Origin: Armatimonadota bacterium | GTDB lineage: Bacteria > Armatimonadota > DTGP01 > JAKQQT01 | Reading direction: 5' to 3' | DNA length: 64,000 bases | NCBI GenBank assembly: GCA_036504855.1 | Contig: DASXUL010000039.1 | Location: forward strand, 15,582 to 79,581 | Part shown: in pieces, positions 1-64,000 of the stretch | Position numbering within the stretch: the first letter of the stretch is position 1 | How the letters are laid out: the number at the start of each line of letters is the position of its first letter | Position numbers and translations under genes: made by a program | Notes under the pieces: model-generated | The model's database searches: none | Told to the model about the DNA's origin: nothing | Seen by the model: the letters and a program-made list of their open reading frames with translations, nothing else

Positions 1-1677
1 ACCGCCAACACGGAGTTCGTGGAGCTGTACAATCGAACCAGCGCGGAGATCGATCTGGCCGGCTACCGGCTCGTGTACCGCTCGGCGGCCGGGACGACCG
101 ACACCACGCTCTGCACGTTCGGCCCGGTCTCCATCCGTGCGGGGCGCACCTACCTGGTTGCCACCGCCGATTACTCCGGGCCAAAAGACGCGGGGATGAC
201 GGCGGGGCTGGCCGGCGGCGGCGGCTCGGTGGCCCTGAAAGACGCCGGCGGGACGGTGCGCGATGCCGTGGGTTGGGGCGCCGTCGATAACGACTATGTA
301 GAGATCTCGCCGGCGCTGGCCCCGGCGGCCGGACAGAGCATCGAACGCACTCCGGACGGGCAGGACACGAATGTGAACGCGGCGGATTTCCGCCTGCGAG
401 CATCGCCAACGCCGGTTCCGGGGGCGGTGCAGCCCGTCGTCGCCGGCGTGGCGTTCAGCCCGGCCGCCGTCGATCCGGGCGGATCAACAACTCTGACGGC
501 CACGGTGACGCCCGGCGGTTCCGCCGTAGTCTCCGTCGTGGCCGATCTCACGGCCGTGGGCCTGGCATATGAGGAGCCGCTGACTCGCGGCGCGGGCGGC
601 GCGTGGATGAGGACTCTGAGCGTTTCCGCGCTGACCACGCCGGGGGCTAAGAACGTGTTGGTTACCGCCGCGGACGCGGACGGCCTGGAGGCGTCTCGGG
701 CCGGCGTCCTGAGCGTGAATGCGCCGCCCCCGCCGCCCGTGAAGGTGAACGAGGTGAAAACCGGCGGCGGCGCGTCCGCGGCGGACGAGTTCGTCGAGGT
801 CTACAACCCATCTCTGGAGGATGCCAATCTGAACGGATGGAGCCTCGTCTACCGCGCGGCAGCCAGCTCGGCCGAGACCGCGCTTGTCTCCTTCGGGGCT
901 GCGACGCTGAAGGCCGGGGGATATCTGGTGTTCGGAGGGACGGCGTTCGCGGGGGCGAAGGACGGGGCTTTGGCGGGCAGCCTCACATCGGAGGGCGGGG
1001 CCGTGGGGCTGCGCGATCCGTATGGACGCGTGGTGGATTCGGTGGGATATGGGACGGCGACGAACGCGTTAGTGGAGGGGAAGCCGGCGGCCGCCCCGGC
1101 GGTGGGCCAGAGCATAGAGCGGAACCCGGCCGGGCATGACTCCGGAGACAACTCCGCCGATTTCCGCGTCTGCGCGCAGCCCACGCCGATGCCTCTGACG
1201 GCGTGTCCGTGGGTGTCCGGAGTGACCTTCGCGCCGAACCCCGCAGCGGCGGGTGGGGCCGCCACGGTGAGCGCGTTGGCCTCGCCGGGCTCGGCGGACA
1301 TCGCGGCTGTCGAGGCGGACCTGTCATCCCTGGGGCTCTCATCCGCCGTGCCGATGGCGAAGGCGGGGGCATTGTGGAGCGCCTCGTTCACGGCGCCGGC
1401 GGGAGCGGCAACCGGGAGCCATACAGCCAGTGTGAAGGCGACGGATGCGGCGGGACACTGGGCGTGCGCGTGGGGGGTACTGAGCATTGCGAACGGCACG
1501 GCGAAGGGCGATGCGAACGGAGATGGCAGAATTGACGCGGCGGACGCCGTTCTGGCTTTGCAGTTGGCGGGCGGGCTGGCCTCGCGGGGCGGTGCGGACG
1601 TGTCGGGTGACGGGCGCGCGAGCGTGGAAGATGCGTTGCGGATCCTGCGCGCGGCCCGTAACGGGTCGCCGCTTTGA
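1..1677 (+). CDS. Secreted lamin-tail-domain (LTD) protein with C-terminal dockerin-like Ca-binding repeats; 5' end truncated by the window edge
   Basis: The frame is open from nt 1 (TANTEFVELYN...). Two LTD signatures are present (EFVELYN...DLAGYRL and EFVEVYNPSLEDANLNGWSL). The C-terminus carries two dockerin-type repeats (DANGDGRIDAADAVLALQLAGG and ADVSGDGRASVEDALRILRAA). Confidence 0.75.
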   Translation, partial: TANTEFVELYNRTSAEIDLAGYRLVYRSAAGTTDTTLCTFGPVSIRAGRTYLVATADYSGPKDAGMTAGLAGGGGSVALKDAGGTVRDAVGWGAVDNDYVEISPALAPAAGQSIERTPDGQDTNVNAADFRLRASPTPVPGAVQPVVAGVAFSPAAVDPGGSTTLTATVTPGGSAVVSVVADLTAVGLAYEEPLTRGAGGAWMRTLSVSALTTPGAKNVLVTAADADGLEASRAGVLSVNAPPPPPVKVNEVKTGGGASAADEFVEVYNPSLEDANLNGWSLVYRAAASSAETALVSFGAATLKAGGYLVFGGTAFAGAKDGALAGSLTSEGGAVGLRDPYGRVVDSVGYGTATNALVEGKPAAAPAVGQSIERNPAGHDSGDNSADFRVCAQPTPMPLTACPWVSGVTFAPNPAAAGGAATVSALASPGSADIAAVEADLSSLGLSSAVPMAKAGALWSASFTAPAGAATGSHTASVKATDAAGHWACAWGVLSIANGTAKGDANGDGRIDAADAVLALQLAGGLASRGGADVSGDGRASVEDALRILRAARNGSPL

Positions 1678-1965
1678 CAGCCAGCCGCTTGCCCGCTCAT
1701 GTAGGAAAAGGGAGGGCGACGGTGTATAAGGAATTACGGATATGATGTCGTGAGAAGCTGAGACGCCTTTCCACCTCTGTCTTCTGCTTCCGCGGCGCGT
1801 GTTGACGCGTTTCAAGCGCGTTTTCGGTTTGTTCGCCACGCCGCGCTCCGGCTACTGGGGGGCAGGAGCGCTGTCGTCGCCCAACCCCGGCGTTGGTGTT
1901 CCTTGCCGCGGTCCGCCCCTGGACCGCCCTGTTGCGAGACGTTTCGAATCGAAAGAGGAACAAGC

Positions 1966-4900
1966 ATGATCCTTCCATTCCGCATCCCCCGTTGGGCCGC
2001 CCCGGCAGCGCTGGGCCTGGCCCTCGCGGCGCCGTCATGGGCCGCCATTTCCGTTACGGATGTGTCCATCAGTCCGGGGACCGGCGGCGACATCTTCCTA
2101 AAATATCGCCTCAATGAGGCGGCCTCCAGCGTGTCCATCAACCTGAGCGGCGGCTCGTCCGTCACCGGCGCCACGGCGAAGGGACTGAACACCGTCACCC
2201 TGACGCACGCGGTGGCTGGGCAGACGGCCACGATCACCGCGACGGCGCCGGCCGAAGCGGGCGGCGCGGCAGGCGCCGTTCTGGTTGTCCCGGTGACCAC
2301 TCCGGACAACCGGGCGACGCCCTCATCCACCAACCTCGTCGGCGTGGATGTGAACAAGCGCATCAACTCCGCCGGGAACGTTTACGGCGCCGCCCTGGGG
2401 CATATCTACCTCCCAACCGGGTTCAACCAGGCCGGACAGAAATACTGCTGGGTGTACGCCTCTGACGGCACGATGCTGTTCAACAAGAACCTGGGCGATG
2501 TGGCTACAAGCGGCTCGTGGCCGTACGGTATGGCCGTGGCCCAGGGCGATCCGAATGACCACGTTGTTATCCATAACCGCTCTCTTGCTAAGAACTGCGT
2601 TTTCAACGCGGACCTGAGCCTCACATTCGCCGCCCCGTACAACTACACGAACGGGGTGCCCGGCATGTGCATCACCCCGAACCCCTCGGATGCGACCCTG
2701 AAATTCAATATCTGGCAGGCGGGTCCCAAGGACAAGGGTGTCCGCCGCACGAAGGCCGATCTCGCAACCGCGGCCGGATTCGACTACAACACGACCACCT
2801 TCGCCATTGAGGCCGGCAACGATGGCGAGAACGTGCATGACATCGCCGTGGACCTGACGAACGCCGTGATGTTCAAGGCGCAGGTGACCGACGGCGGCGT
2901 CGGCGCCCTCAGCACCGGCGGCGTGAACAAGTGGACCTCGGCGGACGCCGGGGACAACTGGACCGAAGACACCACGTGGTTGACGGCCTTCCTCAATAAC
3001 GTAACGGCGGACCTTGCCGCCGCGGGCAGCGCGCTGACCACGGCAGACCTCGTCGGCGGCGGCGTGGGGTTGGCTCCCGGCTTCAACGCGGCGAACATGT
3101 CGAACTCCAGCGCATGGGTTGCGGTTTCCAGCAGCCTTGCCGTTCCGTTCTTCAACCGCATCTACCGCGTGAACGCGGCCACCGCCGCCATTGAACAGAC
3201 GATCGACGTGCAGCAGATCCCGACGCCGACCGGTGGTGTGGCCATTGCCGGCAAGTCCGTCCGCTTCGTAGAGGCGGATGCTGTCGGGAACCTCTGCATC
3301 GGCCTGAACGCCGCGGCGGCAATGACCGGTCAGTCTTCGCGTTACTTCGCCGTGTTGGGGCCCAACCAGACCGGCGCGAACAGCGCCAGCGTGGGCGGCA
3401 TCTTCATCTCCGCTCCTCCGCAGATCAGCGTCTCGGTGGACAAGAACGTCGTGGCAAACACCGGCGCGATCACGGTGAATTTCACGGCGCAGGTGACGGA
3501 CACCTCCGGCATCGTGGCGGACAACGCCCAGGTGACGGCGGACCTCTCCGCCATCAAGGGGCCGCCCTCGGCGACCCTCGTGCGCGGCGCCGTGTCGGCT
3601 GACGGCTTCTCGGCACCTTACACAGTCTCCTACCTCGTTCCGAAGGACGTGGACCTCTCCAACTCCGGTTCGTTCGACCTCCCGTTCACGTTGGCCACAA
3701 CCTCCACGCCGTCCACGGTGGCCCGCGTCACCGTGGCAGTCTACAGCGCTTATACTCCGGCGTGGTCGCTGACCACCGATGGCGCGGTGAACTCCTCGCC
3801 GGTAACCAACGGCGTGTACGCCTACTTCGGCGATGACGCCGGCAAGGTGTATGAAGTAAACACCGCAACCGGCGCCCTGGTGAGCGCGTTCGGCGCTGGC
3901 GGGGCGGTTACGCTGCCCGAGCCGGTGAAGGGCAAGCTGGCCTACGATGCCGGCAAGCTGTACGTGGCCACCTCGGGGCACGTCTACGTGCTGAACGGCG
4001 GAACCGGGTCCATCCTGGCCTCCCCGGCAGTTGCCGGCGTTTCGTCGCTGGCGGTTAGCCCGCTGATTCCGAATGCGGTGTTCGCGGCGGCCGGCAACAC
4101 GATTGTGAAGCTGAACGCCACAACGGGCGCGCAGCTTGCCGCCACGCCGGATCTCGGCGCGGCCGTGAACCGCGTTAGCCTCATCCCGAGCTCCGCCAAC
4201 GACGCCACGCAGGCCCCAGCGGTTGCCCTGGTTGTGACCGGCACGGAAGGTGACTCCACGGGCAAGAACGGCAAGATCGTGATTGCCTCGGCCGGCAACC
4301 TTGGCGCCGTGTTCAGCGACGCCAACAGCGTTCCCACCCTCACCCCGTTCACCGATGCCAACGGCCCGGTTCGCTCGCAGGCGACCTTCGGCAACGACGG
4401 CACGATCAACTTCTTCGCCATCGGCGGCGCCTCCGGCCTCTGGGCCGTGAACGCGGATGCCGGGACACTGCTGGAGTGGGTCGCCAACTCGGGCGGCGGC
4501 GCCAACAACGGCGGCAACCCCTACACTCCGGGCAGCCCGGTAGACGCCGATCCCGTTGTGCCCATCGTGGGCGACGGCTCGTTTGGGCGGGAGGACACCC
4601 GGTTCGCCTTCGCCACGGCGGGCAGCGCCTCGCAGGGCGGCCAGCTCAACGTCCTGACCAGCAGCGTCGGTGAGCGCGCCTCCTACGGCGGCTACCCGGT
4701 TCCGCTTACCCCGATCGGATCCGGTTTCGCGGCCGGCGCCGGGCTGTTCGCCGTCAACACGGCGGACGGACCTCGCGTCATTTACCTCGGCAGCGATGCC
4801 GTGGACAAGCGGTTCTTCGCGGTGGAAACCGAACCCGACGACATCTCATACAGCGCCACCGCCGACAAGAAGCATATCTTCGACCCGAAGGACACGCTCG

Positions 4901-5508
4901 CCTTCCCAGGCGCCGCGGCCGGCGCCTTCAACAGCGCGCCCGCGCTGTCTGGCGATAAGGTTGTGGTCGGCTCCGCCGCCCGCCGCGTCTACGGGTTCGC
5001 CTCCCTCACCGCCGTCCAGCCGTGGGTTACCAGCGTTACCCCGGCCAACGGCTCCGCCAGCGCCACGGCTCCGGCCAGCATCACCCTGACGTTCAGCGGC
5101 GACATCAGCACCTCTCCGATCGATTCCTCCACAGTGAAGTTGCTGGACAGCGCCGGCGCCGCGGTGGACGCGTCTCCGGCCCTTGGGGCTGACCTCAAGA
5201 GCATCGTCATCACGCCGGCGAGCCCGCTCTCGCTGAACAAGACCTATACCGTGGTGGTGGACGCCACCGTGTCGCAACCGTTCTCCTCTTCGTTCGCCAC
5301 GGCTCTGCCCGCGGTGGTGAAGGGCGACGTTAATGGCGACGGCCAGTTCAACGCCCAGGACGTGAAGGACGCCCTGAAGATGGCCAGCGGCCTTCTGCCC
5401 GCCACCGACAAGGCCATCACTGCTCTCAACAAGACCAAGCCGTACAGCATCACGGTTGGAGACGCCGTCTTCATGGACCGCGTGCTGGGCGGAAAGGCCT
5501 CCTTCTAG
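1966..5508 (+). CDS. Large secreted cell-surface protein (about 1180 aa) with a signal peptide, PQQ/BamB-like beta-propeller repeats, an Ig-like (Big/SbsA-type) domain and a C-terminal dockerin-like repeat
   Basis: I chose the ATG at 1966 inside the longer ORF because it is preceded by gaaagaggaa (an RBS) and starts the signal peptide MILPFRIPRWAAPAALGLALAAPSWA. Repeated GxxYxxxxxGxVYxxNxxTGxxL motifs indicate a beta-propeller. The C-terminus has DVNGDGQFNAQDVKDALKMASGLL. The 552-aa antisense ORF 2323..3981 was rejected. Confidence 0.8.
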   Translation: MILPFRIPRWAAPAALGLALAAPSWAAISVTDVSISPGTGGDIFLKYRLNEAASSVSINLSGGSSVTGATAKGLNTVTLTHAVAGQTATITATAPAEAGGAAGAVLVVPVTTPDNRATPSSTNLVGVDVNKRINSAGNVYGAALGHIYLPTGFNQAGQKYCWVYASDGTMLFNKNLGDVATSGSWPYGMAVAQGDPNDHVVIHNRSLAKNCVFNADLSLTFAAPYNYTNGVPGMCITPNPSDATLKFNIWQAGPKDKGVRRTKADLATAAGFDYNTTTFAIEAGNDGENVHDIAVDLTNAVMFKAQVTDGGVGALSTGGVNKWTSADAGDNWTEDTTWLTAFLNNVTADLAAAGSALTTADLVGGGVGLAPGFNAANMSNSSAWVAVSSSLAVPFFNRIYRVNAATAAIEQTIDVQQIPTPTGGVAIAGKSVRFVEADAVGNLCIGLNAAAAMTGQSSRYFAVLGPNQTGANSASVGGIFISAPPQISVSVDKNVVANTGAITVNFTAQVTDTSGIVADNAQVTADLSAIKGPPSATLVRGAVSADGFSAPYTVSYLVPKDVDLSNSGSFDLPFTLATTSTPSTVARVTVAVYSAYTPAWSLTTDGAVNSSPVTNGVYAYFGDDAGKVYEVNTATGALVSAFGAGGAVTLPEPVKGKLAYDAGKLYVATSGHVYVLNGGTGSILASPAVAGVSSLAVSPLIPNAVFAAAGNTIVKLNATTGAQLAATPDLGAAVNRVSLIPSSANDATQAPAVALVVTGTEGDSTGKNGKIVIASAGNLGAVFSDANSVPTLTPFTDANGPVRSQATFGNDGTINFFAIGGASGLWAVNADAGTLLEWVANSGGGANNGGNPYTPGSPVDADPVVPIVGDGSFGREDTRFAFATAGSASQGGQLNVLTSSVGERASYGGYPVPLTPIGSGFAAGAGLFAVNTADGPRVIYLGSDAVDKRFFAVETEPDDISYSATADKKHIFDPKDTLAFPGAAAGAFNSAPALSGDKVVVGSAARRVYGFASLTAVQPWVTSVTPANGSASATAPASITLTFSGDISTSPIDSSTVKLLDSAGAAVDASPALGADLKSIVITPASPLSLNKTYTVVVDATVSQPFSSSFATALPAVVKGDVNGDGQFNAQDVKDALKMASGLLPATDKAITALNKTKPYSITVGDAVFMDRVLGGKASF

Positions 5509-5513
5509 ACGAG

Positions 5514-5658
5514 TAGCTGTCAGCTATCAGCTATCAGCGATCAGCTATCAGCGATCAGCCGAACACCCCGCCCATGAGGAAACCATCCTCACGGGCGGGG
5601 TGTTCGGCTGAATGCTGAATGCTGAATGCTGAATGCTGAATGCTGATAGCTGACAGCT
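5514..5658. repeat. Intergenic palindromic element A. It has perfect 17-bp terminal inverted repeats, inner 7-bp tandem units (CAGCTAT/CAGCGAT on the left, GCTGAAT x4 on the right) and a central 15-bp-stem hairpin
   Basis: agctgtcagctatcagc (5514-5530) is the exact reverse complement of gctgatagctgacagct (5642-5658). The central stem ccgaacaccccgccc / gggcggggtgttcgg spans 5559-5607. The element lies between convergent genes, and the MFS stop codon (cta at 5657-5659) sits inside the right terminal repeat. Confidence 0.7.
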
Positions 5659-6868
5659 ATTCCCTCAGCGTTCCCAGGTTGCGGAGTTCGGGCCAGAGGC
5701 AGGCCACGGCGGCGACCACCAGGATGCTGCCCACGCCGCCCGCCACCACGGAGGCGACAGGGCCGAAGAGCTGGGCCACGGCGCCGCTCTCGAAGCCGCC
5801 GAGCTGGTTGCTGGCGCCGACGAAGAGGCTGTTTACCGCGCTCACCCGGCCGCGCAGATGGTCCGGCGTCCGTAACTGCACCAGTGACTGCCGCACGATG
5901 ACGCTGATGTTGTCCACGGCGCCCAGCAGGAAGAGCATCGACATCGAGAGCCAGAACGAACGCGAGAGGCCGAAAACCACGGTGACGACGCCAAACCCGG
6001 CCACGGCGAGGATCAGGGTGCGTCCTGCCCGGCGCATCGGAGGCCGGTGGGCCACCGAAACCGCCATCAGGGCCGCGCCCACGCTGGGGGCGGCCCGGAG
6101 CCAGCCCAACCCGCTGGGACCAACGTGCAGGATGTCTTTCGCGTAGATCGGCAGCAGGGTTGCGGCGCCCCCCAGCAGGACCGCGAACATATCCAGCGTT
6201 ATCGAGGCCAGAATGATGCGCGTCTGCAGAACGAAGCGCAAACCGGCCAGCAGCGTGCGCCAGTTCACTTCCTCGCGCTTTCGAGCGGCGGCCACGGTTC
6301 GAAGCGCCCACACGAAACCGAAGTGCCACAGCGCGAAGGCGGCGGCCACCCAGTAAACCGGCGCGGCCGCCTTCGCCACCCCGATGAGCAGCCCGCCGAG
6401 CGCCGGGCCCGCCACGCTGCCGATCTGGAAGATGCTGCTGTTCCAGGTGACGGCGTTGCTGAAATCGCGCTCCGGCACGAGTTGGGGCAGCAAGGAGGAC
6501 ACAGCCGGGTTACGGATGGCCCTCGACGTGGCGCCCACGAAGAGAAGGGCATAGTAGGCGGCCACAGGGCCGTGGGCGTGGGAGATCGCCGCCAGCGCCA
6601 GGGAGCAGAGCACGGCTATGGCCTGGGTGAACAGCACGATGCGACGGCGGTCGAACCGGTCCGCGGCATGTCCGGCCGGGAAGGTGAGAAGGAGGACCGG
6701 GAGGATTTCAACGAGTCCCACCAGGCCGAGGGCCATGGCGGAATGCGTTCGCTCGTAGAGCTCCCAACCCACGGCGACATCCTGCGCTTGCATCCCGATG
6801 ATGGAGAGGATATTGCCCGTGGCATAGCGCCGGAAATTCGCGTGGCGCAACGCTGAGTACGGGTCCAT
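5657..6868 (-). CDS. MFS transporter (enterobactin-exporter EntS-like family)
   Basis: A 403-aa polytopic membrane protein. The N-terminus LRHANFRRYATGNILSIIGMQAQDVAVGWELYERT and the overall pattern of 12 transmembrane segments are typical of the MFS superfamily. Confidence 0.85.
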   Translation of the reverse strand: MDPYSALRHANFRRYATGNILSIIGMQAQDVAVGWELYERTHSAMALGLVGLVEILPVLLLTFPAGHAADRFDRRRIVLFTQAIAVLCSLALAAISHAHGPVAAYYALLFVGATSRAIRNPAVSSLLPQLVPERDFSNAVTWNSSIFQIGSVAGPALGGLLIGVAKAAAPVYWVAAAFALWHFGFVWALRTVAAARKREEVNWRTLLAGLRFVLQTRIILASITLDMFAVLLGGAATLLPIYAKDILHVGPSGLGWLRAAPSVGAALMAVSVAHRPPMRRAGRTLILAVAGFGVVTVVFGLSRSFWLSMSMLFLLGAVDNISVIVRQSLVQLRTPDHLRGRVSAVNSLFVGASNQLGGFESGAVAQLFGPVASVVAGGVGSILVVAAVACLWPELRNLGTLRE

Positions 6869-6883
6869 AGGTGCAGTATGTCG

Positions 6884-7036
6884 TTATGAGTCATCAGTCG
6901 TCAGTCGTCAGTCGTCAGTCGTCAGTCCGGATGCCGTCTGCCGCCGAGAACGCCTCAATCACCGTTCTGGGCATTCGGGCTGATGACTGACGACTGACGA
7001 CTCATGACCGACGACTCATGACCGACGACTGATGGC
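6884..7036. repeat. Intergenic palindromic element B. It consists of a tandem GTCAGTC/GTCATCA 7-mer array, a unique core and an inverted CGACTGA/TGACGAC array
   Basis: gtcatcagtcgtcagtcgtcagtcgtcagtcgtcagtccgg ... gggctgatgactgacgactgacgactcatgaccgacgactcatgaccgacgactgatgg. The right arm extends over the last six codons and the TGA stop of the DUF309 gene (7016-7036). Confidence 0.7.
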
Positions 7037-7363
7037 TATCCCATCCGGCGGGAGGGCCTGCGGAGCCGTTGCCAGCCATGCGCGGATGGGCGGGAGGCAC
7101 AGGCCTTCGTCATCGGCGGGATCGGCGGATTCGAGGTGGGCGAGGGCTCGGGCCCAGAGGACGCGGGCGCCGTACAGGTTGCCGCGAGAGGCGTGGTAAC
7201 AGCCGACGGCGAGCTGTATCAGGCCCTGCATGGTGTGGCTGCGGGTGAGGCGCCAGCGCGGTTCGAGCGCGTCGTGGGCGGCATGATACTCGCCCGCCTG
7301 GAAGAGGTTGAGGAAGAGCGCCACGTCTGGTTCTACGCTTGCCTGGGTTATGTCTTTGGGCAT
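7016..7363 (-). CDS. DUF309-family small protein (115 aa)
   Basis: The C-terminal 115 aa of a 393-aa ORF. The segment starting MPKDITQ contains FLNLFQAGEYHAAHDALEPRW, which is the DUF309 signature (FNxGxYxEAHExLExxW). The start was chosen at the ATG at 7363, and the upstream part of the long ORF was rejected as non-coding. Confidence 0.5.
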   Translation of the reverse strand: MPKDITQASVEPDVALFLNLFQAGEYHAAHDALEPRWRLTRSHTMQGLIQLAVGCYHASRGNLYGARVLWARALAHLESADPADDEGLCLPPIRAWLATAPQALPPDGIAISRRS

Positions 7364-7444
7364 GGTCTGTATTATAATCCGAGTGGCAGGCTCCGTTTCG
7401 GAGCGTGCGAATTTCCCTTTGAGAACCATTGGAGGAAGACAACA

Positions 7445-8035
7445 ATGCGATGGACCCTCGGAGTCGCCGCTCTGGCCACCGTCACCATGTGTTCGGGCTC
7501 GATGGCCCGGGCCGCCGACAGCCTGACCGGCCAGCAGATCGTGATCAAGGGCGGCGTCACGCGCCCCACGGACGGGGATGTTAAGGCCGTCGGCAACGAC
7601 TGGTTCACCTACGGCGCCGAGTATCAGTTCGGCGACCCGGACGCCAAGGCCGTGAACGGCATCGAACTCCTCTACACCAAGAAGAGCGACACGGTGACCA
7701 ACGTGGGCACATTGGGCATCCCGACGGATTACTCGATGTTCTCGCTGATGCTGAACCACAAGATCCGTCGTCCGGATCCGGATGGCACAACGGCCGGAAA
7801 AGTCTTCTTCTACGGCGCCGGAGTGGGCGTGGACTTCATCCGCGTGAAGATGGACGATCCCAACCCGGGCGGCCAGACGATTGATGACAAGTCCACTGTG
7901 CTGGGCGGCAACCTGTTCGCGGGCTACGAGTTTTCCTCCAACGTCCAGTTGGAGTTGAAGTACCAGATCCCCTTCAAGAAGGTGAACGACACCAAGTTCG
8001 ACGGCCTCCAGCTTCTGGCCGGCATTAAGTTCTAG
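7445..8035 (+). CDS. Secreted outer-membrane beta-barrel-like protein (196 aa) with a C-terminal Phe
   Basis: An internal ATG at 7445 is preceded by GGAGG (7428-7432) and begins the signal peptide MRWTLGVAALATVTMCSGSMARA. The protein has alternating amphipathic beta-strands and the terminal ...LLAGIKF typical of outer-membrane beta-barrel proteins. The N-terminal 103 aa of the 299-aa ORF were rejected. Confidence 0.6.
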   Translation: MRWTLGVAALATVTMCSGSMARAADSLTGQQIVIKGGVTRPTDGDVKAVGNDWFTYGAEYQFGDPDAKAVNGIELLYTKKSDTVTNVGTLGIPTDYSMFSLMLNHKIRRPDPDGTTAGKVFFYGAGVGVDFIRVKMDDPNPGGQTIDDKSTVLGGNLFAGYEFSSNVQLELKYQIPFKKVNDTKFDGLQLLAGIKF

Positions 8036-8076
8036 CGCGGCCGCCGGGCAAGTCTGGCGGAGCCGCGCCGGATCGG

Positions 8077-8142
8077 CGAGGGGCCCTCGGGCTCTCGTTT
8101 TCCAAACAGGGAAGCGAGAGCCCGAGGGCCCCTCGTTTCTCC
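8077..8142 (+). terminator. Rho-independent-type terminator hairpin with a perfect 21-bp stem plus a T-rich tail, located between convergent genes
   Basis: cgaggggccctcgggctctcg (8077-8097) pairs with cgagagcccgagggcccctcg (8115-8135) and is followed by tttctcc. Confidence 0.6.
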
Positions 8143-8183
8143 GCCTGCCGGCAGGGTGTATCCCGTTCCGGGCCGGGCGGGCT

Positions 8184-10037
8184 TCAGCCCAGCCCATTGG
8201 CGACCCTGGCTATCGCCGCTGCATCCCGAACGGTGATGAGTCCGTCATAGTCGAGATCACCAAGGGTGAGGATGTCGGCGGAGTCTGGGGTCAGGCCGCC
8301 CGCAACCCGCAACACGGCGGCGATGTCCTGCGCGTCCACTTTGCCATCCCGGTTCACGTCTCCGGCCGCGGCGCCGATGACCAGCGGCCCCAACGCGCTT
8401 CTCAGCCCCGTGAAGTTCGCGCTGCCGATCCCGGTGACGTAGTCCCAGCCGCTCGTGCATGAGAACAACCCATTGTTCCCCACCGTGACGTCATGGAAGG
8501 GCGCTCCGCCTTTCACCTTGCTGAAGACCTGGTAGAGCAACGGGCTGAGGAAGAAGGGCTTCCCGAGCGACTGCTGGATCAGGAGCAGGCCAGCCGCCCA
8601 TTCCGGCGCGGCGGCGCTGGTGCCGCCCCCGTAGAACCAGGCGGTGGTCGTGTTGACGGTGAGGTAGACAACGTAACCGGTGCTGGGGCTGGCATCCATC
8701 GAGACGTCTGGAAGCTGGCGCTTTCCATTGCTCGATCCGTTCTGCACGCCGGGGCCGGTTTGCCACGCCGGTCGTGGGAAGTAAAGGCTGAGCCCTCCTC
8801 CGCTGCCGGTGATCTTTCCGCTTACCGTGCCGCCCCAGCCGGTCTCGTGATCGTATGCGTCACCGGTTGCGGCGAAGAGGTTGGTTCCGCCGACGGCAAC
8901 GACGTAGGGGTCCGATGCCGGATGCGAAACCGCCACCGTGCCGTCCTGCGCTTCGTTGGATCCATTGTCGCCGCTGGAGTTGAAGATGGTGAGCCCTTCC
9001 GCGGCGGCTTGCTGGAAGACCTGGTGGTACGCGTCGAAATCGGCGGGCGCGAGTTGGTCTTCCCCGATGCCCCAACTGCTCGTCATGATCTTCACGTCGG
9101 TCTGGTTGGCGAATCGGTCGTAGATATCGAACACGGCGTTGCTCGAATTCGCGCCCAGCCACACCTGAATCTGCGCGCCCGGCGCCGAACCCAGCGTCAA
9201 CTCGGCGTCGAGGTCGGCCTCCTCGCTGTGTTGGGTCGTGCCGCCGTCCACGGCAACCCGCGTGACGTTGGCGGCGTTGAGGGCAGCGGAGGATGGAGGG
9301 AAGGCGAACTGGTTCACATGGGCGGCGTAGTTGGTGAGGTTGCTGGACGAGTAGTCCGCCAGGGAGTAGATGGCGATTTTCTGACCGGTCCCATCGACGC
9401 CGGCGTTGCGAAGGCCCTGGTAGTTGTAGAGCCTGTTGATGGCAGTCGGGGTAAACGGCGGCGTGCCGTTGTCTCGGGGTTGATACACCAGGGCGTTGGT
9501 GAGGCCCTGCACGGAGACCAGTCCGTTCGCGCTCACGCCGGCCGGAATGGCCGGGGTCCGATCATTGGCGAAGACCTCCCGCCCTCGCAGCCTGTAGCGG
9601 TTGAGGTGGACGCTGAACGCCTGCTCCAACTGCGCGGCGGCGCCTGTGGCGGTGATGCTGGAGCGGGCTGCGGACGTGCGGGTAACCTTGAGGCCGGAGA
9701 TGACGAGGTAGTTCAGCACGGAGGCGTACTCCGCGGGCGACGGGCCGAACCGCGCGCCGAATTCCCGAGGCGTCAGATAACGGAGGAACTGCGGTGACGA
9801 GGGATCGCCTTGCTCGGCAATGAGCCGGTCCACGGCGTCTGGATTCCGCAGAGGGAGGACAACCGTAACAGATAGAGGGGTTTCGGCCGCGAGGCGGCCA
9901 ATGGGAGCTTGCCCGGCCAACTGGGGCGGCGCCTGGGTGTGGGCTGGCTTCAAACTGATCTCGGCGGCGAATCCGCGCGCGGCGAGGTTCGCGAGGGCGG
10001 CGAGCCACGCCAGGCGGCGATGGTAACCGATGCTCAC
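8184..10037 (-). CDS. S53 (sedolisin/kumamolisin-type) serine peptidase with a pro-domain and two C-terminal dockerin-like repeats
   Basis: A GTG start at 10037 is preceded by AAGGAGG (reverse complement of 10049-10055) and begins the signal peptide VSIGYHRRLAWLAALANLAARGFAA. A pro-kumamolisin activation region is followed by an S8/S53 catalytic region (SGDNGS, GGTSAAAPEWAG). The C-terminus has DVNRDGKVDAQDIAAVLRVAGGL and DLDYDGLITVRDAAAIARVANG. Confidence 0.85.
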   Translation of the reverse strand: MSIGYHRRLAWLAALANLAARGFAAEISLKPAHTQAPPQLAGQAPIGRLAAETPLSVTVVLPLRNPDAVDRLIAEQGDPSSPQFLRYLTPREFGARFGPSPAEYASVLNYLVISGLKVTRTSAARSSITATGAAAQLEQAFSVHLNRYRLRGREVFANDRTPAIPAGVSANGLVSVQGLTNALVYQPRDNGTPPFTPTAINRLYNYQGLRNAGVDGTGQKIAIYSLADYSSSNLTNYAAHVNQFAFPPSSAALNAANVTRVAVDGGTTQHSEEADLDAELTLGSAPGAQIQVWLGANSSNAVFDIYDRFANQTDVKIMTSSWGIGEDQLAPADFDAYHQVFQQAAAEGLTIFNSSGDNGSNEAQDGTVAVSHPASDPYVVAVGGTNLFAATGDAYDHETGWGGTVSGKITGSGGGLSLYFPRPAWQTGPGVQNGSSNGKRQLPDVSMDASPSTGYVVYLTVNTTTAWFYGGGTSAAAPEWAAGLLLIQQSLGKPFFLSPLLYQVFSKVKGGAPFHDVTVGNNGLFSCTSGWDYVTGIGSANFTGLRSALGPLVIGAAAGDVNRDGKVDAQDIAAVLRVAGGLTPDSADILTLGDLDYDGLITVRDAAAIARVANGLG

Positions 10038-10121
10038 TTTCGGTCTTTCCTCCTTTATGTGATCGGAGCCGGCAGCCGCCGCTTGCCGCCTGCCGCGTGG
10101 GGCGGCGCTGAGACGCGGGAA

Positions 10122-10250
10122 ACCACAGAGACATAAGGGCGCAAAGGGCGGATGAAAGGGATCGATTGGGGGGAATGCCGGGCCCAACACGATCCACCTC
10201 CCCATCTATACCCCTTTCATCCGCCCTTTGCGCCCTTGTTTCTCTGTGGT
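10122..10250. repeat. Long inverted repeat with about 39-bp arms (36/39 identical) separated by a 50-nt loop. It lies upstream of the S53 peptidase gene
   Basis: accacagagacataagggcgcaaagggcggatgaaaggg (10122-10160) matches the reverse complement of cccctttcatccgccctttgcgcccttgtttctctgtggt (10211-10250). The right arm overlaps the last codons of ORF 10217..10669. Confidence 0.6.
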
Positions 10251-10669
10251 TGCTCCGCCAGGCCTTCCAGCCACCGGCGGAAGGCGTAACGCGCCGCCGG
10301 GCGAGCCAGGGCGGCGAGGCCGGGGATGGGAAATCGGGTCCAAACCTGCAGGCGCGCTTCGCACCCGCCGGATGGCGTTGGCGTTAGCAGCAGACGGCCG
10401 CGCTGCGCTACGCCTAACGAGGCGCTTACCGAAAGCCAGACGACCGCGGAGGGGCTCCACGCCTTGACGAAAGTCATGCGCAGCCCTAGAGGCAGGAACA
10501 CGCGATAGCGCACCCATCCGTCACCGCGCGCCAGCACATCCACGCGGCGGACGAATGGGATGAGTTCCGGCTCCAACTCTACGCGCGAGACCAGAGCCGC
10601 CGCCAAGGCGGGCGGCGCCGGATTGCGGGCGCTCACGCACAGGATGAGGCATTTCGATCGGTCAGCCAT
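10217..10669 (-). CDS. Hypothetical protein (150 aa), possibly SRPBCC-like
   Basis: It is the only sizeable ORF between the peptidase gene and the divergent downstream gene, with no recognisable catalytic motif. Its 3' end is embedded in the arm of the long inverted repeat. Confidence 0.35.
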   Translation of the reverse strand: MADRSKCLILCVSARNPAPPALAAALVSRVELEPELIPFVRRVDVLARGDGWVRYRVFLPLGLRMTFVKAWSPSAVVWLSVSASLGVAQRGRLLLTPTPSGGCEARLQVWTRFPIPGLAALARPAARYAFRRWLEGLAEQPQRNKGAKGG

Positions 10670-10786
10670 CAGTCTACAGCCATTGGCAGGGGCGGGCGGA
10701 GTTCGGCCGTCCGCCCGATGACGGAAAACCGGTAACTCAAGGCGGAATTTGCGTTTGATGGGCCCGGCGGGCGTGGGATAAACTCC

Positions 10787-11044
10787 ATGTTACGCATGAA
10801 CGCGGGCACGCGCCCATGCGGGGAGGGTTATCCGATGAAGCCCGCATTGTACGGCTGGAAGGACATGCTGCATGACTACACGCAGCTCCTTCTGAACGAC
10901 CGCTGGTATTGGTGCCGCCACTGCCGTCGTCCCGTTGAACACGTGCAGATCCCGCCTCCGGGCAGCCCCCCGGACGCGACCTCCCTAACGTGCCTCGATT
11001 GCGGCTACGCCGACCCGGAATTCCTGCACCTCCCTCGGATGTAA
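10787..11044 (+). CDS. Small zinc-ribbon protein (CxxC...CxxC), hypothetical
   Basis: An 85-aa ORF containing CRHCRRP ... CLDCGY. A start at the internal MKPALYGW is also possible. Confidence 0.4.
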   Translation: MLRMNAGTRPCGEGYPMKPALYGWKDMLHDYTQLLLNDRWYWCRHCRRPVEHVQIPPPGSPPDATSLTCLDCGYADPEFLHLPRM

Positions 11045-11163
11045 GCTGTCAGCCGTCAGCTGTCAGCCGTCAGCCCAGAGGGTCCGCCTGTGCAGACGCC
11101 GCGCTCTCTTGGGTCAGCCTTCCGGCTGATGACTGATGACTGAAGGCTGACGACTGACTACTG
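11045..11163. repeat. Intergenic palindromic element C, a compound of 7-mer arrays (GCTGTCA/GCCGTCA) plus a D/E-like unit
   Basis: gctgtcagccgtcagctgtcagccgtcagcc ... ggtcagccttccggctgatgactgatgactgaaggctgacgactgactac, located immediately after the stop codon of the preceding gene. Confidence 0.65.
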
Positions 11164-11237
11164 CCTCAGTGCTCTGTTCGGGTGGTTCTGTGAGTTGGTC
11201 GCGTCCGTAGGAAGCACCTTCTGTGTGTGAAAGGCTG

Positions 11238-11335
11238 GCGGGCAGGGCAAGCCCAGCCCCTACCAGGTCGGGGTCTCCATCCACCCATCGGTGGACGGCC
11301 GGGCCTACCGGGTCGGGGCTGGGCTTGCCCTGCCC
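11238..11335 (-). terminator. Large GC-rich hairpin (perfect 21-bp stem, 54-nt loop with an inner palindrome) downstream of the pilin operon
   Basis: gggcagggcaagcccagcccc (11240-11260) pairs with ggggctgggcttgccctgccc (11315-11335), and the loop contains tccacccatcggtgga. It lies 59 nt beyond the 3' end of the PilX-like gene. Confidence 0.5.
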
Positions 11336-11393
11336 TCGGAGCCTCAGATTGGCCCTCGCGCCCCGCAGTAACAGATCCTACCGAACGCGGCGC

Positions 11394-12713
11394 TCAGTTC
11401 TGCTCCCAGCTCTGAAGCTTGTAAGTGGTCACGCCGCCGCCGCCGCCGGCAACGGCCACGTTGGCGAGCTGTTCATCGTAGTGGATCATGCTGTTCCCGT
11501 TGATGACAATGGCGTTTCCCACCACCGCGCCGTACATATTGCTGGAGGCGGTGAGGTTGATCGTGGCGCTGGGCGCGTAAAGCACGCCTACGAAGTCGTT
11601 GTAGCCGCTCCAGTTAACCGTCTTGCAGCTTGGTAAGCCGTAGATCTGGACCTTGGCCGGCTGGTAGGGGTTGGAGGCGTCGATGGTGGTGAAGGATGCT
11701 CCGATGTTGACGGAGCCGGAGACGATGATCCTCAGGCTGCCGTTGACCTTGACCGCCGTGTTGCCGCCGGTGGTCACGTCGCCGGTGACGTTCAGCGTTA
11801 CATCGCCGTTGATGTTGATGACGTTCTGATCGCTGCTCAGGTTGATGCCGGTGAGGTTGTACGTGCCGGTGGGGATGTTCCAGGTATAGTTGTTGCGAAC
11901 GGGATCGTGGTTGCGCGCCGGGTCCAGAACGTTGCCGGAGTTTCCGCCGGTGACCGGGACAGTGGAGAACGGCACGCCGTTGGTGGGGGCTGTGACATCC
12001 GGCAGCGTGGTGGCCTTGCTGGCGACGGCGAATCCGTTTGTGGGATAGGCCCAGTTGGCTGCCCAGGCCGCCTTCATAGCGGCCGCGCTGTTCCCGGGGC
12101 CGCCCATGGCGATGCCCTTTATGTCCGGCCCGCCGGTTGCGGTGATCGCGTTGGCCGCGCTGGAGTTCGTACCGAGGCCGCCGTTCGTCTTCGTCCTGCC
12201 CGAATTGTAGGGGCCCAACGCGGAGTCGTAGGAATTTGTGTGCGGAGAGCCCGACAGGGCGATGGTGGTTTTGGCGAATCCGGCCATGGCGAACACGCCC
12301 GACACGCCGCCGCCCGAGTTCGTTCCGGCGACCTTCACGGTGATCTTCACCGGGTCCGATGGGGCGCTTTTTGCCGTGCCGGTGGAACTGATGGTCAGCG
12401 TGTGGTCAGACGTGTTTTCAGCGACGTCCACGGTGTACGAGCCCAGCGTGACGCTGGCTCCGTCTACCGTGCCGGTGACGTTGCCGGTTACCCTGGCGGG
12501 CTTGGCCTGGTGGTTCCACTGGTTCAGGGCCAGCTCCGCGCCGGCCTCCGCCACGTTGCGGGCCACCACGGTCGAGGCCTGGTTGTTCGATGCTCTGAAC
12601 TCCGTGGTGGTCAGGCCGAGGAGGGCCAGTCCAAGGGCCAGCACCACGAAGGTGAAGCCGATAGCGGCAATCAGGGCCATGCCACGCTGGCGTTCCGTTC
12701 GCTGTCTCGTCAT
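11394..12713 (-). CDS. PilX-like pilus assembly / minor-pilin-associated protein (large, Gly/Thr/Asn-rich)
   Basis: The start was chosen at ATG 12713 because AAGGAG lies 6 nt upstream (MTRQRTERQRGMALIAAIGFTFVVLALGLALL). It has an N-terminal hydrophobic anchor followed by a long low-complexity beta-rich region, and it is the last gene of the pilin operon. Confidence 0.6.
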   Translation of the reverse strand: MTRQRTERQRGMALIAAIGFTFVVLALGLALLGLTTTEFRASNNQASTVVARNVAEAGAELALNQWNHQAKPARVTGNVTGTVDGASVTLGSYTVDVAENTSDHTLTISSTGTAKSAPSDPVKITVKVAGTNSGGGVSGVFAMAGFAKTTIALSGSPHTNSYDSALGPYNSGRTKTNGGLGTNSSAANAITATGGPDIKGIAMGGPGNSAAAMKAAWAANWAYPTNGFAVASKATTLPDVTAPTNGVPFSTVPVTGGNSGNVLDPARNHDPVRNNYTWNIPTGTYNLTGINLSSDQNVININGDVTLNVTGDVTTGGNTAVKVNGSLRIIVSGSVNIGASFTTIDASNPYQPAKVQIYGLPSCKTVNWSGYNDFVGVLYAPSATINLTASSNMYGAVVGNAIVINGNSMIHYDEQLANVAVAGGGGGVTTYKLQSWEQN

Positions 12714-12766
12714 CTGCGTCTCCTTCGCGCCCACAATACCGGGAATCATAAAGGCCGCGCCCGCGG

Positions 12767-13375
12767 CTAGGAACTGGGAAGCCGTTTGTTGCGCATCCGT
12801 ACGCTGGTGAGCGCCAGCGTGAACGGCTGCGAATCCAACGTGCTGGCGACCTTGCAGGAGATGTCTACAATCGCGGCATCGCTAACGGCCGTGGCTTGCG
12901 AGCCGTCCTTCGTCCACATCTTGTACGCGAAGGCCGTGACCCCCTGGGCCACTGTGACCGTGTAGGGGTTTGTGGCGCCCTTGCGCTTGCTGGCCGAATT
13001 GCCGACGCTGGTGGTGCGATGGAGCACTCCGTCGCTTGAGTGCCAGTAGGTGATGGTGTCCTTGTACATCGTCGTGCCGTTGTAGACGATGCCGGCGTTG
13101 GGGCTCTGACACGGAACCTCCAAAGTGAAGGCGCCGTCGTTTGCCGGCAGAGTGGGGTTGGCGACCACCGCGTCGGCGAGCCGGATATCCATGGCGATGG
13201 CGTCTAGCGCCGTGCGCACGCGGAACTGTGTGAACGCTTGCCCCTGTTCGCGGGCGAACGTCCGCGTGCCCGTTATGGCGATGCTCATCACGATCATCAG
13301 CACCATGCTCCCAATCGCCATGGCGCAGAGCAGCTCAATATAGGTCAGGCCCCGGATGCGGGTATGGCGGTTCAT
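12767..13375 (-). CDS. PilW-like minor pilin (prepilin-type N-terminal cleavage/methylation domain)
   Basis: A start at 13375 gives MNRHTRIRG|LTYIELLCAMAIGSMVLMIV, the class-III signal motif. The gene overlaps the upstream gene by 4 nt. Confidence 0.65.
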   Translation of the reverse strand: MNRHTRIRGLTYIELLCAMAIGSMVLMIVMSIAITGTRTFAREQGQAFTQFRVRTALDAIAMDIRLADAVVANPTLPANDGAFTLEVPCQSPNAGIVYNGTTMYKDTITYWHSSDGVLHRTTSVGNSASKRKGATNPYTVTVAQGVTAFAYKMWTKDGSQATAVSDAAIVDISCKVASTLDSQPFTLALTSVRMRNKRLPSS

Positions 13376-13812
13376 TGGGGGTCGATGCCTCCCTTGCCGA
13401 TCACCGTGGCCACGGCCACGGATCGATTGGCCCCGCCGCGGTCCTTCCATTTGACGACGACGGTTACATCCTTCAACTCGCCGTTGGCATCGCCGGGGTG
13501 CCCTCCCACCGTAACGACGCCGGTCGCCCCTGGCAGGCTGGTTCCGCCGGAGCCGAGACCATTGGGGTCGAATGTCGCGCTGGCGATGCTGGCGAACGCC
13601 GTGTTGCGCACCATTTCGATCTTCTGCTGGGCCGCCAGGTGGGCGGCCATCACGAGCTTGGAGTCCGCGTTCATCGATGTTCCCTGCGCGGTCAGGTAGA
13701 ATGCCGACAGGAGGCCGATGCTGGCCACCAGGGTTGCGATGATCACCTCGATGAGGGTGAAGCCTCGTCGAGCCCGATGTCTGCGCTCAGCGGCGCGGGT
13801 GATGACGGTCAT
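13372..13812 (-). CDS. PilV/GspI-like minor pilin
   Basis: ARRG|FTLIEVIIATLVASIGLL is a prepilin cleavage/methylation motif. AGGAGG lies 7 nt upstream of the ATG. Confidence 0.7.
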   Translation of the reverse strand: MTVITRAAERRHRARRGFTLIEVIIATLVASIGLLSAFYLTAQGTSMNADSKLVMAAHLAAQQKIEMVRNTAFASIASATFDPNGLGSGGTSLPGATGVVTVGGHPGDANGELKDVTVVVKWKDRGGANRSVAVATVIGKGGIDPQ

Positions 13813-13843
13813 ATGCAGCCTCCTGGGTCTCGGGAAAAGCGAT

Positions 13844-14308
13844 CTATTGGATGCAGGGGTCCGACGGGCCCGCCGGCGTGTTGTCGTCGCGCACGTGGAT
13901 GGCGCCGATCTCGTTGACGTAGAAGGAGCGCAGCCCAGTGGTCCCGACCTGCACGGGCACGGCCACTACATGCCAGACGTTTACGTCGCCGCCGCCAGAG
14001 AAGACGTAACCGGACCGCTCTCCCTGAGCGAGGTTGGGATCGATTTCCGGCGGGATCTGACTGGCGAGGTCCTTGAAGTTGGCCGGGTAACCCGCCGGAT
14101 GGCGGATGCGCCAGCCCTCCATCCCCTTGGCGATGATGCGCAGCGAACTGATAGCGCTGGCCTCATTCGCGGATATGCGGGTGCGGATGATGTTGGGCGC
14201 CGCGATGCTGGCAAGGATGGTGATCACCGCGCAGACGATGAGCAACTCCACCAAGGAGAAGCCCCGGGCCGCGTGGTGACGAATGGGCCGTTGAGCACGG
14301 AATTTCAT
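13844..14308 (-). CDS. Major pilin / GspG-PulG-like pseudopilin (155 aa)
   Basis: An internal ATG at 14308 is preceded by GAGGGA. The protein begins MKFRAQRPIRHHAARG|FSLVELLIVCAVITILASIAAPNIIRTRISANEASAISSLRII, the canonical type IV pilin / T2SS pseudopilin N-terminus. The upstream 60 aa of the ORF were rejected. Confidence 0.75.
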   Translation of the reverse strand: MKFRAQRPIRHHAARGFSLVELLIVCAVITILASIAAPNIIRTRISANEASAISSLRIIAKGMEGWRIRHPAGYPANFKDLASQIPPEIDPNLAQGERSGYVFSGGGDVNVWHVVAVPVQVGTTGLRSFYVNEIGAIHVRDDNTPAGPSDPCIQ

Positions 14309-14465
14309 GGCAATTTCCCTCGTGTGCCCCCGAGATGAGGGCATCCGAGGGGTTATGCCACGGTTCAACTCTCTGCCTGCCCGGCATGAAGTACGAAATC
14401 GGATGAGCCTATGGGAGTGGCCTTTCCGTAGCCGCCGCCATAGGCGCATCGTGCCCGGTCTGCTG

Positions 14466-16544
14466 TCAGCGCCAGGCGTCCAATTCACGGGAGTCCGGAT
14501 AGTCGGCCGCGGCCCGCGTGAGAAGGTAGCGCGCTTTGCCGGGTTCGTGCTGGTTGGTAAAGATCGCCGCCAGCCGGAACCAGGGGGCGGGGTCTACCGG
14601 CTTGCAGGCGATGGCCACCTGTAGCGCCAGCTTCTCCTCCAGATCGTGCCCGTTCGCGCGTTGGGCTCGGGCGATGGCCCACCAGCACGCGGCGGAGTTG
14701 GGCGAAAGCCTGGCGGCCCGTTTGGCTTCGGCAACGGCTTCCGACGGCGCCGTGTAGCAGAGCGCGATGGCCCGGCCCGCGTGCCAGATGCCATTGCCCG
14801 GCTCCCTGGCGATGTTCGCGGCGTAGGCCTGCTCCGCGTCCACGGCGGCCGTGGCCGCGGCGATGCCGTTCTCGGAGGCGGCGGCCTTCAGCGCGCATTT
14901 GGCCAGATCCGCGCGGTAGCTCGGCTCCATGGGGTCCACGGCGGCGGCCGCGCGATACCACGCCAGCGCCCGCGGCAGTTGGCCGGCGGCCTGGCGCGCG
15001 TCGCCGATCCCGGAGAAGGCGTCGGCGCTGAGCAAGCCAAGGAAGCAGACCGCTGCGACGGCTCCGAACGCGATGGCGCTGACGCGCATGGCCTGCCCGT
15101 GGGCGCCCGCCCGGCGGATACCGATGGACACTGGTTCCGCGGACGCGGCCAGGCCCCAGAGCAAGGCAAGTCCAAGGGTCGTTACCGGCGAGCGAGGGGT
15201 GAGGCACCCCTGGAGGGCAAAAGCCACAAGTCCGCCAAAGACTCCGGCCGCCAGCGCCGCCCGCTCGAGGCGAAGGGAGGGTGGGAGGGCATTGGGCGAC
15301 GGCTTGTCGCGGCCGCTGTCGGCCCGGGCGCGATCCGCGGCGACGCTGAGGAGCGATAGGATGAAGGTCACCCAGGCGATCAGGCCGAGGGCGCCGCCGT
15401 CTACCGCCGCCGTATACCATTCGCTCTGCGCGTTGGCGTGCGGGTAGGCCGTTGAGTCCGGCGCGATAACGTGGTCGTTGGCCACCGTTGGGGCTCCCGC
15501 GCGAAACCCGTCCGGCCCCCATCCGAACCACAATCGCTTCTGCACCAGCGTGGTTGCGGCCTGCCAGAACTCCTGCCGATCGAGTCCGGCTTCCGTGACG
15601 TTCCACTGCGCGTTGACCGCGGGCGGCGACGGGGCCTGGCCGGACCGGTGGAGGCTGGCGGCGGCCAGCACTGCCGCGATGGCAGCTCCGGCGGCCAGCA
15701 TCCTGCGCGCTCGATGGTAATTCGGGACGGTAAGGACCCATGCGATGATGCCGGCCGCGGCAATCGCCCCCAGCGGCTTCACCAGGGTCGGCGCGAAATG
15801 GTATGCCGCCGGAAAGAGGATAACGCCCTGAAGAGCCGCCAACGTCATCCAAGACGCTCCAGCCTTTCCGGCCTTTGGCGTGGCCGCGTAGAGCGCCACC
15901 AGGACGCCGGCTGCGGCCGCCGCCCACATAGCGGGCGATCCGGTGAGCGCTAGGGCGGCTACGATGACTGCGGCCGCGGCGGCAAGCCATTTCGGGCAGC
16001 GCCGGGTTCGCGACAGCGCCACCGCCAGCGGCAGCGCCACGGCAAGGAAAGCGCCTTGGGCAATGGGGGTTGCGCCGGCCCGCCCGAAGGGGTTCAGCCC
16101 CTGGCGCTGCGCCAGCGCATAGACGGAGCAGATTCCGGCGGAAGCCACCCATGCCGCCATGATGCGACGCCGCGCTGCGGGCTTTCGGGCCGCCTCCCCG
16201 ATGGAGAGGGCCAGGACGATCGGCGGAGCCAGGCTCATGGCGCCCCAAACGCCCAGCGGCTTCGCGAATGCCGCGGCCACGCTGATCAGCACGGCGACCA
16301 GCCAAAAAGCAGCCGGTCGCGCCAGCCGCGCGGGGATGGCCATGCGCCCCGGGCGGGCAGCCCACAGGGCGGCCAGGAACCACCCGGCGAGCGCCGCGAA
16401 CCCCCACATCGCCGCTTCGGTAACCCGCCCCGAGCGGGAGAGGGTGAAGGGGTTGACGGCGAGCGGGGCGAGGAAAACGGCGCCGGCCGTTACCCGTTCC
16501 AGCGCGCGCCGGGCGCTATGAGCCGCCTTGCGTTGCACATCCAT
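14466..16544 (-). CDS. O-antigen ligase (Wzy_C) family polytopic membrane protein with a C-terminal TPR domain; candidate pilin O-oligosaccharyltransferase (PglL/PilO-like)
   Basis: The start was chosen at ATG 16544 because AGGGAGG lies 9 nt upstream. The protein has more than 10 transmembrane helices and the periplasmic loop RLWFGWGPDGF typical of Wzy_C. The C-terminus has TPR-like repeats (ALAWYRAAAAVDP..., LALQVAIACKP...). It sits directly upstream of, and on the same strand as, the pilin genes. Confidence 0.65.
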   Translation of the reverse strand: MDVQRKAAHSARRALERVTAGAVFLAPLAVNPFTLSRSGRVTEAAMWGFAALAGWFLAALWAARPGRMAIPARLARPAAFWLVAVLISVAAAFAKPLGVWGAMSLAPPIVLALSIGEAARKPAARRRIMAAWVASAGICSVYALAQRQGLNPFGRAGATPIAQGAFLAVALPLAVALSRTRRCPKWLAAAAAVIVAALALTGSPAMWAAAAAGVLVALYAATPKAGKAGASWMTLAALQGVILFPAAYHFAPTLVKPLGAIAAAGIIAWVLTVPNYHRARRMLAAGAAIAAVLAAASLHRSGQAPSPPAVNAQWNVTEAGLDRQEFWQAATTLVQKRLWFGWGPDGFRAGAPTVANDHVIAPDSTAYPHANAQSEWYTAAVDGGALGLIAWVTFILSLLSVAADRARADSGRDKPSPNALPPSLRLERAALAAGVFGGLVAFALQGCLTPRSPVTTLGLALLWGLAASAEPVSIGIRRAGAHGQAMRVSAIAFGAVAAVCFLGLLSADAFSGIGDARQAAGQLPRALAWYRAAAAVDPMEPSYRADLAKCALKAAASENGIAAATAAVDAEQAYAANIAREPGNGIWHAGRAIALCYTAPSEAVAEAKRAARLSPNSAACWWAIARAQRANGHDLEEKLALQVAIACKPVDPAPWFRLAAIFTNQHEPGKARYLLTRAAADYPDSRELDAWR

Positions 16545-16646
16545 CGAAATTGGGCCTCCCTTGCGGCCCATCGCGGGCCTCATCCGTGTATCGTCAAGCG
16601 AACGGCGATAACTGAAGGTCAGTCCGGTCGCAAGGGATTGGCGCAG

Positions 16647-17822
16647 CTAGGCGTAGCGCCCGAAATGCTGGATAGCGCTCATCACGAGGCGCATGCCGGT
16701 GAGGCGGGAACCGTCGTTGATGGAGCCGGCGGTGCAGAAGCGGAGCCCCCTGCGCTCTCGAGCCTGCTCGAAATCCCGCAGGAACTCGCGAACGATGTTC
16801 TCCTCCTCGTTGCGGCTGAACGTGAAGGGGGCGAGCTGCCCCTCTATGATGGCGTTGGGGCAGTGCGCGCGGATCTCCGACACGGTCAGCGTTGGCCCGA
16901 AGTTGACGCTCTTCAGATCCAGCCGTCCGAGCAGAGGAAGCAGGTGGCCCATTGCGGAGTCGGAATGCTGGCCGCGCTGGTGTTCGGGAAGAGGCGCGTA
17001 GACGTCCCACATGCCTTTCAAGATGGGGAAGCCGAAGAACTCATAGGTCTTCGCGTTCAGCAGGCAGCAGTTATCGTCCAGGAAATAGAACCCGCGCGGG
17101 CTCGTTTGCGGGGTGAACCCGGCCTCCTCGTCCAGCGTGCGCGCGATGTCCAGCATACCCCGCAAGATCGCGTCGCGGAATCGGGCGGCCAGTTCCGGGT
17201 TGTCCATGATGAGGAACAGAAGATTCTCAACCCCGAAGAGCGACATCGCGAAGGTGACGGGGCCGCGTTGCGCCCGGTAGAGCGGCGGCGGAACGCCCAG
17301 CGCCGATAGCCGCGCCTTCTCTTCGTCCCAATTCTCGGGCAGGATCGCCGCGCGTATGTTCCGCTCCTCCACGCGGTCCAGCAGCTCCTTCAGTTCGTCC
17401 TCCGTATGGACGTTCTGTTCCAGCCACCACGATTGGTCGCGCCAGAGGTTGCGCGCTTCGAAGACGTCCGCCAGCCCTTTCACGGCAGGCCAGCGGCGCG
17501 ATGGGTCGTCGGGCGCGTCGTTCAGCAGGCGTCGCCCCACGATGCGCTCGGCGCGGTCGTTATAGGCGCGGTTGAGGGAGAGGCGCCATTCGTCGTCGTG
17601 TTCATAGCGCCAGAAGTCCATGGGGATGCCCAGTTCGCTCCAGATCGCGTCGCGGGCCATCCAGATGCCCATGGCGACCTGTGGGATCCGCGGGCCGAAC
17701 GGGTCGGCGTTGGCGATATCCTGGTCCGCCCAGAATCGTTCGAGGTCCACGGGAGCGAGGCCGCCATTGCGGCGCGCCCCCTCAACAAGCCAGCGGGCCT
17801 GGCGTTCGTGCTCGGGTGTCAT
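16647..17822 (-). CDS. Uroporphyrinogen-decarboxylase (URO-D) family protein (MtaA/CmuA-like methyltransferase fold)
   Basis: A start at 17822 has GGAGG 10 nt upstream. The protein is about 390 aa with a URO-D-like TIM-barrel pattern (FxxxxxP...LLxxA, C-terminal NFGP...). It is a paralog of 23016..24074. Confidence 0.65.
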   Translation of the reverse strand: MTPEHERQARWLVEGARRNGGLAPVDLERFWADQDIANADPFGPRIPQVAMGIWMARDAIWSELGIPMDFWRYEHDDEWRLSLNRAYNDRAERIVGRRLLNDAPDDPSRRWPAVKGLADVFEARNLWRDQSWWLEQNVHTEDELKELLDRVEERNIRAAILPENWDEEKARLSALGVPPPLYRAQRGPVTFAMSLFGVENLLFLIMDNPELAARFRDAILRGMLDIARTLDEEAGFTPQTSPRGFYFLDDNCCLLNAKTYEFFGFPILKGMWDVYAPLPEHQRGQHSDSAMGHLLPLLGRLDLKSVNFGPTLTVSEIRAHCPNAIIEGQLAPFTFSRNEEENIVREFLRDFEQARERRGLRFCTAGSINDGSRLTGMRLVMSAIQHFGRYA

Positions 17823-17894
17823 CGGTAGTCTTCCTCCGCTAGACTGTGTACGTTGGAGGCAATCGGCGTTCAACTAACGGGCAGGGAGGCGTGC

Positions 17895-19064
17895 ATGGCG
17901 GCAATGGTCCAGACCGGGCTGGATGTGCTGGCGGCGAGCGGGTTCGAGCGGCTGCGAGGCCTCCGCGTGGCCCTCCTGTGTAATCAGGCCTCTATTGCCG
18001 GCGACTACCGGCACTCCATGGACTTGTTCGCGGACGCCCAGGCGCGCGGCGTTCTCACGGTAGCGGCTGTTTTTGGGCCTCAACACGGCCTGTGGGGTCA
18101 CACGCAGGACAATATGATCGAGTGGGATGGCTTCCGCGACCCCCGCACCAGTTTCCTCGTGCACTCGCTGTACGGAGTGTACCGCCAACCCACTCCCGAG
18201 ATGCTCAAGGGCGTGGAAGCGTTCGTTGTGGATCTCCCGGATGTGGGCGCGCGCCTCTATACGTTCCTCTGGACGATGACGCTCTGCCTCGATGCCTGCG
18301 CCGCCGCCGGCATCCCGGTGATCGTGCTGGACAGGCCGAACCCGCTCTCCGGAGCCCGCGTGGAAGGCCCCGTGCTGAACCCGGAGTTCCAGAGTTTCAT
18401 TGGCCGTCACCCCGTGCCAATACGGCATGGGATGACCATGGCCGAGATGGCGCGCATGTGGAACCCCAGCGTCGAGGCGGTGTGCATGGAGGGCTGGCGC
18501 CGCGGCCAGTACTTCGACGATACGGGGCTCCCATGGGCGCCGCCCTCGCCCAACATGCCGAGCCTGGACACCGCAATCGTCTATCCGGGGCTGTGCCTGA
18601 TTGAAGGCACGAACCTCAGCGAGGGGCGCGGCACGACCCGCCCGTTCGAGACGTTTGGGGCGCCGTTCGTGGATGGTTGGGCACTGTGCGAAGCTCTGAA
18701 TGCGCTCCGCCTCCCTGGCGCCCACTTCCGCCCGACCGTTTTCGAGCCGACCTTCGACAAACACGCCGGTGCCCTGTGCGGCGGGGCATTCCTGCACGTG
18801 ACCGACCGACAAGCCTTCGAACCGGTGTTGACGGGCATCGCCGTGTTGCAGGAAGTGCGACGCGTTGCCGGAGGCGCCTTCTGGTGGAAACCGCCGCCCT
18901 TTGAGTACGAGGCGGAGAAGATGCCCATCGACATCCTGGCCGGCAATTCATGGGTGCGCCGCGCGGTGGATGAGGCCTGGCCGCTATCGAGCATCCGCGA
19001 TCGCCTGCGAACCGAGGCCGCGGCCTTCGCGCCGCAGCGCGAGGCGGCGCTGCTCTACGACTGA
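17895..19064 (+). CDS. namZ: DUF1343 family protein (exo-beta-N-acetylmuramidase NamZ-like)
   Basis: A start at 17895 is preceded by AGGGAGG. Conserved blocks of the YkuR/NamZ family are present: GLRVALLCNQASI, FGPQHGLWG, VVDLPDVGARLYTFLWTM, and AGIPVIVLDRPNPLSGARVEGP. Confidence 0.75.
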   Translation: MAAMVQTGLDVLAASGFERLRGLRVALLCNQASIAGDYRHSMDLFADAQARGVLTVAAVFGPQHGLWGHTQDNMIEWDGFRDPRTSFLVHSLYGVYRQPTPEMLKGVEAFVVDLPDVGARLYTFLWTMTLCLDACAAAGIPVIVLDRPNPLSGARVEGPVLNPEFQSFIGRHPVPIRHGMTMAEMARMWNPSVEAVCMEGWRRGQYFDDTGLPWAPPSPNMPSLDTAIVYPGLCLIEGTNLSEGRGTTRPFETFGAPFVDGWALCEALNALRLPGAHFRPTVFEPTFDKHAGALCGGAFLHVTDRQAFEPVLTGIAVLQEVRRVAGGAFWWKPPPFEYEAEKMPIDILAGNSWVRRAVDEAWPLSSIRDRLRTEAAAFAPQREAALLYD

Positions 19065-19094
19065 TCGCCAACTTCCGCGAACGAGAGGAGCGCC

Positions 19095-19913
19095 ATGCCG
19101 GATTACTCAGAGCACATCGCTGCAAACCGCCGCCTATGGGAGGAGTGGACGCCGATCCACGAAACCTCGGCATTCTACAATGTTGATGCCTTCCGGCAGG
19201 GAAGGGATACGCTTCAGGCCGAGGAGATTGCATCTCTCGGCGACGTGGCCGGCAGATCGCTTCTACATCTGCAATGCCATTTCGGCATGGACACGATGAG
19301 CCTGGCGCGCCGCGGCGCCGTCGCCACCGGCCTCGACTTCTCGCCGAGGTCGATCGACCTGGCCCGCTCACTGGCGCGTGAAACGGGCATCGCCGCCGAC
19401 TTCGTGTGCGCAAACGTCTACGACGCGGTGGAGGCGCTGGAGGGGCAGACCTTCGACATCGTGTTCACCGGCGGCGGCGCGTTGAGCTGGCTGCCGGACC
19501 TGGCGGAATGGGGACGCGTGGCCGGCCGCCTGGTGAAGCCCGGCGGGTTCCTGTATGTGCGGGATGCACACCCCTTCGCCTACATCTTCGAACAGGGCGA
19601 GGGCGAGGTCCAGCCAACCATCACCTACCCCTACTTTCACAGTGATGAGGCGTTGATCTTCCCCAACGCGCGCAGTTACGCCGACCCCTCCGCACCGGTG
19701 TCCGAGGATGAGCACACCTGGTGCTTCAGCCTCTCGGATGTGGTAAACGCCGTCATCGGCGGCGGCCTCCGCCTGGACTGGCTGCGCGAATTCGCCACCT
19801 GCGGCTGGCGCATGTTCCCGTGCATGGAGCAAGACTCCTCCGGCCGCTGGCGATGGCCCGGCCGCGAGCAAAGTCTGCCCTTCACCTTCTCCCTGAAGGC
19901 CACGAAGGCATAA
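19095..19913 (+). CDS. Class I SAM-dependent methyltransferase
   Basis: A Rossmann-type SAM-binding pattern: LLHLQCHFGMDTMSLARRGAVATGLDFS ... DIVFT. Confidence 0.75.
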   Translation: MPDYSEHIAANRRLWEEWTPIHETSAFYNVDAFRQGRDTLQAEEIASLGDVAGRSLLHLQCHFGMDTMSLARRGAVATGLDFSPRSIDLARSLARETGIAADFVCANVYDAVEALEGQTFDIVFTGGGALSWLPDLAEWGRVAGRLVKPGGFLYVRDAHPFAYIFEQGEGEVQPTITYPYFHSDEALIFPNARSYADPSAPVSEDEHTWCFSLSDVVNAVIGGGLRLDWLREFATCGWRMFPCMEQDSSGRWRWPGREQSLPFTFSLKATKA

Positions 19914-19923
19914 CCACACTCAC

Positions 19924-19988
19924 CACAAAGGCACAAAGGCGCGAAGACCGGATCTTGTTTCGGTCTTCGCGCCTTTGCGCCTTTGTGG
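19924..19988. terminator. Bidirectional terminator hairpin between convergent genes
   Basis: cacaaaggcgcgaagaccg / gatcttgtt / cggtcttcgcgcctttgtg form a perfect stem of at least 17 bp. Confidence 0.65.
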
Positions 19989-20001
19989 TAAGTTCGCCGA
20001 G

Positions 20002-20760
20002 TTACCGCTTCAGCTTCGCGATGCGGTCTTTGGTCTTCTGGATACGGGTAGACGTCATCGGGTGGTCGCGAAGGAAGGCCGGCATGCTGCCGCCGGAGCC
20101 TCCGGCCTGCTGAAGGATGGCGAACAGGTCCAGCATCCCTTGGGGGTTGTAGCCGGCCCGGAACATATTGTTCAAACCGGCCTCATCGGCCTGGTCCTCA
20201 TCCTTGCGGCTGTACCGCAGGTCCGCGACGTTGTTCGCCAGGCCGGCCACGTCGTACCAGCCCTTGCTGGCCTTGCTGAAGCCGAGCACGGCCGCCAGCC
20301 CAAGGCTGCGCTTCTGACTCTCCGCTTCCATGCGCGCCCAGTGTTGTTTGTAGACGTGGGCCATTTCATGGCCCATCACGGCGGCCAGTTCATCGTCGGT
20401 CCGGATGCGATCCAGCAGGCCCGTGTAGATGTACATGTTGCCGCCCGGGATGGCGAACGCGTTCACGTCTTTGCTTTCGATAACGTGGAAGCGGAAGTTC
20501 CAGCGCGTGCGGTCTGTGTTGGATAGCGATGCAACCAGCTTTCCGCCCACCCGCTGAACGCGGTCCAGCTTTGGACCGGCGATGATCTTGTTCTTCTTCT
20601 CGATATCCTTCGCGGCCGCGTCGCCGACCTTCTGCTGGTCTGACACGCTGGGCATGAACATATTGAAGGCGCGCGCGGGGCGCGCTCCGCCCAGAGCCGC
20701 CAGCGCCAGGGCGCCGGCGAGGGCGGCGTGCCGGATCTTATTGGCATACATGATGGTCAT
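20002..20760 (-). CDS. M48-family Zn metalloprotease (secreted or lipoprotein)
   Basis: A start at 20760 has AAGGAG 5 nt upstream. A signal peptide is followed by NAFAIPGGNMYIYTGLLDRIRTDDELAAVMGHEMAHV, the canonical M48 block that includes HEMAH. Confidence 0.8.
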   Translation of the reverse strand: MTIMYANKIRHAALAGALALAALGGARPARAFNMFMPSVSDQQKVGDAAAKDIEKKNKIIAGPKLDRVQRVGGKLVASLSNTDRTRWNFRFHVIESKDVNAFAIPGGNMYIYTGLLDRIRTDDELAAVMGHEMAHVYKQHWARMEAESQKRSLGLAAVLGFSKASKGWYDVAGLANNVADLRYSRKDEDQADEAGLNNMFRAGYNPQGMLDLFAILQQAGGSGGSMPAFLRDHPMTSTRIQKTKDRIAKLKR

Positions 20761-20922
20761 CGTCTCCTTTGTCTCATCCCTACCCGTTTGGTGACGAATG
20801 GCAACCTGCTGAGGTTCATGCATAGCGGGGCGCGCGGGAAACCGAGGGGCTGAGACGGCGAAACCGCCCCAGCCCCGCCTGGGGGCCGGAGCGGCGCGCG
20901 AGAGGCGGTTGGGCGGCAGAAC

Positions 20923-21393
20923 CTACCAGAGCAGGTCGGTGTAGATGCCCCTGCCGGCATTCTCGATTACGGTAGCGTTGACGGCCTTGGCGTAGAAGCC
21001 GACGGGGCCGGCGCCGCCGATGACGCCGTAGGCGTAGCCCATGTCGCGGAGGCCCTCCAGCGATGCAATCAGCAGGGCCTTGCCGATGTTGCGGCCACGG
21101 TGATCCGGCGCAACTCCCGTGGGCCCGAAATAGTCGCGGCGGGTGCACTCGTATGAGGCGAACCCAACGATCTGCTTGTTCTCCACGGCGATCAGCGTGG
21201 TAACAGGCTTGTTGTACAGGCCGGCAACCGCCTCATCGGCCCAAGCCGCCGAGAAGTGTTTCTCGATGAACTGGCGCAGCGGCGTCTGCTCAAAGGTGTG
21301 GGCGGCACGGATGACAACGCCGTTCTCCTTCAGTTCCTTCACCAGTGGGGCACTGGGCGGCAACTGCAGAAGCGGCACGAGCATATCAGGCAT
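20923..21393 (-). CDS. GNAT family N-acetyltransferase
   Basis: The acetyl-CoA binding motif RGRNIGKALLIASLEGLRDMGY is present, and the protein is 156 aa. Confidence 0.75.
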   Translation of the reverse strand: MPDMLVPLLQLPPSAPLVKELKENGVVIRAAHTFEQTPLRQFIEKHFSAAWADEAVAGLYNKPVTTLIAVENKQIVGFASYECTRRDYFGPTGVAPDHRGRNIGKALLIASLEGLRDMGYAYGVIGGAGPVGFYAKAVNATVIENAGRGIYTDLLW

Positions 21394-21730
21394 GTTCAGT
21401 CTCCTCGCCGGGCTCCGGATCCGAGACAGGAAGGCCGGCCGGATGCGCCTGCCGTTGTCGGAGGCGCTCCGTCAACCGTTCCTCGACCCAGGTGGTCCAG
21501 GCGGCGAAATCGTGGGGGGACAGTGAGTCCAGAGTGTCCTGCAGCTCGCGCAGCGCGTCGTTTGCGTCCTTCATCCGGTGGAGCAGGTGGTCGCCCAAAC
21601 GCGAAAAGCCCCTTACGTTGCGGGGCTCCAAGCGGGCGGCCTCATTCCCACCCAACCTATCGGCAAAACGCCAAGGCCGGTGAACGCGCAAGCCACAACG
21701 ATTCTGGAGCAAGCGGGGCGGCGGATGCAA
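21386..21730 (-). CDS. Hypothetical small protein. The true start is uncertain, and it overlaps the GNAT start by 8 nt
   Basis: It is an ORF only. A possible shorter form starts at MKDANDALRELQ. There are no recognisable motifs. Confidence 0.3.
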   Translation of the reverse strand: MHPPPRLLQNRCGLRVHRPWRFADRLGGNEAARLEPRNVRGFSRLGDHLLHRMKDANDALRELQDTLDSLSPHDFAAWTTWVEERLTERLRQRQAHPAGLPVSDPEPGEETEHA

Positions 21731-21751
21731 GAGACATGGGCGGACGGGGTC

Positions 21752-22915
21752 TCACCTTTTGGGAATCGTCAGCAGATCCCACAGCGCCGAGCCCGGCTCC
21801 AGGCCGCTGATGCGCCGAAGAACGGCGCCGGGTCCGCCTTCGCGGCGCAGGTTCGCAATCTCCATCGACGCGGCGTCGCTTGCGTCCTCATATTCAATCG
21901 CTGCCCGGATGGCCCGGCACACGTTCACGGGCTCAACGCCCTGCCCCATGCACATGCGGGCGGCCCCAATGAGGCGGTCATTTGGGCCGAGCTTGCGGAT
22001 GGGGTCTCGGGCCACGCGCGCCACCTGGTCGCCCAGGGCCTTGTTGTGGAACCGGCGCAGCAGGTCATCCGCGTGGCGATGCAGGTCGCGCAGGTCCAGA
22101 CCATGCCTTCGCGAGAGGCCGAGGCACGTCTCCGCCATCGCGCCGCGCACCACCGGCAGCACGGCGGGGTCCTCTACCGCCTGCCAGATATACGCGTGGC
22201 CGCGGGCGCGGCCCAGGTAGGCCGCGGCGGCGTGCCCGAGGTTATGGACAAAGAGCTTGCGTTCCACGTAGGCGCCGAAATCCGCCTTCGGCTGGAGGTG
22301 CACGATGCTCGGGATAGGCCCCCGGAAACCGGAGGCATCTACCGGAAGCTCGCAGTAGGCCTCCACCTCCACAAGCAGCGGATCCTCGGCGCGGACGGCA
22401 GGGGACATCACCGGGACCATCCGCCCAATGCTGGCCTCCACGAACCCGACCTTCGCGTCCAGGTCCGCATGGAAGCGAGAGTCGAGGCTGCGGCGGACGA
22501 CCTCGCGCATGAACGGCCCGGCGCCAATCATGTTCTCGCAAACGATGACGTCCAGAGGCCGGGCGTCTATACGCTCAAACCGTTGGGCGAGGCCGGCGGC
22601 CAGCGAGGCGCCGATGCGGTCCATCACGGAAACGCCAACCGCGGTGGCGGCGATATCGGCCTCTGCCAGCGCTTCCGAAACGGCCACGAGATTCGATCCG
22701 TGAATCGCCGAGACGTTCCCTATGGCGAGCGTTGTCGTTTGCTCATCCACGATGCGCAACGGGTATTCCCCGCGCGCGTTCAGGGCATCCACAAGCGTCT
22801 GGTCAACGTCGATGAACGTCGTGTGGTAACCCGACTCATAGTAGAGTTGCCCCAGGAATCCCCGGCCGATGTTTCCGGCGCCGAATTGGACCGCGCGCTT
22901 CACAGGGTTTGGCAT
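21752..22915 (-). CDS. Mannitol-1-phosphate 5-dehydrogenase / mannitol dehydrogenase family protein
   Basis: The N-terminus KRAVQFGAGNIGRGFLGQL is the MtlD-type NAD-binding signature, followed by a helical C-terminal domain. Confidence 0.8.
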   Translation of the reverse strand: MPNPVKRAVQFGAGNIGRGFLGQLYYESGYHTTFIDVDQTLVDALNARGEYPLRIVDEQTTTLAIGNVSAIHGSNLVAVSEALAEADIAATAVGVSVMDRIGASLAAGLAQRFERIDARPLDVIVCENMIGAGPFMREVVRRSLDSRFHADLDAKVGFVEASIGRMVPVMSPAVRAEDPLLVEVEAYCELPVDASGFRGPIPSIVHLQPKADFGAYVERKLFVHNLGHAAAAYLGRARGHAYIWQAVEDPAVLPVVRGAMAETCLGLSRRHGLDLRDLHRHADDLLRRFHNKALGDQVARVARDPIRKLGPNDRLIGAARMCMGQGVEPVNVCRAIRAAIEYEDASDAASMEIANLRREGGPGAVLRRISGLEPGSALWDLLTIPKR

Positions 22916-23015
22916 ATTGAAACCGCCCAGTTACGGGCGCCGACAGCGAGTTCGTTCAGTGCTTGTGAGATAAGCAGGGGGCCAGACGTTACCCGCGTCA
23001 GCGGCCGTGGCGGGT

Positions 23016-24074
23016 TCAATAGCGTCCCAGTTCCTTCACAAGGCGGATAATCCGCTGGAAATCGGGGAAGCTCACGCTGTCCGGCACCGAATGGTCCGTG
23101 GAGAAGATGTAGCCGCCGGAACGCTTGAGTTCCGGGAGCACGCGCCGGATCTCGGCTTCCAGGGCATCCACGTCGGTCCATAGCACGGCATTGATGCCGC
23201 CGTGCAACAAGAGGCGGTCGCCATACTCGGCTTTCAGGGCCACTGGGTCCACGCCGGCCTTCACTTCCAGCGGGTTCAGCGCATCCAGCCCGAGGCCCAG
23301 AAGTTCGGGCACGAAGGGGCGGATGTCGCCGCAGGAGTGCATATGTGCAGGGATGCCTTTGGCGTGCGCCCATTCGATGGCGCGCTGATGCACCGGTCTG
23401 AGGATGCGTCGATAGGTGGCCACGCTGAAGAACTGGCTACGCTTATAGCCCATGTCATCCGGCCAGAAGATGCTGTCAAATGTGTAGCCGGCGTCCCACA
23501 CCTGGTCCATGAGGGCGAGGTCCACATCGAGGAAGGCGTTGAAGATGTCCTGGCACCATTCGGGGTCCTCGATGAGCGCGATCAGCGTGCGCTCCGTGCC
23601 CATCGTGTAAGAGTGGGTCACATCGAACCCGAACCACAGGTTGCCCTGAATCCAGCGCCCTTCCTCTCGCCACCTCGGGTAGTTGGCGGCGAGGTAGTCC
23701 CAGTTCACCCGGTCGGAGGTAGGCGTCATCCGGGCCTTGGCGGCCGCCCACGTATCGCGGTCTTTGATGGTGAAGTCGAGGAACTCCGGCACGCCGCCCG
23801 CGTGTCGCCAGTCCTTCAGGGTAGCGCCCCACTGGGTGGTGTGGACCCGATACGCGTCGGTTTCTTCGAGCACGCTCACGGGGTAGCGCGGGCTGTTGTC
23901 TACGTCGATGCCCGCCACGCGGTCCAGGTCCAGGTAATCGGCCCAATCGACGCCGGCGGGGAGGCCCTCGCGCTGCCATCGCTCCAGAGTGGCGCCCCAG
24001 GGCGAGTCTATGATGGGCACGCGGTCCGCCTCCTGATGGGCGAACATCCGACGGAAACGTTCGTGTGTTGTCAT
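23016..24074 (-). CDS. Uroporphyrinogen-decarboxylase (URO-D) family protein, second paralog
   Basis: A start at MTTHERF (24074). It has the same fold pattern as 16647..17822 (ADRVPI, FWPDDMGYK, LHGGINAVL). Its start lies 10 nt after the stop of the upstream ADH. Confidence 0.7.
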   Translation of the reverse strand: MTTHERFRRMFAHQEADRVPIIDSPWGATLERWQREGLPAGVDWADYLDLDRVAGIDVDNSPRYPVSVLEETDAYRVHTTQWGATLKDWRHAGGVPEFLDFTIKDRDTWAAAKARMTPTSDRVNWDYLAANYPRWREEGRWIQGNLWFGFDVTHSYTMGTERTLIALIEDPEWCQDIFNAFLDVDLALMDQVWDAGYTFDSIFWPDDMGYKRSQFFSVATYRRILRPVHQRAIEWAHAKGIPAHMHSCGDIRPFVPELLGLGLDALNPLEVKAGVDPVALKAEYGDRLLLHGGINAVLWTDVDALEAEIRRVLPELKRSGGYIFSTDHSVPDSVSFPDFQRIIRLVKELGRY

Positions 24075-24084
24075 GGATTCGTCA

Positions 24085-25683
24085 TCAGCGCGCGACGCGC
24101 AGCAGTTCATCCTCGGCCTCGCGAGTCCAGCGGCCGTCCTTCAAGAGGGCGGCGACAGATGGATACTTGTCGGGCAAGTGGGACAGGGGAGTGAGCGGCA
24201 GATCGTGAAGCGTCGGATAGACGATGATCTTGCCCGCCAGGGTGCGGTTCTCCACGGCGCTCAACCCTTCCGTGGCGCCGGCCATGCCGCACACCGCGTC
24301 CACCGAGGCTTCGGTCTGGAGGCGTCCCTGGGTCACTTTGCCCAGCACGATGCGCATGTGGTCGGTCTCGGAGCCGGAGGTGCCGAAGAGGAAGACGCGC
24401 TTTTCGATCAGGGCGTCGAGATCAACCTCGTGCTTCACAGGGGCTGGGATGCCGGCGAAGATGTTGATGATGGCGCCCTCGGCGCACTTCTCCACGGCCT
24501 CGGCCGCCAGCGGGGCCAGCGGGGCCATCAGCGCGTAGTACGTGAAGCCGGGATCCAACGGCATGCGCGCCGTGTTCTGCGTCCGGTAGGGGACGCCCGA
24601 ACCTTCCGCCATCGGTCGCGCTTTGCTCGTCAGAGCGCCCAAGCGCGCGTCGTCCATGTCGGCGGCAACCAGCGATATGCCGGGCAGGCCGGAGGTGACA
24701 TCGCGGATCACATGCATCTGACCCATCGGGCCGCCCGCTCCGATTATGACAATGCGGTCGTTCGGTCGAACCTCGCCGGTGGCCGGGATTGTACCGTAAG
24801 AGGCCATCGGATCGCCGCTGGCTGTGCCGATCCAACGCGTTGGGCCGTAGTGGATGCGTCCGAAACCGATGTTGACCTTCCGGCCGATGCGGCGGCCGCC
24901 CAGCACGATGTTGATGATGCCGTGGGCGGCCAGCTTATCGTTCAGCGCCTCGATGACGTCCGCCTCCGCGCCGAAGTACACGATGTCGTCAAACGCCTCA
25001 TCGGGCAGCTTGCGGATATCGAAGGGATGCGTTACGGGCGCGCCCAGCGAGCGGGCGGCGGCGGTTTCCGTTTCGGATACGACCAGCAGGCGCCCGCCGG
25101 AGAGCAGACCCTGGCGCTCGCGCGTTACGTACGAGCATTCCACGCAGGCCCAGGGTTCCACCAACGCCACGGCGGCGCTGCCAAGATCGTCGGCCACGGG
25201 GATCGTGTATCGCGGGTTTCCAGCTTCGTCGGCCATGATGCGCTCATCCAGGAGCACGAATTCCTGTAGCGCTCCCTCGAAGTTGTAGCCGAAGGCGCCG
25301 TTGGAGCCATGAGTGGGCAGGGCGCGGTAGTCCGCCTGCACGATGAAGCGGTCGCCCACGCGATAGTGCTGAACATCCCCGCCGATGGCCGCAACGCGGC
25401 ACACCACTTCGTGCCCGGGCACGGTGGGCTCGGCGCCCGGAACGTAGGACGGGAGCGCGGCGAGGATGTCCGGCGCGATGCCGCCGGTAACCTCGCCCTT
25501 GCGGACGTGCTGCTCGAACTGCTTCAGGAGTTTGAGGTCCGAGAAGCAGAGCCCCACCGCCTCGACGCAAGCCAGGATCTGTCGCCCCACTGGCCGGAAT
25601 ACCTCCTTGGCCGTGTTGAGGGTCAGTTTCCCCGGCCCCACAAGTTGGACGGCATATTGCGTTTCTGGCAGGCTCTCTTGCAT
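24085..25683 (-). CDS. Zn-dependent alcohol dehydrogenase (MDR) family protein with an atypical second Rossmann domain (532 aa)
   Basis: The N-terminus has GHEVVCRVAAIGGDV and a structural-Zn region. A second nucleotide-binding block RIVIIGAGGPMGQMHV appears at about residue 300. Confidence 0.7.
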   Translation of the reverse strand: MQESLPETQYAVQLVGPGKLTLNTAKEVFRPVGRQILACVEAVGLCFSDLKLLKQFEQHVRKGEVTGGIAPDILAALPSYVPGAEPTVPGHEVVCRVAAIGGDVQHYRVGDRFIVQADYRALPTHGSNGAFGYNFEGALQEFVLLDERIMADEAGNPRYTIPVADDLGSAAVALVEPWACVECSYVTRERQGLLSGGRLLVVSETETAAARSLGAPVTHPFDIRKLPDEAFDDIVYFGAEADVIEALNDKLAAHGIINIVLGGRRIGRKVNIGFGRIHYGPTRWIGTASGDPMASYGTIPATGEVRPNDRIVIIGAGGPMGQMHVIRDVTSGLPGISLVAADMDDARLGALTSKARPMAEGSGVPYRTQNTARMPLDPGFTYYALMAPLAPLAAEAVEKCAEGAIINIFAGIPAPVKHEVDLDALIEKRVFLFGTSGSETDHMRIVLGKVTQGRLQTEASVDAVCGMAGATEGLSAVENRTLAGKIIVYPTLHDLPLTPLSHLPDKYPSVAALLKDGRWTREAEDELLRVAR

Positions 25684-25830
25684 ATCACGCTCCTTTGGCG
25701 GGCCAAGGTAAGGGCGGGGCCATTCCGCTCAACACGCCGACATGGAGCGCGGCGGCTTGCCCCCGCTTTCGCTCGGTCCACCCCCGCCCAAAGCGGCGGC
25801 AAGCCGCCGCATTCCATATCGGTTGCCGCG

Positions 25831-27861
25831 TTAGCTCAGCATCACCTGGCCGCCGGTCACCGGCAGGGCCTGGCCGGTTTCGTAGGCCTGGTCCATCAGA
25901 TAGTAAACGGCTTTCATCACGTCGGCCACTGTGCAGCCTCGGCCCATGGGCACTTTGCTCTCGTACGCGCGCTTCACATCCTCAACGGTGTTTGCGCCCG
26001 GGACCTTGCCCGTGCGCAGGTATTGCGCGAACAGGCCGTTAGCGGGGTCCGACCACAGCGGCCCATCGAAGAAGTTGCCGGGGCAGATGGCGTTCACCTT
26101 CACCCCGTCATCCACCAACTCCAGGGCGAAGCTCTGCGTGAGGCCCACTCCGCCGAACTTCCCGCCCGCATACGCGGCGTTTCGATTGCTGCCCACGAGG
26201 CCGGACTTGCTGTTGATCTGAATGATGTCCGCCCACGCGTCCGGCTTGGCCATGTGCTGCACGGCCATCGCCGGGGCCGCCGCCTGCACTCCGTTGAAGT
26301 AGCCAACGTAGTTAACGCGCGTTACGAGTTCGAACTCGGCCTGCGGCTGCGTCTTCACGCTGCCCGCCCGGAGCACGCCGGCATTGGAGATGAGCAGGTC
26401 CAGCCCGCCGTAGACGCGCACCACGGCATGGATGGCGTCCTTGAGGGAGTCACCGGAGGTAACGTCCACGCCGATTCCGATGGCTCGGCCCGGGCCGCGT
26501 TCCTCGCAGAGCTTCGATGCGAGGGCGCAGGCGCCATCCGCGTTCACATCCAGCAGCGCAACGTGCGCGCCCTCGCGGGCGAGGTCCTCGGCAATCCCGG
26601 CTCCGAACCCTTGCGCCGCGCCGGTGACCACCGCAACCTTGCCCGCAGCGCGGCCGGACGGGCCGCTTCCCGCCGCAACCTGGCGACGGTAGCTCTCCAC
26701 TTCCCAGGCGTCGATAAACTTGCGGTCCCGACGCAGCATGTACCGGATCCCGCCCAGCGCGGCGGCGCCTTCCATCACCCGGATGGCGTCGAGGTAGACC
26801 TGCCGGACGGTGTCCGCCGCGGCATAGGAGTCGCCTGCCGCGAAGAGCCCGAGGCCGCGAACCAGGATGACCTTCGGCGGGAAGCCCGTGGCGCGTCCGT
26901 GTTCGGCCACGGAAGTCCGCAGGCGCTCCAGATGCTCGGAGGCGCCCTCACCGGGCGCCGGGTCGAACCACAAGGGGAACGATTTGCAGTAGACGATCTG
27001 ATCCGGCGTCAGCGCGCCGCCAGAGGCAAGGACGTTGCCGTCAATGGCGCCGGCCAGGCTCAACGCCGTGGGTGAATCGTCGAACGTCACCACCTTCAGC
27101 GCGTCGCCCTTCGAGAGCAGACCCCGCAGGGCCGGCGCGAGCACATCGATCAGCCGCCGCGCGGTTCCGCCGGGCACGCGCGATCCCGCCCCGAACCCCT
27201 TCGGGGCCCCGAGCCGCTTTGAGATTGCGTTCAGGATGCGGTCGGTGGCGGCGCGGACTTCATCCGGCGTCTCCCCGCCCACGATGAGGCCGTGGTTGGC
27301 CATGAGGATCGCGTCCGGCCCCGTGCGCCCGGTCCGCGCCGTGTACTCCGCCAGAAGACGTTGCGCCATCGCCGCCAGCGTATAGCCGGGGTCCACGTAT
27401 GGAACCCAGAGGACATCGTCGCCAAAGAGATCGGCGGCGATGGCCTCGCCGTTCACGCAACAGGTCAGCGCGTTCGCCAGGGTGGCGTGGCTGTGGACCA
27501 CAAAGCGCGACGGCAGCAGGTGGTGCAGCGCCGCTTCCACCGATGGTCTCTGCCCCTTCTCGGGATGGATGCGGGCCGCCATCACGGCATCCTTGAAGAC
27601 CCGCTCCCGCTCATTTGGGTCCGCGGGCGGCTCGGCGGCGAGCAGCGCCGAGAGCGCCGCGCGGTCCATCTCCACAAAGCCGTCCTCATCCACGCTCGCC
27701 AGCGCGCAGCCGCTCGCCTTCACGAAGAGACGGTCGGCCGTCTTCAGGGAGGTGTTGCCGCCGCCGGCCAGCACGATATCGGGGCGCGACCCGTAGTAGC
27801 GGGAGAGCGCAATTAGCTGCGCGAGGGGCGTTTGATCCGAAGTTCCTTCTGGCCAGTTCAT
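25831..27861 (-). CDS. Bifunctional class II aldolase/adducin-domain plus short-chain dehydrogenase protein (RhaEW-like rhamnulose-1-phosphate aldolase / lactaldehyde dehydrogenase)
   Basis: About 676 aa. The N-terminal half is an aldolase fold. The C-terminal half is an SDR with GKVAVVTGAAQGFGAGIA and YAGGKFGGVGLTQSFA (the YxxxK motif). The first ATG is at 27861, since the track start at 27864 is a TTG. Confidence 0.8.
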   Translation of the reverse strand: MNWPEGTSDQTPLAQLIALSRYYGSRPDIVLAGGGNTSLKTADRLFVKASGCALASVDEDGFVEMDRAALSALLAAEPPADPNERERVFKDAVMAARIHPEKGQRPSVEAALHHLLPSRFVVHSHATLANALTCCVNGEAIAADLFGDDVLWVPYVDPGYTLAAMAQRLLAEYTARTGRTGPDAILMANHGLIVGGETPDEVRAATDRILNAISKRLGAPKGFGAGSRVPGGTARRLIDVLAPALRGLLSKGDALKVVTFDDSPTALSLAGAIDGNVLASGGALTPDQIVYCKSFPLWFDPAPGEGASEHLERLRTSVAEHGRATGFPPKVILVRGLGLFAAGDSYAAADTVRQVYLDAIRVMEGAAALGGIRYMLRRDRKFIDAWEVESYRRQVAAGSGPSGRAAGKVAVVTGAAQGFGAGIAEDLAREGAHVALLDVNADGACALASKLCEERGPGRAIGIGVDVTSGDSLKDAIHAVVRVYGGLDLLISNAGVLRAGSVKTQPQAEFELVTRVNYVGYFNGVQAAAPAMAVQHMAKPDAWADIIQINSKSGLVGSNRNAAYAGGKFGGVGLTQSFALELVDDGVKVNAICPGNFFDGPLWSDPANGLFAQYLRTGKVPGANTVEDVKRAYESKVPMGRGCTVADVMKAVYYLMDQAYETGQALPVTGGQVMLS

Positions 27862-27880
27862 CAACTTGTTGCGTCCATGC

Positions 27881-29008
27881 TCATAATCCTAGGATTTCGC
27901 GCCCCAACAGCGCCCAGCGGGTGATATCCGGGTCCGCGTTGAAGCCGGGTTCACCGGCGAGAACGGCGCGCTGGTGGGCGGCCAGAACGCATGCGCCTTC
28001 CTCGAAGATCCCGCGGATCGGATCGGGCAGCGGCTCGCGGCCGATGCAGGCTGGGCGCAGCGGGATCATCTCCCGCGTGTTGTGCTCGGTTCCGCCAGTT
28101 ACGATGAAGCCCGCATCTCGCAAGGCGGGAACGTACTCCTCCAGCACGAGGCGGCGGTTGCGCACTGGGATGAACTCCACGGCCCCGATATCCCAACGAT
28201 GGAGCCGCTCAGTCAACCCTTCAACCGGCGCCTCGAACGGGCAGATGGGGCTGGCGCCGTCCGCCAGCACCGGGTAGCACGGGATGCCCCTCATCGCCAG
28301 GACCAGCGCGCGGGCCTCCTCGAAGGAGACGAACCGTTCCTCCACGAAGGCCGGCCGCCCGGCCTTCATCAGATGCGTGCGGATGTCGTTTTGCACCGCC
28401 GCCGCGTCGTCTGGCGCCTTCGGCTCTGCTCCAAGAATCGCGTGCAGCGCTCCGGCCCGGGCGCCAGGCTCGGTAGAGGCGAACAGCGCTTCCTGAAACG
28501 CCTGCGCCACGTGGCGCTCCTGAAGGGTAACCGTATCGCGCGGGCAGCCGTGCCGGGTCACGACGCCGTCAACAATTGCCCCGTCGGTCAGGCCGGTGGG
28601 GAATCCCGCCGTCGTGAACACGGACTCCATGCGCGACACCATCGCGGAGATGCGGCGCGCGTCGCCCTCGCGGATGCCATTCAGCACGCGCGCCGGCTCC
28701 GGCTCGAAAGCGGCGGCGGGGGCGATTCCCTTCCCGCAGACGTAGACCTTGCCGGGGTTGCCGGGGTCGTTCAGCTTCACGCCATCGGCCGCCAGCCGCT
28801 CATCCCGCGCCACGATCTCCATCCCGAACAGCGGGAAGATGCCGGCGCGTTCGGCCCGTTCTGCAAATTCCGCGTAAACGGAGTAATCGTAGTAGTTGCT
28901 GGCCCCGAGCGCGCGGATGCCCTGTTCGGCCGCCAGGCGTACCGCCTGTTCCACGGAATCGAACGCCGAAAAGTTCGGCGGAAGGTGAATGTGGCTGTTT
29001 GAAGTCAT
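27881..29008 (-). CDS. PHP-domain (polymerase/histidinol-phosphatase-like) metal-dependent phosphoesterase
   Basis: The N-terminus SHIHLPPNFSAFDS matches the HxH...D PHP motif. The start codon lies inside the first unit of repeat D and has no Shine-Dalgarno sequence. Confidence 0.6.
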   Translation of the reverse strand: MTSNSHIHLPPNFSAFDSVEQAVRLAAEQGIRALGASNYYDYSVYAEFAERAERAGIFPLFGMEIVARDERLAADGVKLNDPGNPGKVYVCGKGIAPAAAFEPEPARVLNGIREGDARRISAMVSRMESVFTTAGFPTGLTDGAIVDGVVTRHGCPRDTVTLQERHVAQAFQEALFASTEPGARAGALHAILGAEPKAPDDAAAVQNDIRTHLMKAGRPAFVEERFVSFEEARALVLAMRGIPCYPVLADGASPICPFEAPVEGLTERLHRWDIGAVEFIPVRNRRLVLEEYVPALRDAGFIVTGGTEHNTREMIPLRPACIGREPLPDPIRGIFEEGACVLAAHQRAVLAGEPGFNADPDITRWALLGREILGL

Positions 29009-29073
29009 CAGTAATCAGTCGTCAGTCGTCAGTTGTCAGTTCGGACTCAGAACTGATGACTGACGACTGACAA
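29004..29073. repeat. Intra-operon palindromic element D of the 7-mer family (GTCATCA/GTCGTCA ... TGACGAC/TGATGAC)
   Basis: gtcatcagtaatcagtcgtcagtcgtcagttgtcagttcggactcagaactgatgactgacgactgacaac fills the entire 65-bp gap between the E2 stop and the PHP start. Confidence 0.65.
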
Positions 29074-30276
29074 CTACTTCTCCAGCATTTCCTTGAGTCG
29101 GGCCATGAAGCGGGCGGCGAGGAGGCCGTCGATGAGGCGGTGGTCGGCGGAGAGGGTGAGCGTCATCCGATGGCCGGCGCGGATGGCGCCGTCCTTCACG
29201 ACGATGTCCTCGCGAACGGCGCCCACGGCCAGGATGGCGGCTTCCGGCGGGTTGATGATCGCCGAGAACTCCTCAACGCCGAACATGCCGAGGTTGGTGA
29301 TGGTGAACGTGGCCTCGCCGGCGCCCTCCAGCCTGCCGGCGCGGGCGGCCTCCACAATGCGGCGCGTTTCGGCGGCGATGCCCTTCAGGTTTCGGCTGTC
29401 CGCGCCCCTCAGAACCGGCACGGTGAGCCCCTCATCCGTTCCCACGGCGATGCCGATATTCGCCTCGCGGAACGTGACGACGTCATCGCCGTCCACGCGG
29501 CCCCGGAACGCGGGGAACTCGGTAAGGAGGCGGGCACAGGCGTATGTGATGACGTCGTTCAGGCTGCACGGATACACCGCCTTCTCGGCGCGGTAGAACG
29601 CCATCAGCGGCCCCGCGTCGACGGTGAGCTTCACGTAGAAGTGCGGGATGGTCTGCTTGGACGCAACGAGGCCGCGGGCGATGGCCTTCCGCATACGGGT
29701 CATGGGAACGCGCTCGGCCCCCGGCTCCGGCGGTCGCGGGGATCGCGGCTCCGGCTCCGGCTCCGCCGCGGCCTCGTGGACCGCTGCTTCAACATCGGCC
29801 AGCAAGATCCGGCCGCGCGGGCCCGAGCCATGGGCGATGCTCTCCAGGGAAACGCCGCACTGGGCCGCGGCCTTCCGGGCCAGCGGCGAGGCGGCCACGC
29901 GCCCGGACCGCGCGGGTTCCACGGCCGGAGTCCGTTCCCGCGCCGGCGCCTCTCCGGCTACGTTCGGCGCAACGGCCTGCGGCGCTCCGGCGAGGAACGC
30001 GTCCGCCTCGGCGTCCGTCTCGGCCAGAACGCCAACCAGCGATTTCACCGGCAGCGTGACGCCGTCCTTCGCCACGATGCGGGCGAGGCGTCCGGAATCG
30101 GCCGCTTCCACCTCCAGCACGGCCTTGTCCGTTTCCACCTCGAAGAGGATGTCGCCCTTGCGGACCTGGTCCCCCTCGCGGGCCAGCCATCGGACGATGG
30201 TCCCCTCCTCCATGGATTGCCCCGGCTGGGGCATCAGTATCGCCACGGCGCCGCGCGTCTCGGACGGTTGGTTCAT
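29074..30276 (-). CDS. Dihydrolipoamide acyltransferase (E2 component of a 2-oxo acid dehydrogenase complex)
   Basis: A lipoyl domain (EVETDKAVLEVEA), an Ala/Pro-rich linker, an E3-binding domain, and a catalytic domain with DHRLIDG. The start was chosen at MNQPS (30276). The upstream ATG at 30333 would place a palindromic operator-like site in the coding sequence. Confidence 0.8.
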   Translation of the reverse strand: MNQPSETRGAVAILMPQPGQSMEEGTIVRWLAREGDQVRKGDILFEVETDKAVLEVEAADSGRLARIVAKDGVTLPVKSLVGVLAETDAEADAFLAGAPQAVAPNVAGEAPARERTPAVEPARSGRVAASPLARKAAAQCGVSLESIAHGSGPRGRILLADVEAAVHEAAAEPEPEPRSPRPPEPGAERVPMTRMRKAIARGLVASKQTIPHFYVKLTVDAGPLMAFYRAEKAVYPCSLNDVITYACARLLTEFPAFRGRVDGDDVVTFREANIGIAVGTDEGLTVPVLRGADSRNLKGIAAETRRIVEAARAGRLEGAGEATFTITNLGMFGVEEFSAIINPPEAAILAVGAVREDIVVKDGAIRAGHRMTLTLSADHRLIDGLLAARFMARLKEMLEK

Positions 30277-30308
30277 AACGGAAGCCTTTACAAGTTGGTC
30301 GAAGTTTT

Positions 30309-30341
30309 GCACATTATAGACAAACTCTTGCAAGAATGTGC
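30309..30341. promoter_or_regulatory. Candidate operator: a perfect 10-bp palindrome TCTTGCAAGA nested in a 7-bp inverted repeat GCACATT...AATGTGC, in the divergent E2/DeoR control region
   Basis: gcacattatagacaaactcttgcaagaatgtgc. It lies about 30 to 65 nt upstream of the E2 start and about 80 nt upstream of the DeoR-family regulator start. Confidence 0.35.
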
Positions 30342-30347
30342 AGAGAA

Positions 30348-30418
30348 GTCATCAGTTGTCAGTCATCAGTTCTCAGTCCGGACTGACGACTGATGACTGA
30401 TGACTGATGACTGACGAC
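30348..30418. repeat. Palindromic element E of the 7-mer family, centred on cagtccggactg
   Basis: gtcatcagttgtcagtcatcagttctcagtcc | ggactgacgactgatgactgatgactgatgactgacgac. It ends 4 nt before the DeoR ATG. Confidence 0.7.
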
Positions 30419-30422
30419 TCCC

Positions 30423-31208
30423 ATGAGCCTGACCTCCGAACAACGACAGGAAGAGATACTTACGCGCGTGCTGGGTGTGGGGCACGTTGTGGTGAAGGCG
30501 TTGGCCGTGGACATGGGGGTTTCGGAGGCGACGGTGCGGCGCGACCTGCGGGCGCTGGCCGACGCGCGCAAGGTGGAACTGGTGTACGGCGGCGCCACGA
30601 TGCCGCGAACCGCGGACTTCACCGTGCTGGGGCGCGCGCGGCGCAATGTGGAGGCCAAGCGCATTGTGGGACGGCTGGCCGCCGGCCTGGTTCCCGACGG
30701 CGAGATGATGTACGTGGATTCCGGGACCACATGCTTCGAGATGCGCCGCCACCTGATGCAGAAGCGCGGCCTCTCCATCTTGCTGAACTCCACCCGCCTC
30801 GCCATGGAACTGAACGCCGGATCGGACGCCAGCATCGTGCTCCTCGGCGGGCACTACCGGCCTGAGCGCATGGATACCGTGGGCCCGCTGGCGGTGGCGG
30901 CCATCGACCAACTGCGCGGCTACGTGGCCTTCATCGGCGCCGACGGGCTCGACCCGGATTTCGGGGTGACCGCCGACGATATCCAGACCGCGTTCCTCTA
31001 TCAGCACGTGTTAAGGAACGCGCGCGAGACCATTCTGCTGGCGGACCATACCAAATTCCTCTGCCCATCGCTGTATCGCATCTGCACGTGGGACGCCATC
31101 TCCCGCGTGGTCACCGATGTGCGCCCCGACGACGAGTGGGTGGAGTTTCTCAACAAGAACGGCATCGAGCTGATACACGAGATGAACACGGAAGCGCCCG
31201 GCTGCTAG
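30423..31208 (+). CDS. DeoR/GlpR-family transcriptional regulator
   Basis: An N-terminal HTH ([34 protein letters not shown]) and a C-terminal DeoR sugar-phosphate-binding domain. Confidence 0.85.
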
Positions 31209-31231
31209 GCGCCGGCGAACCAGGAAAAACC

Positions 31232-33724
31232 ATGCCCAAATCCCTGATGATCCATCCCACCGATGTCCGCCAGAGCGGATTCGTTGAGTTTTCTCCCATC
31301 CCCATGAACCAGTACGCCGGAACGCTGGCGGAGGAGGCGGCGCGATATGGCGCCGAGGCGCTGGCGCGCATCCACCGCGATATGGCGGTCATCCGCGCGT
31401 TCGAGAGCATGCTCAACGAGGTGAAACTCCAGGGCGCCTACCGGGGCGTGGAGTACAACCACAAGGGCCCGGCGCACCTCAGCATCGGCCAGGAGGCCAG
31501 CGCCGTGGGCCAGGCCTTCCTGCTGGGCGTGGACGACCACATCTTCGGCAGCCACCGCAGCCATGGCGAGATCCTGGCGAAGGGCCTCTCCGCTATCGCC
31601 AAGCTGGATGACGCCGCGCTGATGGGCATCATGGAGTCCTATCTGGATGGGGCCACGTTGCGCGTGGTGGAACGCTCGCGCCCGGATGACCGGGGCATGG
31701 CGGCCAACCCGGTGCAGGCCCTGGCCATCGACTTCCTCCTCTACGGCACGCTGGCCGAGATCTTCGGGCGCGAGGCAGGGTTCAACCGGGGCATGGGCGG
31801 TTCCATGCACGCCTTCTTCACGCCATTCGGCGTCTACCCCAACAACGCTATCGTGGGCGGAAGCGGCGACATCTCGGTGGGCGCCGCGATGTTCAAGCGC
31901 ATCAACCACAAGCCCGGCATCGTCATCTGCAACATCGGCGATTCCTCCGCTGCCTGCGGCCCGGTGTGGGAGGGCCTGGTGCTGGCGAACATGGACCAGT
32001 ACAAGACCCTCTGGGACGAGGCGCATCGGGGCGGCCTGCCGCTGATCATGAACTTCGTTAACAACTTCTATGGCATGGGCGGCCAGCCTGTGGGCGAAAC
32101 CGGCGGCTTCGGCGTGCTGGCGCGCCTGGGCGCCGGACTCTCGCCCACGCAGATGCACGCGGAACGCATCGACGGCTACAACCCGCTGGCCGTGGTGGAC
32201 GCCGTGCGGCGGAAGCGCGACATCATCGAAAGCGGTGACGGCCCGGTCCTGCTGGACACGGTTACCTACCGCTTCAGCGGCCACAGCCCGTCTGACGCAT
32301 CATCCTACCGCGAGAAGTCCGAGGTGGAGGAATGGCAGAGCGTGGACTCGCTGGTGACTTACCGGCGGTCGCTCGAGGAAGCCGGCCTCGCCTCGGAGGC
32401 CGACTTCGAGTGCGTCCAGGAGACCATCAACGCCGCCATCCTCCGCGCCTACAAGAAGGCCATTGACCTGGAGGTCTCGCCGCGCGCCGACCTCTACGCG
32501 GTGGGCAGCCTGCTGGAAACCACCATGCTCAGCAACGTGCGCGTTGAGAGCATGGACCCGACGCGCAAGCCCGAAGTGTTGATGCCGAAGGAGGCCAACC
32601 CGCGCGTTCAGCAGCTTGCCAAGCGCAGCCGCGGCGCGTTTGACGCGGAAGGAAAGCCGCTTCCGAAGAGCAAGTGCATTGGCATCCGTGACGCGCTGTT
32701 CGAGAGCATCCTGGACGCTTTCTACACGGACCCCACGCTGGTTGCCTACGGCGAGGAAAACCGCGATTGGGGCGGCGCTTTCGCCGTCTACCGAGGCCTC
32801 ACCGAGGCGCTTCCCTACCACCGTCTGTTCAACACGCCCATCGCCGAGGGCGCCATTGCCGGCTCCTCCGTCGGTTACGCCCTGGAGGGCGGCCGCGCGC
32901 TGGTGGAGCTGATGTATTGCGACTTCATGGGCCGCGCGGGGGATGAGATCTTCAACCAGATGGCCAAGTGGCAGAGCATGAGCGGCGGCCTGCTGAAAAT
33001 GCCGGTGGTGATGCGCGTCTCCGTGGGCAGCAAGTACGGCGCGCAGCACAGCCAGGATTGGACCAGCATGCCGGCCCATATCCCCGGCCTGAAAGTGGTC
33101 TTCCCCGCGACGCCCTACGACGCCAAGGGCCTGATGAACGCCGCGCTCACCGGTTGCGACCCCGTGATCTTCTTCGAGAGCCAGCGCATCTACGACCAGC
33201 CGGAGCTGTTCCACCCCGGCGGCGTGCCGGCCGGCTACTATGAGATCCCCATCGGCGCGCCAGACGTGAAGAAGCCAGGCTCCGACCTGACCATCCTCAC
33301 CATCGGCGCCGCGCTCTATCGCGCCCTGGAAGCCGCCAAGATCCTGGAGGCTGAGTACGGCATCTCCTGCGAGGTGATCGACGCGCGCAGCATCGTGCCC
33401 TTCGACTATGCGCCCGTGTTGGAGAGCGTGCGGAAGACCCACAAGGTCCTGCTGGTTTCGGACGCCTGCGAGCGCGGCTCGTTCCTGCAGACCATGGCCG
33501 CGAAGATCGGCCAGTTTGCCTTCGACGATCTGGACGCGCCGCCCGTGGTGTTGGGCGCCCGCAACTGGATCACCCCGGCCGACGAAGTGGAAGGCGCCTT
33601 CTTCCCGTTCCCCTGCGATTTCCTGGACGCCGTGCACGAGCATATTCAGCCGCTGCCGGGCTACCAGACGAAGCGGGTCTCCGGCATGGAGGAAATGCTG
33701 CGGAGGAGCCGCCTGGGTATCTGA
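31232..33724 (+). CDS. 2-oxo acid dehydrogenase E1 component with fused alpha and beta subunits (TPP-dependent)
   Basis: A start at 31232 (MPKSLMIHP). The alpha part has GxGxxSxGxxHE-type motifs ([12 protein letters not shown] ... [10 protein letters not shown]) and the TPP-binding [13 protein letters not shown]. The beta part has the transketolase-like C-terminus. Total length is 830 aa. Confidence 0.85.
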
Positions 33725-34173
33725 AGAGGGATCGGGGCCGGCGGAGCGAATCGGGGTCCGGATTCCGGATTCCGGATTCGCGACCATGAGCGGGTGGAGG
33801 ATGTTGGTTGGGAGGAAAGGCCGGGCCCCGAGGGGCCGGCTCGGCGGACCAACGGCGCCTTCGCGCTGTGATGCCGCCGTCCACTCACGTCACCCCGAGC
33901 GAAGCGAGAGGTCTCGGCCTGACGCGTCTTTCCTGGCAACGTTTCAAGCACCCGAGCCGGCGTTTGCCTGGGTGCTTGCTCCGCAGCGCCAAACTGCAGG
34001 CCAGGCCGAGACCTCTCGCTTCGCTCGAGGTGACGTGGAGAGACGCGAGGGCGCGAAGGGCCCTTGGCCTTCCGAGCCGGCCCCTCGGGGCCAGGCTCTA
34101 CCCGCCAACTACTAGCATCCTCGCGCATCCGGTCGCGAATCCGGACTCCGGAATCCGGATCCCGATCCCCTTC
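33725..34173. repeat. Three-layer nested palindromic composite (about 449 bp) that fills the gap between convergent genes
   Basis: Outer inverted repeat: gggatcggg...tccggattccggattccggattcgcgacc (33728-33787) against ggtcgcgaatccggactccggaatccggatcccgatcccc (34126-34170). Middle inverted repeat: gccccgaggggccggctcgg (33828-33847) against ccgagccggcccctcggggc (34072-34091). Inner 153-bp element: 33886-34038. Confidence 0.7.
33886..34038. mobile_element. MITE-like 153-bp palindromic element (copy 1) with 36-bp terminal inverted repeats and a central hairpin
   Basis: Terminal repeats cacgtcaccccgagcgaagcgagaggtctcggcctg / caggccgagacctctcgcttcgctcgaggtgacgtgg. The central stem is agcacccgagcc...tgggtgct. 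It is homologous to 44973..45125. Confidence 0.6.
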
Positions 34174-35178
34174 TCACAGATCCTTCGCCATCACGCAGAA
34201 GCGGCGGGTTTCCTGGAAGCCGGCTTCCGCGTAGAGCTTCAGCGTTTTGTCGTCGGACCAGAGGAAGAAGGCGATCTGCTTGCCGGCGGTGCGCATGCGC
34301 TCCAGCGTTTCGAAGGTGAGCCAGGCGCCGATGCCGCGGCCCCGCACGCGGGGGCTGGTGCCCACCGGGCCGAAGCGCTCGCCGTTGTAGTGGCAGAAGC
34401 CCACAACCGTGTTGGTGGCGTTGTCCCACGCGAAGATCAGGCGGTCCGGCTTGCTGCGTCCAGCATGGATGTCCAGGGCGGCGTCGCGCACCCAACGCTC
34501 CCAATCGCCGGGGAAATCCTCCACCATGAACTCGTGGATGAAGGGCACGAGGTCCGGGTTGTACTCCTTGATGACCACGGACTCTTCCTTCGGCGCCCGC
34601 AGGTCCGCGATCTTCTGGCGCAGCCATTCCGGCCGGCGCACGCGATCCAACTGCGTCTGTGCGGCCAGCGGGCGGTAGACTTCCTTGTAGCCGCGCGAGA
34701 GCAGGAAGGGGATGGCGTCGCGGTAGCGGTCGATATCCACGCCGGGCCAGAAGTAGTTGGGGGCGTACGGCGAGATCATCGCCCGTTTGGCTCCCTCAAC
34801 GCGCAGATACTGCTCCGCCTGATCGAAGAGCTGGTTCCCGTAGCCGCGCCGGCGCACGCGCTCATCTACTCCGAAGAGGGTGATGTAACCCCGGTCCGAG
34901 TCCATCTCCGAATGCGGCAGGGGGATCTTGCGGTGGATGGCCACGCAGAAGCCGCGCACGGCCCCGTCCGCAAGCTTCCCGTTCACGCCCTCCAGGTGCT
35001 CGCGCAGCACGAAGGTTCCGTCCGGTTCCCAGTTCTGGTCCCACAGGATGTTGATGGCCAGTTTTTCGCTATCCATGGCCTCGGTTGGGAACACGTTCCG
35101 TACCGACATCACCAGCGAGCTGAATGGGCTTGCGCCCGACCATGGCCAAACCGTGTAACTGCGTTCCGCTCCACTCAT
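34174..35178 (-). CDS. GNAT-family acetyltransferase (tandem GNAT-like domains)
   Basis: An internal ATG at 35178 has GGAG 8 nt upstream. Motifs RRRGYGNQLF and RGRGIGAWL are Q/RxxGxG/A acetyl-CoA loops. The 99 aa upstream in the ORF were rejected. Confidence 0.6.
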   Translation of the reverse strand: MSGAERSYTVWPWSGASPFSSLVMSVRNVFPTEAMDSEKLAINILWDQNWEPDGTFVLREHLEGVNGKLADGAVRGFCVAIHRKIPLPHSEMDSDRGYITLFGVDERVRRRGYGNQLFDQAEQYLRVEGAKRAMISPYAPNYFWPGVDIDRYRDAIPFLLSRGYKEVYRPLAAQTQLDRVRRPEWLRQKIADLRAPKEESVVIKEYNPDLVPFIHEFMVEDFPGDWERWVRDAALDIHAGRSKPDRLIFAWDNATNTVVGFCHYNGERFGPVGTSPRVRGRGIGAWLTFETLERMRTAGKQIAFFLWSDDKTLKLYAEAGFQETRRFCVMAKDL

Positions 35179-35195
35179 GTGAATGCTCCGATGCG

Positions 35196-36623
35196 TTATT
35201 TCGTGCTGGCGGCCATGGCCGCGCAGATTCGGTCTTGGATGGCGTGCGCCTCGGAGCCGCCGCCGGTGAAGTTGTTCATCACGATGCTGAAGACAAGCGG
35301 CTCGCCATCGCGGGTACGCACATAGCCGGAGAGCGATGATACCCGCGTCAGGCTCCCGGTCTTGGCCTGCACGTTTCCGGTGGTGAAACCGCCTTTCATG
35401 CGGTTGCGGATCGTGCCATCCACGCCGGCCACCGGCAGGCTGTCCACAAATGCGGAACGGTTCGGGTGGCTCCACATGTAGGAGAGGACGCGCGTGAGGG
35501 CATCCGCTGTAACGTTGTCCTGTCGGGCGAGGCCGGAGCCGTCCACTATGTTCACGGACGCAGCGTCCACGCCGATCTTCTCCAGGTAGGCGCGTTCAAC
35601 GTCGGCGCCCGCCGCGGCGGAGCCATTCCCCTTCTTCACGCGGCCAAGGGTCTTCAGCAGCGTCTCGGCAATGAGGTTGTCGCTGGGCTTGTTGAGGAGT
35701 TTCAGGATGTCGGGCAGCCCGGCCGAGTCGTGGGCGGCGACCTTCGTTGCGCCGGCGGGGGTGACGCCGGAGCGCGGAGATCCATCTATTGTGATCCCCG
35801 CATCCTGGAGGCACTTGCGAAACAGAAATGCCGTGTAGGCCGAGGGGTTGTGGACGCTTACGTACTCAACCGCCGTCTTGTTGCCCCGCCGGATCTGCCC
35901 GGACGCCACGATGATGTTTTCGCCCAACTCGCGAGAGACTTCAAGGGTTTCCGGGGCGCTGTCCTGTACCGTTGTGGCTTCGTTGCGGATCAAGACGTAG
36001 CCGGCATCCGGATCAACGGACACGGCGGGGGGCTGCCCCACTTCGCCCGGCAGGGTTCGCACAGTCACGGAACCGCGGTCCACGGTCAGCCCGTCCACTT
36101 CCGCGGCGTAGTAGGCGCTCAAGTCATCCCATTCCCAGCCGGAACCGAGCTTTCGGCTATCCAGGGCGGAGCCGTCGCCTACAACATCACCGGTGACATG
36201 CGTGATGCCGGCGGCCTTAACGTCACGCGCCAATTGCTGGAGGTCGGCGTATTCCAGCGTGGGGTCGCCGTCGCCTTTCAGGTAGAGGTTGCCCGTCAGC
36301 GTGCCCCCGTCCAGCGTTCCATCTCGCAGGGCCGGCGTTGTGTAGTGGAAATCCGCGGGCAACGCATCCGTGCAGCAGGAGGAGACCAGCAGCTTCATGT
36401 TGCTGGCCGGCATGAGCAAGCGGTCCGCCTCTTTTGTGAGGATGGTGCGACCGTCCGAGAGACTGCGGATGCAGACTCCCACGGTGGCGTGGGCCAGGGT
36501 GGGGCTGGCGAGTTCCTTAGTAACCGACACGCGGATGGACTCATCGGAGGCGAGCGCGGAAAGCGAGCAACCAAAAATGCAGAGCGCAACGGCCGCCCGC
36601 CGCGCCGCAAAGGGGATGGGCAT
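35196..36623 (-). CDS. dacB: D-alanyl-D-alanine carboxypeptidase/endopeptidase, PBP4 (S13) family
   Basis: A start at 36623 is preceded by AGAGGA. A signal peptide is followed by the SxxK motif (ASNMKLL), SDN (KPSDNLIAE) and the KTG motif (AKTGSLTRV). Confidence 0.8.
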   Translation of the reverse strand: MPIPFAARRAAVALCIFGCSLSALASDESIRVSVTKELASPTLAHATVGVCIRSLSDGRTILTKEADRLLMPASNMKLLVSSCCTDALPADFHYTTPALRDGTLDGGTLTGNLYLKGDGDPTLEYADLQQLARDVKAAGITHVTGDVVGDGSALDSRKLGSGWEWDDLSAYYAAEVDGLTVDRGSVTVRTLPGEVGQPPAVSVDPDAGYVLIRNEATTVQDSAPETLEVSRELGENIIVASGQIRRGNKTAVEYVSVHNPSAYTAFLFRKCLQDAGITIDGSPRSGVTPAGATKVAAHDSAGLPDILKLLNKPSDNLIAETLLKTLGRVKKGNGSAAAGADVERAYLEKIGVDAASVNIVDGSGLARQDNVTADALTRVLSYMWSHPNRSAFVDSLPVAGVDGTIRNRMKGGFTTGNVQAKTGSLTRVSSLSGYVRTRDGEPLVFSIVMNNFTGGGSEAHAIQDRICAAMAASTK

Positions 36624-36737
36624 GGATGTCCTCTTGGATCCGGCCACGGCGCACCGCGAGGGTAGACCGGCCGGGGTGTGGATTGGAATCAGTGTAGCGA
36701 ACGGCGGCGCACGGAGTGAAACGCGCCAACCGCTCTC

Positions 36738-38498
36738 TCAGGGGTTGGCCTCAACGCCGGAGACCTTTCGCATAAGCGTCAGGGCATCCGCCATGTCCAC
36801 CTGTCCTCCCGCGGGGCTCGCCACGTTCAGGTACATGTCGGGCGAAGCGGCCGCTCTCAGGCCGCTCGAGATGGCGAGCGCCTTTGAAACGTCTGTCAGC
36901 GCATACGCGCGCCACGGGCCCAGCGCCGAGGCGGCCATCGGCACGTCCTGAGTTGTCACCGCGCCGGGGGAGATGGTCACCGGGCCCATTCGCGTGGCCA
37001 GGCCAGGCGCGGAGACCGACATGCTGTAGTCTCCGGGCGGCAGGTCCACAAACCCGTAGAAGCCGGTTCCATCTGTCTTCGCGGTGCGCCGAACCGGGCC
37101 CGCGAGGCTCACCGTGGCTCCGTCCAGCCAGCCGGGGCTGGGAGCTCCGCTGTCCCAGGCGGTTCCCATCAGGTGCCCCTTGCCGTTGGTTAAGCGCGGC
37201 AGGGCCGGAATCGGCGCAACATCCGGGTTCAGGGGCGCTGCATCCTCGGGGATGCCGTTCGCCATCGCGTTCGCCATCCCGGCGGGGTCGGGCACGATGC
37301 TCCCACCGCATGTGTCCGCGTAGGGCGAGGCGTAGGAGTAGAGGTTGTAGCCCTGAGCGGTCATCCCCATCGATGAGGAAGGCGCGCGGCTGCGCTTCAG
37401 TTGAGAGATGGCGTCGGCCAGCGTGTTGAGGTAGGTTCCGGGCCCGATGATGCACTGGCGGGCAAACGTGTTGTCCTTCGTGAAATCCTGCCAGTTCTCA
37501 AAATCTGCGTCGTTCCGGCAGCTTCGGAAGTAGTTCATCGGGATGGCGATATCCACGATTCCCTCCTGCATCCAGCCGCGCCAATCCTGGTACACGCCGG
37601 TGTAGGCGCCCGAATTGTACTCGAAGTTCGTTTTCCACGTTGCCCGGGGGTCCGTGTCGTCAGGGCCGGGGTGCGGCGGACTGGGCGTCCAGGTAATCGT
37701 GTCAGCCGTGATGCGGATTCCGGGTCGGATGGCGATGCAGGTGAGGTAGATCTTGCGCATGACGTTGGTCACCTGGTCCCGCCGCCACTGCTTGAATGCG
37801 TCATCCGTGGTGGCTGGGACGCCGGTTGCCCCGGTGAGGGCATTGAAGCGTCGCACGGAGACGTCGTTGAAGCCGTTCCTGCCGTCGGTGAACCGGATGT
37901 AGTCGAAGTTCAGGCCGTCGATAGCGGTGTTGGTCACGAGGTCCCGGCATGTGTTAACCAGTTGCTGCTCCACGCCGGGGTGGCCGGGGTCGAAGTCCGT
38001 CTGCGCGCTGCCATTGGCGTTCACCGTCACCCAGTCAGGATGGTTCCAGAGGATGGGTCCGGCTGCGCGGAAGGAGACAAGCCACGCCCACACATCCAGG
38101 CGTTGGCGGCCGCCCGAAGTGTCGTGCGCCTGAGCGATGCATTCCGCCAGCGGGTCGAAGTCCCCTCCGCTGTTCGTTTCGGGCTCGCTGGAGAGATCAC
38201 AGGCGATACGGAGATTGTTGCTGACGATGGTTCCGCCCAGCGACGGGTAGAAGTCCGGAGCCGCGTTGTAGTAGACGAGCTGGGAGCCCTTGTTCACGAG
38301 GATCTCAGGGATGAGCACGTTACACCGGCCATCGCGCAGGTTCTGGACGGAAGTCGTCACGTCGTCGGCCGTCAGGTAGCCGGTATGGAAGGCATCCAGC
38401 CACTGCGCCCGATACTCCGGCGGATCGGCGGCCGGCGACCGCCCCGCCGCCATCGCTATGAGCCCACACAAGCAGAACCCCATGGCCTTACTTCGCAT
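36738..38498 (-). CDS. Secreted glycoside-hydrolase-like (GHL10/YddW-type TIM barrel) protein with a CarbopepD_reg-like beta-sandwich and a C-terminal dockerin-like repeat
   Basis: A start at 38498 has GGAGG 7 nt upstream. A signal peptide is present. The C-terminal DGTGFYGFVDLPPGDYSMSVSAPG resembles a carboxypeptidase-regulatory-like fold, and the terminal ...QVDMADALTLMRKVSG resembles a dockerin half-repeat. The GHL10 assignment is tentative. Confidence 0.5.
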   Translation of the reverse strand: MRSKAMGFCLCGLIAMAAGRSPAADPPEYRAQWLDAFHTGYLTADDVTTSVQNLRDGRCNVLIPEILVNKGSQLVYYNAAPDFYPSLGGTIVSNNLRIACDLSSEPETNSGGDFDPLAECIAQAHDTSGGRQRLDVWAWLVSFRAAGPILWNHPDWVTVNANGSAQTDFDPGHPGVEQQLVNTCRDLVTNTAIDGLNFDYIRFTDGRNGFNDVSVRRFNALTGATGVPATTDDAFKQWRRDQVTNVMRKIYLTCIAIRPGIRITADTITWTPSPPHPGPDDTDPRATWKTNFEYNSGAYTGVYQDWRGWMQEGIVDIAIPMNYFRSCRNDADFENWQDFTKDNTFARQCIIGPGTYLNTLADAISQLKRSRAPSSSMGMTAQGYNLYSYASPYADTCGGSIVPDPAGMANAMANGIPEDAAPLNPDVAPIPALPRLTNGKGHLMGTAWDSGAPSPGWLDGATVSLAGPVRRTAKTDGTGFYGFVDLPPGDYSMSVSAPGLATRMGPVTISPGAVTTQDVPMAASALGPWRAYALTDVSKALAISSGLRAAASPDMYLNVASPAGGQVDMADALTLMRKVSGVEANP

Positions 38499-38707
38499 GA
38501 TGCGCCTCCGAGATGGATACCGGGCTGGCGGGGTCCGGAGTCCGGCTTCCAACGATGCTGTGATATCGAATGGCAGTAGAATATGAGTGGAAAAGATCGT
38601 GTCGGGTCAAGTTGACCGCGTGTACGGACGGTCCTTTTCACACGCAAGAGACCGCAGTTCCCGCGTATCGGCAGGGTACGTTGCCGAAGACTATCGAGGT
38701 TGACTCA

Positions 38708-39313
38708 ATGGCAAGGGGGATGATCATCTTCGGCTCATCTGGATCCGGGACGACTACGCTCGGCAGAGAGGTTGCGAAGCGGCTTGGATTTCGGCATTTC
38801 GATCTTGATGACTACCTATGGCGATGGGATACCAAGATACCCTTCACGGTTACTCGACCGCGGGAGGAGCGGATCACGCTGTTGATGGATGACATATCCA
38901 AGGTCCCGCATTTCGTCATGTCAGGATCGATGGACAGCTATAACGCGCCCTTTGTGCCGCTGTTCGATCTGGCCGTGCTCAACTCCGCGCCTGCCGAGAT
39001 ACGTGCGGAACGCCTTAGGGTCCGCGAGTTTGCCCGATTTGGCGAGAGGATACTCCCGGGCGGTGATATGTACGGAAACCATAGGGATTTCCTCGCCATC
39101 GCCCGCCAGTACAATACAGATGGATCGCCATGCAGAAGGGTCCATGAACAATGGGCGGCGACGCTTCCGTGTCCCGCACTATGTATCGACGGGACTGACG
39201 CCATTGCGCACAACGCCGCACGAATCGTGGCGCAGTATCCGCCCAGCCTGACGTCTAGCGCTACGGGGACCTTGGACCCACGCTCTTTCCCCAGGCCGTG
39301 CGCCTCTGACTGA
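38708..39313 (+). CDS. P-loop NTPase, nucleoside/nucleotide kinase-like (AAA/shikimate-kinase-type fold)
   Basis: An internal ATG at 38708 gives MARGMIIFGSSGSGTTTLGREVAKRLGFRHFDLDDYLW, which contains a Walker A motif followed by a kinase-like organisation. Confidence 0.6.
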   Translation: MARGMIIFGSSGSGTTTLGREVAKRLGFRHFDLDDYLWRWDTKIPFTVTRPREERITLLMDDISKVPHFVMSGSMDSYNAPFVPLFDLAVLNSAPAEIRAERLRVREFARFGERILPGGDMYGNHRDFLAIARQYNTDGSPCRRVHEQWAATLPCPALCIDGTDAIAHNAARIVAQYPPSLTSSATGTLDPRSFPRPCASD

Positions 39314-39374
39314 CCCAACGACACCTGCCCACTCAGACCCGATGCACTTCCGCCAGGCGCCTGTTGCGCTCTGA

Positions 39375-41162
39375 TCACTTTCCGTTGAGCTGCACCGGGA
39401 TCCGAACGCCGGACAGTGATCCCTCATCAGACAGCAGCGGCCACAGATGTTTGGCCGCCAGGACATCGAGCATGTCGCGCGGTATGCCGTCCACGGTGAT
39501 GCGGCGGTCGATGAGGCGGATGCCGTGACTGTAGTCGACGTAGGTGTCTTTGTGGACGGTGGTGAGCGGCTGGATGGGCATGCCGTCGGGAAGACGCCAT
39601 CCGTAGATGGCCACGCGGCGCGGATTCTCCTTCAGGCGCCCGGTCAATACCACATCCTTCTTGATGCCGCACACCAGAGCGCCGAGCGGCTTTCCGGCCC
39701 GCTGGCCCTCGATGATGGCGTTGTGCTGGACGAACGTGGCCACGGCCTCGCGGTCCTGTGTGAGGGGTTTCGGCTCAAGGCGGACCTCGGCGCAGTTGTC
39801 CACGATGTCCACGATGCGACGGGTGGGTAGCGAGCATCCGAAGCCGGCGGCGATCCGCGCGGCGGTCATCGGCGTCATCGGCGCGCGCACCCAGTCCGTG
39901 TCCGTGCCCACCGCGAGGTAGTCCGGCGCCACGCTGAAGGTTGCCGTATGGCGGCGGCCGCGGTCATCCACGCAACTCGTCTCCAGCGTCTTGAACACTC
40001 GTAGGAAGGATGGGATATTGCCCCTCAGGATGGCGTCGCCGATCGCCTGCTCACGCTCCGCCGGCGGCATGGCTTCGATGCGCGCCATGAACGCGGTTCC
40101 GCCCTCCGCGTTCGCCGGCGCCGGAGGGATGGTGGAGAGGGCCAACGTTCCGATGGGGGCGTCGCGCTCGGCGGGTTGAATCCACTTGCCGTAAGCCCGG
40201 TCTCCCCGGTATGTGAAGCCCCTGTGGTAGGGCGTTCCGGCCGTCATGGTTTCCAGGAAGCCGTTGGTCTCCACGAGAACGGTATGCAGGATCTTGTTGT
40301 TCGGGTTCTGGTCCACCAGCAACCGGATGCGGCCGTCCAGTCCGGTTGTTGTCTCAATGTCTCCGGCGCGGGACGTCTGAAGGGGAGTATCCTGGGCAAA
40401 GCGGTTGCGCATCCGGATGGTGGCGCGGAATGTGCCGCCGGTGGGGCCAACCACGGGCTTCCCGTCCAACGTAATGGAACGGTCGTCGTAAGCGAGAACG
40501 ACGAGTTGGCGCGTGGGATCGGCCTTCAGCCATGCCAGCAGCTTGTCTCCGTGGAGGTCTTCATCCGCGTACGAGTAGTTGGCGTCCAGGAAAGCGATTC
40601 GCTCCACCCAGTCCGGGATGGCGTCGCCGCCATTGAGGAACCCGATGAGGAAGGAGCCGCCGCCGCTGTGCCCGGCGAGGGCGACCGTTCGGCGCGGCGA
40701 CGGGAACTTGGCCGCGGCCGCGGCCACGAGGGCGCGGATGCGGGCAGCGTTGTCCGGGTTCCGCGCGCGCCACGCGGGCCAGGACCGCTGATCGGCCTGA
40801 ACGGTAACCAGCGCGATGTTCCGCCCTTTCTCCACGCGGCGGAGCATCCGGGTCTGCGCGGCGATGTGCTGGATGTTGTAGTGCCAGTCCAGCCCGTCGC
40901 GCATTTCGCAGCCGAGAGTCTGCTCAATGGTGTTGCCGTTCGGGGTGGCGAAGAAGATGACGAGGGTGGGGCGAGTGGGGTCGTAGCCGGCATCCGCGTT
41001 GTAGAACACGCGGACGCCGTCGGGAGTGTGCTCCTGCAGGGTCTGCTCTCCCCAGTAGGGGCCCTGGCGAAAGCCCTCCAGCGGCGGCGCCGCGTACGCT
41101 GACGTAGCCGCCGCGGCGAGGATCGCGAGGCAGCCGAGGGACAGGATAGTGTTCATGGACAC
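39375..41162 (-). CDS. Secreted alpha/beta-hydrolase-fold serine hydrolase with a large C-terminal domain of unknown function
   Basis: The signal peptide is MNTILSLGCLAILAAAATSAYA. The nucleophile elbow is LAGHSGGGSF (GxSxG). The protein is 595 aa. Confidence 0.6.
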   Translation of the reverse strand: MSMNTILSLGCLAILAAAATSAYAAPPLEGFRQGPYWGEQTLQEHTPDGVRVFYNADAGYDPTRPTLVIFFATPNGNTIEQTLGCEMRDGLDWHYNIQHIAAQTRMLRRVEKGRNIALVTVQADQRSWPAWRARNPDNAARIRALVAAAAAKFPSPRRTVALAGHSGGGSFLIGFLNGGDAIPDWVERIAFLDANYSYADEDLHGDKLLAWLKADPTRQLVVLAYDDRSITLDGKPVVGPTGGTFRATIRMRNRFAQDTPLQTSRAGDIETTTGLDGRIRLLVDQNPNNKILHTVLVETNGFLETMTAGTPYHRGFTYRGDRAYGKWIQPAERDAPIGTLALSTIPPAPANAEGGTAFMARIEAMPPAEREQAIGDAILRGNIPSFLRVFKTLETSCVDDRGRRHTATFSVAPDYLAVGTDTDWVRAPMTPMTAARIAAGFGCSLPTRRIVDIVDNCAEVRLEPKPLTQDREAVATFVQHNAIIEGQRAGKPLGALVCGIKKDVVLTGRLKENPRRVAIYGWRLPDGMPIQPLTTVHKDTYVDYSHGIRLIDRRITVDGIPRDMLDVLAAKHLWPLLSDEGSLSGVRIPVQLNGK

Positions 41163-41253
41163 GCCTTTGGCGGAGGAATCAGCGCGCCGCGAATGGCGAG
41201 TGGACGCCGGAAGGGATCGGGAGTGCGGCGCGTGACGGCTGGCGGTTATCCGC

Positions 41254-42108
41254 TCAGTTCTGTTGGAGGATCTCCCGCAGGCGCTTCAAGGCCTTCTGCT
41301 GAAGGCGAGAGACGTGCATCTGCGAAATGCTCAGGCGTTGGGCCACCTCGGTCTGCGACATATCGCTAAAGAAGCGAAGCCGGATAATGGCCTGTTCGCG
41401 TTCGTCCAGGCTGCGGATCGCCTCGCGGAGGTCGTCATTCGAATTGATGTCGGCCAGGGAGGCATCTTCCGCCCCGATGAACTCCGCCAGAGTCATCGGG
41501 CCGGAGTCAGACTGGGAGTCGAGCCGGGTGTCGAGGCTGATGGTTTCGTAGGCGTTGCCCAGTTCGATGGCCTCCAGCGTCTCTTCCTCGCTGGCGTGTA
41601 TGTGGTCGGCGATCTCGCCCACGGTTGGGCTCCGCCCGAGTCGTTGGGTGAGCGCCTCAACCGCCTTGCCCGCGGCGAGGTTGAGTTCCTGCAGGCGGCG
41701 AGGGACCTTGAGGTTCCACGCTTTGTCGCGGAAGTGACGTTTGATCTCGCCCACGATGGTGGGGGCCGCATAGGTGCTGAACTTATTGCCGCGCAATGGA
41801 TCGAACCGGTCGACGGCGTTGATGAGGCCGATCGTGCCAACCTGCACGAGGTCTTCCAGCGGCTCGCCCCGGTTGGCGAATTTGCCGGCCAGGAAGCGTA
41901 CCAGGTTCAGGTGAACCATCACCAGTTGGTCGCGCAAGGCTGCGTCGCGGGTTCGCTGGTAGCGCTCGAACAAACCTTCCACCTCGGCCGCGGATGCGGC
42001 CCGGGTCTGGGCCGGCGCCGGCGTTTCCTTGGCTGGCTGATCTTCGGTGGAGCGCTCGCTTCCGTCCTCGGCCGCGGCTGGCGGCGTTGGCGCGTTCCCT
42101 TCGATCAT
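41254..42108 (-). CDS. RNA polymerase sigma factor, SigB/SigF/SigG (group 3) subfamily
   Basis: Region 2 (DLVQVGTIGLINAVDRFDPLRGNKFSTYAAPTIVGEIKR) and region 4 (QTEVAQRLSISQMHVSRLQQKALKRLR). The start overlaps the RsbW stop (ATGA). Confidence 0.85.
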   Translation of the reverse strand: MIEGNAPTPPAAAEDGSERSTEDQPAKETPAPAQTRAASAAEVEGLFERYQRTRDAALRDQLVMVHLNLVRFLAGKFANRGEPLEDLVQVGTIGLINAVDRFDPLRGNKFSTYAAPTIVGEIKRHFRDKAWNLKVPRRLQELNLAAGKAVEALTQRLGRSPTVGEIADHIHASEEETLEAIELGNAYETISLDTRLDSQSDSGPMTLAEFIGAEDASLADINSNDDLREAIRSLDEREQAIIRLRFFSDMSQTEVAQRLSISQMHVSRLQQKALKRLREILQQN

Positions 42109-42536
42109 TGCACGCGCACCTTTTTGTTCAGGCGAACGGTGGTCCCCTCCTCGGCGTCTTCCTGGACCTCCACGGAGTCAACGAGGATTTCCATGAGGAG
42201 AGCGCCGATGTTCTCGGTATCTACGGCGGGTTCCGGCTCCACAGCCGGGCGGCCGGCCTCTCCGTTCGCCTTGTAGTTCACCGAAATCGTGAGGGCATCT
42301 GGCTGGATGTCGCAGTAGATGCGGATATCGGTGCGCGAAGACTCGCCGCCGGAGCGGTCAATGGCGGAGGTGCAGGCCTCCCCGACGGCGAGGCGCAGGT
42401 CTTCCACCTCGTCATAGCTGAAGTTGAGGCGGCTGGCCACGCCAAGAATCGCCAGGCGGGCCACACCGACGTATTCCGCGCGGCACGGGATGCTCAGCGA
42501 GACGACGGCCGCTTCAGGGGGAGAGGGTAGGCTCAC
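42105..42536 (-). CDS. Anti-sigma factor / serine protein kinase (RsbW/SpoIIAB-like, HATPase_c)
   Basis: It is 143 aa, lies between a STAS antagonist and a group-3 sigma factor, and has a GHKL-type N-box/G-box pattern. Confidence 0.75.
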   Translation of the reverse strand: MSLPSPPEAAVVSLSIPCRAEYVGVARLAILGVASRLNFSYDEVEDLRLAVGEACTSAIDRSGGESSRTDIRIYCDIQPDALTISVNYKANGEAGRPAVEPEPAVDTENIGALLMEILVDSVEVQEDAEEGTTVRLNKKVRVQ

Positions 42537-42889
42537 GCGGAGGGTCCTTTCACGGCTTGAACAGCGTCGGCAACGGTAGGATGCACGTTGAAGATGCGGG
42601 AAAGCCCGGTGACATCCAGAATGCGCGCGATTCGGGGGTTGGGAGCGGCAACGATGAGGTCACCTTCGGCCTCTCGAGCCCGCTTCAAGGCGCCGATGAG
42701 CACGCCCAGCCCGCTGCTGTCCATGTAGGCGACATCGGCGAGGTCCACCACAAGGCGGATGGCTCCATCGTCCATGCGGCGATGTATCTCCTCCCGCAAT
42801 TTGGGCGCGGTGTAAACGTCCACCTCACCCCGTACACTGATTACGCTCACGCCATTGTTCGTTGGCTGCGCACTCACGCTGAAATCCAT
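42533..42889 (-). CDS. Anti-sigma-factor antagonist (STAS domain, RsbV/SpoIIAA-like)
   Basis: It contains ISVRGEVDVYTAPKLREEI ... DLADVAYMDSSGLGVLIGA, which has the conserved phospho-Ser of the DSSGLG motif. Confidence 0.85.
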   Translation of the reverse strand: MDFSVSAQPTNNGVSVISVRGEVDVYTAPKLREEIHRRMDDGAIRLVVDLADVAYMDSSGLGVLIGALKRAREAEGDLIVAAPNPRIARILDVTGLSRIFNVHPTVADAVQAVKGPSA

Positions 42890-42957
42890 TTTTGGGAGTA
42901 ACTCCTGCTAACGGTACTGCTGTCCGAGTCCACTATAGCGTGGACGCCGGCAGGCGA

Positions 42958-43425
42958 CTAAGCGTCGATCGCTTCGTCCACCTCGGCGTTGAGCTCGGAT
43001 CTCTTGTCGTCATAGGCCTCGACGCCCGCGTTCAACGCGGCGTCCAGGCGTTGGCGGGTTTCGCCAAGGGTCTGCTTGCTCTTACTTACCCACTCGTCCA
43101 CAGAGGTCCGAGCCTCCGTGATGACGTCGCTCGCTTTGCCGGTGACAGACTCATAGGCGCCGCTGACCTTCTCGCGCGCCGTATCCACGGCGTGCGCGCT
43201 TTTGGCGGAGGCGGCGGCCACAGCATCGCCCGCTCTATCGCGTAGCGTCGCTCCTGCTTCCGCAATGGTCTGACGCGACTCCTCGCCGGTTTGGGGAGCG
43301 AATAGGAGGGCGAGGGCGGCTCCGATGGCCGCGCCGGCCACGAGGCCGGCCACGAACTGGGTGGCGTCGAACCCGCCGCCGCTGTCATCGGTGGGGGCGA
43401 ATTCGAACTGATCTTCCGGGTGCAT
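42958..43425 (-). CDS. YtxH-domain general-stress-type protein
   Basis: The N-terminal membrane helix GLVAGAAIGAALALLFAPQTGEESR is followed by a low-complexity helical region typical of YtxH/DUF948. Confidence 0.7.
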   Translation of the reverse strand: MHPEDQFEFAPTDDSGGGFDATQFVAGLVAGAAIGAALALLFAPQTGEESRQTIAEAGATLRDRAGDAVAAASAKSAHAVDTAREKVSGAYESVTGKASDVITEARTSVDEWVSKSKQTLGETRQRLDAALNAGVEAYDDKRSELNAEVDEAIDA

Positions 43426-43481
43426 TCGGTTGCTAGCCTCCGTTGGGTTGGCGGTCAGCTCGCGAGCTAGCGAGCTAAGGC

Positions 43482-43509
43482 ATTATACAGACTTTACCAA
43501 TTCCGTCAC
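43482..43509 (-). promoter_or_regulatory. Candidate sigma70-type promoter for the YtxH gene (-35 GTGACG, 16-nt spacer, -10 TATAAT), followed by a 12-bp perfect palindrome AGCTCGCGAGCT
   Basis: On the minus strand the sequence reads gtgacggaattggtaaagtctgtataat. The palindrome is at 43458-43469, and GGAGG lies 12 nt before the ATG. Confidence 0.4.
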
Positions 43510-43533
43510 GAACCCGGCAACGCGGAAACCATC

Positions 43534-44616
43534 CTAGCCGCGCTCTACACGGCCCACGATGCCGCCCCCCAGCACGGAATCCCCCTCATAGAAGACCGCG
43601 CTCTGTCCTGGCGTGATGGCGCGCTGCGGCTGATCGAACTCCCCGAGCACGCCGCATTCGTCCTCAACAACGCGGCATGGCCTGTCCGCCATGTTGTAGC
43701 GGATCTTCGCGGTAACGCCGCCGACCGCATCGGGCGGACCCGATCGGGAAACCCAGTTCATCCCTTCAACGCGAAACCGCCGCGCATACAGAGAAGCGCC
43801 GAGCCCGATGACCACCTGGTTGCTCTCTGGCCGCACGTCCACCACGAAATGAGCCTCCGGCCCATGCGCGCCGATGCCTCGGCGCTGCCCGCGCGTGAAC
43901 TGGGCGATGCCTTCGTGCGATCCCACCACCGTGCCCGCCTCGTCAACCACCTCGCCCACCGCCTGCGTTTCCGGCGCGTGCTGGCGCAGGAAGGCGCGGT
44001 AGTCGTTGCCGGGGATGAAGCAGATCTCCTGGCTATCCGGCTTGGCCGCGGTGGGCAGGCCCAGTTCGCGCGCGAGCCGGCGCGTGTCTTCCTTGCTAGG
44101 CAGGTCTCCCAGCGGAAACAGGGTGTGCGCCAACTGGTCCTGGGTCAGATTGTACAACGCGTACGTCTGATCCTTCTTGCTGGCAGCGGCGCGCAGGAGG
44201 CGGTACCGGCCCGATCCGCCATCGCGGTCCACGCGAGCGTAATGTCCGGTTGCCACGAAATCGGCTCCCCATTGTTTTGCCCGATTCAGCAACGCCTCAA
44301 ACTTTACGAACTGGTTGCAGCGCACGCATGGGTTCGGGGTGCGGCCGGCGGCGTACTCGCGGATGAAGTCGTTGATGACGCGATCCTGAAAGAGGTCACG
44401 GAAATTGGTGACGTGGTAGCGGATGCCGAGACGCTGGGCGACGCGGCGCGCGTCGTCCACGGCGGTCAGCCCGCAGCACCCCTGTTCGCCGCCTTCCACG
44501 CCTTCCGGCCAGAGCTGCATGGTGACGCCGATCACCTCGTGACCCTGCTCCACCAGCATCGCCGCCGCCACCGAACTATCCACCCCGCCGCTCATTGCGC
44601 AAACTACCCGCGCCAT
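43534..44616 (-). CDS. mnmA: tRNA-specific 2-thiouridylase MnmA
   Basis: The PP-loop SGGVDSS, the catalytic Cys motifs (NPCVRCN, EICFIPG), and full-length collinearity with MnmA/TrmU. Confidence 0.9.
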   Translation of the reverse strand: MARVVCAMSGGVDSSVAAAMLVEQGHEVIGVTMQLWPEGVEGGEQGCCGLTAVDDARRVAQRLGIRYHVTNFRDLFQDRVINDFIREYAAGRTPNPCVRCNQFVKFEALLNRAKQWGADFVATGHYARVDRDGGSGRYRLLRAAASKKDQTYALYNLTQDQLAHTLFPLGDLPSKEDTRRLARELGLPTAAKPDSQEICFIPGNDYRAFLRQHAPETQAVGEVVDEAGTVVGSHEGIAQFTRGQRRGIGAHGPEAHFVVDVRPESNQVVIGLGASLYARRFRVEGMNWVSRSGPPDAVGGVTAKIRYNMADRPCRVVEDECGVLGEFDQPQRAITPGQSAVFYEGDSVLGGGIVGRVERG

Positions 44617-44649
44617 ATGTGACTTCCTTGCTCAGTTAGGTCGACCGCT

Positions 44650-44934
44650 TCATATCTCCGTGGCCAAGTCCCGCCATGTTGGGTTCGAGGACTCGATCAG
44701 TGCGATCTTCTTGTCCCGGGACCACGCCTTGATCTGTTTCTCCCGCTCGATGGCGGCGGAGATGCTGTCGTACTCCTCATGGTACGCCAGTCGCGTGACA
44801 TTGTACCTGGCGGTGAAGCCGGGTGTGGCCTTTGCCTTGTGTTCGCAGACGCGCCGCTGGAGGTCATTCGTCACGCCGACATACAGGGTTCGCGACACGC
44901 TCGCCATGATGTAGACCGAAAACGGCCCCTTCAT
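44650..44934 (-). CDS. GIY-YIG nuclease superfamily small protein (UPF0213-like)
   Basis: It contains FSVYIMASVSRTLYVGVTNDLQRRVCEHK, which has the GIY...YIG-type motif and the conserved Arg and Glu. The protein is 94 aa. Confidence 0.8.
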   Translation of the reverse strand: MKGPFSVYIMASVSRTLYVGVTNDLQRRVCEHKAKATPGFTARYNVTRLAYHEEYDSISAAIEREKQIKAWSRDKKIALIESSNPTWRDLATEI

Positions 44935-44972
44935 GAACCACCCTCCACCACCAAGAACCTAACCTCTCGCCC

Positions 44973-45125
44973 CACGTCACGTCGAGCGCAGCGAGAGGTC
45001 TCGGCCTGACGGTTCTACGAGAGATGCGTCACAAGCACCCGGGCAAAGGTCTGCATGGGTGCTCCTTACCACGCATCAAGCAAACGGCCAGGCCGAGACC
45101 TCTCGCTGCGCTCGAGGTGACGTGG
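44973..45125. mobile_element. MITE-like 153-bp palindromic element (copy 2), 39 bp upstream of the GIY-YIG gene start
   Basis: Terminal repeats cacgtcacgtcgagcgcagcgagaggtctcggcctg / caggccgagacctctcgctgcgctcgaggtgacgtgg. The central stem is agcacccgggc...atgggtgct. It is the same length as copy 1 and has the same terminal repeats. Confidence 0.65.
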
Positions 45126-45155
45126 GAGGCCACGCTTCCACCATTTCAGCAGCCT

Positions 45156-45683
45156 CTACGCCGCCTCGTCTCGGCGATCGACCTCCGCATCATACGTTCC
45201 AAGCCACGATCGGGAGCGCCACAGGATGCCGGAGCACCCGGTCTGCGGCTGTCCCAGCGGGGCCGGTTCCGTGAACGCGCCGTCTATGGGCACGCCGTTC
45301 CGCCAGTCGGAGACCACTCGGATCCGCTCCTCCACGATGTCGCGTACCAGTTTGATCGCTTCGGCGATTACGAAGTCTGAAACGGGTTCCTCGCAGCCGT
45401 CCGGGCGCCACCACTCGTCGATGTGATTGTGCGTTCCGCCGAACTCCACGGTGATCTCGACGTTCTCGTCGTCGCCCAGGGTGGAAAGCACGAGGCCCTC
45501 TTCGTCATCGGAGTGGCCTGGACGGGGGATCTTCATCAGCAGCGTACCGGCCTCCGCGGGGTTCACCCGCGGGTAGATGGAGCCGATTGTCGCGTAGCGC
45601 GCCCAGTCCGGGAAATCGCCCAGCAGTGTTTCCAGAAAGCGCTGCGCGAATGGGTTGAGTCCGTTCAAGGTGTCGTCGGTCAT
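45156..45683 (-). CDS. Hypothetical cytoplasmic protein (about 175 aa), translationally coupled to rarA
   Basis: An ORF starting at the internal Met MTDDTLNGLNPF. The stop of rarA overlaps this gene's longest-form start (ATGA at 45737-45740). There are no recognisable motifs. Confidence 0.45.
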   Translation of the reverse strand: MTDDTLNGLNPFAQRFLETLLGDFPDWARYATIGSIYPRVNPAEAGTLLMKIPRPGHSDDEEGLVLSTLGDDENVEITVEFGGTHNHIDEWWRPDGCEEPVSDFVIAEAIKLVRDIVEERIRVVSDWRNGVPIDGAFTEPAPLGQPQTGCSGILWRSRSWLGTYDAEVDRRDEAA

Positions 45684-45736
45684 GTCGATGGTCCTCTGCC
45701 TGTGATCTGTTGATACGTTTCGCAATCGCCGCGCAT

Positions 45737-47101
45737 TCAAGCCGGTGGGCCATCGGAATCTGTGGCGCCGCCCCTCTGCTCCAGTTCCGCCCTGATCTCG
45801 TCCATACGCTTCTTCACGCGGGCTTCGAAGCCGCGATCGCCTGGGGTATAGTACGGTTCCCCTGTGGGCAGACCCGGCGGGAGGTAGCGCTGTTCCACGA
45901 TTCCCCCCTCGAAGCTGTGCGGATACTGATATCCGGCGCCGTGGCCCAGCGCCTTCGCCCCCTTGTACGACGCGTCACGCAGGTGGGAGGGCACGGGCTG
46001 GACGCGCTCCGACTTGAGGTCCTCCAGCACCTTCGCGATGGTGGTGACCACGCTGTTGCTCTTCGGAGCGCAAGCGATATAGAGCGCGGCCTCCATCATT
46101 GGGATGCGGGCCTCGGGCAGCCCCACCATCTCCAGCGCATGCGCGGCGGAGGCGGCAACAACCAGCGCCTGAGGATCGGCCATCCCCACGTCTTCAGCCG
46201 CGTGGATCAGAATCCGGCGCATGAGGAACCGCGGGTCCTCGCCCGATTCGAGCATGCGCAGGAACCAATAGGCGGTGGCGTCCGGATCCGAGCCCCGCAT
46301 GCTCTTGATGAACGCGGAGATGGCGTCGTAATGGGCGTCGCCGCTCTTGTCTGAGGGCAGCATCCGGCGCTGGAGCGCCTCTTCCATGTCCGAGAGCGTC
46401 ACCGTTCGCCGTCCGTCCGAGCCAGGCTCCACGGCGTCGGCCACAGCCTCGAGGGCTGAGAGGGCGATCCGGGCATCCCCGTTGGCAAGGTTCACCATGT
46501 GTTCCATCGCGGCCGGTTCCATCACGATGCGCATCTCGCCGAGGCCGCGCTCCTCGTCCGCAATGGCGCGTTCCACTAGCGAACGGATGGCGTCGTCGTC
46601 GAGCGAGTTGAACCGCACGAGGCGGGCTCGCGACAGCAGGGGCGGGTTCACCTCGAAGAACGGGTTCTCGGTGGTGGCGCCGATCAGGGTGATCGTGCCA
46701 TCCTCCACGTGCGGCAGCAGGGCATCCTGCTGCGCCTTGTTGAAGCGGTGGATCTCGTCCACGAAGACGATGGTTTTCACGCCGCGGAAGCGGCGTTCCT
46801 TGGCGCGCGCGATGATGAGGCGCAAGTCGGGCACCCCGCCCGTGACCGCGGAGAACGGCTCGAAGGCGTTGCGCGTGACGTTGGCCACAACGGCGGCGAG
46901 AGTGCTCTTGCCCGTGCCGGGCGGGCCCCAGAGGATGAGGCTGTGCAGGCGGTCCGACTCGATGGCGCGGCGCAGCCAACGGCCGGGCCCCAGCACGTCT
47001 TCCTGTCCCACGAACTCGTCCAGCGAGCGGGGGCGGAGGCGCGCGGCCAGAGGCGCGTCAGTTTCACGGGCGAACAGAGATCGGTCCGATTGGGTTTCCA
47101 T
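45737..47101 (-). CDS. rarA: Replication-associated recombination protein A (AAA+ ATPase RarA/MgsA)
   Basis: Walker A GPPGTGKST, Walker B VFVDEIHRFNK, the sensor/arginine finger, and the MgsA C-terminal helical domain. Confidence 0.9.
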   Translation of the reverse strand: METQSDRSLFARETDAPLAARLRPRSLDEFVGQEDVLGPGRWLRRAIESDRLHSLILWGPPGTGKSTLAAVVANVTRNAFEPFSAVTGGVPDLRLIIARAKERRFRGVKTIVFVDEIHRFNKAQQDALLPHVEDGTITLIGATTENPFFEVNPPLLSRARLVRFNSLDDDAIRSLVERAIADEERGLGEMRIVMEPAAMEHMVNLANGDARIALSALEAVADAVEPGSDGRRTVTLSDMEEALQRRMLPSDKSGDAHYDAISAFIKSMRGSDPDATAYWFLRMLESGEDPRFLMRRILIHAAEDVGMADPQALVVAASAAHALEMVGLPEARIPMMEAALYIACAPKSNSVVTTIAKVLEDLKSERVQPVPSHLRDASYKGAKALGHGAGYQYPHSFEGGIVEQRYLPPGLPTGEPYYTPGDRGFEARVKKRMDEIRAELEQRGGATDSDGPPA

Positions 47102-47200
47102 GGGTGGCGGGACGGCGCTCCGCCGAGGAGCGCAGACACTCCATGATAGCCCACCGACCCCAATCGCGTGGGGCGGCTCATCGTCGCGGGCCCGAAGCGG

Positions 47201-49024
<1,824 letters not shown>

Positions 49025-49130
49025 GGGAGCCCCCTGTGGGCCGAGGCGGCCCGCCCCATTCTATGACCCCCATCCGTGACAGGGCAAAGCGGCTGAAGCG
49101 CCTAGCCGGCGCGCGGAGCGCCCGTTCGAC

Positions 49131-50453
49131 TCAGCGCGAGGAGATGCCGCGCACTTTCGGGAAGGCGACGGAAACGATGGCGGTGAGGATTCCGCAGATC
49201 GCCGCGCCCGTGAAGAGGGCGTAGGGGGCGCCCACGCGCTGCGCCAGGAGGCCCATCAAGAGGGAGCCGATGGGCGACAGACCGAACGCGGCCATCACGA
49301 ACACGCCCATCAGGCGGCCCCGCATGTGGTCCGGCACCAGCAACTGCATGGCGGTGTTCGCCGTTGTCATGAAACCCACCATCGCCGCGCCGGAACCCAC
49401 CAGCGCAACCAGGCTCAGGGTCAGCATCGAGCTCAACGAGAAGATCATCAGGCTGATGGAGAGAACGGCCATGGAAACCAGCATGCGCAGGCCCATCCCG
49501 TTGCCCTCCTGCTCCATCGCCTGCGTGTAGGCCGCCATCAGGGCGCCGACGCCGATGGCCGTGAGCAGAAGGCTCTGCATGCGCGAGTCACCGTGCAACA
49601 CGTCCACCGCGAAGGCCGGCAGCATCGTGAAGTACGGGATGGCGAACACTGTCACGGCCGCGGCCATGCCCACAATGGCCAGCAGGTCGGGCTCCTTGGC
49701 CAGGAACTTCATCCCGGAAGTGAAGTTCCGCCACACGGTTACGCTTCGCGCGCGGGCGGAGGGCGGCCGGATACGAACCATCAGGAGCGCGGCGATAACG
49801 GCCAGGAATGAAAGCGAGTTCAGCCCGAAACACCAGGCCGGCCCCAGCCATGCGTATACAAACCCGCCCGTGAGGCCCCCAACGATTCTGCTGAGGTTGA
49901 ACTGCATCGAGTTGAGCGCCACCGCGTTCATAAGGTCTTCAGGCCCCACAAACTCCACGGTGAGGCTCTGGTAGGCCGGCCCGTTGAAGGCCGCCGCCAC
50001 GCCGCTGATGGCCGCCAGCGTCAATAGGTGCCAGGGCTTCAACCCGTGCACGCCCAGCGTGATGACGAGCAATGCAAGCGTGCCCGTGGTGCACAGGAAC
50101 ACGATCTGTGAGGCGATCAGGATCGTCTTGCGATGCAGGCGATCCGCCGCCACGCCCGCCAGCGGGCCGAGGATGAGCACGGGGATGGTGTTGAAGAAGG
50201 CCATCGTACCCAGCAGCGCCTTGCTGTGGGTGATGTAGTAGATGAGGTATCCCTCGGCAACGCCCTGGAGCCAGGAGCCGATGTTCGAGAGAAACGCCCC
50301 GGTGAGGAAGAGGCGGTAGTCCCTGTGGCGCAGGGCCCGCACCACCACCCACGGGCCGGCCGCATCCGCCTCTTCCTTCACGGTGGGCGGAACGCCGGCT
50401 CCAACCTCCGCCGACGGTTCCACCTCTTTCGCCGTATTGCCCTCTTCTATCAT
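49131..50453 (-). CDS. MFS transporter (EntS/YbdA-like exporter family)
   Basis: A polytopic membrane protein of 440 aa. The N-terminal pattern HRDYRLFLTGAFLSNIGSWLQ resembles the other MFS protein in this window (5657..6868). Confidence 0.85.
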   Translation of the reverse strand: MIEEGNTAKEVEPSAEVGAGVPPTVKEEADAAGPWVVVRALRHRDYRLFLTGAFLSNIGSWLQGVAEGYLIYYITHSKALLGTMAFFNTIPVLILGPLAGVAADRLHRKTILIASQIVFLCTTGTLALLVITLGVHGLKPWHLLTLAAISGVAAAFNGPAYQSLTVEFVGPEDLMNAVALNSMQFNLSRIVGGLTGGFVYAWLGPAWCFGLNSLSFLAVIAALLMVRIRPPSARARSVTVWRNFTSGMKFLAKEPDLLAIVGMAAAVTVFAIPYFTMLPAFAVDVLHGDSRMQSLLLTAIGVGALMAAYTQAMEQEGNGMGLRMLVSMAVLSISLMIFSLSSMLTLSLVALVGSGAAMVGFMTTANTAMQLLVPDHMRGRLMGVFVMAAFGLSPIGSLLMGLLAQRVGAPYALFTGAAICGILTAIVSVAFPKVRGISSR

Positions 50454-50503
50454 TCGAGTCTGTTATGCCCTTCCCGATGCTTGGCGAAACTCGCCGCGAT
50501 GAC

Positions 50504-53002
50504 CTATCGCCCGCCGGCGGCTTGTCCCGGCGGAGGCGGAGCCAACACTTGCACGCGCGCCTCCCGGCCCGCTATCACCTTCAACACGCAGGATGTTGCG
50601 GAGGTTTTCACAGTTACCGTCTGGTTGGCGGATGAGCTGATCAACACCGCGCCGGTTTCGCCTGTCCACTGCGTGACGGTGACCGCCATCGGCTGGCGGC
50701 AGGTGACCCAGATCGGGTAGGGGCCCAGCCGTCCGCCCGGAGAGCCGAGATCGAAGGCCGCCGGCAGGGTGACCTGTTCCGCGCGGATGCCGGCCCGGTA
50801 GGCGTCGCGGGGCTGCCCCGCCTCCAGAAGCGTTCGCGCCTGGCGCAATGCCGCACGCTCCTCTGGATCGCGCCTGCCCGCTTGCTTCTGGGCGATGGAT
50901 TGCAGCAGGTCTTCGGCATCCTGCCAATCGCCAATAGCCACGCTGCGGGCGCGCTCCGCGGCGATGTCCGCCTGGAGGCGCGCCGCAAGGCTGCCATCCT
51001 CGGCCAGCGCAACCTCTACCGGACAGTCGAGAGCCTCCAGACTCACCGTGCACGGTTGCCCTGGCTCCACCGGGAAAAGCGCGGGGAAGCGGAATACCCC
51101 GGAGCCGGCTGGTTGCGTTATGCTGGCGGAGTCTCCGTGGCCGTTCGTCAGCGTGAAGCGAACTCTCCCTCTGGCCCGACCGGCGGCGTAGACGCGCGCG
51201 ACGTTCCATCCAAAAGCGCGCGGTCCGGGCCGAACGGTCCGAGAGAGGGGCGCCCCGGGCCGCAGCGTTTCGGTTGCCCGCGCCGGCGGAAACCCGATGC
51301 CGTCCGGCGCGTCGATCGCCTGAGCGAAAGACTTCAAGATGTCATCAATGGCCGCGTGCCACTTCCAGTTGTAGAGCGTCACATACCGCTCCCCCATCGC
51401 GTAAGCGGCTTCGAGGCTGCCCACGAGGCCCTCGGAACCGACTCCGGTGCACTCAACATTCGGCGCGGCCGTGCGGCCGCGCTCACGCTGCTTCATCAGC
51501 CATGGCAACATAGCGGCGCCGCTCCACCACTCGCCGCCCGCGCGCCCCTCGTGGACGAAACCGGCTTCCATCTGCGGGTGGAAGGCCGAGATCTCCTTCA
51601 TAGGGAAGTAGGTCATCGCATAAGGTTCGGTGAACAAGTTGCGCCGCACGAGGTCCTCAGCGTAGAGCGCCCCGCCCCGGCGGATGCGCGTTGGTTCCGG
51701 CGGGTTGGCCAGGAGCATGGCGTCGATGAGGCGCTGCTGCTGGCGGGCGAGGTTCTGGTGCAGCCACCAGCGTTCCTTCGCGTCCAGGCCGTCGCGGGGG
51801 TTCAGGGTCACTCCGTCGCGGCGGGCGGCCGCCACTGTGGATGGGTTGAAGTCGCCCATCATGTTTTCCCGGGGGATGCCGCCGTTCGCCTTCGTGTATG
51901 GATCGTCCGGCATTCCCTTCGCCCAGTAGATGGTCTCCTCGCCCGTGCCGAGTTCAATCGGCGCCAGGTCCTGGCGCCCCGCGCGGCCCAATCGATCTCG
52001 TTCTGCGCGCCACACCCGCAGCGTTTGAACGAGGCGCGCATCGCGCAAGCTGTTCAAGCGGGGGTTGTTGAACGTAAGCCACGGCGTGTTGCCGAAGGCG
52101 TTCGGCACAGAGAGGCCATAGCGCACGTCATATTCAGCCCCCAGAAATCCCTTCAACCCTGGATCGTGGACGTGATCGGCCTCATCCCAGACGATCTGCT
52201 GATAGGGCAGGTCGCCAAGATGGCCGCCGAGGCCATCCGGCATGCGGGCCGGAACTCCGCCCCACTGAACCTGGCACGCAATGCGCAGCGGGATGCCCAG
52301 CCGTTCCGCCTGGCGCGTCAGGCGGCGCATATCGCGGGCGTTCTCCGCCAGAGTGCGGTTGCAGAAGTTGAAGAGCACGGCCGTCTGGGGGATCAGGTGG
52401 GAGCTTTTCGGCACGCGGGCGATCAAATCGCGCATCTCGGCGTCGTCGATGCTGTAGCCGTACGACTGCCGGGTCAGCAGGGCAAGCCCCATGCGGGGAC
52501 TCGCGCTCCTCCACGCGCCGCTTTGCCCTGCGTATACGCGGATGCGGGATACGATCAGCGGCGCCGCAGAATGTGGGTCGCAGATGATGGCGATCTGCGA
52601 GGCGTGGGGGACATCGAGGAAGATGGACCGCGTCACGCCGCCGCCTCTGTCTGCCTCATGGGCCCGGTAGGTCTCGTGGCCGTCGACGAGGACGCGGTAT
52701 GTTTGCGCTTTGCCGTAATCTCCGGGGTCCGTGGCCAACGTGACCTGAATGGACGACGGCGCGCCGGATCCGCCGATGTGCGCCTGCAATCGCCCGCCGG
52801 GGCGCAACCGCGCGCCCGCCACGGGCAGCCTCAGCGCGCCAACCGTGGCGGCGCCATGGATGACGGCTCCGCCGCTGACGTGCACCCCGTGCGACAGACG
52901 AGACGTCGCAGAAGCCAGATCGATGGCATCCAGCGCTTTCGGCGGCGCCGCGAGAGCCGAACTGGCCGCCGCCAGGTACATGAGCGTCAGCGATATCCGC
53001 AT
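50504..53002 (-). CDS. Large secreted hypothetical protein (about 830 aa)
   Basis: A start at MRISLTLMYLAAASSALAAP gives a signal peptide. No catalytic motif was recognised. A central region could be a TIM-barrel hydrolase-like fold. It shares a strand with the MFS and ABC exporter genes. Confidence 0.5.
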   Translation of the reverse strand: MRISLTLMYLAAASSALAAPPKALDAIDLASATSRLSHGVHVSGGAVIHGAATVGALRLPVAGARLRPGGRLQAHIGGSGAPSSIQVTLATDPGDYGKAQTYRVLVDGHETYRAHEADRGGGVTRSIFLDVPHASQIAIICDPHSAAPLIVSRIRVYAGQSGAWRSASPRMGLALLTRQSYGYSIDDAEMRDLIARVPKSSHLIPQTAVLFNFCNRTLAENARDMRRLTRQAERLGIPLRIACQVQWGGVPARMPDGLGGHLGDLPYQQIVWDEADHVHDPGLKGFLGAEYDVRYGLSVPNAFGNTPWLTFNNPRLNSLRDARLVQTLRVWRAERDRLGRAGRQDLAPIELGTGEETIYWAKGMPDDPYTKANGGIPRENMMGDFNPSTVAAARRDGVTLNPRDGLDAKERWWLHQNLARQQQRLIDAMLLANPPEPTRIRRGGALYAEDLVRRNLFTEPYAMTYFPMKEISAFHPQMEAGFVHEGRAGGEWWSGAAMLPWLMKQRERGRTAAPNVECTGVGSEGLVGSLEAAYAMGERYVTLYNWKWHAAIDDILKSFAQAIDAPDGIGFPPARATETLRPGAPLSRTVRPGPRAFGWNVARVYAAGRARGRVRFTLTNGHGDSASITQPAGSGVFRFPALFPVEPGQPCTVSLEALDCPVEVALAEDGSLAARLQADIAAERARSVAIGDWQDAEDLLQSIAQKQAGRRDPEERAALRQARTLLEAGQPRDAYRAGIRAEQVTLPAAFDLGSPGGRLGPYPIWVTCRQPMAVTVTQWTGETGAVLISSSANQTVTVKTSATSCVLKVIAGREARVQVLAPPPPGQAAGGR

Positions 53003-53353
53003 GGCGAGAACCCTCCAAGCCATTGTAGGGCATCTCGCCCTGGCGGACGGGCTTAGCCTTCTCCGTCGACGCAGGGTTCCCCCGCGCTTCCGAATCCGGC
53101 CGATAGCGCTTGCAGGCTGGTCAACAGTGCGGTTTCCGGCGCATCATACGTCCAACTCCACCATCAGGTTCGCGCTGGCTCCTGAAGACGAGCAGCCGGC
53201 AGACCGATAGTACTGTAGACACGTAGCCTTGGACCTATTGCCTGTTGCGGGCAAACCCGCGATGGGCATACGCTAGAGGAGTGCCCCTGTTCGGCTTTCC
53301 TGCCGGAGGCGGGGCGGAAGCGCTCCCACGGCGCTTCCCCTAAGGAGGTCCCT

Positions 53354-53686
53354 GTGAACCGCATGCGAACAGCGCTCGTGATCGGGCTTGCTGCCGTTTC
53401 TACCGCCGCTATCGCTCTTCCAGCGATGCTCCCAATCTTCGGCGCCGCATACAAGCAGGTCCCGAAAGGGTCGGCGTTGGCGAAGGCGAACTGCGCAACG
53501 TGCCACACCGCCGCCCCGAAACTCAACCCTTACGGAACCGATATCAAGAAGGCCCTCGGCAAGAGCAAGACGCTGACCCCCGAAGTCTTGAAGGCGGTCG
53601 AATGCCTGGATTCGGATAAGGACGGCGTTAAGAACATCGACGAGATCAACAAGGGCTCCCTGCCCGGCGATCCCAAGAGCAAGTAA
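53354..53686 (+). CDS. Small monoheme cytochrome c with a signal peptide and a C-terminal EF-hand/dockerin-like Ca-binding loop
   Basis: A GTG start has AAGGAGG 5 nt upstream. It contains CATCH and DSDKDGVKNIDEINKG. Confidence 0.6.
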   Translation: MNRMRTALVIGLAAVSTAAIALPAMLPIFGAAYKQVPKGSALAKANCATCHTAAPKLNPYGTDIKKALGKSKTLTPEVLKAVECLDSDKDGVKNIDEINKGSLPGDPKSK

Positions 53687-53815
53687 CGCCATCCCGCGCG
53701 GCTCGTTTACCGGGGCCGGCGCGGAGGATTTGAGCGTGCAGCGAAGCGCGCTGGAGGCCGGCGGCTGGCCTTCGACGCGCTTCACGGCGCGTGGAATCGG
53801 AGTGGAGCGCAATAC

Positions 53816-55576
53816 ATGGCGATCGGCAAGAGCGTGTCTCGTGCGACGGCGGCGGTCTACGGTCTCGTGGCGTGCCTCGGTCTTTGCGGTTTGGTGGCTC
53901 CCAGCGTGTTCGGGCAGCAGTCTGGCGGCGCCCCGGCCCCGGCGCCGGCGGCGAAGGGCGGCATCGACTGTATGTCCTGCCACGTTGCGGCGATGACGGA
54001 CCACACTCCGGCCGTGAACGCGGAGGCGCTGAAATCCTCGCCCCACAAGGATAGCGCCTGCCAGGATTGCCACTTTGCGATCACCGCCGTGCCCCACACG
54101 CCGGCGATGCTGAAGGCGAAGGCCAACTGCGCCACATGCCATACCGATGAGGCAGCCGCGTACGCCACCAGCGTCCACTCGCGCCCGGACAAGGTCGCCG
54201 GCGACCACCCGACCTGCATTACCTGCCACGGGAAGGGCGACCCACACGCCGTCACCTTTGCCCGGAAGTGGGGACGCGCAGACAAGGCCGCCCTCTGCAG
54301 CACTTGCCACGCGGACAAAGCCAAAATGGGGCGATACGGAGTTGATCCAGACGCCGTGTCCTCTTACCACGAGAGCTTCCACGGCAAAGCCCTGCTGCGA
54401 TTCCATATGGGCAAGGCCGCCACCTGCACGGACTGCCATCGCGCACATGACGTGCTGGCCCCGTCGGATCCACATTCCCCCACGAACCGGCTCCACGCCG
54501 CCGCAACGTGCGGGCAGGCCGGATGCCATCCCGGCGCCATGGTGAACTTCGCCATGAGCGGCGCCAACCATCTGCGCCTGAAGGTGAAGGAATCCATCGT
54601 TTTGCGCTTGGAGGAGGCGTTCTTCAAGTGGCTCACGTTGGGCACAATCGTCTTCCTGCTGGCCGGCGTGGCCCTGGACCTGCGGCGAAAGGTGTTAGCG
54701 AAGGGCGCGCAGCCGCGCTCCGGCCGCGCGGTGGGCCTCCTGGTGTCCACGAGCTTCTTCGTGCTTGTCGCGTCACTGGCGATGGCGTATGTAGGCGCCA
54801 GGCATTCCGGCGCTGTGGCGGGGGTGGCCATAGCGATCATGGCGATCGCGTTCATCGTCCACTTCGCCACGCGCAAGCGACTCACCGCCGATCCGAACGA
54901 GCGAACCTACAAGCGCATCTCCACGGAACAGCGGATCCAGCACATCTGCCTGGCCATCTCCTTCACCTTGCTTGTGTTGTCCGGCATGCCGCTCCGGTAC
55001 CCCAACATCCCGCTGTTGCACAGCCTGTACGTGGGCATCGGCGGAATCGGCGTTTGGCGCATCGTGCACCGCGTGGCGGCCTGCGTGATGATCTTCACGT
55101 GGATCTGGCACACCATCTTCCTGCTGAGGATGGGCGCCAAAACGGGGTTCAAGCTCAGCGGGTGGACCATGCTGCCGAACCTGCGAGATGTGAAGGACTT
55201 TGTGGCCGTCAGCAAGTACTACCTGGGCCTGACGAACACGGAGCCGCGGTATGACCGCTTCCAGTTCCGCGAGAAGTTCGATTACTTCGCCGTGTACTGG
55301 GGCATGCCGATCATGGTGTTCTCCGGGCTTGTGCTCTGGTTCCCGATGCAACTTGCGAACCGGCTACCGGAGATCGGGCTGAGCGTGGCATACATCGCCC
55401 ACAGTGACGAAGCGGTGCTGGCCTTCCTCGCCATCGTTACGTGGCATCTCTACAACGTGCACTTCAACCCGGACGCTTTCCCCATGAGCGCCACCTGGCT
55501 GACGGGCGAGAAGACCCGTAGCGAGATGGAACGCGAGCACCCGCTGGAACTGAAGCGCCTCGACGGCGAGGAGTGA
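53816..55576 (+). CDS. Multiheme cytochrome c (six CxxCH plus one CxxxxCH) fused to a membrane cytochrome b (Ni/Fe-hydrogenase/FdnI-type diheme b) domain
   Basis: Heme-binding motifs CMSCH, CQDCH, CATCH, CITCH, CSTCH, CTDCH and CGQAGCH are present. The C-terminal roughly 300 aa have four or more transmembrane helices with conserved His residues (HFATRK, HICLAIS, HRVAAC, HTIFLL) in the cytochrome b pattern. Confidence 0.75.
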   Translation: MAIGKSVSRATAAVYGLVACLGLCGLVAPSVFGQQSGGAPAPAPAAKGGIDCMSCHVAAMTDHTPAVNAEALKSSPHKDSACQDCHFAITAVPHTPAMLKAKANCATCHTDEAAAYATSVHSRPDKVAGDHPTCITCHGKGDPHAVTFARKWGRADKAALCSTCHADKAKMGRYGVDPDAVSSYHESFHGKALLRFHMGKAATCTDCHRAHDVLAPSDPHSPTNRLHAAATCGQAGCHPGAMVNFAMSGANHLRLKVKESIVLRLEEAFFKWLTLGTIVFLLAGVALDLRRKVLAKGAQPRSGRAVGLLVSTSFFVLVASLAMAYVGARHSGAVAGVAIAIMAIAFIVHFATRKRLTADPNERTYKRISTEQRIQHICLAISFTLLVLSGMPLRYPNIPLLHSLYVGIGGIGVWRIVHRVAACVMIFTWIWHTIFLLRMGAKTGFKLSGWTMLPNLRDVKDFVAVSKYYLGLTNTEPRYDRFQFREKFDYFAVYWGMPIMVFSGLVLWFPMQLANRLPEIGLSVAYIAHSDEAVLAFLAIVTWHLYNVHFNPDAFPMSATWLTGEKTRSEMEREHPLELKRLDGEE

Positions 55577-55792
55577 TCCGCGGAGCATCGACCGGGGCGG
55601 CAGAGGCCGCCCCGGAAAGAGGCGAGGTCCTCGGCGCCGCCGCCGAGGATGCGCCGCGTGTCGCGTCCGGCGGCTCAGCGGAAGCAACCCGGCGGCGCAG
55701 CGGCCCTGTGACGTGTTATAATACAAAGTACGTGCGCCCCCGCCTCGGGGCGCTTCCTTTTGCTGTTATCACGCTTGTTTCAGAGGGAACCT

Positions 55793-57496
55793 GTGTCTAT
55801 TGCATCCCCCGGCGGCCAAAACCCGTCGTACGACGAGTTGCTGGTCAAGTTCAACGAACTGCTGGAAAAGAACCGGCAACTGGAAGAGCAGCTCGCCGCC
55901 CCGGCGACGACTTCCACCAAAGATGAGCCGGTTGCGGCCTCCATCACCGCGCCCGCCGAATTCGTGGAAACGCTCACCCGTTTGCTCATGAAGATCGCCA
56001 TGATCATCCAGGCGGAAAAGGCGCTCTACATGACGTATGACCGCCGCACGGATGAGCTGGTGGCCCGCGAGCCGGCGTTTGGAATCCCCGGCGAGTACCT
56101 CGCCGATATCCGCCTCAGCGCGAAGCAGGGCCTCGCCTCCGAGACGTTCCGCGCGGGCGAGCCCCGCATTTGGAAGACGCCCAACGAAGCCCCCGTTCTG
56201 GCGCAGTTCGGCGCCCGCAACGGGCTCATCGTGCCGCTTGATGTGGAACACAAGGACGATAACGGCCGCGTTGTGGAAGCCCGCCGCGTTGGCCTGCTGC
56301 TCGTGTTCAACAAGCGGTTTGGCGGTCAGTTCGTCCCGGAAGACGTGAAGCTCCTCGCCATGCTCAGCCGCCAGGCCGCCGCCGTGCTGGCCCAGGCCCG
56401 CATGTTCGAGGAGATCATTGAGGAGAAGGAGCGCTACGAAGCCACGTTTGAAAGCGTGAGCGTGGGCCTCCTCATGGTGCAGAATGACGGCATCGTCTCC
56501 GAGATCAACGCCTCCGCCCGCCGCATCTTCCACCTGGAGAACGGTTCAGACGGCGCCGGTCATCCCTTTGACGCCATCATTACAGACCCCGCCGCGCTCT
56601 CCATCATGAAGTCGGCCCTCTCCGGCGAGGAGGGCATGGCCGAGATCACCGCCAACCTCGGCGACGAGGGAGACCAGCGCCCCACCATCTTCCGCATGCA
56701 GGCCGCTCAAATCCATGGGCAGGACCGCCAGCCCGCCGGAGCCGTGGCCGTGTTCAGCGATATCACGGACGTCCGCAACGCGGAGCGCAGCAAAACCTCC
56801 TTCATCGACGCCGCCGCGCATGACCTCCGCAACCCGATGGCAGCCATCAAGGGCTTCGCCGAAACGCTCCTCTCGGACCCCGACGAGGACATGTTCACGA
56901 AGGAAGACCGCCAGGAGTTCCTCGGCATCATCGCCAAGTCCTGTAAGCGCCAGCTCGGCATGATCAGCGACCTGCTGAACATCGCCAAGATCGACGCCGG
57001 AAAGGCCCTCGATCTCCACCTGGCCCCCGTCCGCGTCGGCGAGATCGTTGAAGATGTCGTTCGCCTGGACCAGGAGAACACGAGCCTTCATACCTATCAG
57101 GTGGACATTGACCCGGCGGCCCCGCCGGTAATCGCCGACGAGGTGAAGGTAGACCGCATGATCACCAACCTCGTCACCAACGCCCGCAAATACAGCCCGG
57201 ACGGCGGCGAGATCCACATCTCGGTGAAGTACATCCCAGACGGCGAAAAGGTGCAGGTGGCCGTTGCGGATCAGGGCCTCGGCATTCCGAAGGACCAGCT
57301 TCCGCGCATGTTCGGCAAGTTCAGCCGCGTCAAGGCGAAGGGCTTTGAGAACATCCCGGGCACCGGCCTGGGCCTGAGCATGGTGAAGAACCTGGTTGAG
57401 CTGCACGGCGGGCGCATCTGGGTGGAATCCGAGTACGGCAAAGGGTCCACGTTCACCTTCCAGCTCCCGGTTCACGGGCCGAAGACCGAGCAGTAG
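55793..57496 (+). CDS. Sensor histidine kinase (GAF-PAS-HisKA-HATPase_c), cytoplasmic
   Basis: A GTG start at 55793 has GAGGGA 4 nt upstream. The H-box is AAAHDLRNPMAAIKGF, and the N, G1 and G2 boxes are present (NLVTNARKYS, DQGLGIP, GTGLGLS). Confidence 0.8.
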   Translation: MSIASPGGQNPSYDELLVKFNELLEKNRQLEEQLAAPATTSTKDEPVAASITAPAEFVETLTRLLMKIAMIIQAEKALYMTYDRRTDELVAREPAFGIPGEYLADIRLSAKQGLASETFRAGEPRIWKTPNEAPVLAQFGARNGLIVPLDVEHKDDNGRVVEARRVGLLLVFNKRFGGQFVPEDVKLLAMLSRQAAAVLAQARMFEEIIEEKERYEATFESVSVGLLMVQNDGIVSEINASARRIFHLENGSDGAGHPFDAIITDPAALSIMKSALSGEEGMAEITANLGDEGDQRPTIFRMQAAQIHGQDRQPAGAVAVFSDITDVRNAERSKTSFIDAAAHDLRNPMAAIKGFAETLLSDPDEDMFTKEDRQEFLGIIAKSCKRQLGMISDLLNIAKIDAGKALDLHLAPVRVGEIVEDVVRLDQENTSLHTYQVDIDPAAPPVIADEVKVDRMITNLVTNARKYSPDGGEIHISVKYIPDGEKVQVAVADQGLGIPKDQLPRMFGKFSRVKAKGFENIPGTGLGLSMVKNLVELHGGRIWVESEYGKGSTFTFQLPVHGPKTEQ

Positions 57497-57502
57497 GGTT
57501 AA

Positions 57503-57532
57503 GCAGCCCCGCCCTTCCCTGGGCGGGGCTGC
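57503..57532. terminator. Bidirectional terminator hairpin between convergent genes
   Basis: gcagccccgccc / ttccct / gggcggggctgc, located immediately after the HK stop and ending at the NRAMP stop. Confidence 0.6.
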
Positions 57533-58843
57533 CTACCGCATGGTCGCGAATAGTCCCACGCTGGCGGCTGCCATCACGGCGGTCGCCAGCCAGCCCACGG
57601 CTCGCAACGTTCTGCCCGTCACCACGAATTTCCCCATGACCTTCGGGTTAGAGGCCATCTGCATCAGGACCACCATCACCGGCACGGCGACCACGCCGTT
57701 GATGACCGCGCTCCAGAACAGCGCCTTGATGGGGTCCAGCTTGACCAACACGATGCCCAGCCCCAGCAACGTGGCCACCGAAAGCACCGCGTAGAACCCC
57801 CTCGCATCCAGCGGCTTCCGCTCCAACCCCACCGGCCATTTCAGCGCCTCTCCGACCGCGTAGGCGGCGCTGCCCGCCAGCACCGGCACGGCCAACAGAC
57901 CGGTTCCCACGATTCCCAGCGCGAACAGGGTGGAAGCGAATCGGCCGGCGATGGGCTTCAGCGCCTCAGCGGCTTGGGCGCTGGTCTGGATGTCGGTTAC
58001 GCCATGCGCATGGAGCGTGACGGCGGCGCTGAGGATGATGAAGAATGCGACGACGTTGGAGACCAGCATGCCGAATGCGGTGTCGATCCGGATGCGCCGA
58101 AGCTGAACGCGCGCCTGCTCCGGAGCCTTCTTCAGCGGTTCCTCTTCCTCGTTGACCTTTACCTCCTCGGACTCCTGCGAGGCCTGCCAGAAGAAGAGGT
58201 AAGGGCTGATGGTAGTGCCGAGCACGGCCACCAGGGCGGCCAGATGCGAGGGTTCCAGGCTGATAGTGGGGGTTACTGCTCCGCGCAACGCCGCGCCCCA
58301 AGGCGCCCTCTCCACAAATGCCGTCACCACGTAGGAGAACACGACCAGCGTCAGCCACTTCAGCAGATTGGCATCGCGCGTGTAGCTGACGAAGACCTGA
58401 AGGAGCACCGACAGCACGGCGAAACCCACCGCGTAGAGCGGAGCCGGCCCGCCGATGAGGAGCTTGCACGCGGCGCCCATGGCTCCAATGTCTGCCCCGA
58501 GGTTGATCGTGTTGGCAACGAGGAGCAGGATGACGATGGGGTAGAGGAGCCAGCGGGAGTAGTGCCGGCGAAGGTTGCCCGCCAGCCCGCGCCCCGTGAT
58601 GCGCCCGATTCGCGCCGAGATCTCCTGCACGGCCGTCATCAAGGGATAAGTGAATACCACGCTCCACAGCATCGTGTAGCCGAACTGAGCGCCCACCTGG
58701 CTGTATGTGGCGATTCCGCTGGGGTCGTCATCAGACGCGCCGGTCACGAGGCCGGGGCCCAGCATCTTCAGAATGCCATGGGCGCGCTCCGGGTCTTCCG
58801 TGGCGGTCGGCGCGCTGGGGCGGCCGGCAGACCGAGTTGCCAT
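57533..58843 (-). CDS. NRAMP-family divalent metal (Mn2+/Fe2+) transporter
   Basis: A start at 58843 has GGAGGAG 9 nt upstream. It contains LGPGLVTGASDDDPSGIATYSQVGAQFGY (the DPGN-type motif region) and 11 to 12 transmembrane helices. Confidence 0.8.
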   Translation of the reverse strand: MATRSAGRPSAPTATEDPERAHGILKMLGPGLVTGASDDDPSGIATYSQVGAQFGYTMLWSVVFTYPLMTAVQEISARIGRITGRGLAGNLRRHYSRWLLYPIVILLLVANTINLGADIGAMGAACKLLIGGPAPLYAVGFAVLSVLLQVFVSYTRDANLLKWLTLVVFSYVVTAFVERAPWGAALRGAVTPTISLEPSHLAALVAVLGTTISPYLFFWQASQESEEVKVNEEEEPLKKAPEQARVQLRRIRIDTAFGMLVSNVVAFFIILSAAVTLHAHGVTDIQTSAQAAEALKPIAGRFASTLFALGIVGTGLLAVPVLAGSAAYAVGEALKWPVGLERKPLDARGFYAVLSVATLLGLGIVLVKLDPIKALFWSAVINGVVAVPVMVVLMQMASNPKVMGKFVVTGRTLRAVGWLATAVMAAASVGLFATMR

Positions 58844-59020
58844 ATGGGTAGTCTCCTCCCGTCGATGCCGCCCGGCCGGCAAGGGCGCCGGAACTATCGA
58901 GCGGCGGACACACTGTGTATGCTCGTGAACGGCGGCTCTCTAAACCAGCGGGCTTGACCCTCCCGCGCCCCGGGCGCACAGGATGGGCGTGACCCCACTC
59001 AACCGGAGGAACCACGGACC

Positions 59021-59668
59021 ATGCCCCAGCCTGATCTTCTACGCGGAGCGCGCCGCATTGCATGCCTCGGCGACAGCATTACCGAACAGGGCGATGCGCC
59101 CGGCGGCTACGTATCGATTCTGCGGGAGGAAGCCAACCGGCTATATCCGGAGCCGGGCATTGAGGTGATTGGCGCCGGCGTGGGAGGGAACCGCAGCAAC
59201 GATATGCGTTCGCGGTTCCAGGGCGACATCCTCCGCCGCCGCCCGGACTTCTTCACGCTCTCCTGCGGCATCAACGACGTTTGGAGTGGATTCGACCCCT
59301 TCCACCCGGATGGCGGCGGCCCCCGCGCCGTGTCGCTATCGGCATACCGCCGGAACATCCAGGCGATGGTGGAAGCCGCCCAGGCCGAGCGCGTGCTGGC
59401 CGTGGTGCTCTCGACCACCGTTCTGGAGGAAGACGCCAACAGCAAGGGAAACCTGCTGCTCAAAGACTACAACGCTATCCTCAAGCACATCGCGGACCTC
59501 ACGGGGAGCCCCCATATCGACCTGTACACGCCCTTCCTGGAGGAGATCGCCCGCCATCGCGCCGAAACCGGCGATCGCAAGCTCTGGCTGACCGTGGACG
59601 GCGTGCACCTCAACGGTCGCGGGAACGCCCTGATGGCCCGCCTGATCCTCGCCGGCATCAGCGGCTAA
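59021..59668 (+). CDS. SGNH/GDSL-family hydrolase
   Basis: GGAGGA lies 7 nt upstream. Block I is GDSIT, with Gly and Asn in later blocks and a catalytic DGVH near the C-terminus. Confidence 0.8.
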   Translation: MPQPDLLRGARRIACLGDSITEQGDAPGGYVSILREEANRLYPEPGIEVIGAGVGGNRSNDMRSRFQGDILRRRPDFFTLSCGINDVWSGFDPFHPDGGGPRAVSLSAYRRNIQAMVEAAQAERVLAVVLSTTVLEEDANSKGNLLLKDYNAILKHIADLTGSPHIDLYTPFLEEIARHRAETGDRKLWLTVDGVHLNGRGNALMARLILAGISG

Positions 59669-60932
59669 CCGGCCGCTTGCGGGCGGGATATGGCCCGCTT
59701 TGACCGGATGCCTCGCGCACCGCGGCGATGCGGTCCGCCATCTGCGCCTCTCCGAACGACCGGGAGCCGTCGGGTGCGGCCAACTTCCGGATGGCGGATT
59801 CCGCGGCGTCCGGGCGCCCCGTCATTCGCATGGCGTGAACGTCGGCGGCGATCTGTCCCAGCCGGGCGGCCCGCCGGAGACCGGACATCGTGCCGATGAC
59901 GAGCATGGCGACTCCTGCCGCGGCGAGGAAGCCCCACTGGATCAACTGATCGGGCGCCTTTCCAATCTGGATGCACGCCAGCGCGATGGCCGCGCCGCCG
60001 ATCAGCGGGGGCAGTACGACCGATGGCGTGGCGTACGGGATCCCCGGAGCCATGGCGCGGGCGAGCGCGAACTTCAGCTCTTCCCGCGAAAACGTGTCCA
60101 TCAAGCGCCGCGAGACCACAAAATGCCCGTTCATGTCCGTGACCCTGCACAGGGTGCGTCCCCAGATGCCCTCGTCGACCAGGGCCTCCCAAACGTGTCG
60201 CCCGCGTTCGGCGCCGAGCGACCGCGCCAGAGCCAGAAGATCGGGGTCCTCCGATTTCCGCTCGAAACGCGCCAGCGGCCGCGCGGCGTGGTGCTGGATC
60301 AACAGGCCCAGCATGGGAACCGCGAAGGACCCGATCAACGCCGCCAGAACGTTCCTGGCGCCGGGCCCGTCCCAGTGCATGAGGATTGGGGCGACGAGGA
60401 TCAGTGCGACGAGCGCGGCGTTCCACCGGCCCGCGCGGGCCAGGAGGACCTTCTCCTCCTGGAGGACATGGGATGAGAGCATGACGAGGCTGTTCCGCTG
60501 ATCGCCCCAGGTGCAACTCATGCTCGCGGCAACTCCAGCGAACAGGCCTGGCATGAGGGTCGCCCAGACTCCCGTCCACTTGTCGGTTGACCCCAGCCAT
60601 CCGGATGCAAGGCGCACATCCGTGCCGGCCACGATGGCAAGCCCCGCCACGGCGAGGCAGATCAGGGCGGTAGCGCCCGACGCAATGCGCCAACGCGGCG
60701 GCGGCGGAGGCCCGCTGAAGCCCTCCGGGCGGGAGCCCGTCCAGATATCGGCGACCATGAACGCGACCGCCAGAACCGCAAGGACCGCCATGAGGGCGAT
60801 AGCCTGCGCGTCAACGGGGCTCAGCGGCGCTGGGGCCAGCGCGCCGGGCGATCCGGCCCCCCAGGCGGGGGCCGATGAAGCCGCGATTAGGGCGGCGAGC
60901 GCTTGGCTGGTTGGACGGTATGATCGCATCAT
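59658..60932 (-). CDS. Polytopic membrane protein, paralog 1 of a tandem family, with a degenerate M48/M56-peptidase-like core lacking HExxH
   Basis: An N-terminal ...SAPAWGAGS... is followed by a transmembrane helix and then ADIWTG...GPPPPPRWRIA. The core WGRTLCRVTDMNGHFVVSRRLMDTFSREELKFALARAMAPG aligns to the M48 block of 20002..20760, but with ALARA in place of HEMAH. The C-terminus is AAESAIRKLA...ARKRPVSR. Confidence 0.55.
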   Translation of the reverse strand: MMRSYRPTSQALAALIAASSAPAWGAGSPGALAPAPLSPVDAQAIALMAVLAVLAVAFMVADIWTGSRPEGFSGPPPPPRWRIASGATALICLAVAGLAIVAGTDVRLASGWLGSTDKWTGVWATLMPGLFAGVAASMSCTWGDQRNSLVMLSSHVLQEEKVLLARAGRWNAALVALILVAPILMHWDGPGARNVLAALIGSFAVPMLGLLIQHHAARPLARFERKSEDPDLLALARSLGAERGRHVWEALVDEGIWGRTLCRVTDMNGHFVVSRRLMDTFSREELKFALARAMAPGIPYATPSVVLPPLIGGAAIALACIQIGKAPDQLIQWGFLAAAGVAMLVIGTMSGLRRAARLGQIAADVHAMRMTGRPDAAESAIRKLAAPDGSRSFGEAQMADRIAAVREASGQSGPYPARKRPVSR

Positions 60933-61015
60933 CGCTGGAAGCGGCGCCGAGTTGTTCGCCGTCTATATGTCGCCCAATGATCGGGCATGGGCGGAACTCG
61001 GTTGCCGCGATTGCG

Positions 61016-62281
61016 TTACCGGCCGATCGGCCGCTTGCGAGCGAAGATCAGCCCGCGTTGGCTGGCCGCTTCACGAAGGCGCGCGATGCATGCCTCCGCG
61101 CGGTCCTTGCTGAAACCAGCTTCCTGTACGCGTCCCCCAGCCATCTTGCGGATCGCCGATTCCGCGGCATCGGGGTCTCCGGTAGCCGCCAACGCTCGGA
61201 TGGCGGCAGCCTCGTATCCCCGGCGGATCGTCCACGCCCAGATGGGGATGGCGGCCACAAGGAGGGCTATGCTGGCAGCCGATGCCTCCATGAAGATCGC
61301 GTAATGGTGGTCGAGGCGTCCGTGCAGCAGGATTCCCGTGGCGGTCACCGGCGTGAAGGCCGCCAATAGCGCAAGGCAACCGGGCGCGAATGCTCGGGGT
61401 CCGGGAAGGGCCATGAGGAACGACAGCGCATAGTCCTCTTCCGCTTCGGTGAACGTATCCGCCGCGTGTTGGGAGATGGCGATCCAGTGGCGCCCCATGG
61501 TGAACTCGCTGGCCGTCTGGTCCCCCGAACCGTGAGTGATGACGGCCTTGCGGATATCGCGGTTGACGTCGGGGTTGAGTGAGCGCACGCGCGCCAGGAG
61601 CGCGGGGTCGGGCGTTTCGTCCCATCGCGCCAGCCGCAGGTCCGCCATAATGGCGGCAAGCCCAATCGCCGCAGCCGCGAGTGCGCTCGCCGATGCCGCC
61701 AGCAGATTGCTTCGGCCTGGAACGCTGGTGGTGATCGCGTGCAGGAGGATCACGGAGGGAGCGCCGAAGAGCCCGATGAGGAACCCGTACCGCGCTCGAT
61801 CCGCCTTCTCCTCCGCGCTCTTGTTTGGGCTGTTCAGCGCCGGGCTGAACCGGCGGAACGCGCCCCAACCCACGCTGACGGCGGCAGAGCACAACGCCAG
61901 CGCGGCGGCGGCCAGCAGAAGCGGAGCGCCGTCCGATGGCTTGGACGGACCCAGCCAGGCATGGGCGATACGGGCGCCCAGGCCGGAGTGGAGGCCAACC
62001 GCACAGGCCGCCGCGCTGATGAGCGCGGCGATGGCGGCGGCGATGCGCAGGCGGGGGCCGGGCGGCGGTCCGGTGAAGCTCTCCCGACGGAGGCCCTTCC
62101 GGATATCGGCGAACGCCAGCGCCACGGCCAATGCGCTGAGCGCAAGCAGCAGCCCGAGGATGGCGACGTCGCCATGGCTCAGACCGGCGCCGACGAGCGG
62201 GCTGGTCGACGCGGCCCCCCAGGCGGGAACGGTTAGGCCGGCCATCAGGGCGATGGACATGAGTGACGTGTTGCGATGCAT
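61016..62281 (-). CDS. Polytopic membrane protein, paralog 2 of the same family
   Basis: It shares ...VPAWGAAS..., ADIRKGLRRESFTGPPPGPRLRIAA, the core HWIAISQHAADTFTEAEEDYALSFLMALPG, and the C-terminus ATGDPDAAESAIRKMA...ARKRPIGR. Confidence 0.55.
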   Translation of the reverse strand: MHRNTSLMSIALMAGLTVPAWGAASTSPLVGAGLSHGDVAILGLLLALSALAVALAFADIRKGLRRESFTGPPPGPRLRIAAAIAALISAAACAVGLHSGLGARIAHAWLGPSKPSDGAPLLLAAAALALCSAAVSVGWGAFRRFSPALNSPNKSAEEKADRARYGFLIGLFGAPSVILLHAITTSVPGRSNLLAASASALAAAAIGLAAIMADLRLARWDETPDPALLARVRSLNPDVNRDIRKAVITHGSGDQTASEFTMGRHWIAISQHAADTFTEAEEDYALSFLMALPGPRAFAPGCLALLAAFTPVTATGILLHGRLDHHYAIFMEASAASIALLVAAIPIWAWTIRRGYEAAAIRALAATGDPDAAESAIRKMAGGRVQEAGFSKDRAEACIARLREAASQRGLIFARKRPIGR

Positions 62282-62384
62282 AGAGTCTTTTGGGGGGGGC
62301 GCGCGGTCCCGGAGGGCGCGCCGCTCGCCTTGCCTTCAGTATGCACTACTCGGCGTCCTAGCTCACGGTTTCGTCCATTCGGCG

Positions 62385-63635
62385 TTAGCGGCGATCCGGT
62401 CGCTGGTTTGACGCGATCACGTCCCGGTGGCCCCAGAACTTGCGGAGGTTGGCGATGCGGGCGTTGAGTCTTGCACTGGACGGGTGAATCTCGTTGCCTG
62501 GACCGACGGTGATCAACCGGATGGCAGATTCCGCCGCGCCCAGGCTGCCGGTGGCCTCCAGGGCGCTAAGGTCGGCCTCGGCCTCCAGCCGGCGGGCGTT
62601 GCGCAGGAGACGGGCGAAGGCGAATCCGAAAGCGATGCCGGCGAAGATCAGGGAAGTGATGGTGGTGACTGCGAGGCTTCCGCCGTGGCGGCTTGCGCCA
62701 CGCTGGGCAGAGGCATAGCAGGCTGCGGCGCCGATGACGCCGCCGGTCAGCATCCTCCAGAATCCGCCATCCGTTGCGCGAGACCGCGAAGCGATCGCGG
62801 CGCGCGCCAGGGCGAAGTCCATCTCGTCTGGCGAGGCGACGTCGGCCAGGCGGCGGCTAACCGTGATCCGCCCGCCGCGGAAGACAGCGGCGCGCGCGGT
62901 TCTGCCCCAACGCCCTTCGTCGATCACGGCCTCGCGGATGGGGATGCCCCTCCGAACGGTGAGCAAGCGGGCGCGCTCCAGTGTCGCCGCGTCCGGGGTT
63001 TCCTCCCAGTGGGCCAGCCGTCGGTTTCCAAGGGCCTCCGCGACGGCTTCACATATGATCGGCGGCAGCGTCGCCGTTAGGGCGGCTGGCAGCGACGAGT
63101 GAACGAAGCGGCTGGAGTGCGGGACGCTCAGCCAGGATGCGGCCACGAAGACGAGCGATCTGTACACCCCGTCGCGGGCGCGCTCGGCGCGCTCCTCTAG
63201 CGACAGACCCGCATCGTTCAGTTTCCGGTTGAAGCGGCGGCGGTATCCCCACGCTGCGCTCAACCCGGCGGCGTAGAGGGCGAACGCGAGAGGGAGAACC
63301 ACGACGAGCCCACCGTTTCGCGCGCCCAGTGCGCCCGCCAGGAGGCTGGCGACGCGATCTCCCAGCCCGGTTGTGCCCGCATGCCAGATGACGCCTACGC
63401 TCAACAGCGCGGCCATCACAGAGGCGATGCGCCACCGCGCCGAGGGCGGCGGGCCGGCGAGGCTCTCCATCCGAACGCCCTTTCGGATGTCGGCAATGGC
63501 GCATACAGCGGCGGCGGCGGCCAGAGCCGGAACCGCGGCGATGACTGCAATGCAGGCGGGATCTTGAACCCCGCCGGTCGCCCAGAGGACCGAGGCGCTC
63601 AGAGAGTTGGATATGGGAAGGGCAAGGGAGAGCAT
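62385..63635 (-). CDS. Polytopic membrane protein, paralog 3 of the same family
   Basis: It shares ADIRKGVRMESLAGPPPSARWRIAS, the core RWGRTARAAVFRGGRITVSRRLADVASPDEMDFALARAAIA, and the C-terminus ATGSLGAAESAIRLI...NQRPDRR. Confidence 0.55.
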   Translation of the reverse strand: MLSLALPISNSLSASVLWATGGVQDPACIAVIAAVPALAAAAAVCAIADIRKGVRMESLAGPPPSARWRIASVMAALLSVGVIWHAGTTGLGDRVASLLAGALGARNGGLVVVLPLAFALYAAGLSAAWGYRRRFNRKLNDAGLSLEERAERARDGVYRSLVFVAASWLSVPHSSRFVHSSLPAALTATLPPIICEAVAEALGNRRLAHWEETPDAATLERARLLTVRRGIPIREAVIDEGRWGRTARAAVFRGGRITVSRRLADVASPDEMDFALARAAIASRSRATDGGFWRMLTGGVIGAAACYASAQRGASRHGGSLAVTTITSLIFAGIAFGFAFARLLRNARRLEAEADLSALEATGSLGAAESAIRLITVGPGNEIHPSSARLNARIANLRKFWGHRDVIASNQRPDRR

Positions 63636-63681
63636 GGTTGTGGGGTAAGAGCCTTGTGTGATGGACGAGTGCTGGCGGGCG

Positions 63682-64000
63682 TCAGCGGACGAGTGGGCGC
63701 TTGCGCGTGAAGGCCAGCCCCTGCTCGCGGGAAGCCTTACGCAGATAGGCGATGCAGCCCTCGGCGCCGCCCTCGATATCCGAGAGGAAGTCCTCCTGCC
63801 CGGCGGCTATCTTTCGGAGGGCCGATTCCGCCGCCTCCAGATCCCCCGTGGCCTTCAGGGCGAGAAGCGCGGATCTCCGGTCGCTCCGGCGCTGTAAGAG
63901 GGCAACGGCCGGAATGGCGACAAGCACCGTTGCTGCGATTATGACCAGCATCCCGAACAGGAAGCGGATGTCGCCCCGAAAGAGGAGCCGGAGCATCCAG
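63682..64000 (-). CDS. Paralog 4 of the same membrane-protein family, with only the C-terminal part inside the window
   Basis: The C-terminus is ATGDLEAAESALRKIA...TRKRPLVR, the same tail motif as paralogs 1 to 3. The ORF is open to the window edge. Confidence 0.5.
   Translation of the reverse strand, partial: WMLRLLFRGDIRFLFGMLVIIAATVLVAIPAVALLQRRSDRRSALLALKATGDLEAAESALRKIAAGQEDFLSDIEGGAEGCIAYLRKASREQGLAFTRKRPLVR

What the first reader, a model, noticed from the sequence alone, without database searches (positions are those of the whole stretch)
33725..34173. A 449-bp three-layer nested palindrome fills the gap between two convergent genes
The whole intergenic space between the E1 gene stop (33724) and the GNAT gene stop (34174) is one composite of three concentric inverted-repeat pairs. 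The outer pair has arms of about 45 to 60 bp containing CCGGATTCCGGATTCCGGATTCGCGACC. The middle pair has 20-bp arms (GCCCCGAGGGGCCGGCTCGG). The inner layer is a 153-bp element with 36-bp terminal inverted repeats and its own central hairpin. This architecture is what successive insertions of hairpin-forming MITE-like elements into one another would produce. Alternatively, the region could fold as a very large cruciform or RNA structure acting as a bidirectional terminator. Either way it is far more elaborate than an ordinary terminator.
Basis: seen in the sequence. Interest (0 to 1): 0.8.

Follow-up and report, generated by a model that had tools for sequence, protein, structure and literature searches.

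The report
Nested hairpin repeats between convergent genes
The 449-bp gap between two convergent genes really is a three-layer palindrome, and its core is a pair of REP-like hairpin repeats of the kind linked to small GIY-YIG "Ssn" single-strand DNA nucleases, so it is an elaborate example of a known class of repeat DNA and not a new kind of regulator.

Summary
Window 33725-34173 is the whole gap between the E1 stop and the GNAT stop. It folds into one long hairpin on either strand (RNA -319 and -331 kcal/mol, z -16 and -18). Its arms are discrete complementary blocks (110/119 positions paired) separated by linkers at chance level (34/77).

The inner 152-bp element is an independent repeat. 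A second copy lies at 44971-45126, without the outer layers, 36 nt upstream of a 94-aa GIY-YIG gene. That protein is 48% identical to the Neisseria gene that is flanked by exact NTS repeats (SsnA). Each arm of the inner element carries a 27-nt unit, CGTCA-CCTC-GAGCGNAGCGA-GAGG-TCTC. This unit is a CGTC-tagged REP / Ssn-related motif variant that also occurs in Chloroflexota, Acidobacteriota, Armatimonadota and other phyla, and it flanked all four GIY-YIG homologues I fetched.

The outer arms are (TCCGGAT)n heptamer arrays. They resemble in design, but not in sequence, five other heptamer hairpins in the window. The middle layer is unique here.

Nesting of REP dimers inside longer palindromes is already described. 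There is no U-tract terminator. No relative keeps the E1-GNAT junction, so the order of insertions cannot be proved. I rate this a new variant of a known kind, of moderate interest.

The parts
31232..33724 (+). E1 gene (2-oxoisovalerate dehydrogenase E1 alpha/beta fusion, 830 aa as called). Left boundary of the gap.
   Evidence: Pfam E1_dh, Transket_pyr and Transketolase_C. P0001 is 100% identical. Gene call.
33750..33785 (.). Outer layer, left arm: GTCCGGA TTCCGGA TTCCGGA TTCGCGA CC, that is heptamer units each holding a 6-bp palindrome. Pairs with 34131-34166.
   Evidence: TRF period 7 at 33757-33779. 34/36 complementary..
33786..33819 (.). Linker 1, left half. Its partner is 34097-34130. 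Complementarity is not above chance.
   Evidence: 18/34 in the global alignment. Best alignment 65% against 47% in shuffles, p = 0.08.
33820..33866 (.). Middle layer, left arm. It includes the exact 20-mer GCCCCGAGGGGCCGGCTCGG, which itself holds the small palindrome GGCCCCGAGGGGCC. Pairs with 34050-34096.
   Evidence: 41/47 complementary. The 20-mer is found only as this inverted pair in the window. No other copy in the window, L125 or other loci.
33886..34037 (.). Inner element, 152 bp: an inverted dimer of 27-nt CGTC-tagged REP / Ssn-related-motif-like units with a 92-nt structured spacer.
   Evidence: 36-nt arms, 97% complementary. ssDNA fold -62 and -65 kcal/mol, z -11. Second copy in the window.
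33889..33915 (+). Unit 1 of the dimer: GTCACCCCGAGCGAAGCGAGAGGTCTC, preceded by C, giving a CGTC tag.
   Evidence: Pattern GTCANNNNGAGCGNAGCGANNNNTCTC gives 4 matches in the window against 0.11 expected.
33946..33977 (.). Central hairpin of the spacer: AAGCACCC, a 16-nt loop, GGGTGCTT. It is conserved in the second copy.
   Evidence: 8/8 paired. Invariant columns in the alignment of both copies on both strands.
34008..34034 (-). Unit 2 of the dimer: GTCACCTCGAGCGAAGCGAGAGGTCTC on the minus strand.
   Evidence: The predicted ssDNA fold of the unit is a 5-bp stem, GA/GA, GC and a GAA triloop, -4.6 kcal/mol, not better than shuffles.
34050..34096 (.). Middle layer, right arm.
34131..34166 (.). 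Outer layer, right arm: GGTCGCGAATCCGGACTCCGGAATCCGGATCCCG.
   Evidence: TRF period 7 at 34137-34159..
34174..35109 (-). Double-GNAT acetyltransferase gene (311 aa as called). Right boundary of the gap.
   Evidence: Pfam Acetyltransf_1, _7 and _10. Gene call.
44971..45126 (.). Second copy of the inner element, with units at 44976-45002 (+) and 45095-45121 (-). It is not embedded in any larger palindrome. It lies between the stop of a 175-aa gene and the start of the GIY-YIG gene.
   Evidence: 44-nt arms, 93% complementary. Flanks not complementary, z -0.6. Both arms carry C at the N of GCGNAGC, where copy 1 carries A in both arms.
44650..44934 (-). 94-aa single-domain GIY-YIG gene, a homologue of Neisseria SsnA. 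Its start lies 36 nt from the second copy of the element.
   Evidence: Pfam GIY-YIG, 5.9e-15. 48% identity over 90 aa, E 4e-30, to the N. gonorrhoeae gene flanked by 7 exact NTS repeats.

Best explanation
The gap is a stack of hairpin-forming repeat DNA, not a purpose-built regulatory structure.

**Core (33886-34037).** The core is an inverted dimer of a 27-nt CGTC-tagged palindromic unit, CGTCA-CCTC-GA-GCGNAGC-GA-GAGG-TCTCGG, around a small conserved hairpin. This unit is a variant of the CGTC-REP / NTS / Ssn-related-motif class. Members of that class travel with genes for Ssn, a single-domain GIY-YIG nuclease of about 94 aa that in Neisseria cuts only single-stranded DNA next to the hairpin. 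The genome encodes such a gene 11 kb away, with the only other copy of the dimer at its 5' end. These points are shown.

**Surrounding layers.** The dimer sits in the roughly 31-nt loop of a GC-rich hairpin with 47-nt arms. That hairpin sits exactly in the middle (34 nt on each side) of a hairpin whose arms are (TCCGGAT)n heptamer arrays. Heptamer-array arms are a design that recurs in this genome.

**Inferred origin.** The layers arose at the DNA level, in one of two ways. Either hairpin repeats inserted successively into the single-stranded apex of an already extruded hairpin, or a composite element was copied whole. Within-element homogenisation then kept each pair of arms alike.

**Inferred consequence.** Both convergent transcripts would end in a very stable stem that can block 3' exonucleases and hinder read-through. 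That is a by-product, as is argued for REPs.
For: - **Layered blocks against chance-level linkers:** 110/119 against 34/77, p = 9e-14 (alignment).
- **Independent second copy** of the inner element without the outer layers.
- **Spread of the arm motif:** GAGCGNAGCGAGAGGTCTC is present in 86 metagenome loci and in 32 GTDB loci from Chloroflexota, Acidobacteriota, Armatimonadota, Bacteroidota, Thermodesulfobacteriota and others. It usually occurs as an inverted dimer with a 15-20 nt spacer.
- **Covariation in the unit:** the 5-bp stem around GAGCGNAGCGA covaries (ACCTC/GAGGT, ATTCC/GGAAT, ATTCT/AGAAT, ATCCC/GGGAT, ATGCC/GGCAT).
- **Identity of the GIY-YIG gene:** 94 aa, single domain. It is 48% identical end to end to the gonococcal gene flanked by 7 exact NTS repeats arranged as inverted pairs.
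- **Units next to homologues:** homologues of the window protein have the unit in their flanks in 4 of 4 loci fetched, and as read-through peptides in called proteins.
- **Turnover:** tandem copy number of 145-nt dimers varies (1, 4, at least 3) between Thermoflexales strains that carry an identical protein.
- **Nesting elsewhere:** 5 of 9 dimers from other organisms (6 of 11 counting the two window copies) also have complementary flanks, z > 3. Published work reports REP dimers regularly inserted within longer palindromes (PMC3733652).
- **Literature on the class:** Ssn/NTS/SRM (PMC11893778) and CGTC REPs, with dRS3 = CGTC-1.
Against: - The published degenerate SRM pattern does not match the unit.
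- A single unit folds no better than shuffles with standard DNA parameters.
- Only 4 units (2 dimers) occur in 74 kb, so high copy number in this genome is not shown.
- The middle and outer layers have no second copy, so their status as separate elements rests on the block pattern and on analogy with other heptamer hairpins, which use a different heptamer.
- No empty site is available.
- The two copies of the inner element differ substantially in their spacers (76% over 99 nt), so neither is a recent copy of the other.
Confidence: 0.6

Rival explanations
1. The whole 449 bp is one composite mobile element with multi-part terminal inverted repeats. It inserted once between the two genes and was not built in place by three insertions.
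For: In other organisms the dimer plus an outer inverted repeat recurs as a unit at different sites. For example, TGATGAACCGGTAAAAAGTCC...dimer...GGACTTTTTACGAAACCATCA occurs in L012, L022, L028 and L095. H. neapolitanus CGTC-1 dimers are all found inside one 41-bp palindrome whose empty form is absent.
Against: There is no second copy of the outer or middle arms in 74 kb, while the inner element does occur alone. Arm identity differs between layers (94%, 87%, 97%) and the linkers are at chance level.
Confidence: 0.2
2. The structure is kept by selection as a bidirectional terminator, insulator or RNA 3'-end stabiliser for the convergent E1 and GNAT transcripts.
For: It lies exactly between two convergent stop codons and fills the gap to within 3 nt of each. 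It forms extremely stable stems on both strands. Mismatch types are symmetric, 13 against 13, as a two-way device would need. REPs lie mostly downstream of genes and between convergent or co-directional ORFs.
Against: There is no T-run after the stem on either strand and no terminator-like hit in the gap. An ordinary stem-plus-T-run hairpin exists elsewhere in the window (8077-8135), so the organism has a simpler solution. The same inner element and similar heptamer hairpins also sit upstream of start codons and in a divergent gap (30344-30429; 44971-45126). The junction is not conserved in relatives.
Confidence: 0.12
3. The palindrome arose in one step by fold-back (template-switch) duplication of one half of the gap and has since decayed.
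For: All layers share nearly the same symmetry axis (coordinate sums 67916 to 67923).
Against: Uniform decay cannot give 92% pairing in the blocks and 44% in the linkers (p = 9e-14). The inner element exists on its own elsewhere.
Confidence: 0.05
4. The palindrome is an assembly artefact (a chimeric fold-back contig).
For: This is a metagenome assembly. A Logan contig of another run breaks inside the second copy of the element, which shows that such hairpins disturb assemblers.
Against: The arms are imperfect, with indels, and both flanking genes are complete and in frame up to their stops. The JGI contig is identical. Artefactual fold-backs give perfect inverted copies of real sequence, including coding sequence.
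Confidence: 0.03

Closest known systems
NTS / Ssn-related motifs (SRM) with the Ssn GIY-YIG ssDNA nuclease (Chenal et al. 2025, PMC11893778)
   Same: - Oriented hairpin repeat with a 5' CGTCA tag and a TC... tail. NTS is CGTCATTCCCGCGMAVGCGGGAATCYRG. The unit here is CGTCACCTCGAGCGAAGCGAGAGGTCTCGG.
- The repeats occur as inverted pairs.
- A copy lies next to a 94-aa single-domain GIY-YIG gene that is 48% identical to the NTS-flanked gonococcal gene.
   Different: - The stem and loop layout differs: a 5-bp stem, tandem GA, GC and a GNA triloop, against an 8-bp stem and a 4-nt loop.
- The published SRM search pattern does not match.
- The host phylum is Armatimonadota.
- Only one side of the gene carries a repeat.
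- Copy number in this genome is unknown.
- The nuclease activity is untested.
CGTC-tagged REPs, including Neisseria dRS3 and Rickettsia RPE-4/6 (Di Nocera et al. 2013, PMC3733652)
   Same: - CGTC/TGTC tag, short palindrome and unpaired tail.
- Mostly arranged as inverted dimers with spacers of 20-100 bp that can themselves be structured.
- Located between convergent or co-directional genes.
- Some dimers are regularly inserted within longer palindromes.
   Different: - The described families have 8-9 bp stems with A-T in the first two positions, loops of 4-5 nt and a CCA tail. Here the second stem pair is C-G, the loop region is GAGCGNAGCGA and the tail is CTCGG.
- Three concentric layers spanning 449 bp go beyond the 41-55 bp host palindromes described.
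- Armatimonadota, Chloroflexota and Acidobacteriota were not among the five phyla listed.
REPINs and RAYT transposases (Bertels and Rainey 2011, PMC3116915)
   Same: Two short palindromic units in inverted orientation form a long hairpin that behaves as the unit of propagation. The arms of one dimer share states that differ between dimers (A/A in copy 1 and C/C in copy 2).
   Different: The tag is CGTC, not GTAG. The associated gene is a GIY-YIG nuclease, not a Y1 (HUH) transposase. No RAYT was looked for beyond the ORFs scanned.
Heptamer tandem repeats: TAACTGA repeats (MacGregor 2015, PMC4679880) and cyanobacterial STRR (own knowledge)
   Same: The outer arms are tandem heptamers in an intergenic gap. 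The window's commoner arrays, (GACTGAY)n, differ from TAACTGA by one base and, like TAACTGA, abut start codons.
   Different: Here the arrays come as inverted pairs that form hairpins. The heptamer of the finding (TCCGGAT) is different, is nearly self-complementary and lies at 3' ends.
Bidirectional intrinsic terminators between convergent genes (own knowledge)
   Same: A stable stem lies between two convergent stop codons and is usable on both strands.
   Different: There are no flanking A/U tracts. The stem is about ten times longer than usual and is made of repeat-family sequence.

Membership tests
Ssn / SRM (NTS-like) system | A single-domain GIY-YIG protein of about 94 aa, homologous to Neisseria SsnA, is encoded in the genome. 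| tested here: met
   The gene at 44650-44934(-) encodes 94 aa with only a GIY-YIG domain. It shows 48% identity over 90 aa, E 4e-30, to the N. gonorrhoeae ORF flanked by 7 exact NTS repeats.
Ssn / SRM (NTS-like) system | [quoted passage not shown] | not testable with these tools
   No CDD search is available. NCBIfam and PDB searches gave only weak generic GIY-YIG hits.
Ssn / SRM (NTS-like) system | Hairpin repeats flank the ssn gene. | tested here: met
   The dimer at 44971-45126 lies 36 nt upstream of the start. The downstream gap is only 33 nt and holds no repeat. All 4 homologue loci fetched carry units within 200 nt.
Ssn / SRM (NTS-like) system | The repeat matches the published degenerate SRM pattern HGTCWYN(0-2)YYVSBRHN(0-5)WNVSBRGN(0-2)RNCYNB. 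| tested here: not met
   None of the 4 units matches. The window has 2 unrelated matches against 0.8 expected. The NTS consensus does match.
Ssn / SRM (NTS-like) system | The repeat is present in many copies in the genome. | tested here: inconclusive
   There are 4 units in 64 kb against 0.11 expected, and none in a further 10 kb.
Ssn / SRM (NTS-like) system | The protein binds the repeat and cuts next to it, only as ssDNA and only on one strand. | not testable with these tools
   This needs a biochemical assay.
CGTC-tagged REPs | A terminal CGTC (or TGTC/CCTC) tag lies next to a short palindrome that is followed by an unpaired tail. | tested here: met
   All four units read CGTCA + ACCYC...GAGGT + CTCGG. 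The stem covaries across loci.
CGTC-tagged REPs | Stem of 8-9 bp with A-T in the first two positions, a loop of 4-5 nt and a tail near CCA. | tested here: not met
   Only the first pair is A-T. There are 5 Watson-Crick pairs, then GA/GA, GC and a 3-nt loop. The tail is CTCGG.
CGTC-tagged REPs | Units are mostly arranged as inverted dimers with 20-100 bp spacers, between convergent or co-directional genes. | tested here: met
   Both copies are inverted dimers with 92-nt spacers. One lies in a convergent gap and one in a co-directional gap.
MITE (transposase-mobilised miniature element) | Terminal inverted repeats matching those of an autonomous IS element, and target-site duplications. | tested here: not met
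   No direct repeats flank either copy (sequence). No transposase is related to the arms. The associated gene is a GIY-YIG nuclease.
Intrinsic (bidirectional) terminator | A GC-rich stem followed by a U-tract on the transcribed strand or strands. | tested here: not met
   There is no terminator-like site in 33725-34173 and no T-run at either end.
Known RNA families (Rfam 15) | A match to a curated covariance model. | tested here: not met
   No hit at gathering score in the window or in 15 loci carrying the motif. Only chance-level hits at E <= 5.

The most novel reading that the evidence does not exclude
Palindromes in this genome grow from the inside. Ssn-linked CGTC-type dimers, and perhaps the heptamer hairpins, home into the single-stranded apex of hairpins that are already extruded. 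On this reading the E1-GNAT gap is a fossil record of three successive apex insertions. That would make the small GIY-YIG ssDNA nuclease the mobilising enzyme that CGTC REPs were said to lack, and would give a target rule (hairpin loops) for it.
Probability: 0.2. Interest if true: 0.65.

Novelty: new variant of a known kind. Interest (0 to 1): 0.35.

Why it matters
**What it extends.** It carries the CGTC-REP / Ssn-related-motif class into Armatimonadota. Through the shared arm motif, it also reaches Chloroflexota, Acidobacteriota and other soil phyla. The unit variant (GAGCGNAGCGA core) is missed by the published search pattern, so current counts of Ssn-associated repeats are probably too low.

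**What the locus offers.** It is an unusually clean example of hairpin repeats nested three deep, exactly on one axis. It could be used to test whether such repeats target the apex of existing hairpins, and whether Ssn nucleases are involved.

**What it does not do.** It does not reveal a new type of regulator. For annotation, it explains a large gap, several spurious ORFs and contig breaks.

Tried and rejected
- **Rfam and tRNA.** Rfam at gathering score on the whole window, at E <= 5 on the gap, and on 15 motif-bearing loci gave nothing meaningful. ARAGORN found no tRNA or tmRNA.
- **GTDB scan for a full dimer.** The pattern GCGAGAGGTCTC-N77-107-GAGACCTCTCGC gave 0 hits. The long-spacer form with two identical arms therefore seems specific to this lineage.
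- **Orthologous loci.** E1 relatives at 79-81% aa identity keep E2-DeoR-E1 but not the GNAT neighbour, so no empty site was found. An exact look-up of the GNAT protein found only the source contig.
- **More of the same genome.** A further 10 kb of the contig held one heptamer array and no more dimers.
- **GIY-YIG genes near orphan motifs.** There were none in the 118 loci found through the motif. This is expected for dispersed repeats, so I tested the association from the gene side instead.
- **Published SRM pattern.** No match.
- **Stability of a single unit.** It is not better than shuffles, so the unit-level stem rests on covariation only. The known stability of d(GCGAAGC) minihairpins is my own recollection and was not tested.
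- **Strand bias of wobble-type mismatches**, as a sign of an RNA function: none, 13 against 13.
- **Literature search by sequence string**: only primers were found. The Ssn paper's supplements are not held.
- **Fold-back duplication and assembly artefact** were both considered and rejected. The reasons are heterogeneous arm identity, imperfect arms and intact flanking genes.

Full report
**What is there.** The window comes from an Armatimonadota metagenome-assembled genome. The E1 protein is 100% identical to one that NCBI names as from an Armatimonadota bacterium, and JGI contig Ga0376481_000516 matches window 21232-47934 exactly. The E1 gene encodes a 2-oxoisovalerate dehydrogenase alpha/beta fusion and ends at 33724. 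A double-GNAT gene on the other strand ends at 34174. The 449 bp between them fold into one long hairpin on either strand: -319 and -331 kcal/mol as RNA, z -16 and -18, with no shuffle as stable.

**The layers are real.** Aligning the left half against the reverse complement of the right half gives four discrete complementary blocks:
- A, 33750-33785: 34/36 paired
- B, 33820-33866: 41/47
- C, 33886-33921: 35/36
- a central 8-bp stem: 8/8

The linkers between them pair no better than chance (18/34, 7/19, 9/24). Blocks against linkers gives Fisher p = 9e-14. One evenly decayed palindrome is excluded.

**The inner layer.** The 152-bp inner element has a second copy at 44971-45126 with the same 36-44 nt arms and the same central hairpin (AAGCACCC...GGGTGCTT). 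The spacer arms differ, and the flanks are not complementary. The N of GCGNAGC is A in both arms of copy 1 and C in both arms of copy 2, so the arms of each dimer evolve together.

Each arm holds a 27-nt unit, GTCA-NNNN-GAGCGNAGCGA-NNNN-TCTC. There are four matches in the window against 0.11 expected.

The core of the unit was found in 86 metagenome loci and 32 GTDB genomes. These include Chloroflexota, Acidobacteriota, two Armatimonadota, Bacteroidota, Thermodesulfobacteriota and Coriobacteriia. A few hits lie in coding sequence and are probably chance. The usual form is tGTCACCYCGAGCGNAGCGAGAGGTCTC, then 15-20 nt, then GAGATTCCTCGCTNCGCTCGGAATGACA. Across loci the five bases on each side of GAGCGNAGCGA covary (ACCTC/GAGGT, ATTCC/GGAAT, ATTCT/AGAAT, ATCCC/GGGAT, ATGCC/GGCAT). 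Each unit is therefore a small hairpin or dyad in its own right, and the elements are inverted dimers of it. No Rfam family covers it.

**Link to a GIY-YIG nuclease.** The second copy ends 36 nt upstream of a 94-aa gene whose only domain is GIY-YIG.

Homologues of this protein often carry N- or C-terminal extensions that are translations of the unit (for example RDSSQPRND, SFASLRMT, VILRS).

I fetched four homologue loci, chosen only for contig length. All four have the unit within 200 nt of the gene:
- a Burkholderiales locus has dimers on both sides
- one lineage has a tandem array of CCGTCACGCTGAGCGCAGCGA... with 2 to at least 4 copies depending on the strain
- Thermoflexales strains with an identical protein carry 1, 4 or at least 3 tandem copies of a 145-nt dimer

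Several units have extra sequence inside their loops.

A tblastn search against plasmid records hit two Neisseria gonorrhoeae chromosomes filed as plasmids. The matched ORF is 48% identical over 90 aa (E 4e-30) and is surrounded by seven exact copies of CGTCATTCCCGCGMAVGCGGGAATCYRG, arranged as inverted pairs about 53 nt apart. That is the NTS/ssnA arrangement described by Chenal et al. 2025. SsnA is a 94-aa single-domain GIY-YIG enzyme that binds the NTS hairpin and cuts next to it. It acts only on single-stranded DNA and only on one strand. Thousands of homologues are flanked by 'Ssn-related motifs' (PMC11893778).

The same repeats were classified earlier as CGTC-tagged REPs, with dRS3 as CGTC-1. 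That class is mostly arranged as inverted dimers with 20-100 bp spacers, lies between convergent or co-directional genes, and 'apparently lacks a dedicated transposase' (PMC3733652).

The unit here shares the CGTCA tag, the hairpin and the TC... tail. Its stem and loop layout is different, and the published degenerate SRM pattern does not match it. A single unit is also not predicted to fold better than shuffles with standard DNA parameters. I therefore file the inner layer as a variant of the CGTC-REP / SRM class, not as a canonical member.

**The outer and middle layers.** The outer arms are (TCCGGAT)n arrays, each unit holding a 6-bp palindrome.

Hairpins with heptamer-array arms fill five other gaps in the window: 5515-5653, 6883-7037, 11044-11163, 28994-29078 and 30344-30429. 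Those use (AGTCRTC)n/(GAYGACT)n and form a dispersed family of their own. A relative has yet another heptamer hairpin at a different site (L002 4742-4815), and a second relative has none.

The outer layer thus resembles a recurrent design of this lineage. However, its own sequence recurs only as a two-unit trace at 38529-38550.

The middle arm, with its exact 20-mer and the internal palindrome GGCCCCGAGGGGCC, is unique in 74 kb.

**How the nesting arose.** The inner element splits the roughly 31 non-complementary bases between the middle arms into 19 + 12. The middle-plus-inner part splits the 68 bases between the outer arms into 34 + 34. Such centring is expected if each newcomer entered the apex of an existing hairpin, or if the composite was copied as a whole.

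Nesting also occurs elsewhere:
- Five of nine dimers from other organisms (six of eleven counting the two window copies) have flanks that are complementary beyond chance.
- One outer repeat, TGATGAACCGGTAAAAAGTCC..., recurs with its dimer at several sites.
- Di Nocera et al. report REP dimers regularly inserted within longer palindromes.

The closest relatives (about 80% aa identity in E1) have different genes downstream of E1. No empty site exists, so the order of events cannot be proved. I put nested or composite repeat DNA at about 0.8 combined, with stepwise in-place insertion (0.6) favoured over a single composite insertion (0.2).

**Function.** Nothing marks the gap as an intrinsic terminator. 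There is no T-run at either end and no terminator-like site. An ordinary stem-plus-T-run hairpin exists elsewhere in the window (8077-8135). Wobble-type mismatches are equal on both strands, 13 against 13.

The inner element and the heptamer hairpins also occur upstream of start codons and in a divergent gap, which argues against a dedicated 3'-end role. Any transcript entering the gap would still form a very stable stem. Effects on mRNA decay or read-through, as argued for REPs, are therefore plausible side effects (inference).

**Verdict.** The 'nested hairpin elements' reading is partly supported. The core is identified as a dimer of a CGTC-REP / Ssn-related-motif variant, with its GIY-YIG gene nearby. 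The three-deep nesting and the motif variant are new details of a known kind. Interest is moderate.

Noticed in passing
window 5515-5653, 6883-7037, 11044-11163, 28994-29078, 30344-30429; L125 4028-4069: A dispersed family of hairpins whose arms are tandem heptamers, (AGTCRTC)n paired with (GAYGACT)n. They fill whole intergenic gaps. The (GACTGAY)n arm runs up to or into start codons: the DeoR ATG at 30423, and an ATG at 29008-29006 on the minus strand that lies inside a heptamer. The unit differs by one base from the TAACTGA repeats described upstream of start codons in Beggiatoaceae, cyanobacteria and Bacteroidetes (PMC4679880). The two hairpins flanking the E2 gene are 83% alike over 86 nt.
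   Followed up: partly
L002 7320-7340, 8050-8090, 9290-9400: In a relative (80% aa identity in E1), the last ~110 nt of the E1 gene, or its final ~25 nt, are repeated downstream. The repeats bracket small gene pairs of 83+139 aa and 72+107 aa. This looks like cassettes inserted one after another at the 3' end of E1, each duplicating the target.
   Followed up: no
L135-L138, positions 2292-2889: Thermoflexales strains with an identical 96-aa GIY-YIG protein carry 1, 4, at least 3 and at least 3 tandem copies of a 145-nt dimer of the same unit family just downstream of the gene. This is strain-level copy-number change. Several units have 25-35 nt inserted inside their loops.
   Followed up: partly
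window 10121-10251, 19918-19993, 11240-11335, 25737-25822: Four further long hairpins of other sequence families: 40-nt arms at 95%; arms made of CACAAAGG octamers; 46-nt arms; and 33-nt arms. With the others this gives about one long hairpin per 5 kb in the first 45 kb of the window and almost none after.
   Followed up: no
window 45000 (end of Logan contig SRR11794808_37779, L091): A contig from an independent sequencing run is 100% identical to window 41650-45000 and stops inside the left arm of the second copy of the inner element. This shows that the hairpin or repeat breaks assemblies, and that the same organism occurs in a second sample.
   Followed up: no
L039, L070, L069, L045 and similar metagenome loci: A different element carries one copy of GAGCGGAGCGAGAGGTCTC followed by a GC-rich hairpin. 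It is flanked on both sides by direct (GAACCAA)n heptamer arrays and is sometimes tandemly repeated at 92-99 nt. So heptamer arrays accompany this motif in unrelated bacteria as well.
   Followed up: no
search_dna_similar plasmid collection, NZ_CP119142.1 and NZ_CP119140.1: Two 2.17-Mb Neisseria gonorrhoeae chromosomes are filed as plasmids in the PLSDB-derived collection. This was useful here but is a mislabelling.
   Followed up: no

What the first reader, a model, noticed from the sequence alone, without database searches (positions are those of the whole stretch)
44973..45125. A second copy of the 153-bp MITE-like element sits in the promoter region of a GIY-YIG nuclease gene
The second copy has the same 153-bp length and near-identical 36-bp terminal inverted repeats (CACGTCAC[C/G]TCGAGCG[A/C]AGCGAGAGGTCTCGGCCTG) as the element at 33886..34038. 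The internal sequence has diverged but preserves the central stem (AGCACCCG...GGGTGCT) by compensatory changes. Conserved ends with a structurally conserved but sequence-divergent core are the hallmark of a mobilisable or structurally selected element. This copy lies 39 bp upstream of a GIY-YIG endonuclease-family gene, and such small GIY-YIG proteins are frequent partners of repeat elements. Whether the association is functional is open.
Basis: partly seen in the sequence, partly recalled or inferred. Interest (0 to 1): 0.6.

Follow-up and report, generated by a model that had tools for sequence, protein, structure and literature searches.

The report
Hairpin-repeat pair beside its Ssn nuclease gene
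The 153-bp element is an inverted pair of tagged DNA hairpins of the kind recently shown in Neisseria to be bound and cut, as single-stranded DNA, by a small GIY-YIG nuclease (Ssn); the neighbouring gene is such a nuclease, so this is a real but already described system, seen here in an Armatimonadota genome.

Summary
Two 153-bp elements (33886-34038, 44973-45125) share near-identical 36-44-nt terminal inverted repeats. Copy B lies 38 nt upstream of a 94-aa GIY-YIG gene.

One detail is wrong. The central stem is identical in both copies, so it is not compensatory. The only compensatory change is A-T to C-G inside the arms.

Each arm is a tagged hairpin: CGTC, a 9-bp stem with tandem G·A mismatches, a GNA triloop, then C. 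The element is therefore a head-to-head dimer of CGTC-tagged REP-type hairpins.

The GIY-YIG protein is 48% identical (E 5e-20) to the Neisseria ssnA product. In 58 of 80 homologous loci from more than 12 phyla, the same hairpin type lies within 150 nt of the gene.

This is the published Ssn/SRM system (Chenal et al. 2025, PMC11893778): a site-specific ssDNA nuclease plus its hairpin repeats. What is new is modest. It is an Armatimonadota member, the arms escape the published SRM search pattern, and copy A sits exactly at the apex of a 449-nt palindrome.

Mobility is plausible but unproven. There is no target-site duplication, and only two copies occur in about 74 kb. A relative lacks both the gene and the hairpins.

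The parts
44973..45125 (.). Copy B: head-to-head dimer (tags outward) of two Ssn-related-motif hairpins with a 92-nt spacer; the inverted repeat extends to 44971-45126
   Evidence: (I7).
44975..45002 (+). Copy B left arm: CGTC tag, ACGTCGAGC / GCA / GCGAGAGGT hairpin (one outer-stem mismatch), CTC tail
   Evidence: Covariance model R1, 35.0 bits, E 3e-7.
45095..45122 (-). Copy B right arm: CGTC tag, ACCTCGAGC / GCA / GCGAGAGGT hairpin, CTC tail. This arm is nearest the gene, with its tag facing the gene
   Evidence: R1, 39.3 bits, E 2e-8; strict hairpin definition.
45034..45063 (.). Central stem of the spacer (AGCACCCG ... GGGTGCT), identical in copy A
44650..44934 (-). ssn-family gene: 94-aa single-domain GIY-YIG nuclease, 38 nt from copy B and 33 nt upstream of mnmA
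   Evidence: Pfam PF01541. 48% identity to the N. gonorrhoeae ssnA-locus product, E 5e-20 and 5e-30. 4542 homologues.
33886..34038 (.). Copy A: solo head-to-head dimer, 11 kb from the ssn gene, between convergent E1 dehydrogenase and GNAT genes
   Evidence: (I14).
33888..33915 (+). Copy A left arm
   Evidence: R1, 36.4 bits.
34008..34035 (-). Copy A right arm
   Evidence: R1, 39.0 bits.
33725..34173 (.). Outer imperfect palindrome with GGATTCC heptamer repeats, filling the whole convergent intergenic region; copy A sits exactly at its apex
   Evidence: I1. In the fold with the element removed, the innermost enclosing pair is 33882/34040.

Best explanation
The element is a head-to-head pair of Ssn-related motifs (SRM), which are CGTC-tagged REP-type hairpins. 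The adjacent gene encodes their cognate Ssn-family GIY-YIG nuclease.

Each arm reads CGTC | ACCTCGAGC | GNA | GCGAGAGGT | CTC. That is a three-base tag (GTC) just 5' of a 9-bp stem, two tandem G·A mismatches in the stem, a GCGNAGC mini-hairpin at the tip, and a C directly after the palindrome.

The mechanism is inferred by analogy with N. meningitidis SsnA and its NTS repeat. When this DNA is single-stranded (incoming transforming or conjugative DNA, replication or recombination intermediates), an arm folds. Ssn binds it in the tag-5' orientation only and cuts a few nucleotides 5' of the tag.

In a dimer with tags outward, each strand carries one cleavable arm. The predicted cuts fall at the two outer edges of the element: near 44970-44973 on the top strand and near 45125-45128 on the bottom strand. 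The expected consequence is restriction or shortening of ssDNA that carries these repeats, and so modulation of recombination.

The repeats next to the gene mark the gene's own locus, as in most family members.

Shown here: the sequence architecture, the protein homology, and the gene-hairpin association across phyla.
Inferred: the enzymatic activity and the biological role in this organism.
For: 1. Anatomy. Four arms score 35-39 bits against a hairpin model built mainly from hairpins that flank homologous genes in other phyla. Nothing else in the 64 kb exceeds 10 bits.
2. Protein. It is 94 aa with a single GIY-YIG domain. It is 48% identical to the product of the N. gonorrhoeae ssnA locus, E 5e-20 by tblastn and 5e-30 by blastp. 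That locus carries 11 NTS copies, arranged as 109-bp dimers with tags outward. The Tyr/Tyr/Glu residues mutated in the paper are conserved.
3. Association. Of 80 homologous loci from more than 12 phyla, 58 have a strictly defined tagged hairpin within 150 nt of the gene. 33 have one upstream in the tag-first orientation, 43 have one downstream in the reverse orientation, and 26 have both. Density falls to about 1 hit per 100-nt bin over all 80 loci beyond 500 nt.
4. Structure is selected. When hairpins are chosen without requiring complementarity, the outer stem pairs in 91% of cells, against 71% for shuffled partners (maximum 77%). Inner pair 12-18 is GC in 33 sequences and AU in 19. With sites anchored only on the loop motif, the GTC tag and the trailing C are still enriched, at 0.66-0.80.
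5. Closest relatives keep the module. L178 (Ssn 81% identical) has a homologous 177-bp dimer 35 nt upstream of the gene, next to an unrelated neighbour gene. L179 (Ssn 79%, MnmA 79%) has hairpin-ssn-hairpin-mnmA.
6. Literature. SsnA cuts ssDNA only, near its NTS. It needs the 3 nt upstream of the palindrome for cutting and the C after it for binding. 71% of homologue genes are flanked by SRMs (PMC11893778).
Against: - The published degenerate SRM pattern does not match any of the four arms. It hits near the gene in only 3 of my 80 loci. My implementation does find the Neisseria NTS copies. So these arms are a variant class whose cleavage by its own Ssn is untested.
- The left arms have a mismatch in their own outer stem (ACCCC or ACGTC against GAGGT). 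The selected structure here could therefore be the long arm-to-arm duplex rather than each small hairpin.
- The layout is less common: the whole dimer is upstream and there is no hairpin downstream of the stop codon.
- Only two dimers are seen in about 74 kb.
- Nothing is known about competence or Ssn function in Armatimonadota.
- I compared against the N. gonorrhoeae locus, not the characterised N. meningitidis protein itself.
Confidence: 0.8

Rival explanations
1. The dimer is a REPIN- or MITE-like non-autonomous mobile element that Ssn or another enzyme copies to new sites. The gene-linked copy would be the end of the autonomous unit, and copy A a dispersed derivative. This reading is compatible with the main explanation; it adds mobility.
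For: - Copies A and B share length and spacer homology, so the whole unit was duplicated.
- Copy A sits exactly at the apex of a larger palindrome whose loop would be about 30 nt without it. Other heptamer palindromes in the window have loops of 0-54 nt.
- A related genome in the same sample has mgsA, then 83 nt, then mnmA, with no ssn and no hairpin in 21 kb.
- The dimer plus ssn module occurs next to an unrelated gene in L178.
- Hairpins of this type occur far from any ssn gene in 86 metagenome loci.
- The Ssn authors note that NTS-ssnA-NTS looks like an insertion sequence.
Against: - There is no target-site duplication.
- No strain-level presence/absence of a dimer was seen; the only other assembly of this strain is identical where it overlaps.
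- No close copy of the 153-bp unit appeared in the metagenome scan.
- Ssn cuts only the tag-5' strand of an arm, so it makes one cut per strand. No strand-transfer activity is known.
- The relative that lacks the module is only 76% identical in MnmA, so loss cannot be told from gain.
Confidence: 0.25
2. The element acts at the RNA level, as a very stable transcript hairpin that terminates, insulates or stabilises mRNAs, or as a small RNA. On this reading its position next to the GIY-YIG gene is incidental.
For: - The predicted fold is extremely stable.
- Both copies are intergenic. Copy A is between convergent genes, and copy B lies within a same-strand gene string mgsA-hyp-ssn-mnmA.
Against: - No Rfam family reaches threshold; the only hits are generic microRNA-precursor hairpins far below gathering score.
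- No U-tract terminator or promoter consensus is present.
- The most conserved parts include the unpaired, orientation-giving tag at both outer ends. That fits recognition of either DNA strand rather than one transcript.
- The hairpin-gene linkage across more than 12 phyla is far too strong to be incidental.
- SsnA does not bind RNA.
Confidence: 0.1
3. The element is an assembly artefact or a chance palindrome.
For: Palindromes can be created or collapsed by assemblers. The independent Logan contig stops inside the arm at window 45000 and, if colinear, near 34009, so the cores are seen in one assembly only.
Against: - The arms are confirmed in the independent assembly.
- A homologous dimer occurs in a different sample, next to an 81%-identical gene.
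- The chance expectation for the arm sequence is 0.
Confidence: 0.02

Closest known systems
Ssn nuclease / NTS-SRM hairpin repeat system (Chenal et al., Nat Commun 2025, PMC11893778)
   Same: - A 94-aa single-domain GIY-YIG protein, homologous at 48% identity to the Neisseria locus product.
- The gene lies beside oriented hairpin repeats with an HGTC tag 5' of the palindrome and a C just after it.
- Repeats form dimers with tags outward at the Neisseria ssnA locus too (109 bp).
- Repeats also occur away from the gene.
   Different: - The arms do not fit the published degenerate SRM pattern. They have tandem G·A mismatches and a GNA triloop instead of a fully paired CCCGCG stem.
- The dimer is longer (153 bp), with arm complementarity extended by CTCGGCCTG beyond the hairpin.
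- The host phylum, Armatimonadota, is not mentioned in the paper.
- Activity and role are untested here.
CGTC-tagged REPs and their HH dimers (Di Nocera et al., BMC Genomics 2013, PMC3733652)
   Same: - CGTC tag at one end, 9-bp stem and a 3-nt tail.
- Predominant organisation as HH dimers (tags outside) with conserved spacers of 20-100 bp.
- Intergenic location.
- The Neisseria dRS3 repeats belong to both descriptions.
   Different: - That survey reports loops of 4-5 nt and A-T pairs at the first two stem positions, with a CCA tail. Here the loop is 3 nt, the second pair is C-G and the tail is CTC.
- The survey found no dedicated enzyme. Here, and in the Ssn paper, a GIY-YIG gene is linked.
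REPIN / RAYT (REP doublets with a domesticated HUH tyrosine transposase)
   Same: - Two inverted tagged hairpins plus a spacer act as the repeated unit.
- A single small nuclease gene is itself flanked by the repeats.
- No target-site duplication.
- Stems differ between genomes.
   Different: The tag is CGTC, not GTAG. The enzyme fold is GIY-YIG, not HUH. No transposition chemistry has been demonstrated for Ssn.
Classical bacterial MITEs
   Same: Small size, terminal inverted repeats, intergenic location, strong fold-back potential.
   Different: There is no target-site duplication and no related IS with a DDE transposase. The ends are self-folding tagged hairpins.

Membership tests
Ssn nuclease family (cd10448) | Single-domain GIY-YIG protein of about 94 aa with no extra DNA-binding domain | tested here: met
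   94 aa; Pfam PF01541 covers residues 6-76 and no other domain is found.
Ssn nuclease family (cd10448) | Homology to Neisseria SsnA (the paper's criterion is E < 1e-10) | tested here: met
   tblastn to the single N. gonorrhoeae locus gives 48% identity, E 5e-20; blastp gives 5e-30. That locus is flanked by 11 NTS copies. The comparison is to the gonococcal orthologue, not the N. meningitidis protein.
Ssn nuclease family (cd10448) | Catalytic Tyr, Tyr and Glu (Y6, Y17, E64 in N. meningitidis) conserved | tested here: met
   Y8, Y18 and E65 align with the Neisseria residues and are invariant in 32 homologues.
Ssn nuclease family (cd10448) | CDD assignment to cd10448, or placement in the Ssn clade of a GIY-YIG phylogeny | not testable with these tools
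   No CDD library is available. The only PDB relative is UPF0213 BH0048 at E 0.004; NCBIfam gives no family above cut-off.
Ssn nuclease family (cd10448) | Cuts ssDNA only, next to its hairpin, in one orientation | not testable with these tools
   This needs purified protein and oligonucleotide assays.
SRM / NTS hairpin repeats | Oriented hairpin with a conserved GTC just 5' of the palindrome and a C just 3' of it | tested here: met
   All four arms read CGTC-A...T-C. The same positions are enriched at 0.66-0.80 when sites are anchored only on the loop motif.
SRM / NTS hairpin repeats | Located beside the ssn gene | tested here: met
   Copy B is 38 nt from the start codon. 58 of 80 homologous loci have such a hairpin within 150 nt.
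SRM / NTS hairpin repeats | Match to the published search pattern HGTCWYN(0-2)YYVSBRHN(0-5)WNVSBRGN(0-2)RNCYNB | tested here: not met
   None of the four arms matches. Only 3 of 80 loci have a hit near the gene. The same regex finds 8 NTS copies in the Neisseria locus.
SRM / NTS hairpin repeats | Many dispersed copies in genomes that carry ssn | tested here: inconclusive
   Only four arms occur in about 74 kb of this genome. The rest of the genome could not be searched.
CGTC-tagged REPs (Di Nocera 2013) | CGTC/TGTC tag, 8-9-bp stem, short unpaired tail | tested here: met
   CGTC tag, 9-position stem with two G·A mismatches, CTC tail.
CGTC-tagged REPs (Di Nocera 2013) | Loop of 4-5 nt and A-T pairs at stem positions 1 and 2 | tested here: not met
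   The loop is a 3-nt GNA. The first pair is A-T and the second is C-G (definitions).
CGTC-tagged REPs (Di Nocera 2013) | HH dimers (tags outside) with conserved spacers of 20-100 bp | tested here: met
   Tags face outward. The spacer between hairpin bodies is 92 nt and about 76% identical between copies (definitions).
MITE | Target-site duplication flanking the terminal inverted repeats | tested here: not met
   Flanks are CCACT / GAGAG at copy A and TCGCCC / GGAGGC at copy B; there is no direct repeat.
MITE | Presence/absence polymorphism or many copies | tested here: inconclusive
   Two copies are seen here and one homologous dimer elsewhere. The locus is empty in a relative with 76% MnmA identity. 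No same-species comparison was possible.
REPIN / RAYT | GTAG tag | tested here: not met
   The tag is CGTC.
REPIN / RAYT | HUH tyrosine transposase (RAYT) gene flanked by the repeats | not tested
   The linked gene is a GIY-YIG nuclease. I did not search the window for an HUH transposase.

The most novel reading that the evidence does not exclude
SRM head-to-head dimers may be REPIN-like replicators. On this reading Ssn is a GIY-YIG counterpart of RAYT, which would make it the 'missing' enzyme for CGTC-tagged REPs. Insertion would be aimed at single-stranded loops at the apex of hairpins or cruciforms, as copy A's position at the exact centre of a 449-nt palindrome suggests.
Probability: 0.2. 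Interest if true: 0.65.

Novelty: new member of a known kind. Interest (0 to 1): 0.35.

Why it matters
The finding places an unannotated repeat and a 'GIY-YIG nuclease family protein' from an uncultured Armatimonadota genome into a system with a known biochemical activity: site-specific ssDNA cutting guided by a hairpin.

It also shows that the published motif used to find such repeats misses a hairpin class, YGTC-A-YYCY-GAGCGNAGCGA-RGRR-T-C. This class flanks Ssn genes in at least a dozen phyla, so the published counts of Ssn-repeat pairs are probably underestimates. Each Ssn-hairpin pair is also a potential new ssDNA-cutting specificity.

Whether these repeats are mobile is still unanswered. 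Copy A at the apex of a palindrome and the empty locus in a relative are usable leads.

Tried and rejected
- Rfam at gathering threshold over the window found nothing. At permissive E-values only generic microRNA-precursor hairpins appeared, far below threshold.
- A viral-contig scan for the arm found no hits.
- A metagenome scan with GAGCGNAGCGAGAGGTCTC returned 86 loci. None is a close copy of the 153-bp unit and none has a GIY-YIG ORF. So the association cannot be seen from the repeat side with short contigs. The source contig is not in that collection.
- Four literature searches on GIY-YIG plus REP, MITE or sequence strings found nothing. A fifth, on COG2827, UPF0213 and YhbQ, returned only incidental mentions. 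A sixth found the Ssn paper.
- I at first read the CGTC REP paper's 'no dedicated transposase' as leaving room for novelty. The Ssn paper removes most of that.
- The invariance of tag and tail in alignment A3 is circular, because my selection required them. I replaced it with the loop-anchored test.
- Outer-stem covariation in A3 is also partly by construction. I replaced it with an anchored test that requires no complementarity.
- The look-up of the 1201-aa window protein to extend the contig found no record. The extra 9.6 kb obtained from the JGI contig has no further arms.
- Copy B's flanks were checked for an outer palindrome like copy A's; none was found (I7).

Full report
**Observation**

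Their arms are near-identical. A 25-mer from the arm occurs four times in the window, against none in 100 shuffles. Arm complementarity is 36 nt at 97% in copy A and 44 nt at 93% in copy B. The core is about 76% identical between copies. Both copies fold far more stably than shuffled sequence, with z = -12.3 and -9.9.

A 94-aa ORF on the minus strand (44650-44934) is a GIY-YIG domain protein. Its ATG is 38 nt from copy B.

The central stem AGCACCCG/GGGTGCT is identical in both copies, so there is no compensation there. The only two-sided change lies in the arms, where A-T in copy A becomes C-G in copy B. There is no target-site duplication. No promoter or terminator consensus lies at either element.

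**Anatomy**

Each arm is more than half of a long inverted repeat, because it can fold on its own. It reads CGTC, then ACCTCGAGC, a GNA triloop, GCGAGAGGT, then CTC. This is a tag followed by a 9-position stem with two tandem G·A mismatches around a GCGNAGC mini-hairpin. The tags point outward, so in the nomenclature of Di Nocera et al. (2013) the element is an HH dimer of CGTC-tagged REPs with a 92-nt spacer.

A covariance model of the 28-nt hairpin finds exactly these four arms in the window, at 35-39 bits. Nothing else exceeds 10 bits. A further 9.6 kb of the same genome has none.

**Source**

The sequence is from an uncultured Armatimonadota bacterium. NCBI names the protein as a GIY-YIG nuclease family protein from an Armatimonadota MAG. 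The same DNA is on JGI metagenome contig Ga0376481_000516 and on a Logan contig that stops inside the arm of copy B.

**The gene-hairpin link, tested from both sides**

From the repeat side I saw nothing. A metagenome scan for the arm motif gave 86 loci with related tagged hairpins but no GIY-YIG ORF in 410 kb.

From the gene side the link is very strong. I took 80 loci encoding homologues (51-66% identical) from more than 12 phyla. The sequence just after the stop codon is almost always GA(G/T)AYYCTTCGCTNCGCTCAGRATGAC(A/G). This is the reverse complement of YGTCATYCTGAGCGNAGCGAAGRATC.

I then applied a strict definition: tag, a perfect 5-bp outer stem, and a trailing C. The results were as follows:

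| Measure | Loci (of 80) |
|---|---|
| Hairpin within 150 nt of the gene | 58 |
| Upstream, tag-first orientation | 33 |
| Downstream, reverse orientation | 43 |
| Both of the above | 26 |

Beyond 500 nt, density drops to about one hit per 100-nt bin over all 80 loci. The covariance model gives the same picture.

Stems differ between genomes (ATTCT, ATCCT, ACCCT, ATTGC; ACCTC here), while the tip is conserved. I checked pairing in hairpins selected without requiring complementarity. The outer stem is paired in 91% of cells, against 71% with shuffled partners. An inner pair alternates between G-C and A-T. When sites are anchored only on the loop motif, the GTC tag and the trailing C remain enriched.

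**Literature**

This association is published. Chenal et al. (Nat Commun 2025, PMC11893778) describe the Ssn family, CDD family cd10448. Their main findings are:

- SsnA of N. meningitidis is a 94-aa single-domain GIY-YIG protein.
- It binds the hairpin repeat NTS (CGTCATTCCCGCGMAVGCGGGAATCYRG) only as ssDNA and only in one orientation, and cuts a few nucleotides upstream.
- The three bases 5' of the palindrome matter for cutting, and the C after it matters for binding.
- 71% of homologue genes are flanked by Ssn-related motifs (SRM), and 42% are flanked on both sides.
- SsnA lowers transformation by NTS-bearing DNA.
- The authors note that NTS-ssnA-NTS resembles an insertion sequence, and they draw the REP/RAYT analogy.

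**Membership**

The window protein is 48% identical to the product of the single N. gonorrhoeae ssnA locus. The E-values are 5e-20 by tblastn and 5e-30 by blastp, and the catalytic Tyr, Tyr and Glu are conserved. That record is a gonococcal chromosome filed among plasmids.

The Neisseria locus carries 11 NTS copies. They are arranged as 109-bp dimers with tags outward, on both sides of the gene. This is the same architecture as the 153-bp element.

One defining feature is not met. The published degenerate SRM pattern matches none of the four arms, and it hits near the gene in only 3 of my 80 loci. My implementation does recover the Neisseria NTS copies. The G·A mismatches break the pattern. 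The window's arms therefore belong to a variant SRM class that the published search would miss.

**Relatives and mobility**

- L178 has an Ssn 81% identical to the window's. It carries a homologous 177-bp dimer 35 nt upstream of the gene, beside an unrelated neighbour gene. The dimer and gene therefore travel together.
- L179 (Ssn 79%, MnmA 79%) has hairpin-ssn-hairpin directly upstream of mnmA, as in the window, but with ATTCC/GGAAT stems.
- L176 is a relative from the same metagenome (MnmA 76%). It has mgsA, then 83 nt, then mnmA. It has no ssn gene and no hairpin in 21 kb.

Copy A lies 11 kb from the gene and sits at the exact apex of a 449-nt palindrome that fills a convergent intergenic region. 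With the element removed, the innermost pair enclosing the junction is 33882/34040.

These facts fit duplication and insertion of the dimer as a unit. They do not prove it. There is no target-site duplication, no same-species polymorphism was available, and Ssn is known only to make one cut per strand.

**Verdict**

The system is already described, so this is a new member of a known kind. It is an Armatimonadota Ssn locus with a variant hairpin, organised as long head-to-head dimers. Its activity and role here are inferred by homology.

Noticed in passing
window 5515-5660, 6883-7022, 11044-11162, 29001-29089, 30338-30433: Intergenic palindromes built from tandem heptamers (AGTCGTC / GACTGAC, AGCTATC and similar), with arms of 33-86 nt and loops of 0-54 nt. 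They are a separate repeat class of this genome. GGATTCC heptamers also form the outer palindrome around copy A.
   Followed up: partly
window 10121-10251, 19918-19993, 11240-11335, 25737-25822: Other long near-perfect inverted repeats (33-46-nt arms at 80-95% complementarity), unrelated in sequence to the SRM arms.
   Followed up: no
window 45156-45740 (- strand): A 175-194-aa ORF with no Pfam or NCBIfam match lies between mgsA and copy B. It is absent from the related genome L176, where mgsA and mnmA are 83 nt apart, so it may have arrived with the ssn module.
   Followed up: partly
L171:3001-3282 and L171:5803-6084: Two ssn copies (85% identical over 266 nt of the ORF) lie in inverted orientation on either side of an hsdS gene, inside a type I restriction-modification locus that also holds an AAA_15/DUF4276 pair. 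Each copy has its own tagged hairpins.
   Followed up: partly
L169-L175, about 3270-3400: Directly after the ssn stop codon there is a tandem array of a 34-nt unit. The unit consists of the last codons of ssn plus the 5' half of the hairpin. Copy number differs between otherwise identical strains, from about 2 to 5 or more, and several assemblies break there.
   Followed up: partly
L180:1486-1773 (N. gonorrhoeae NZ_CP119142.1): The gonococcal ssnA homologue has no in-frame ATG, GTG or TTG at its N-terminus and is not listed as an ORF of 80 aa or more, so it may be a pseudogene in this strain. The 2.17-Mb record is a chromosome filed as a plasmid.
   Followed up: no
L038, L044, L058, L067, L069, L075, L081 and similar (soil metagenomes): A composite repeat carries the same loop motif (GACTCGAGCGGAGCGAGAGGTCTC) but no YGTC tag. 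It is followed by a second GC-rich hairpin and flanked by (CCAAGAA)n or (ACGCAGAG)n heptamer or octamer runs, and is sometimes in tandem with a 92-99-nt period.
   Followed up: no
L019/L051, P0019, P0051, L105, L109, L162: Many ssn ORFs read through into the downstream hairpin, giving C-terminal tails such as DSSLRSE or DPSLRSG. The hairpin overlaps the stop codon, which leaves no room for a separate terminator.
   Followed up: no
window versus JGI contig Ga0376481_000516: The coordinate offsets show that the window extends about 8 kb beyond one end of the 66.1-kb JGI contig. The window probably comes from the 89.5-kb NCBI MAG contig, not from the JGI record.
   Followed up: partly
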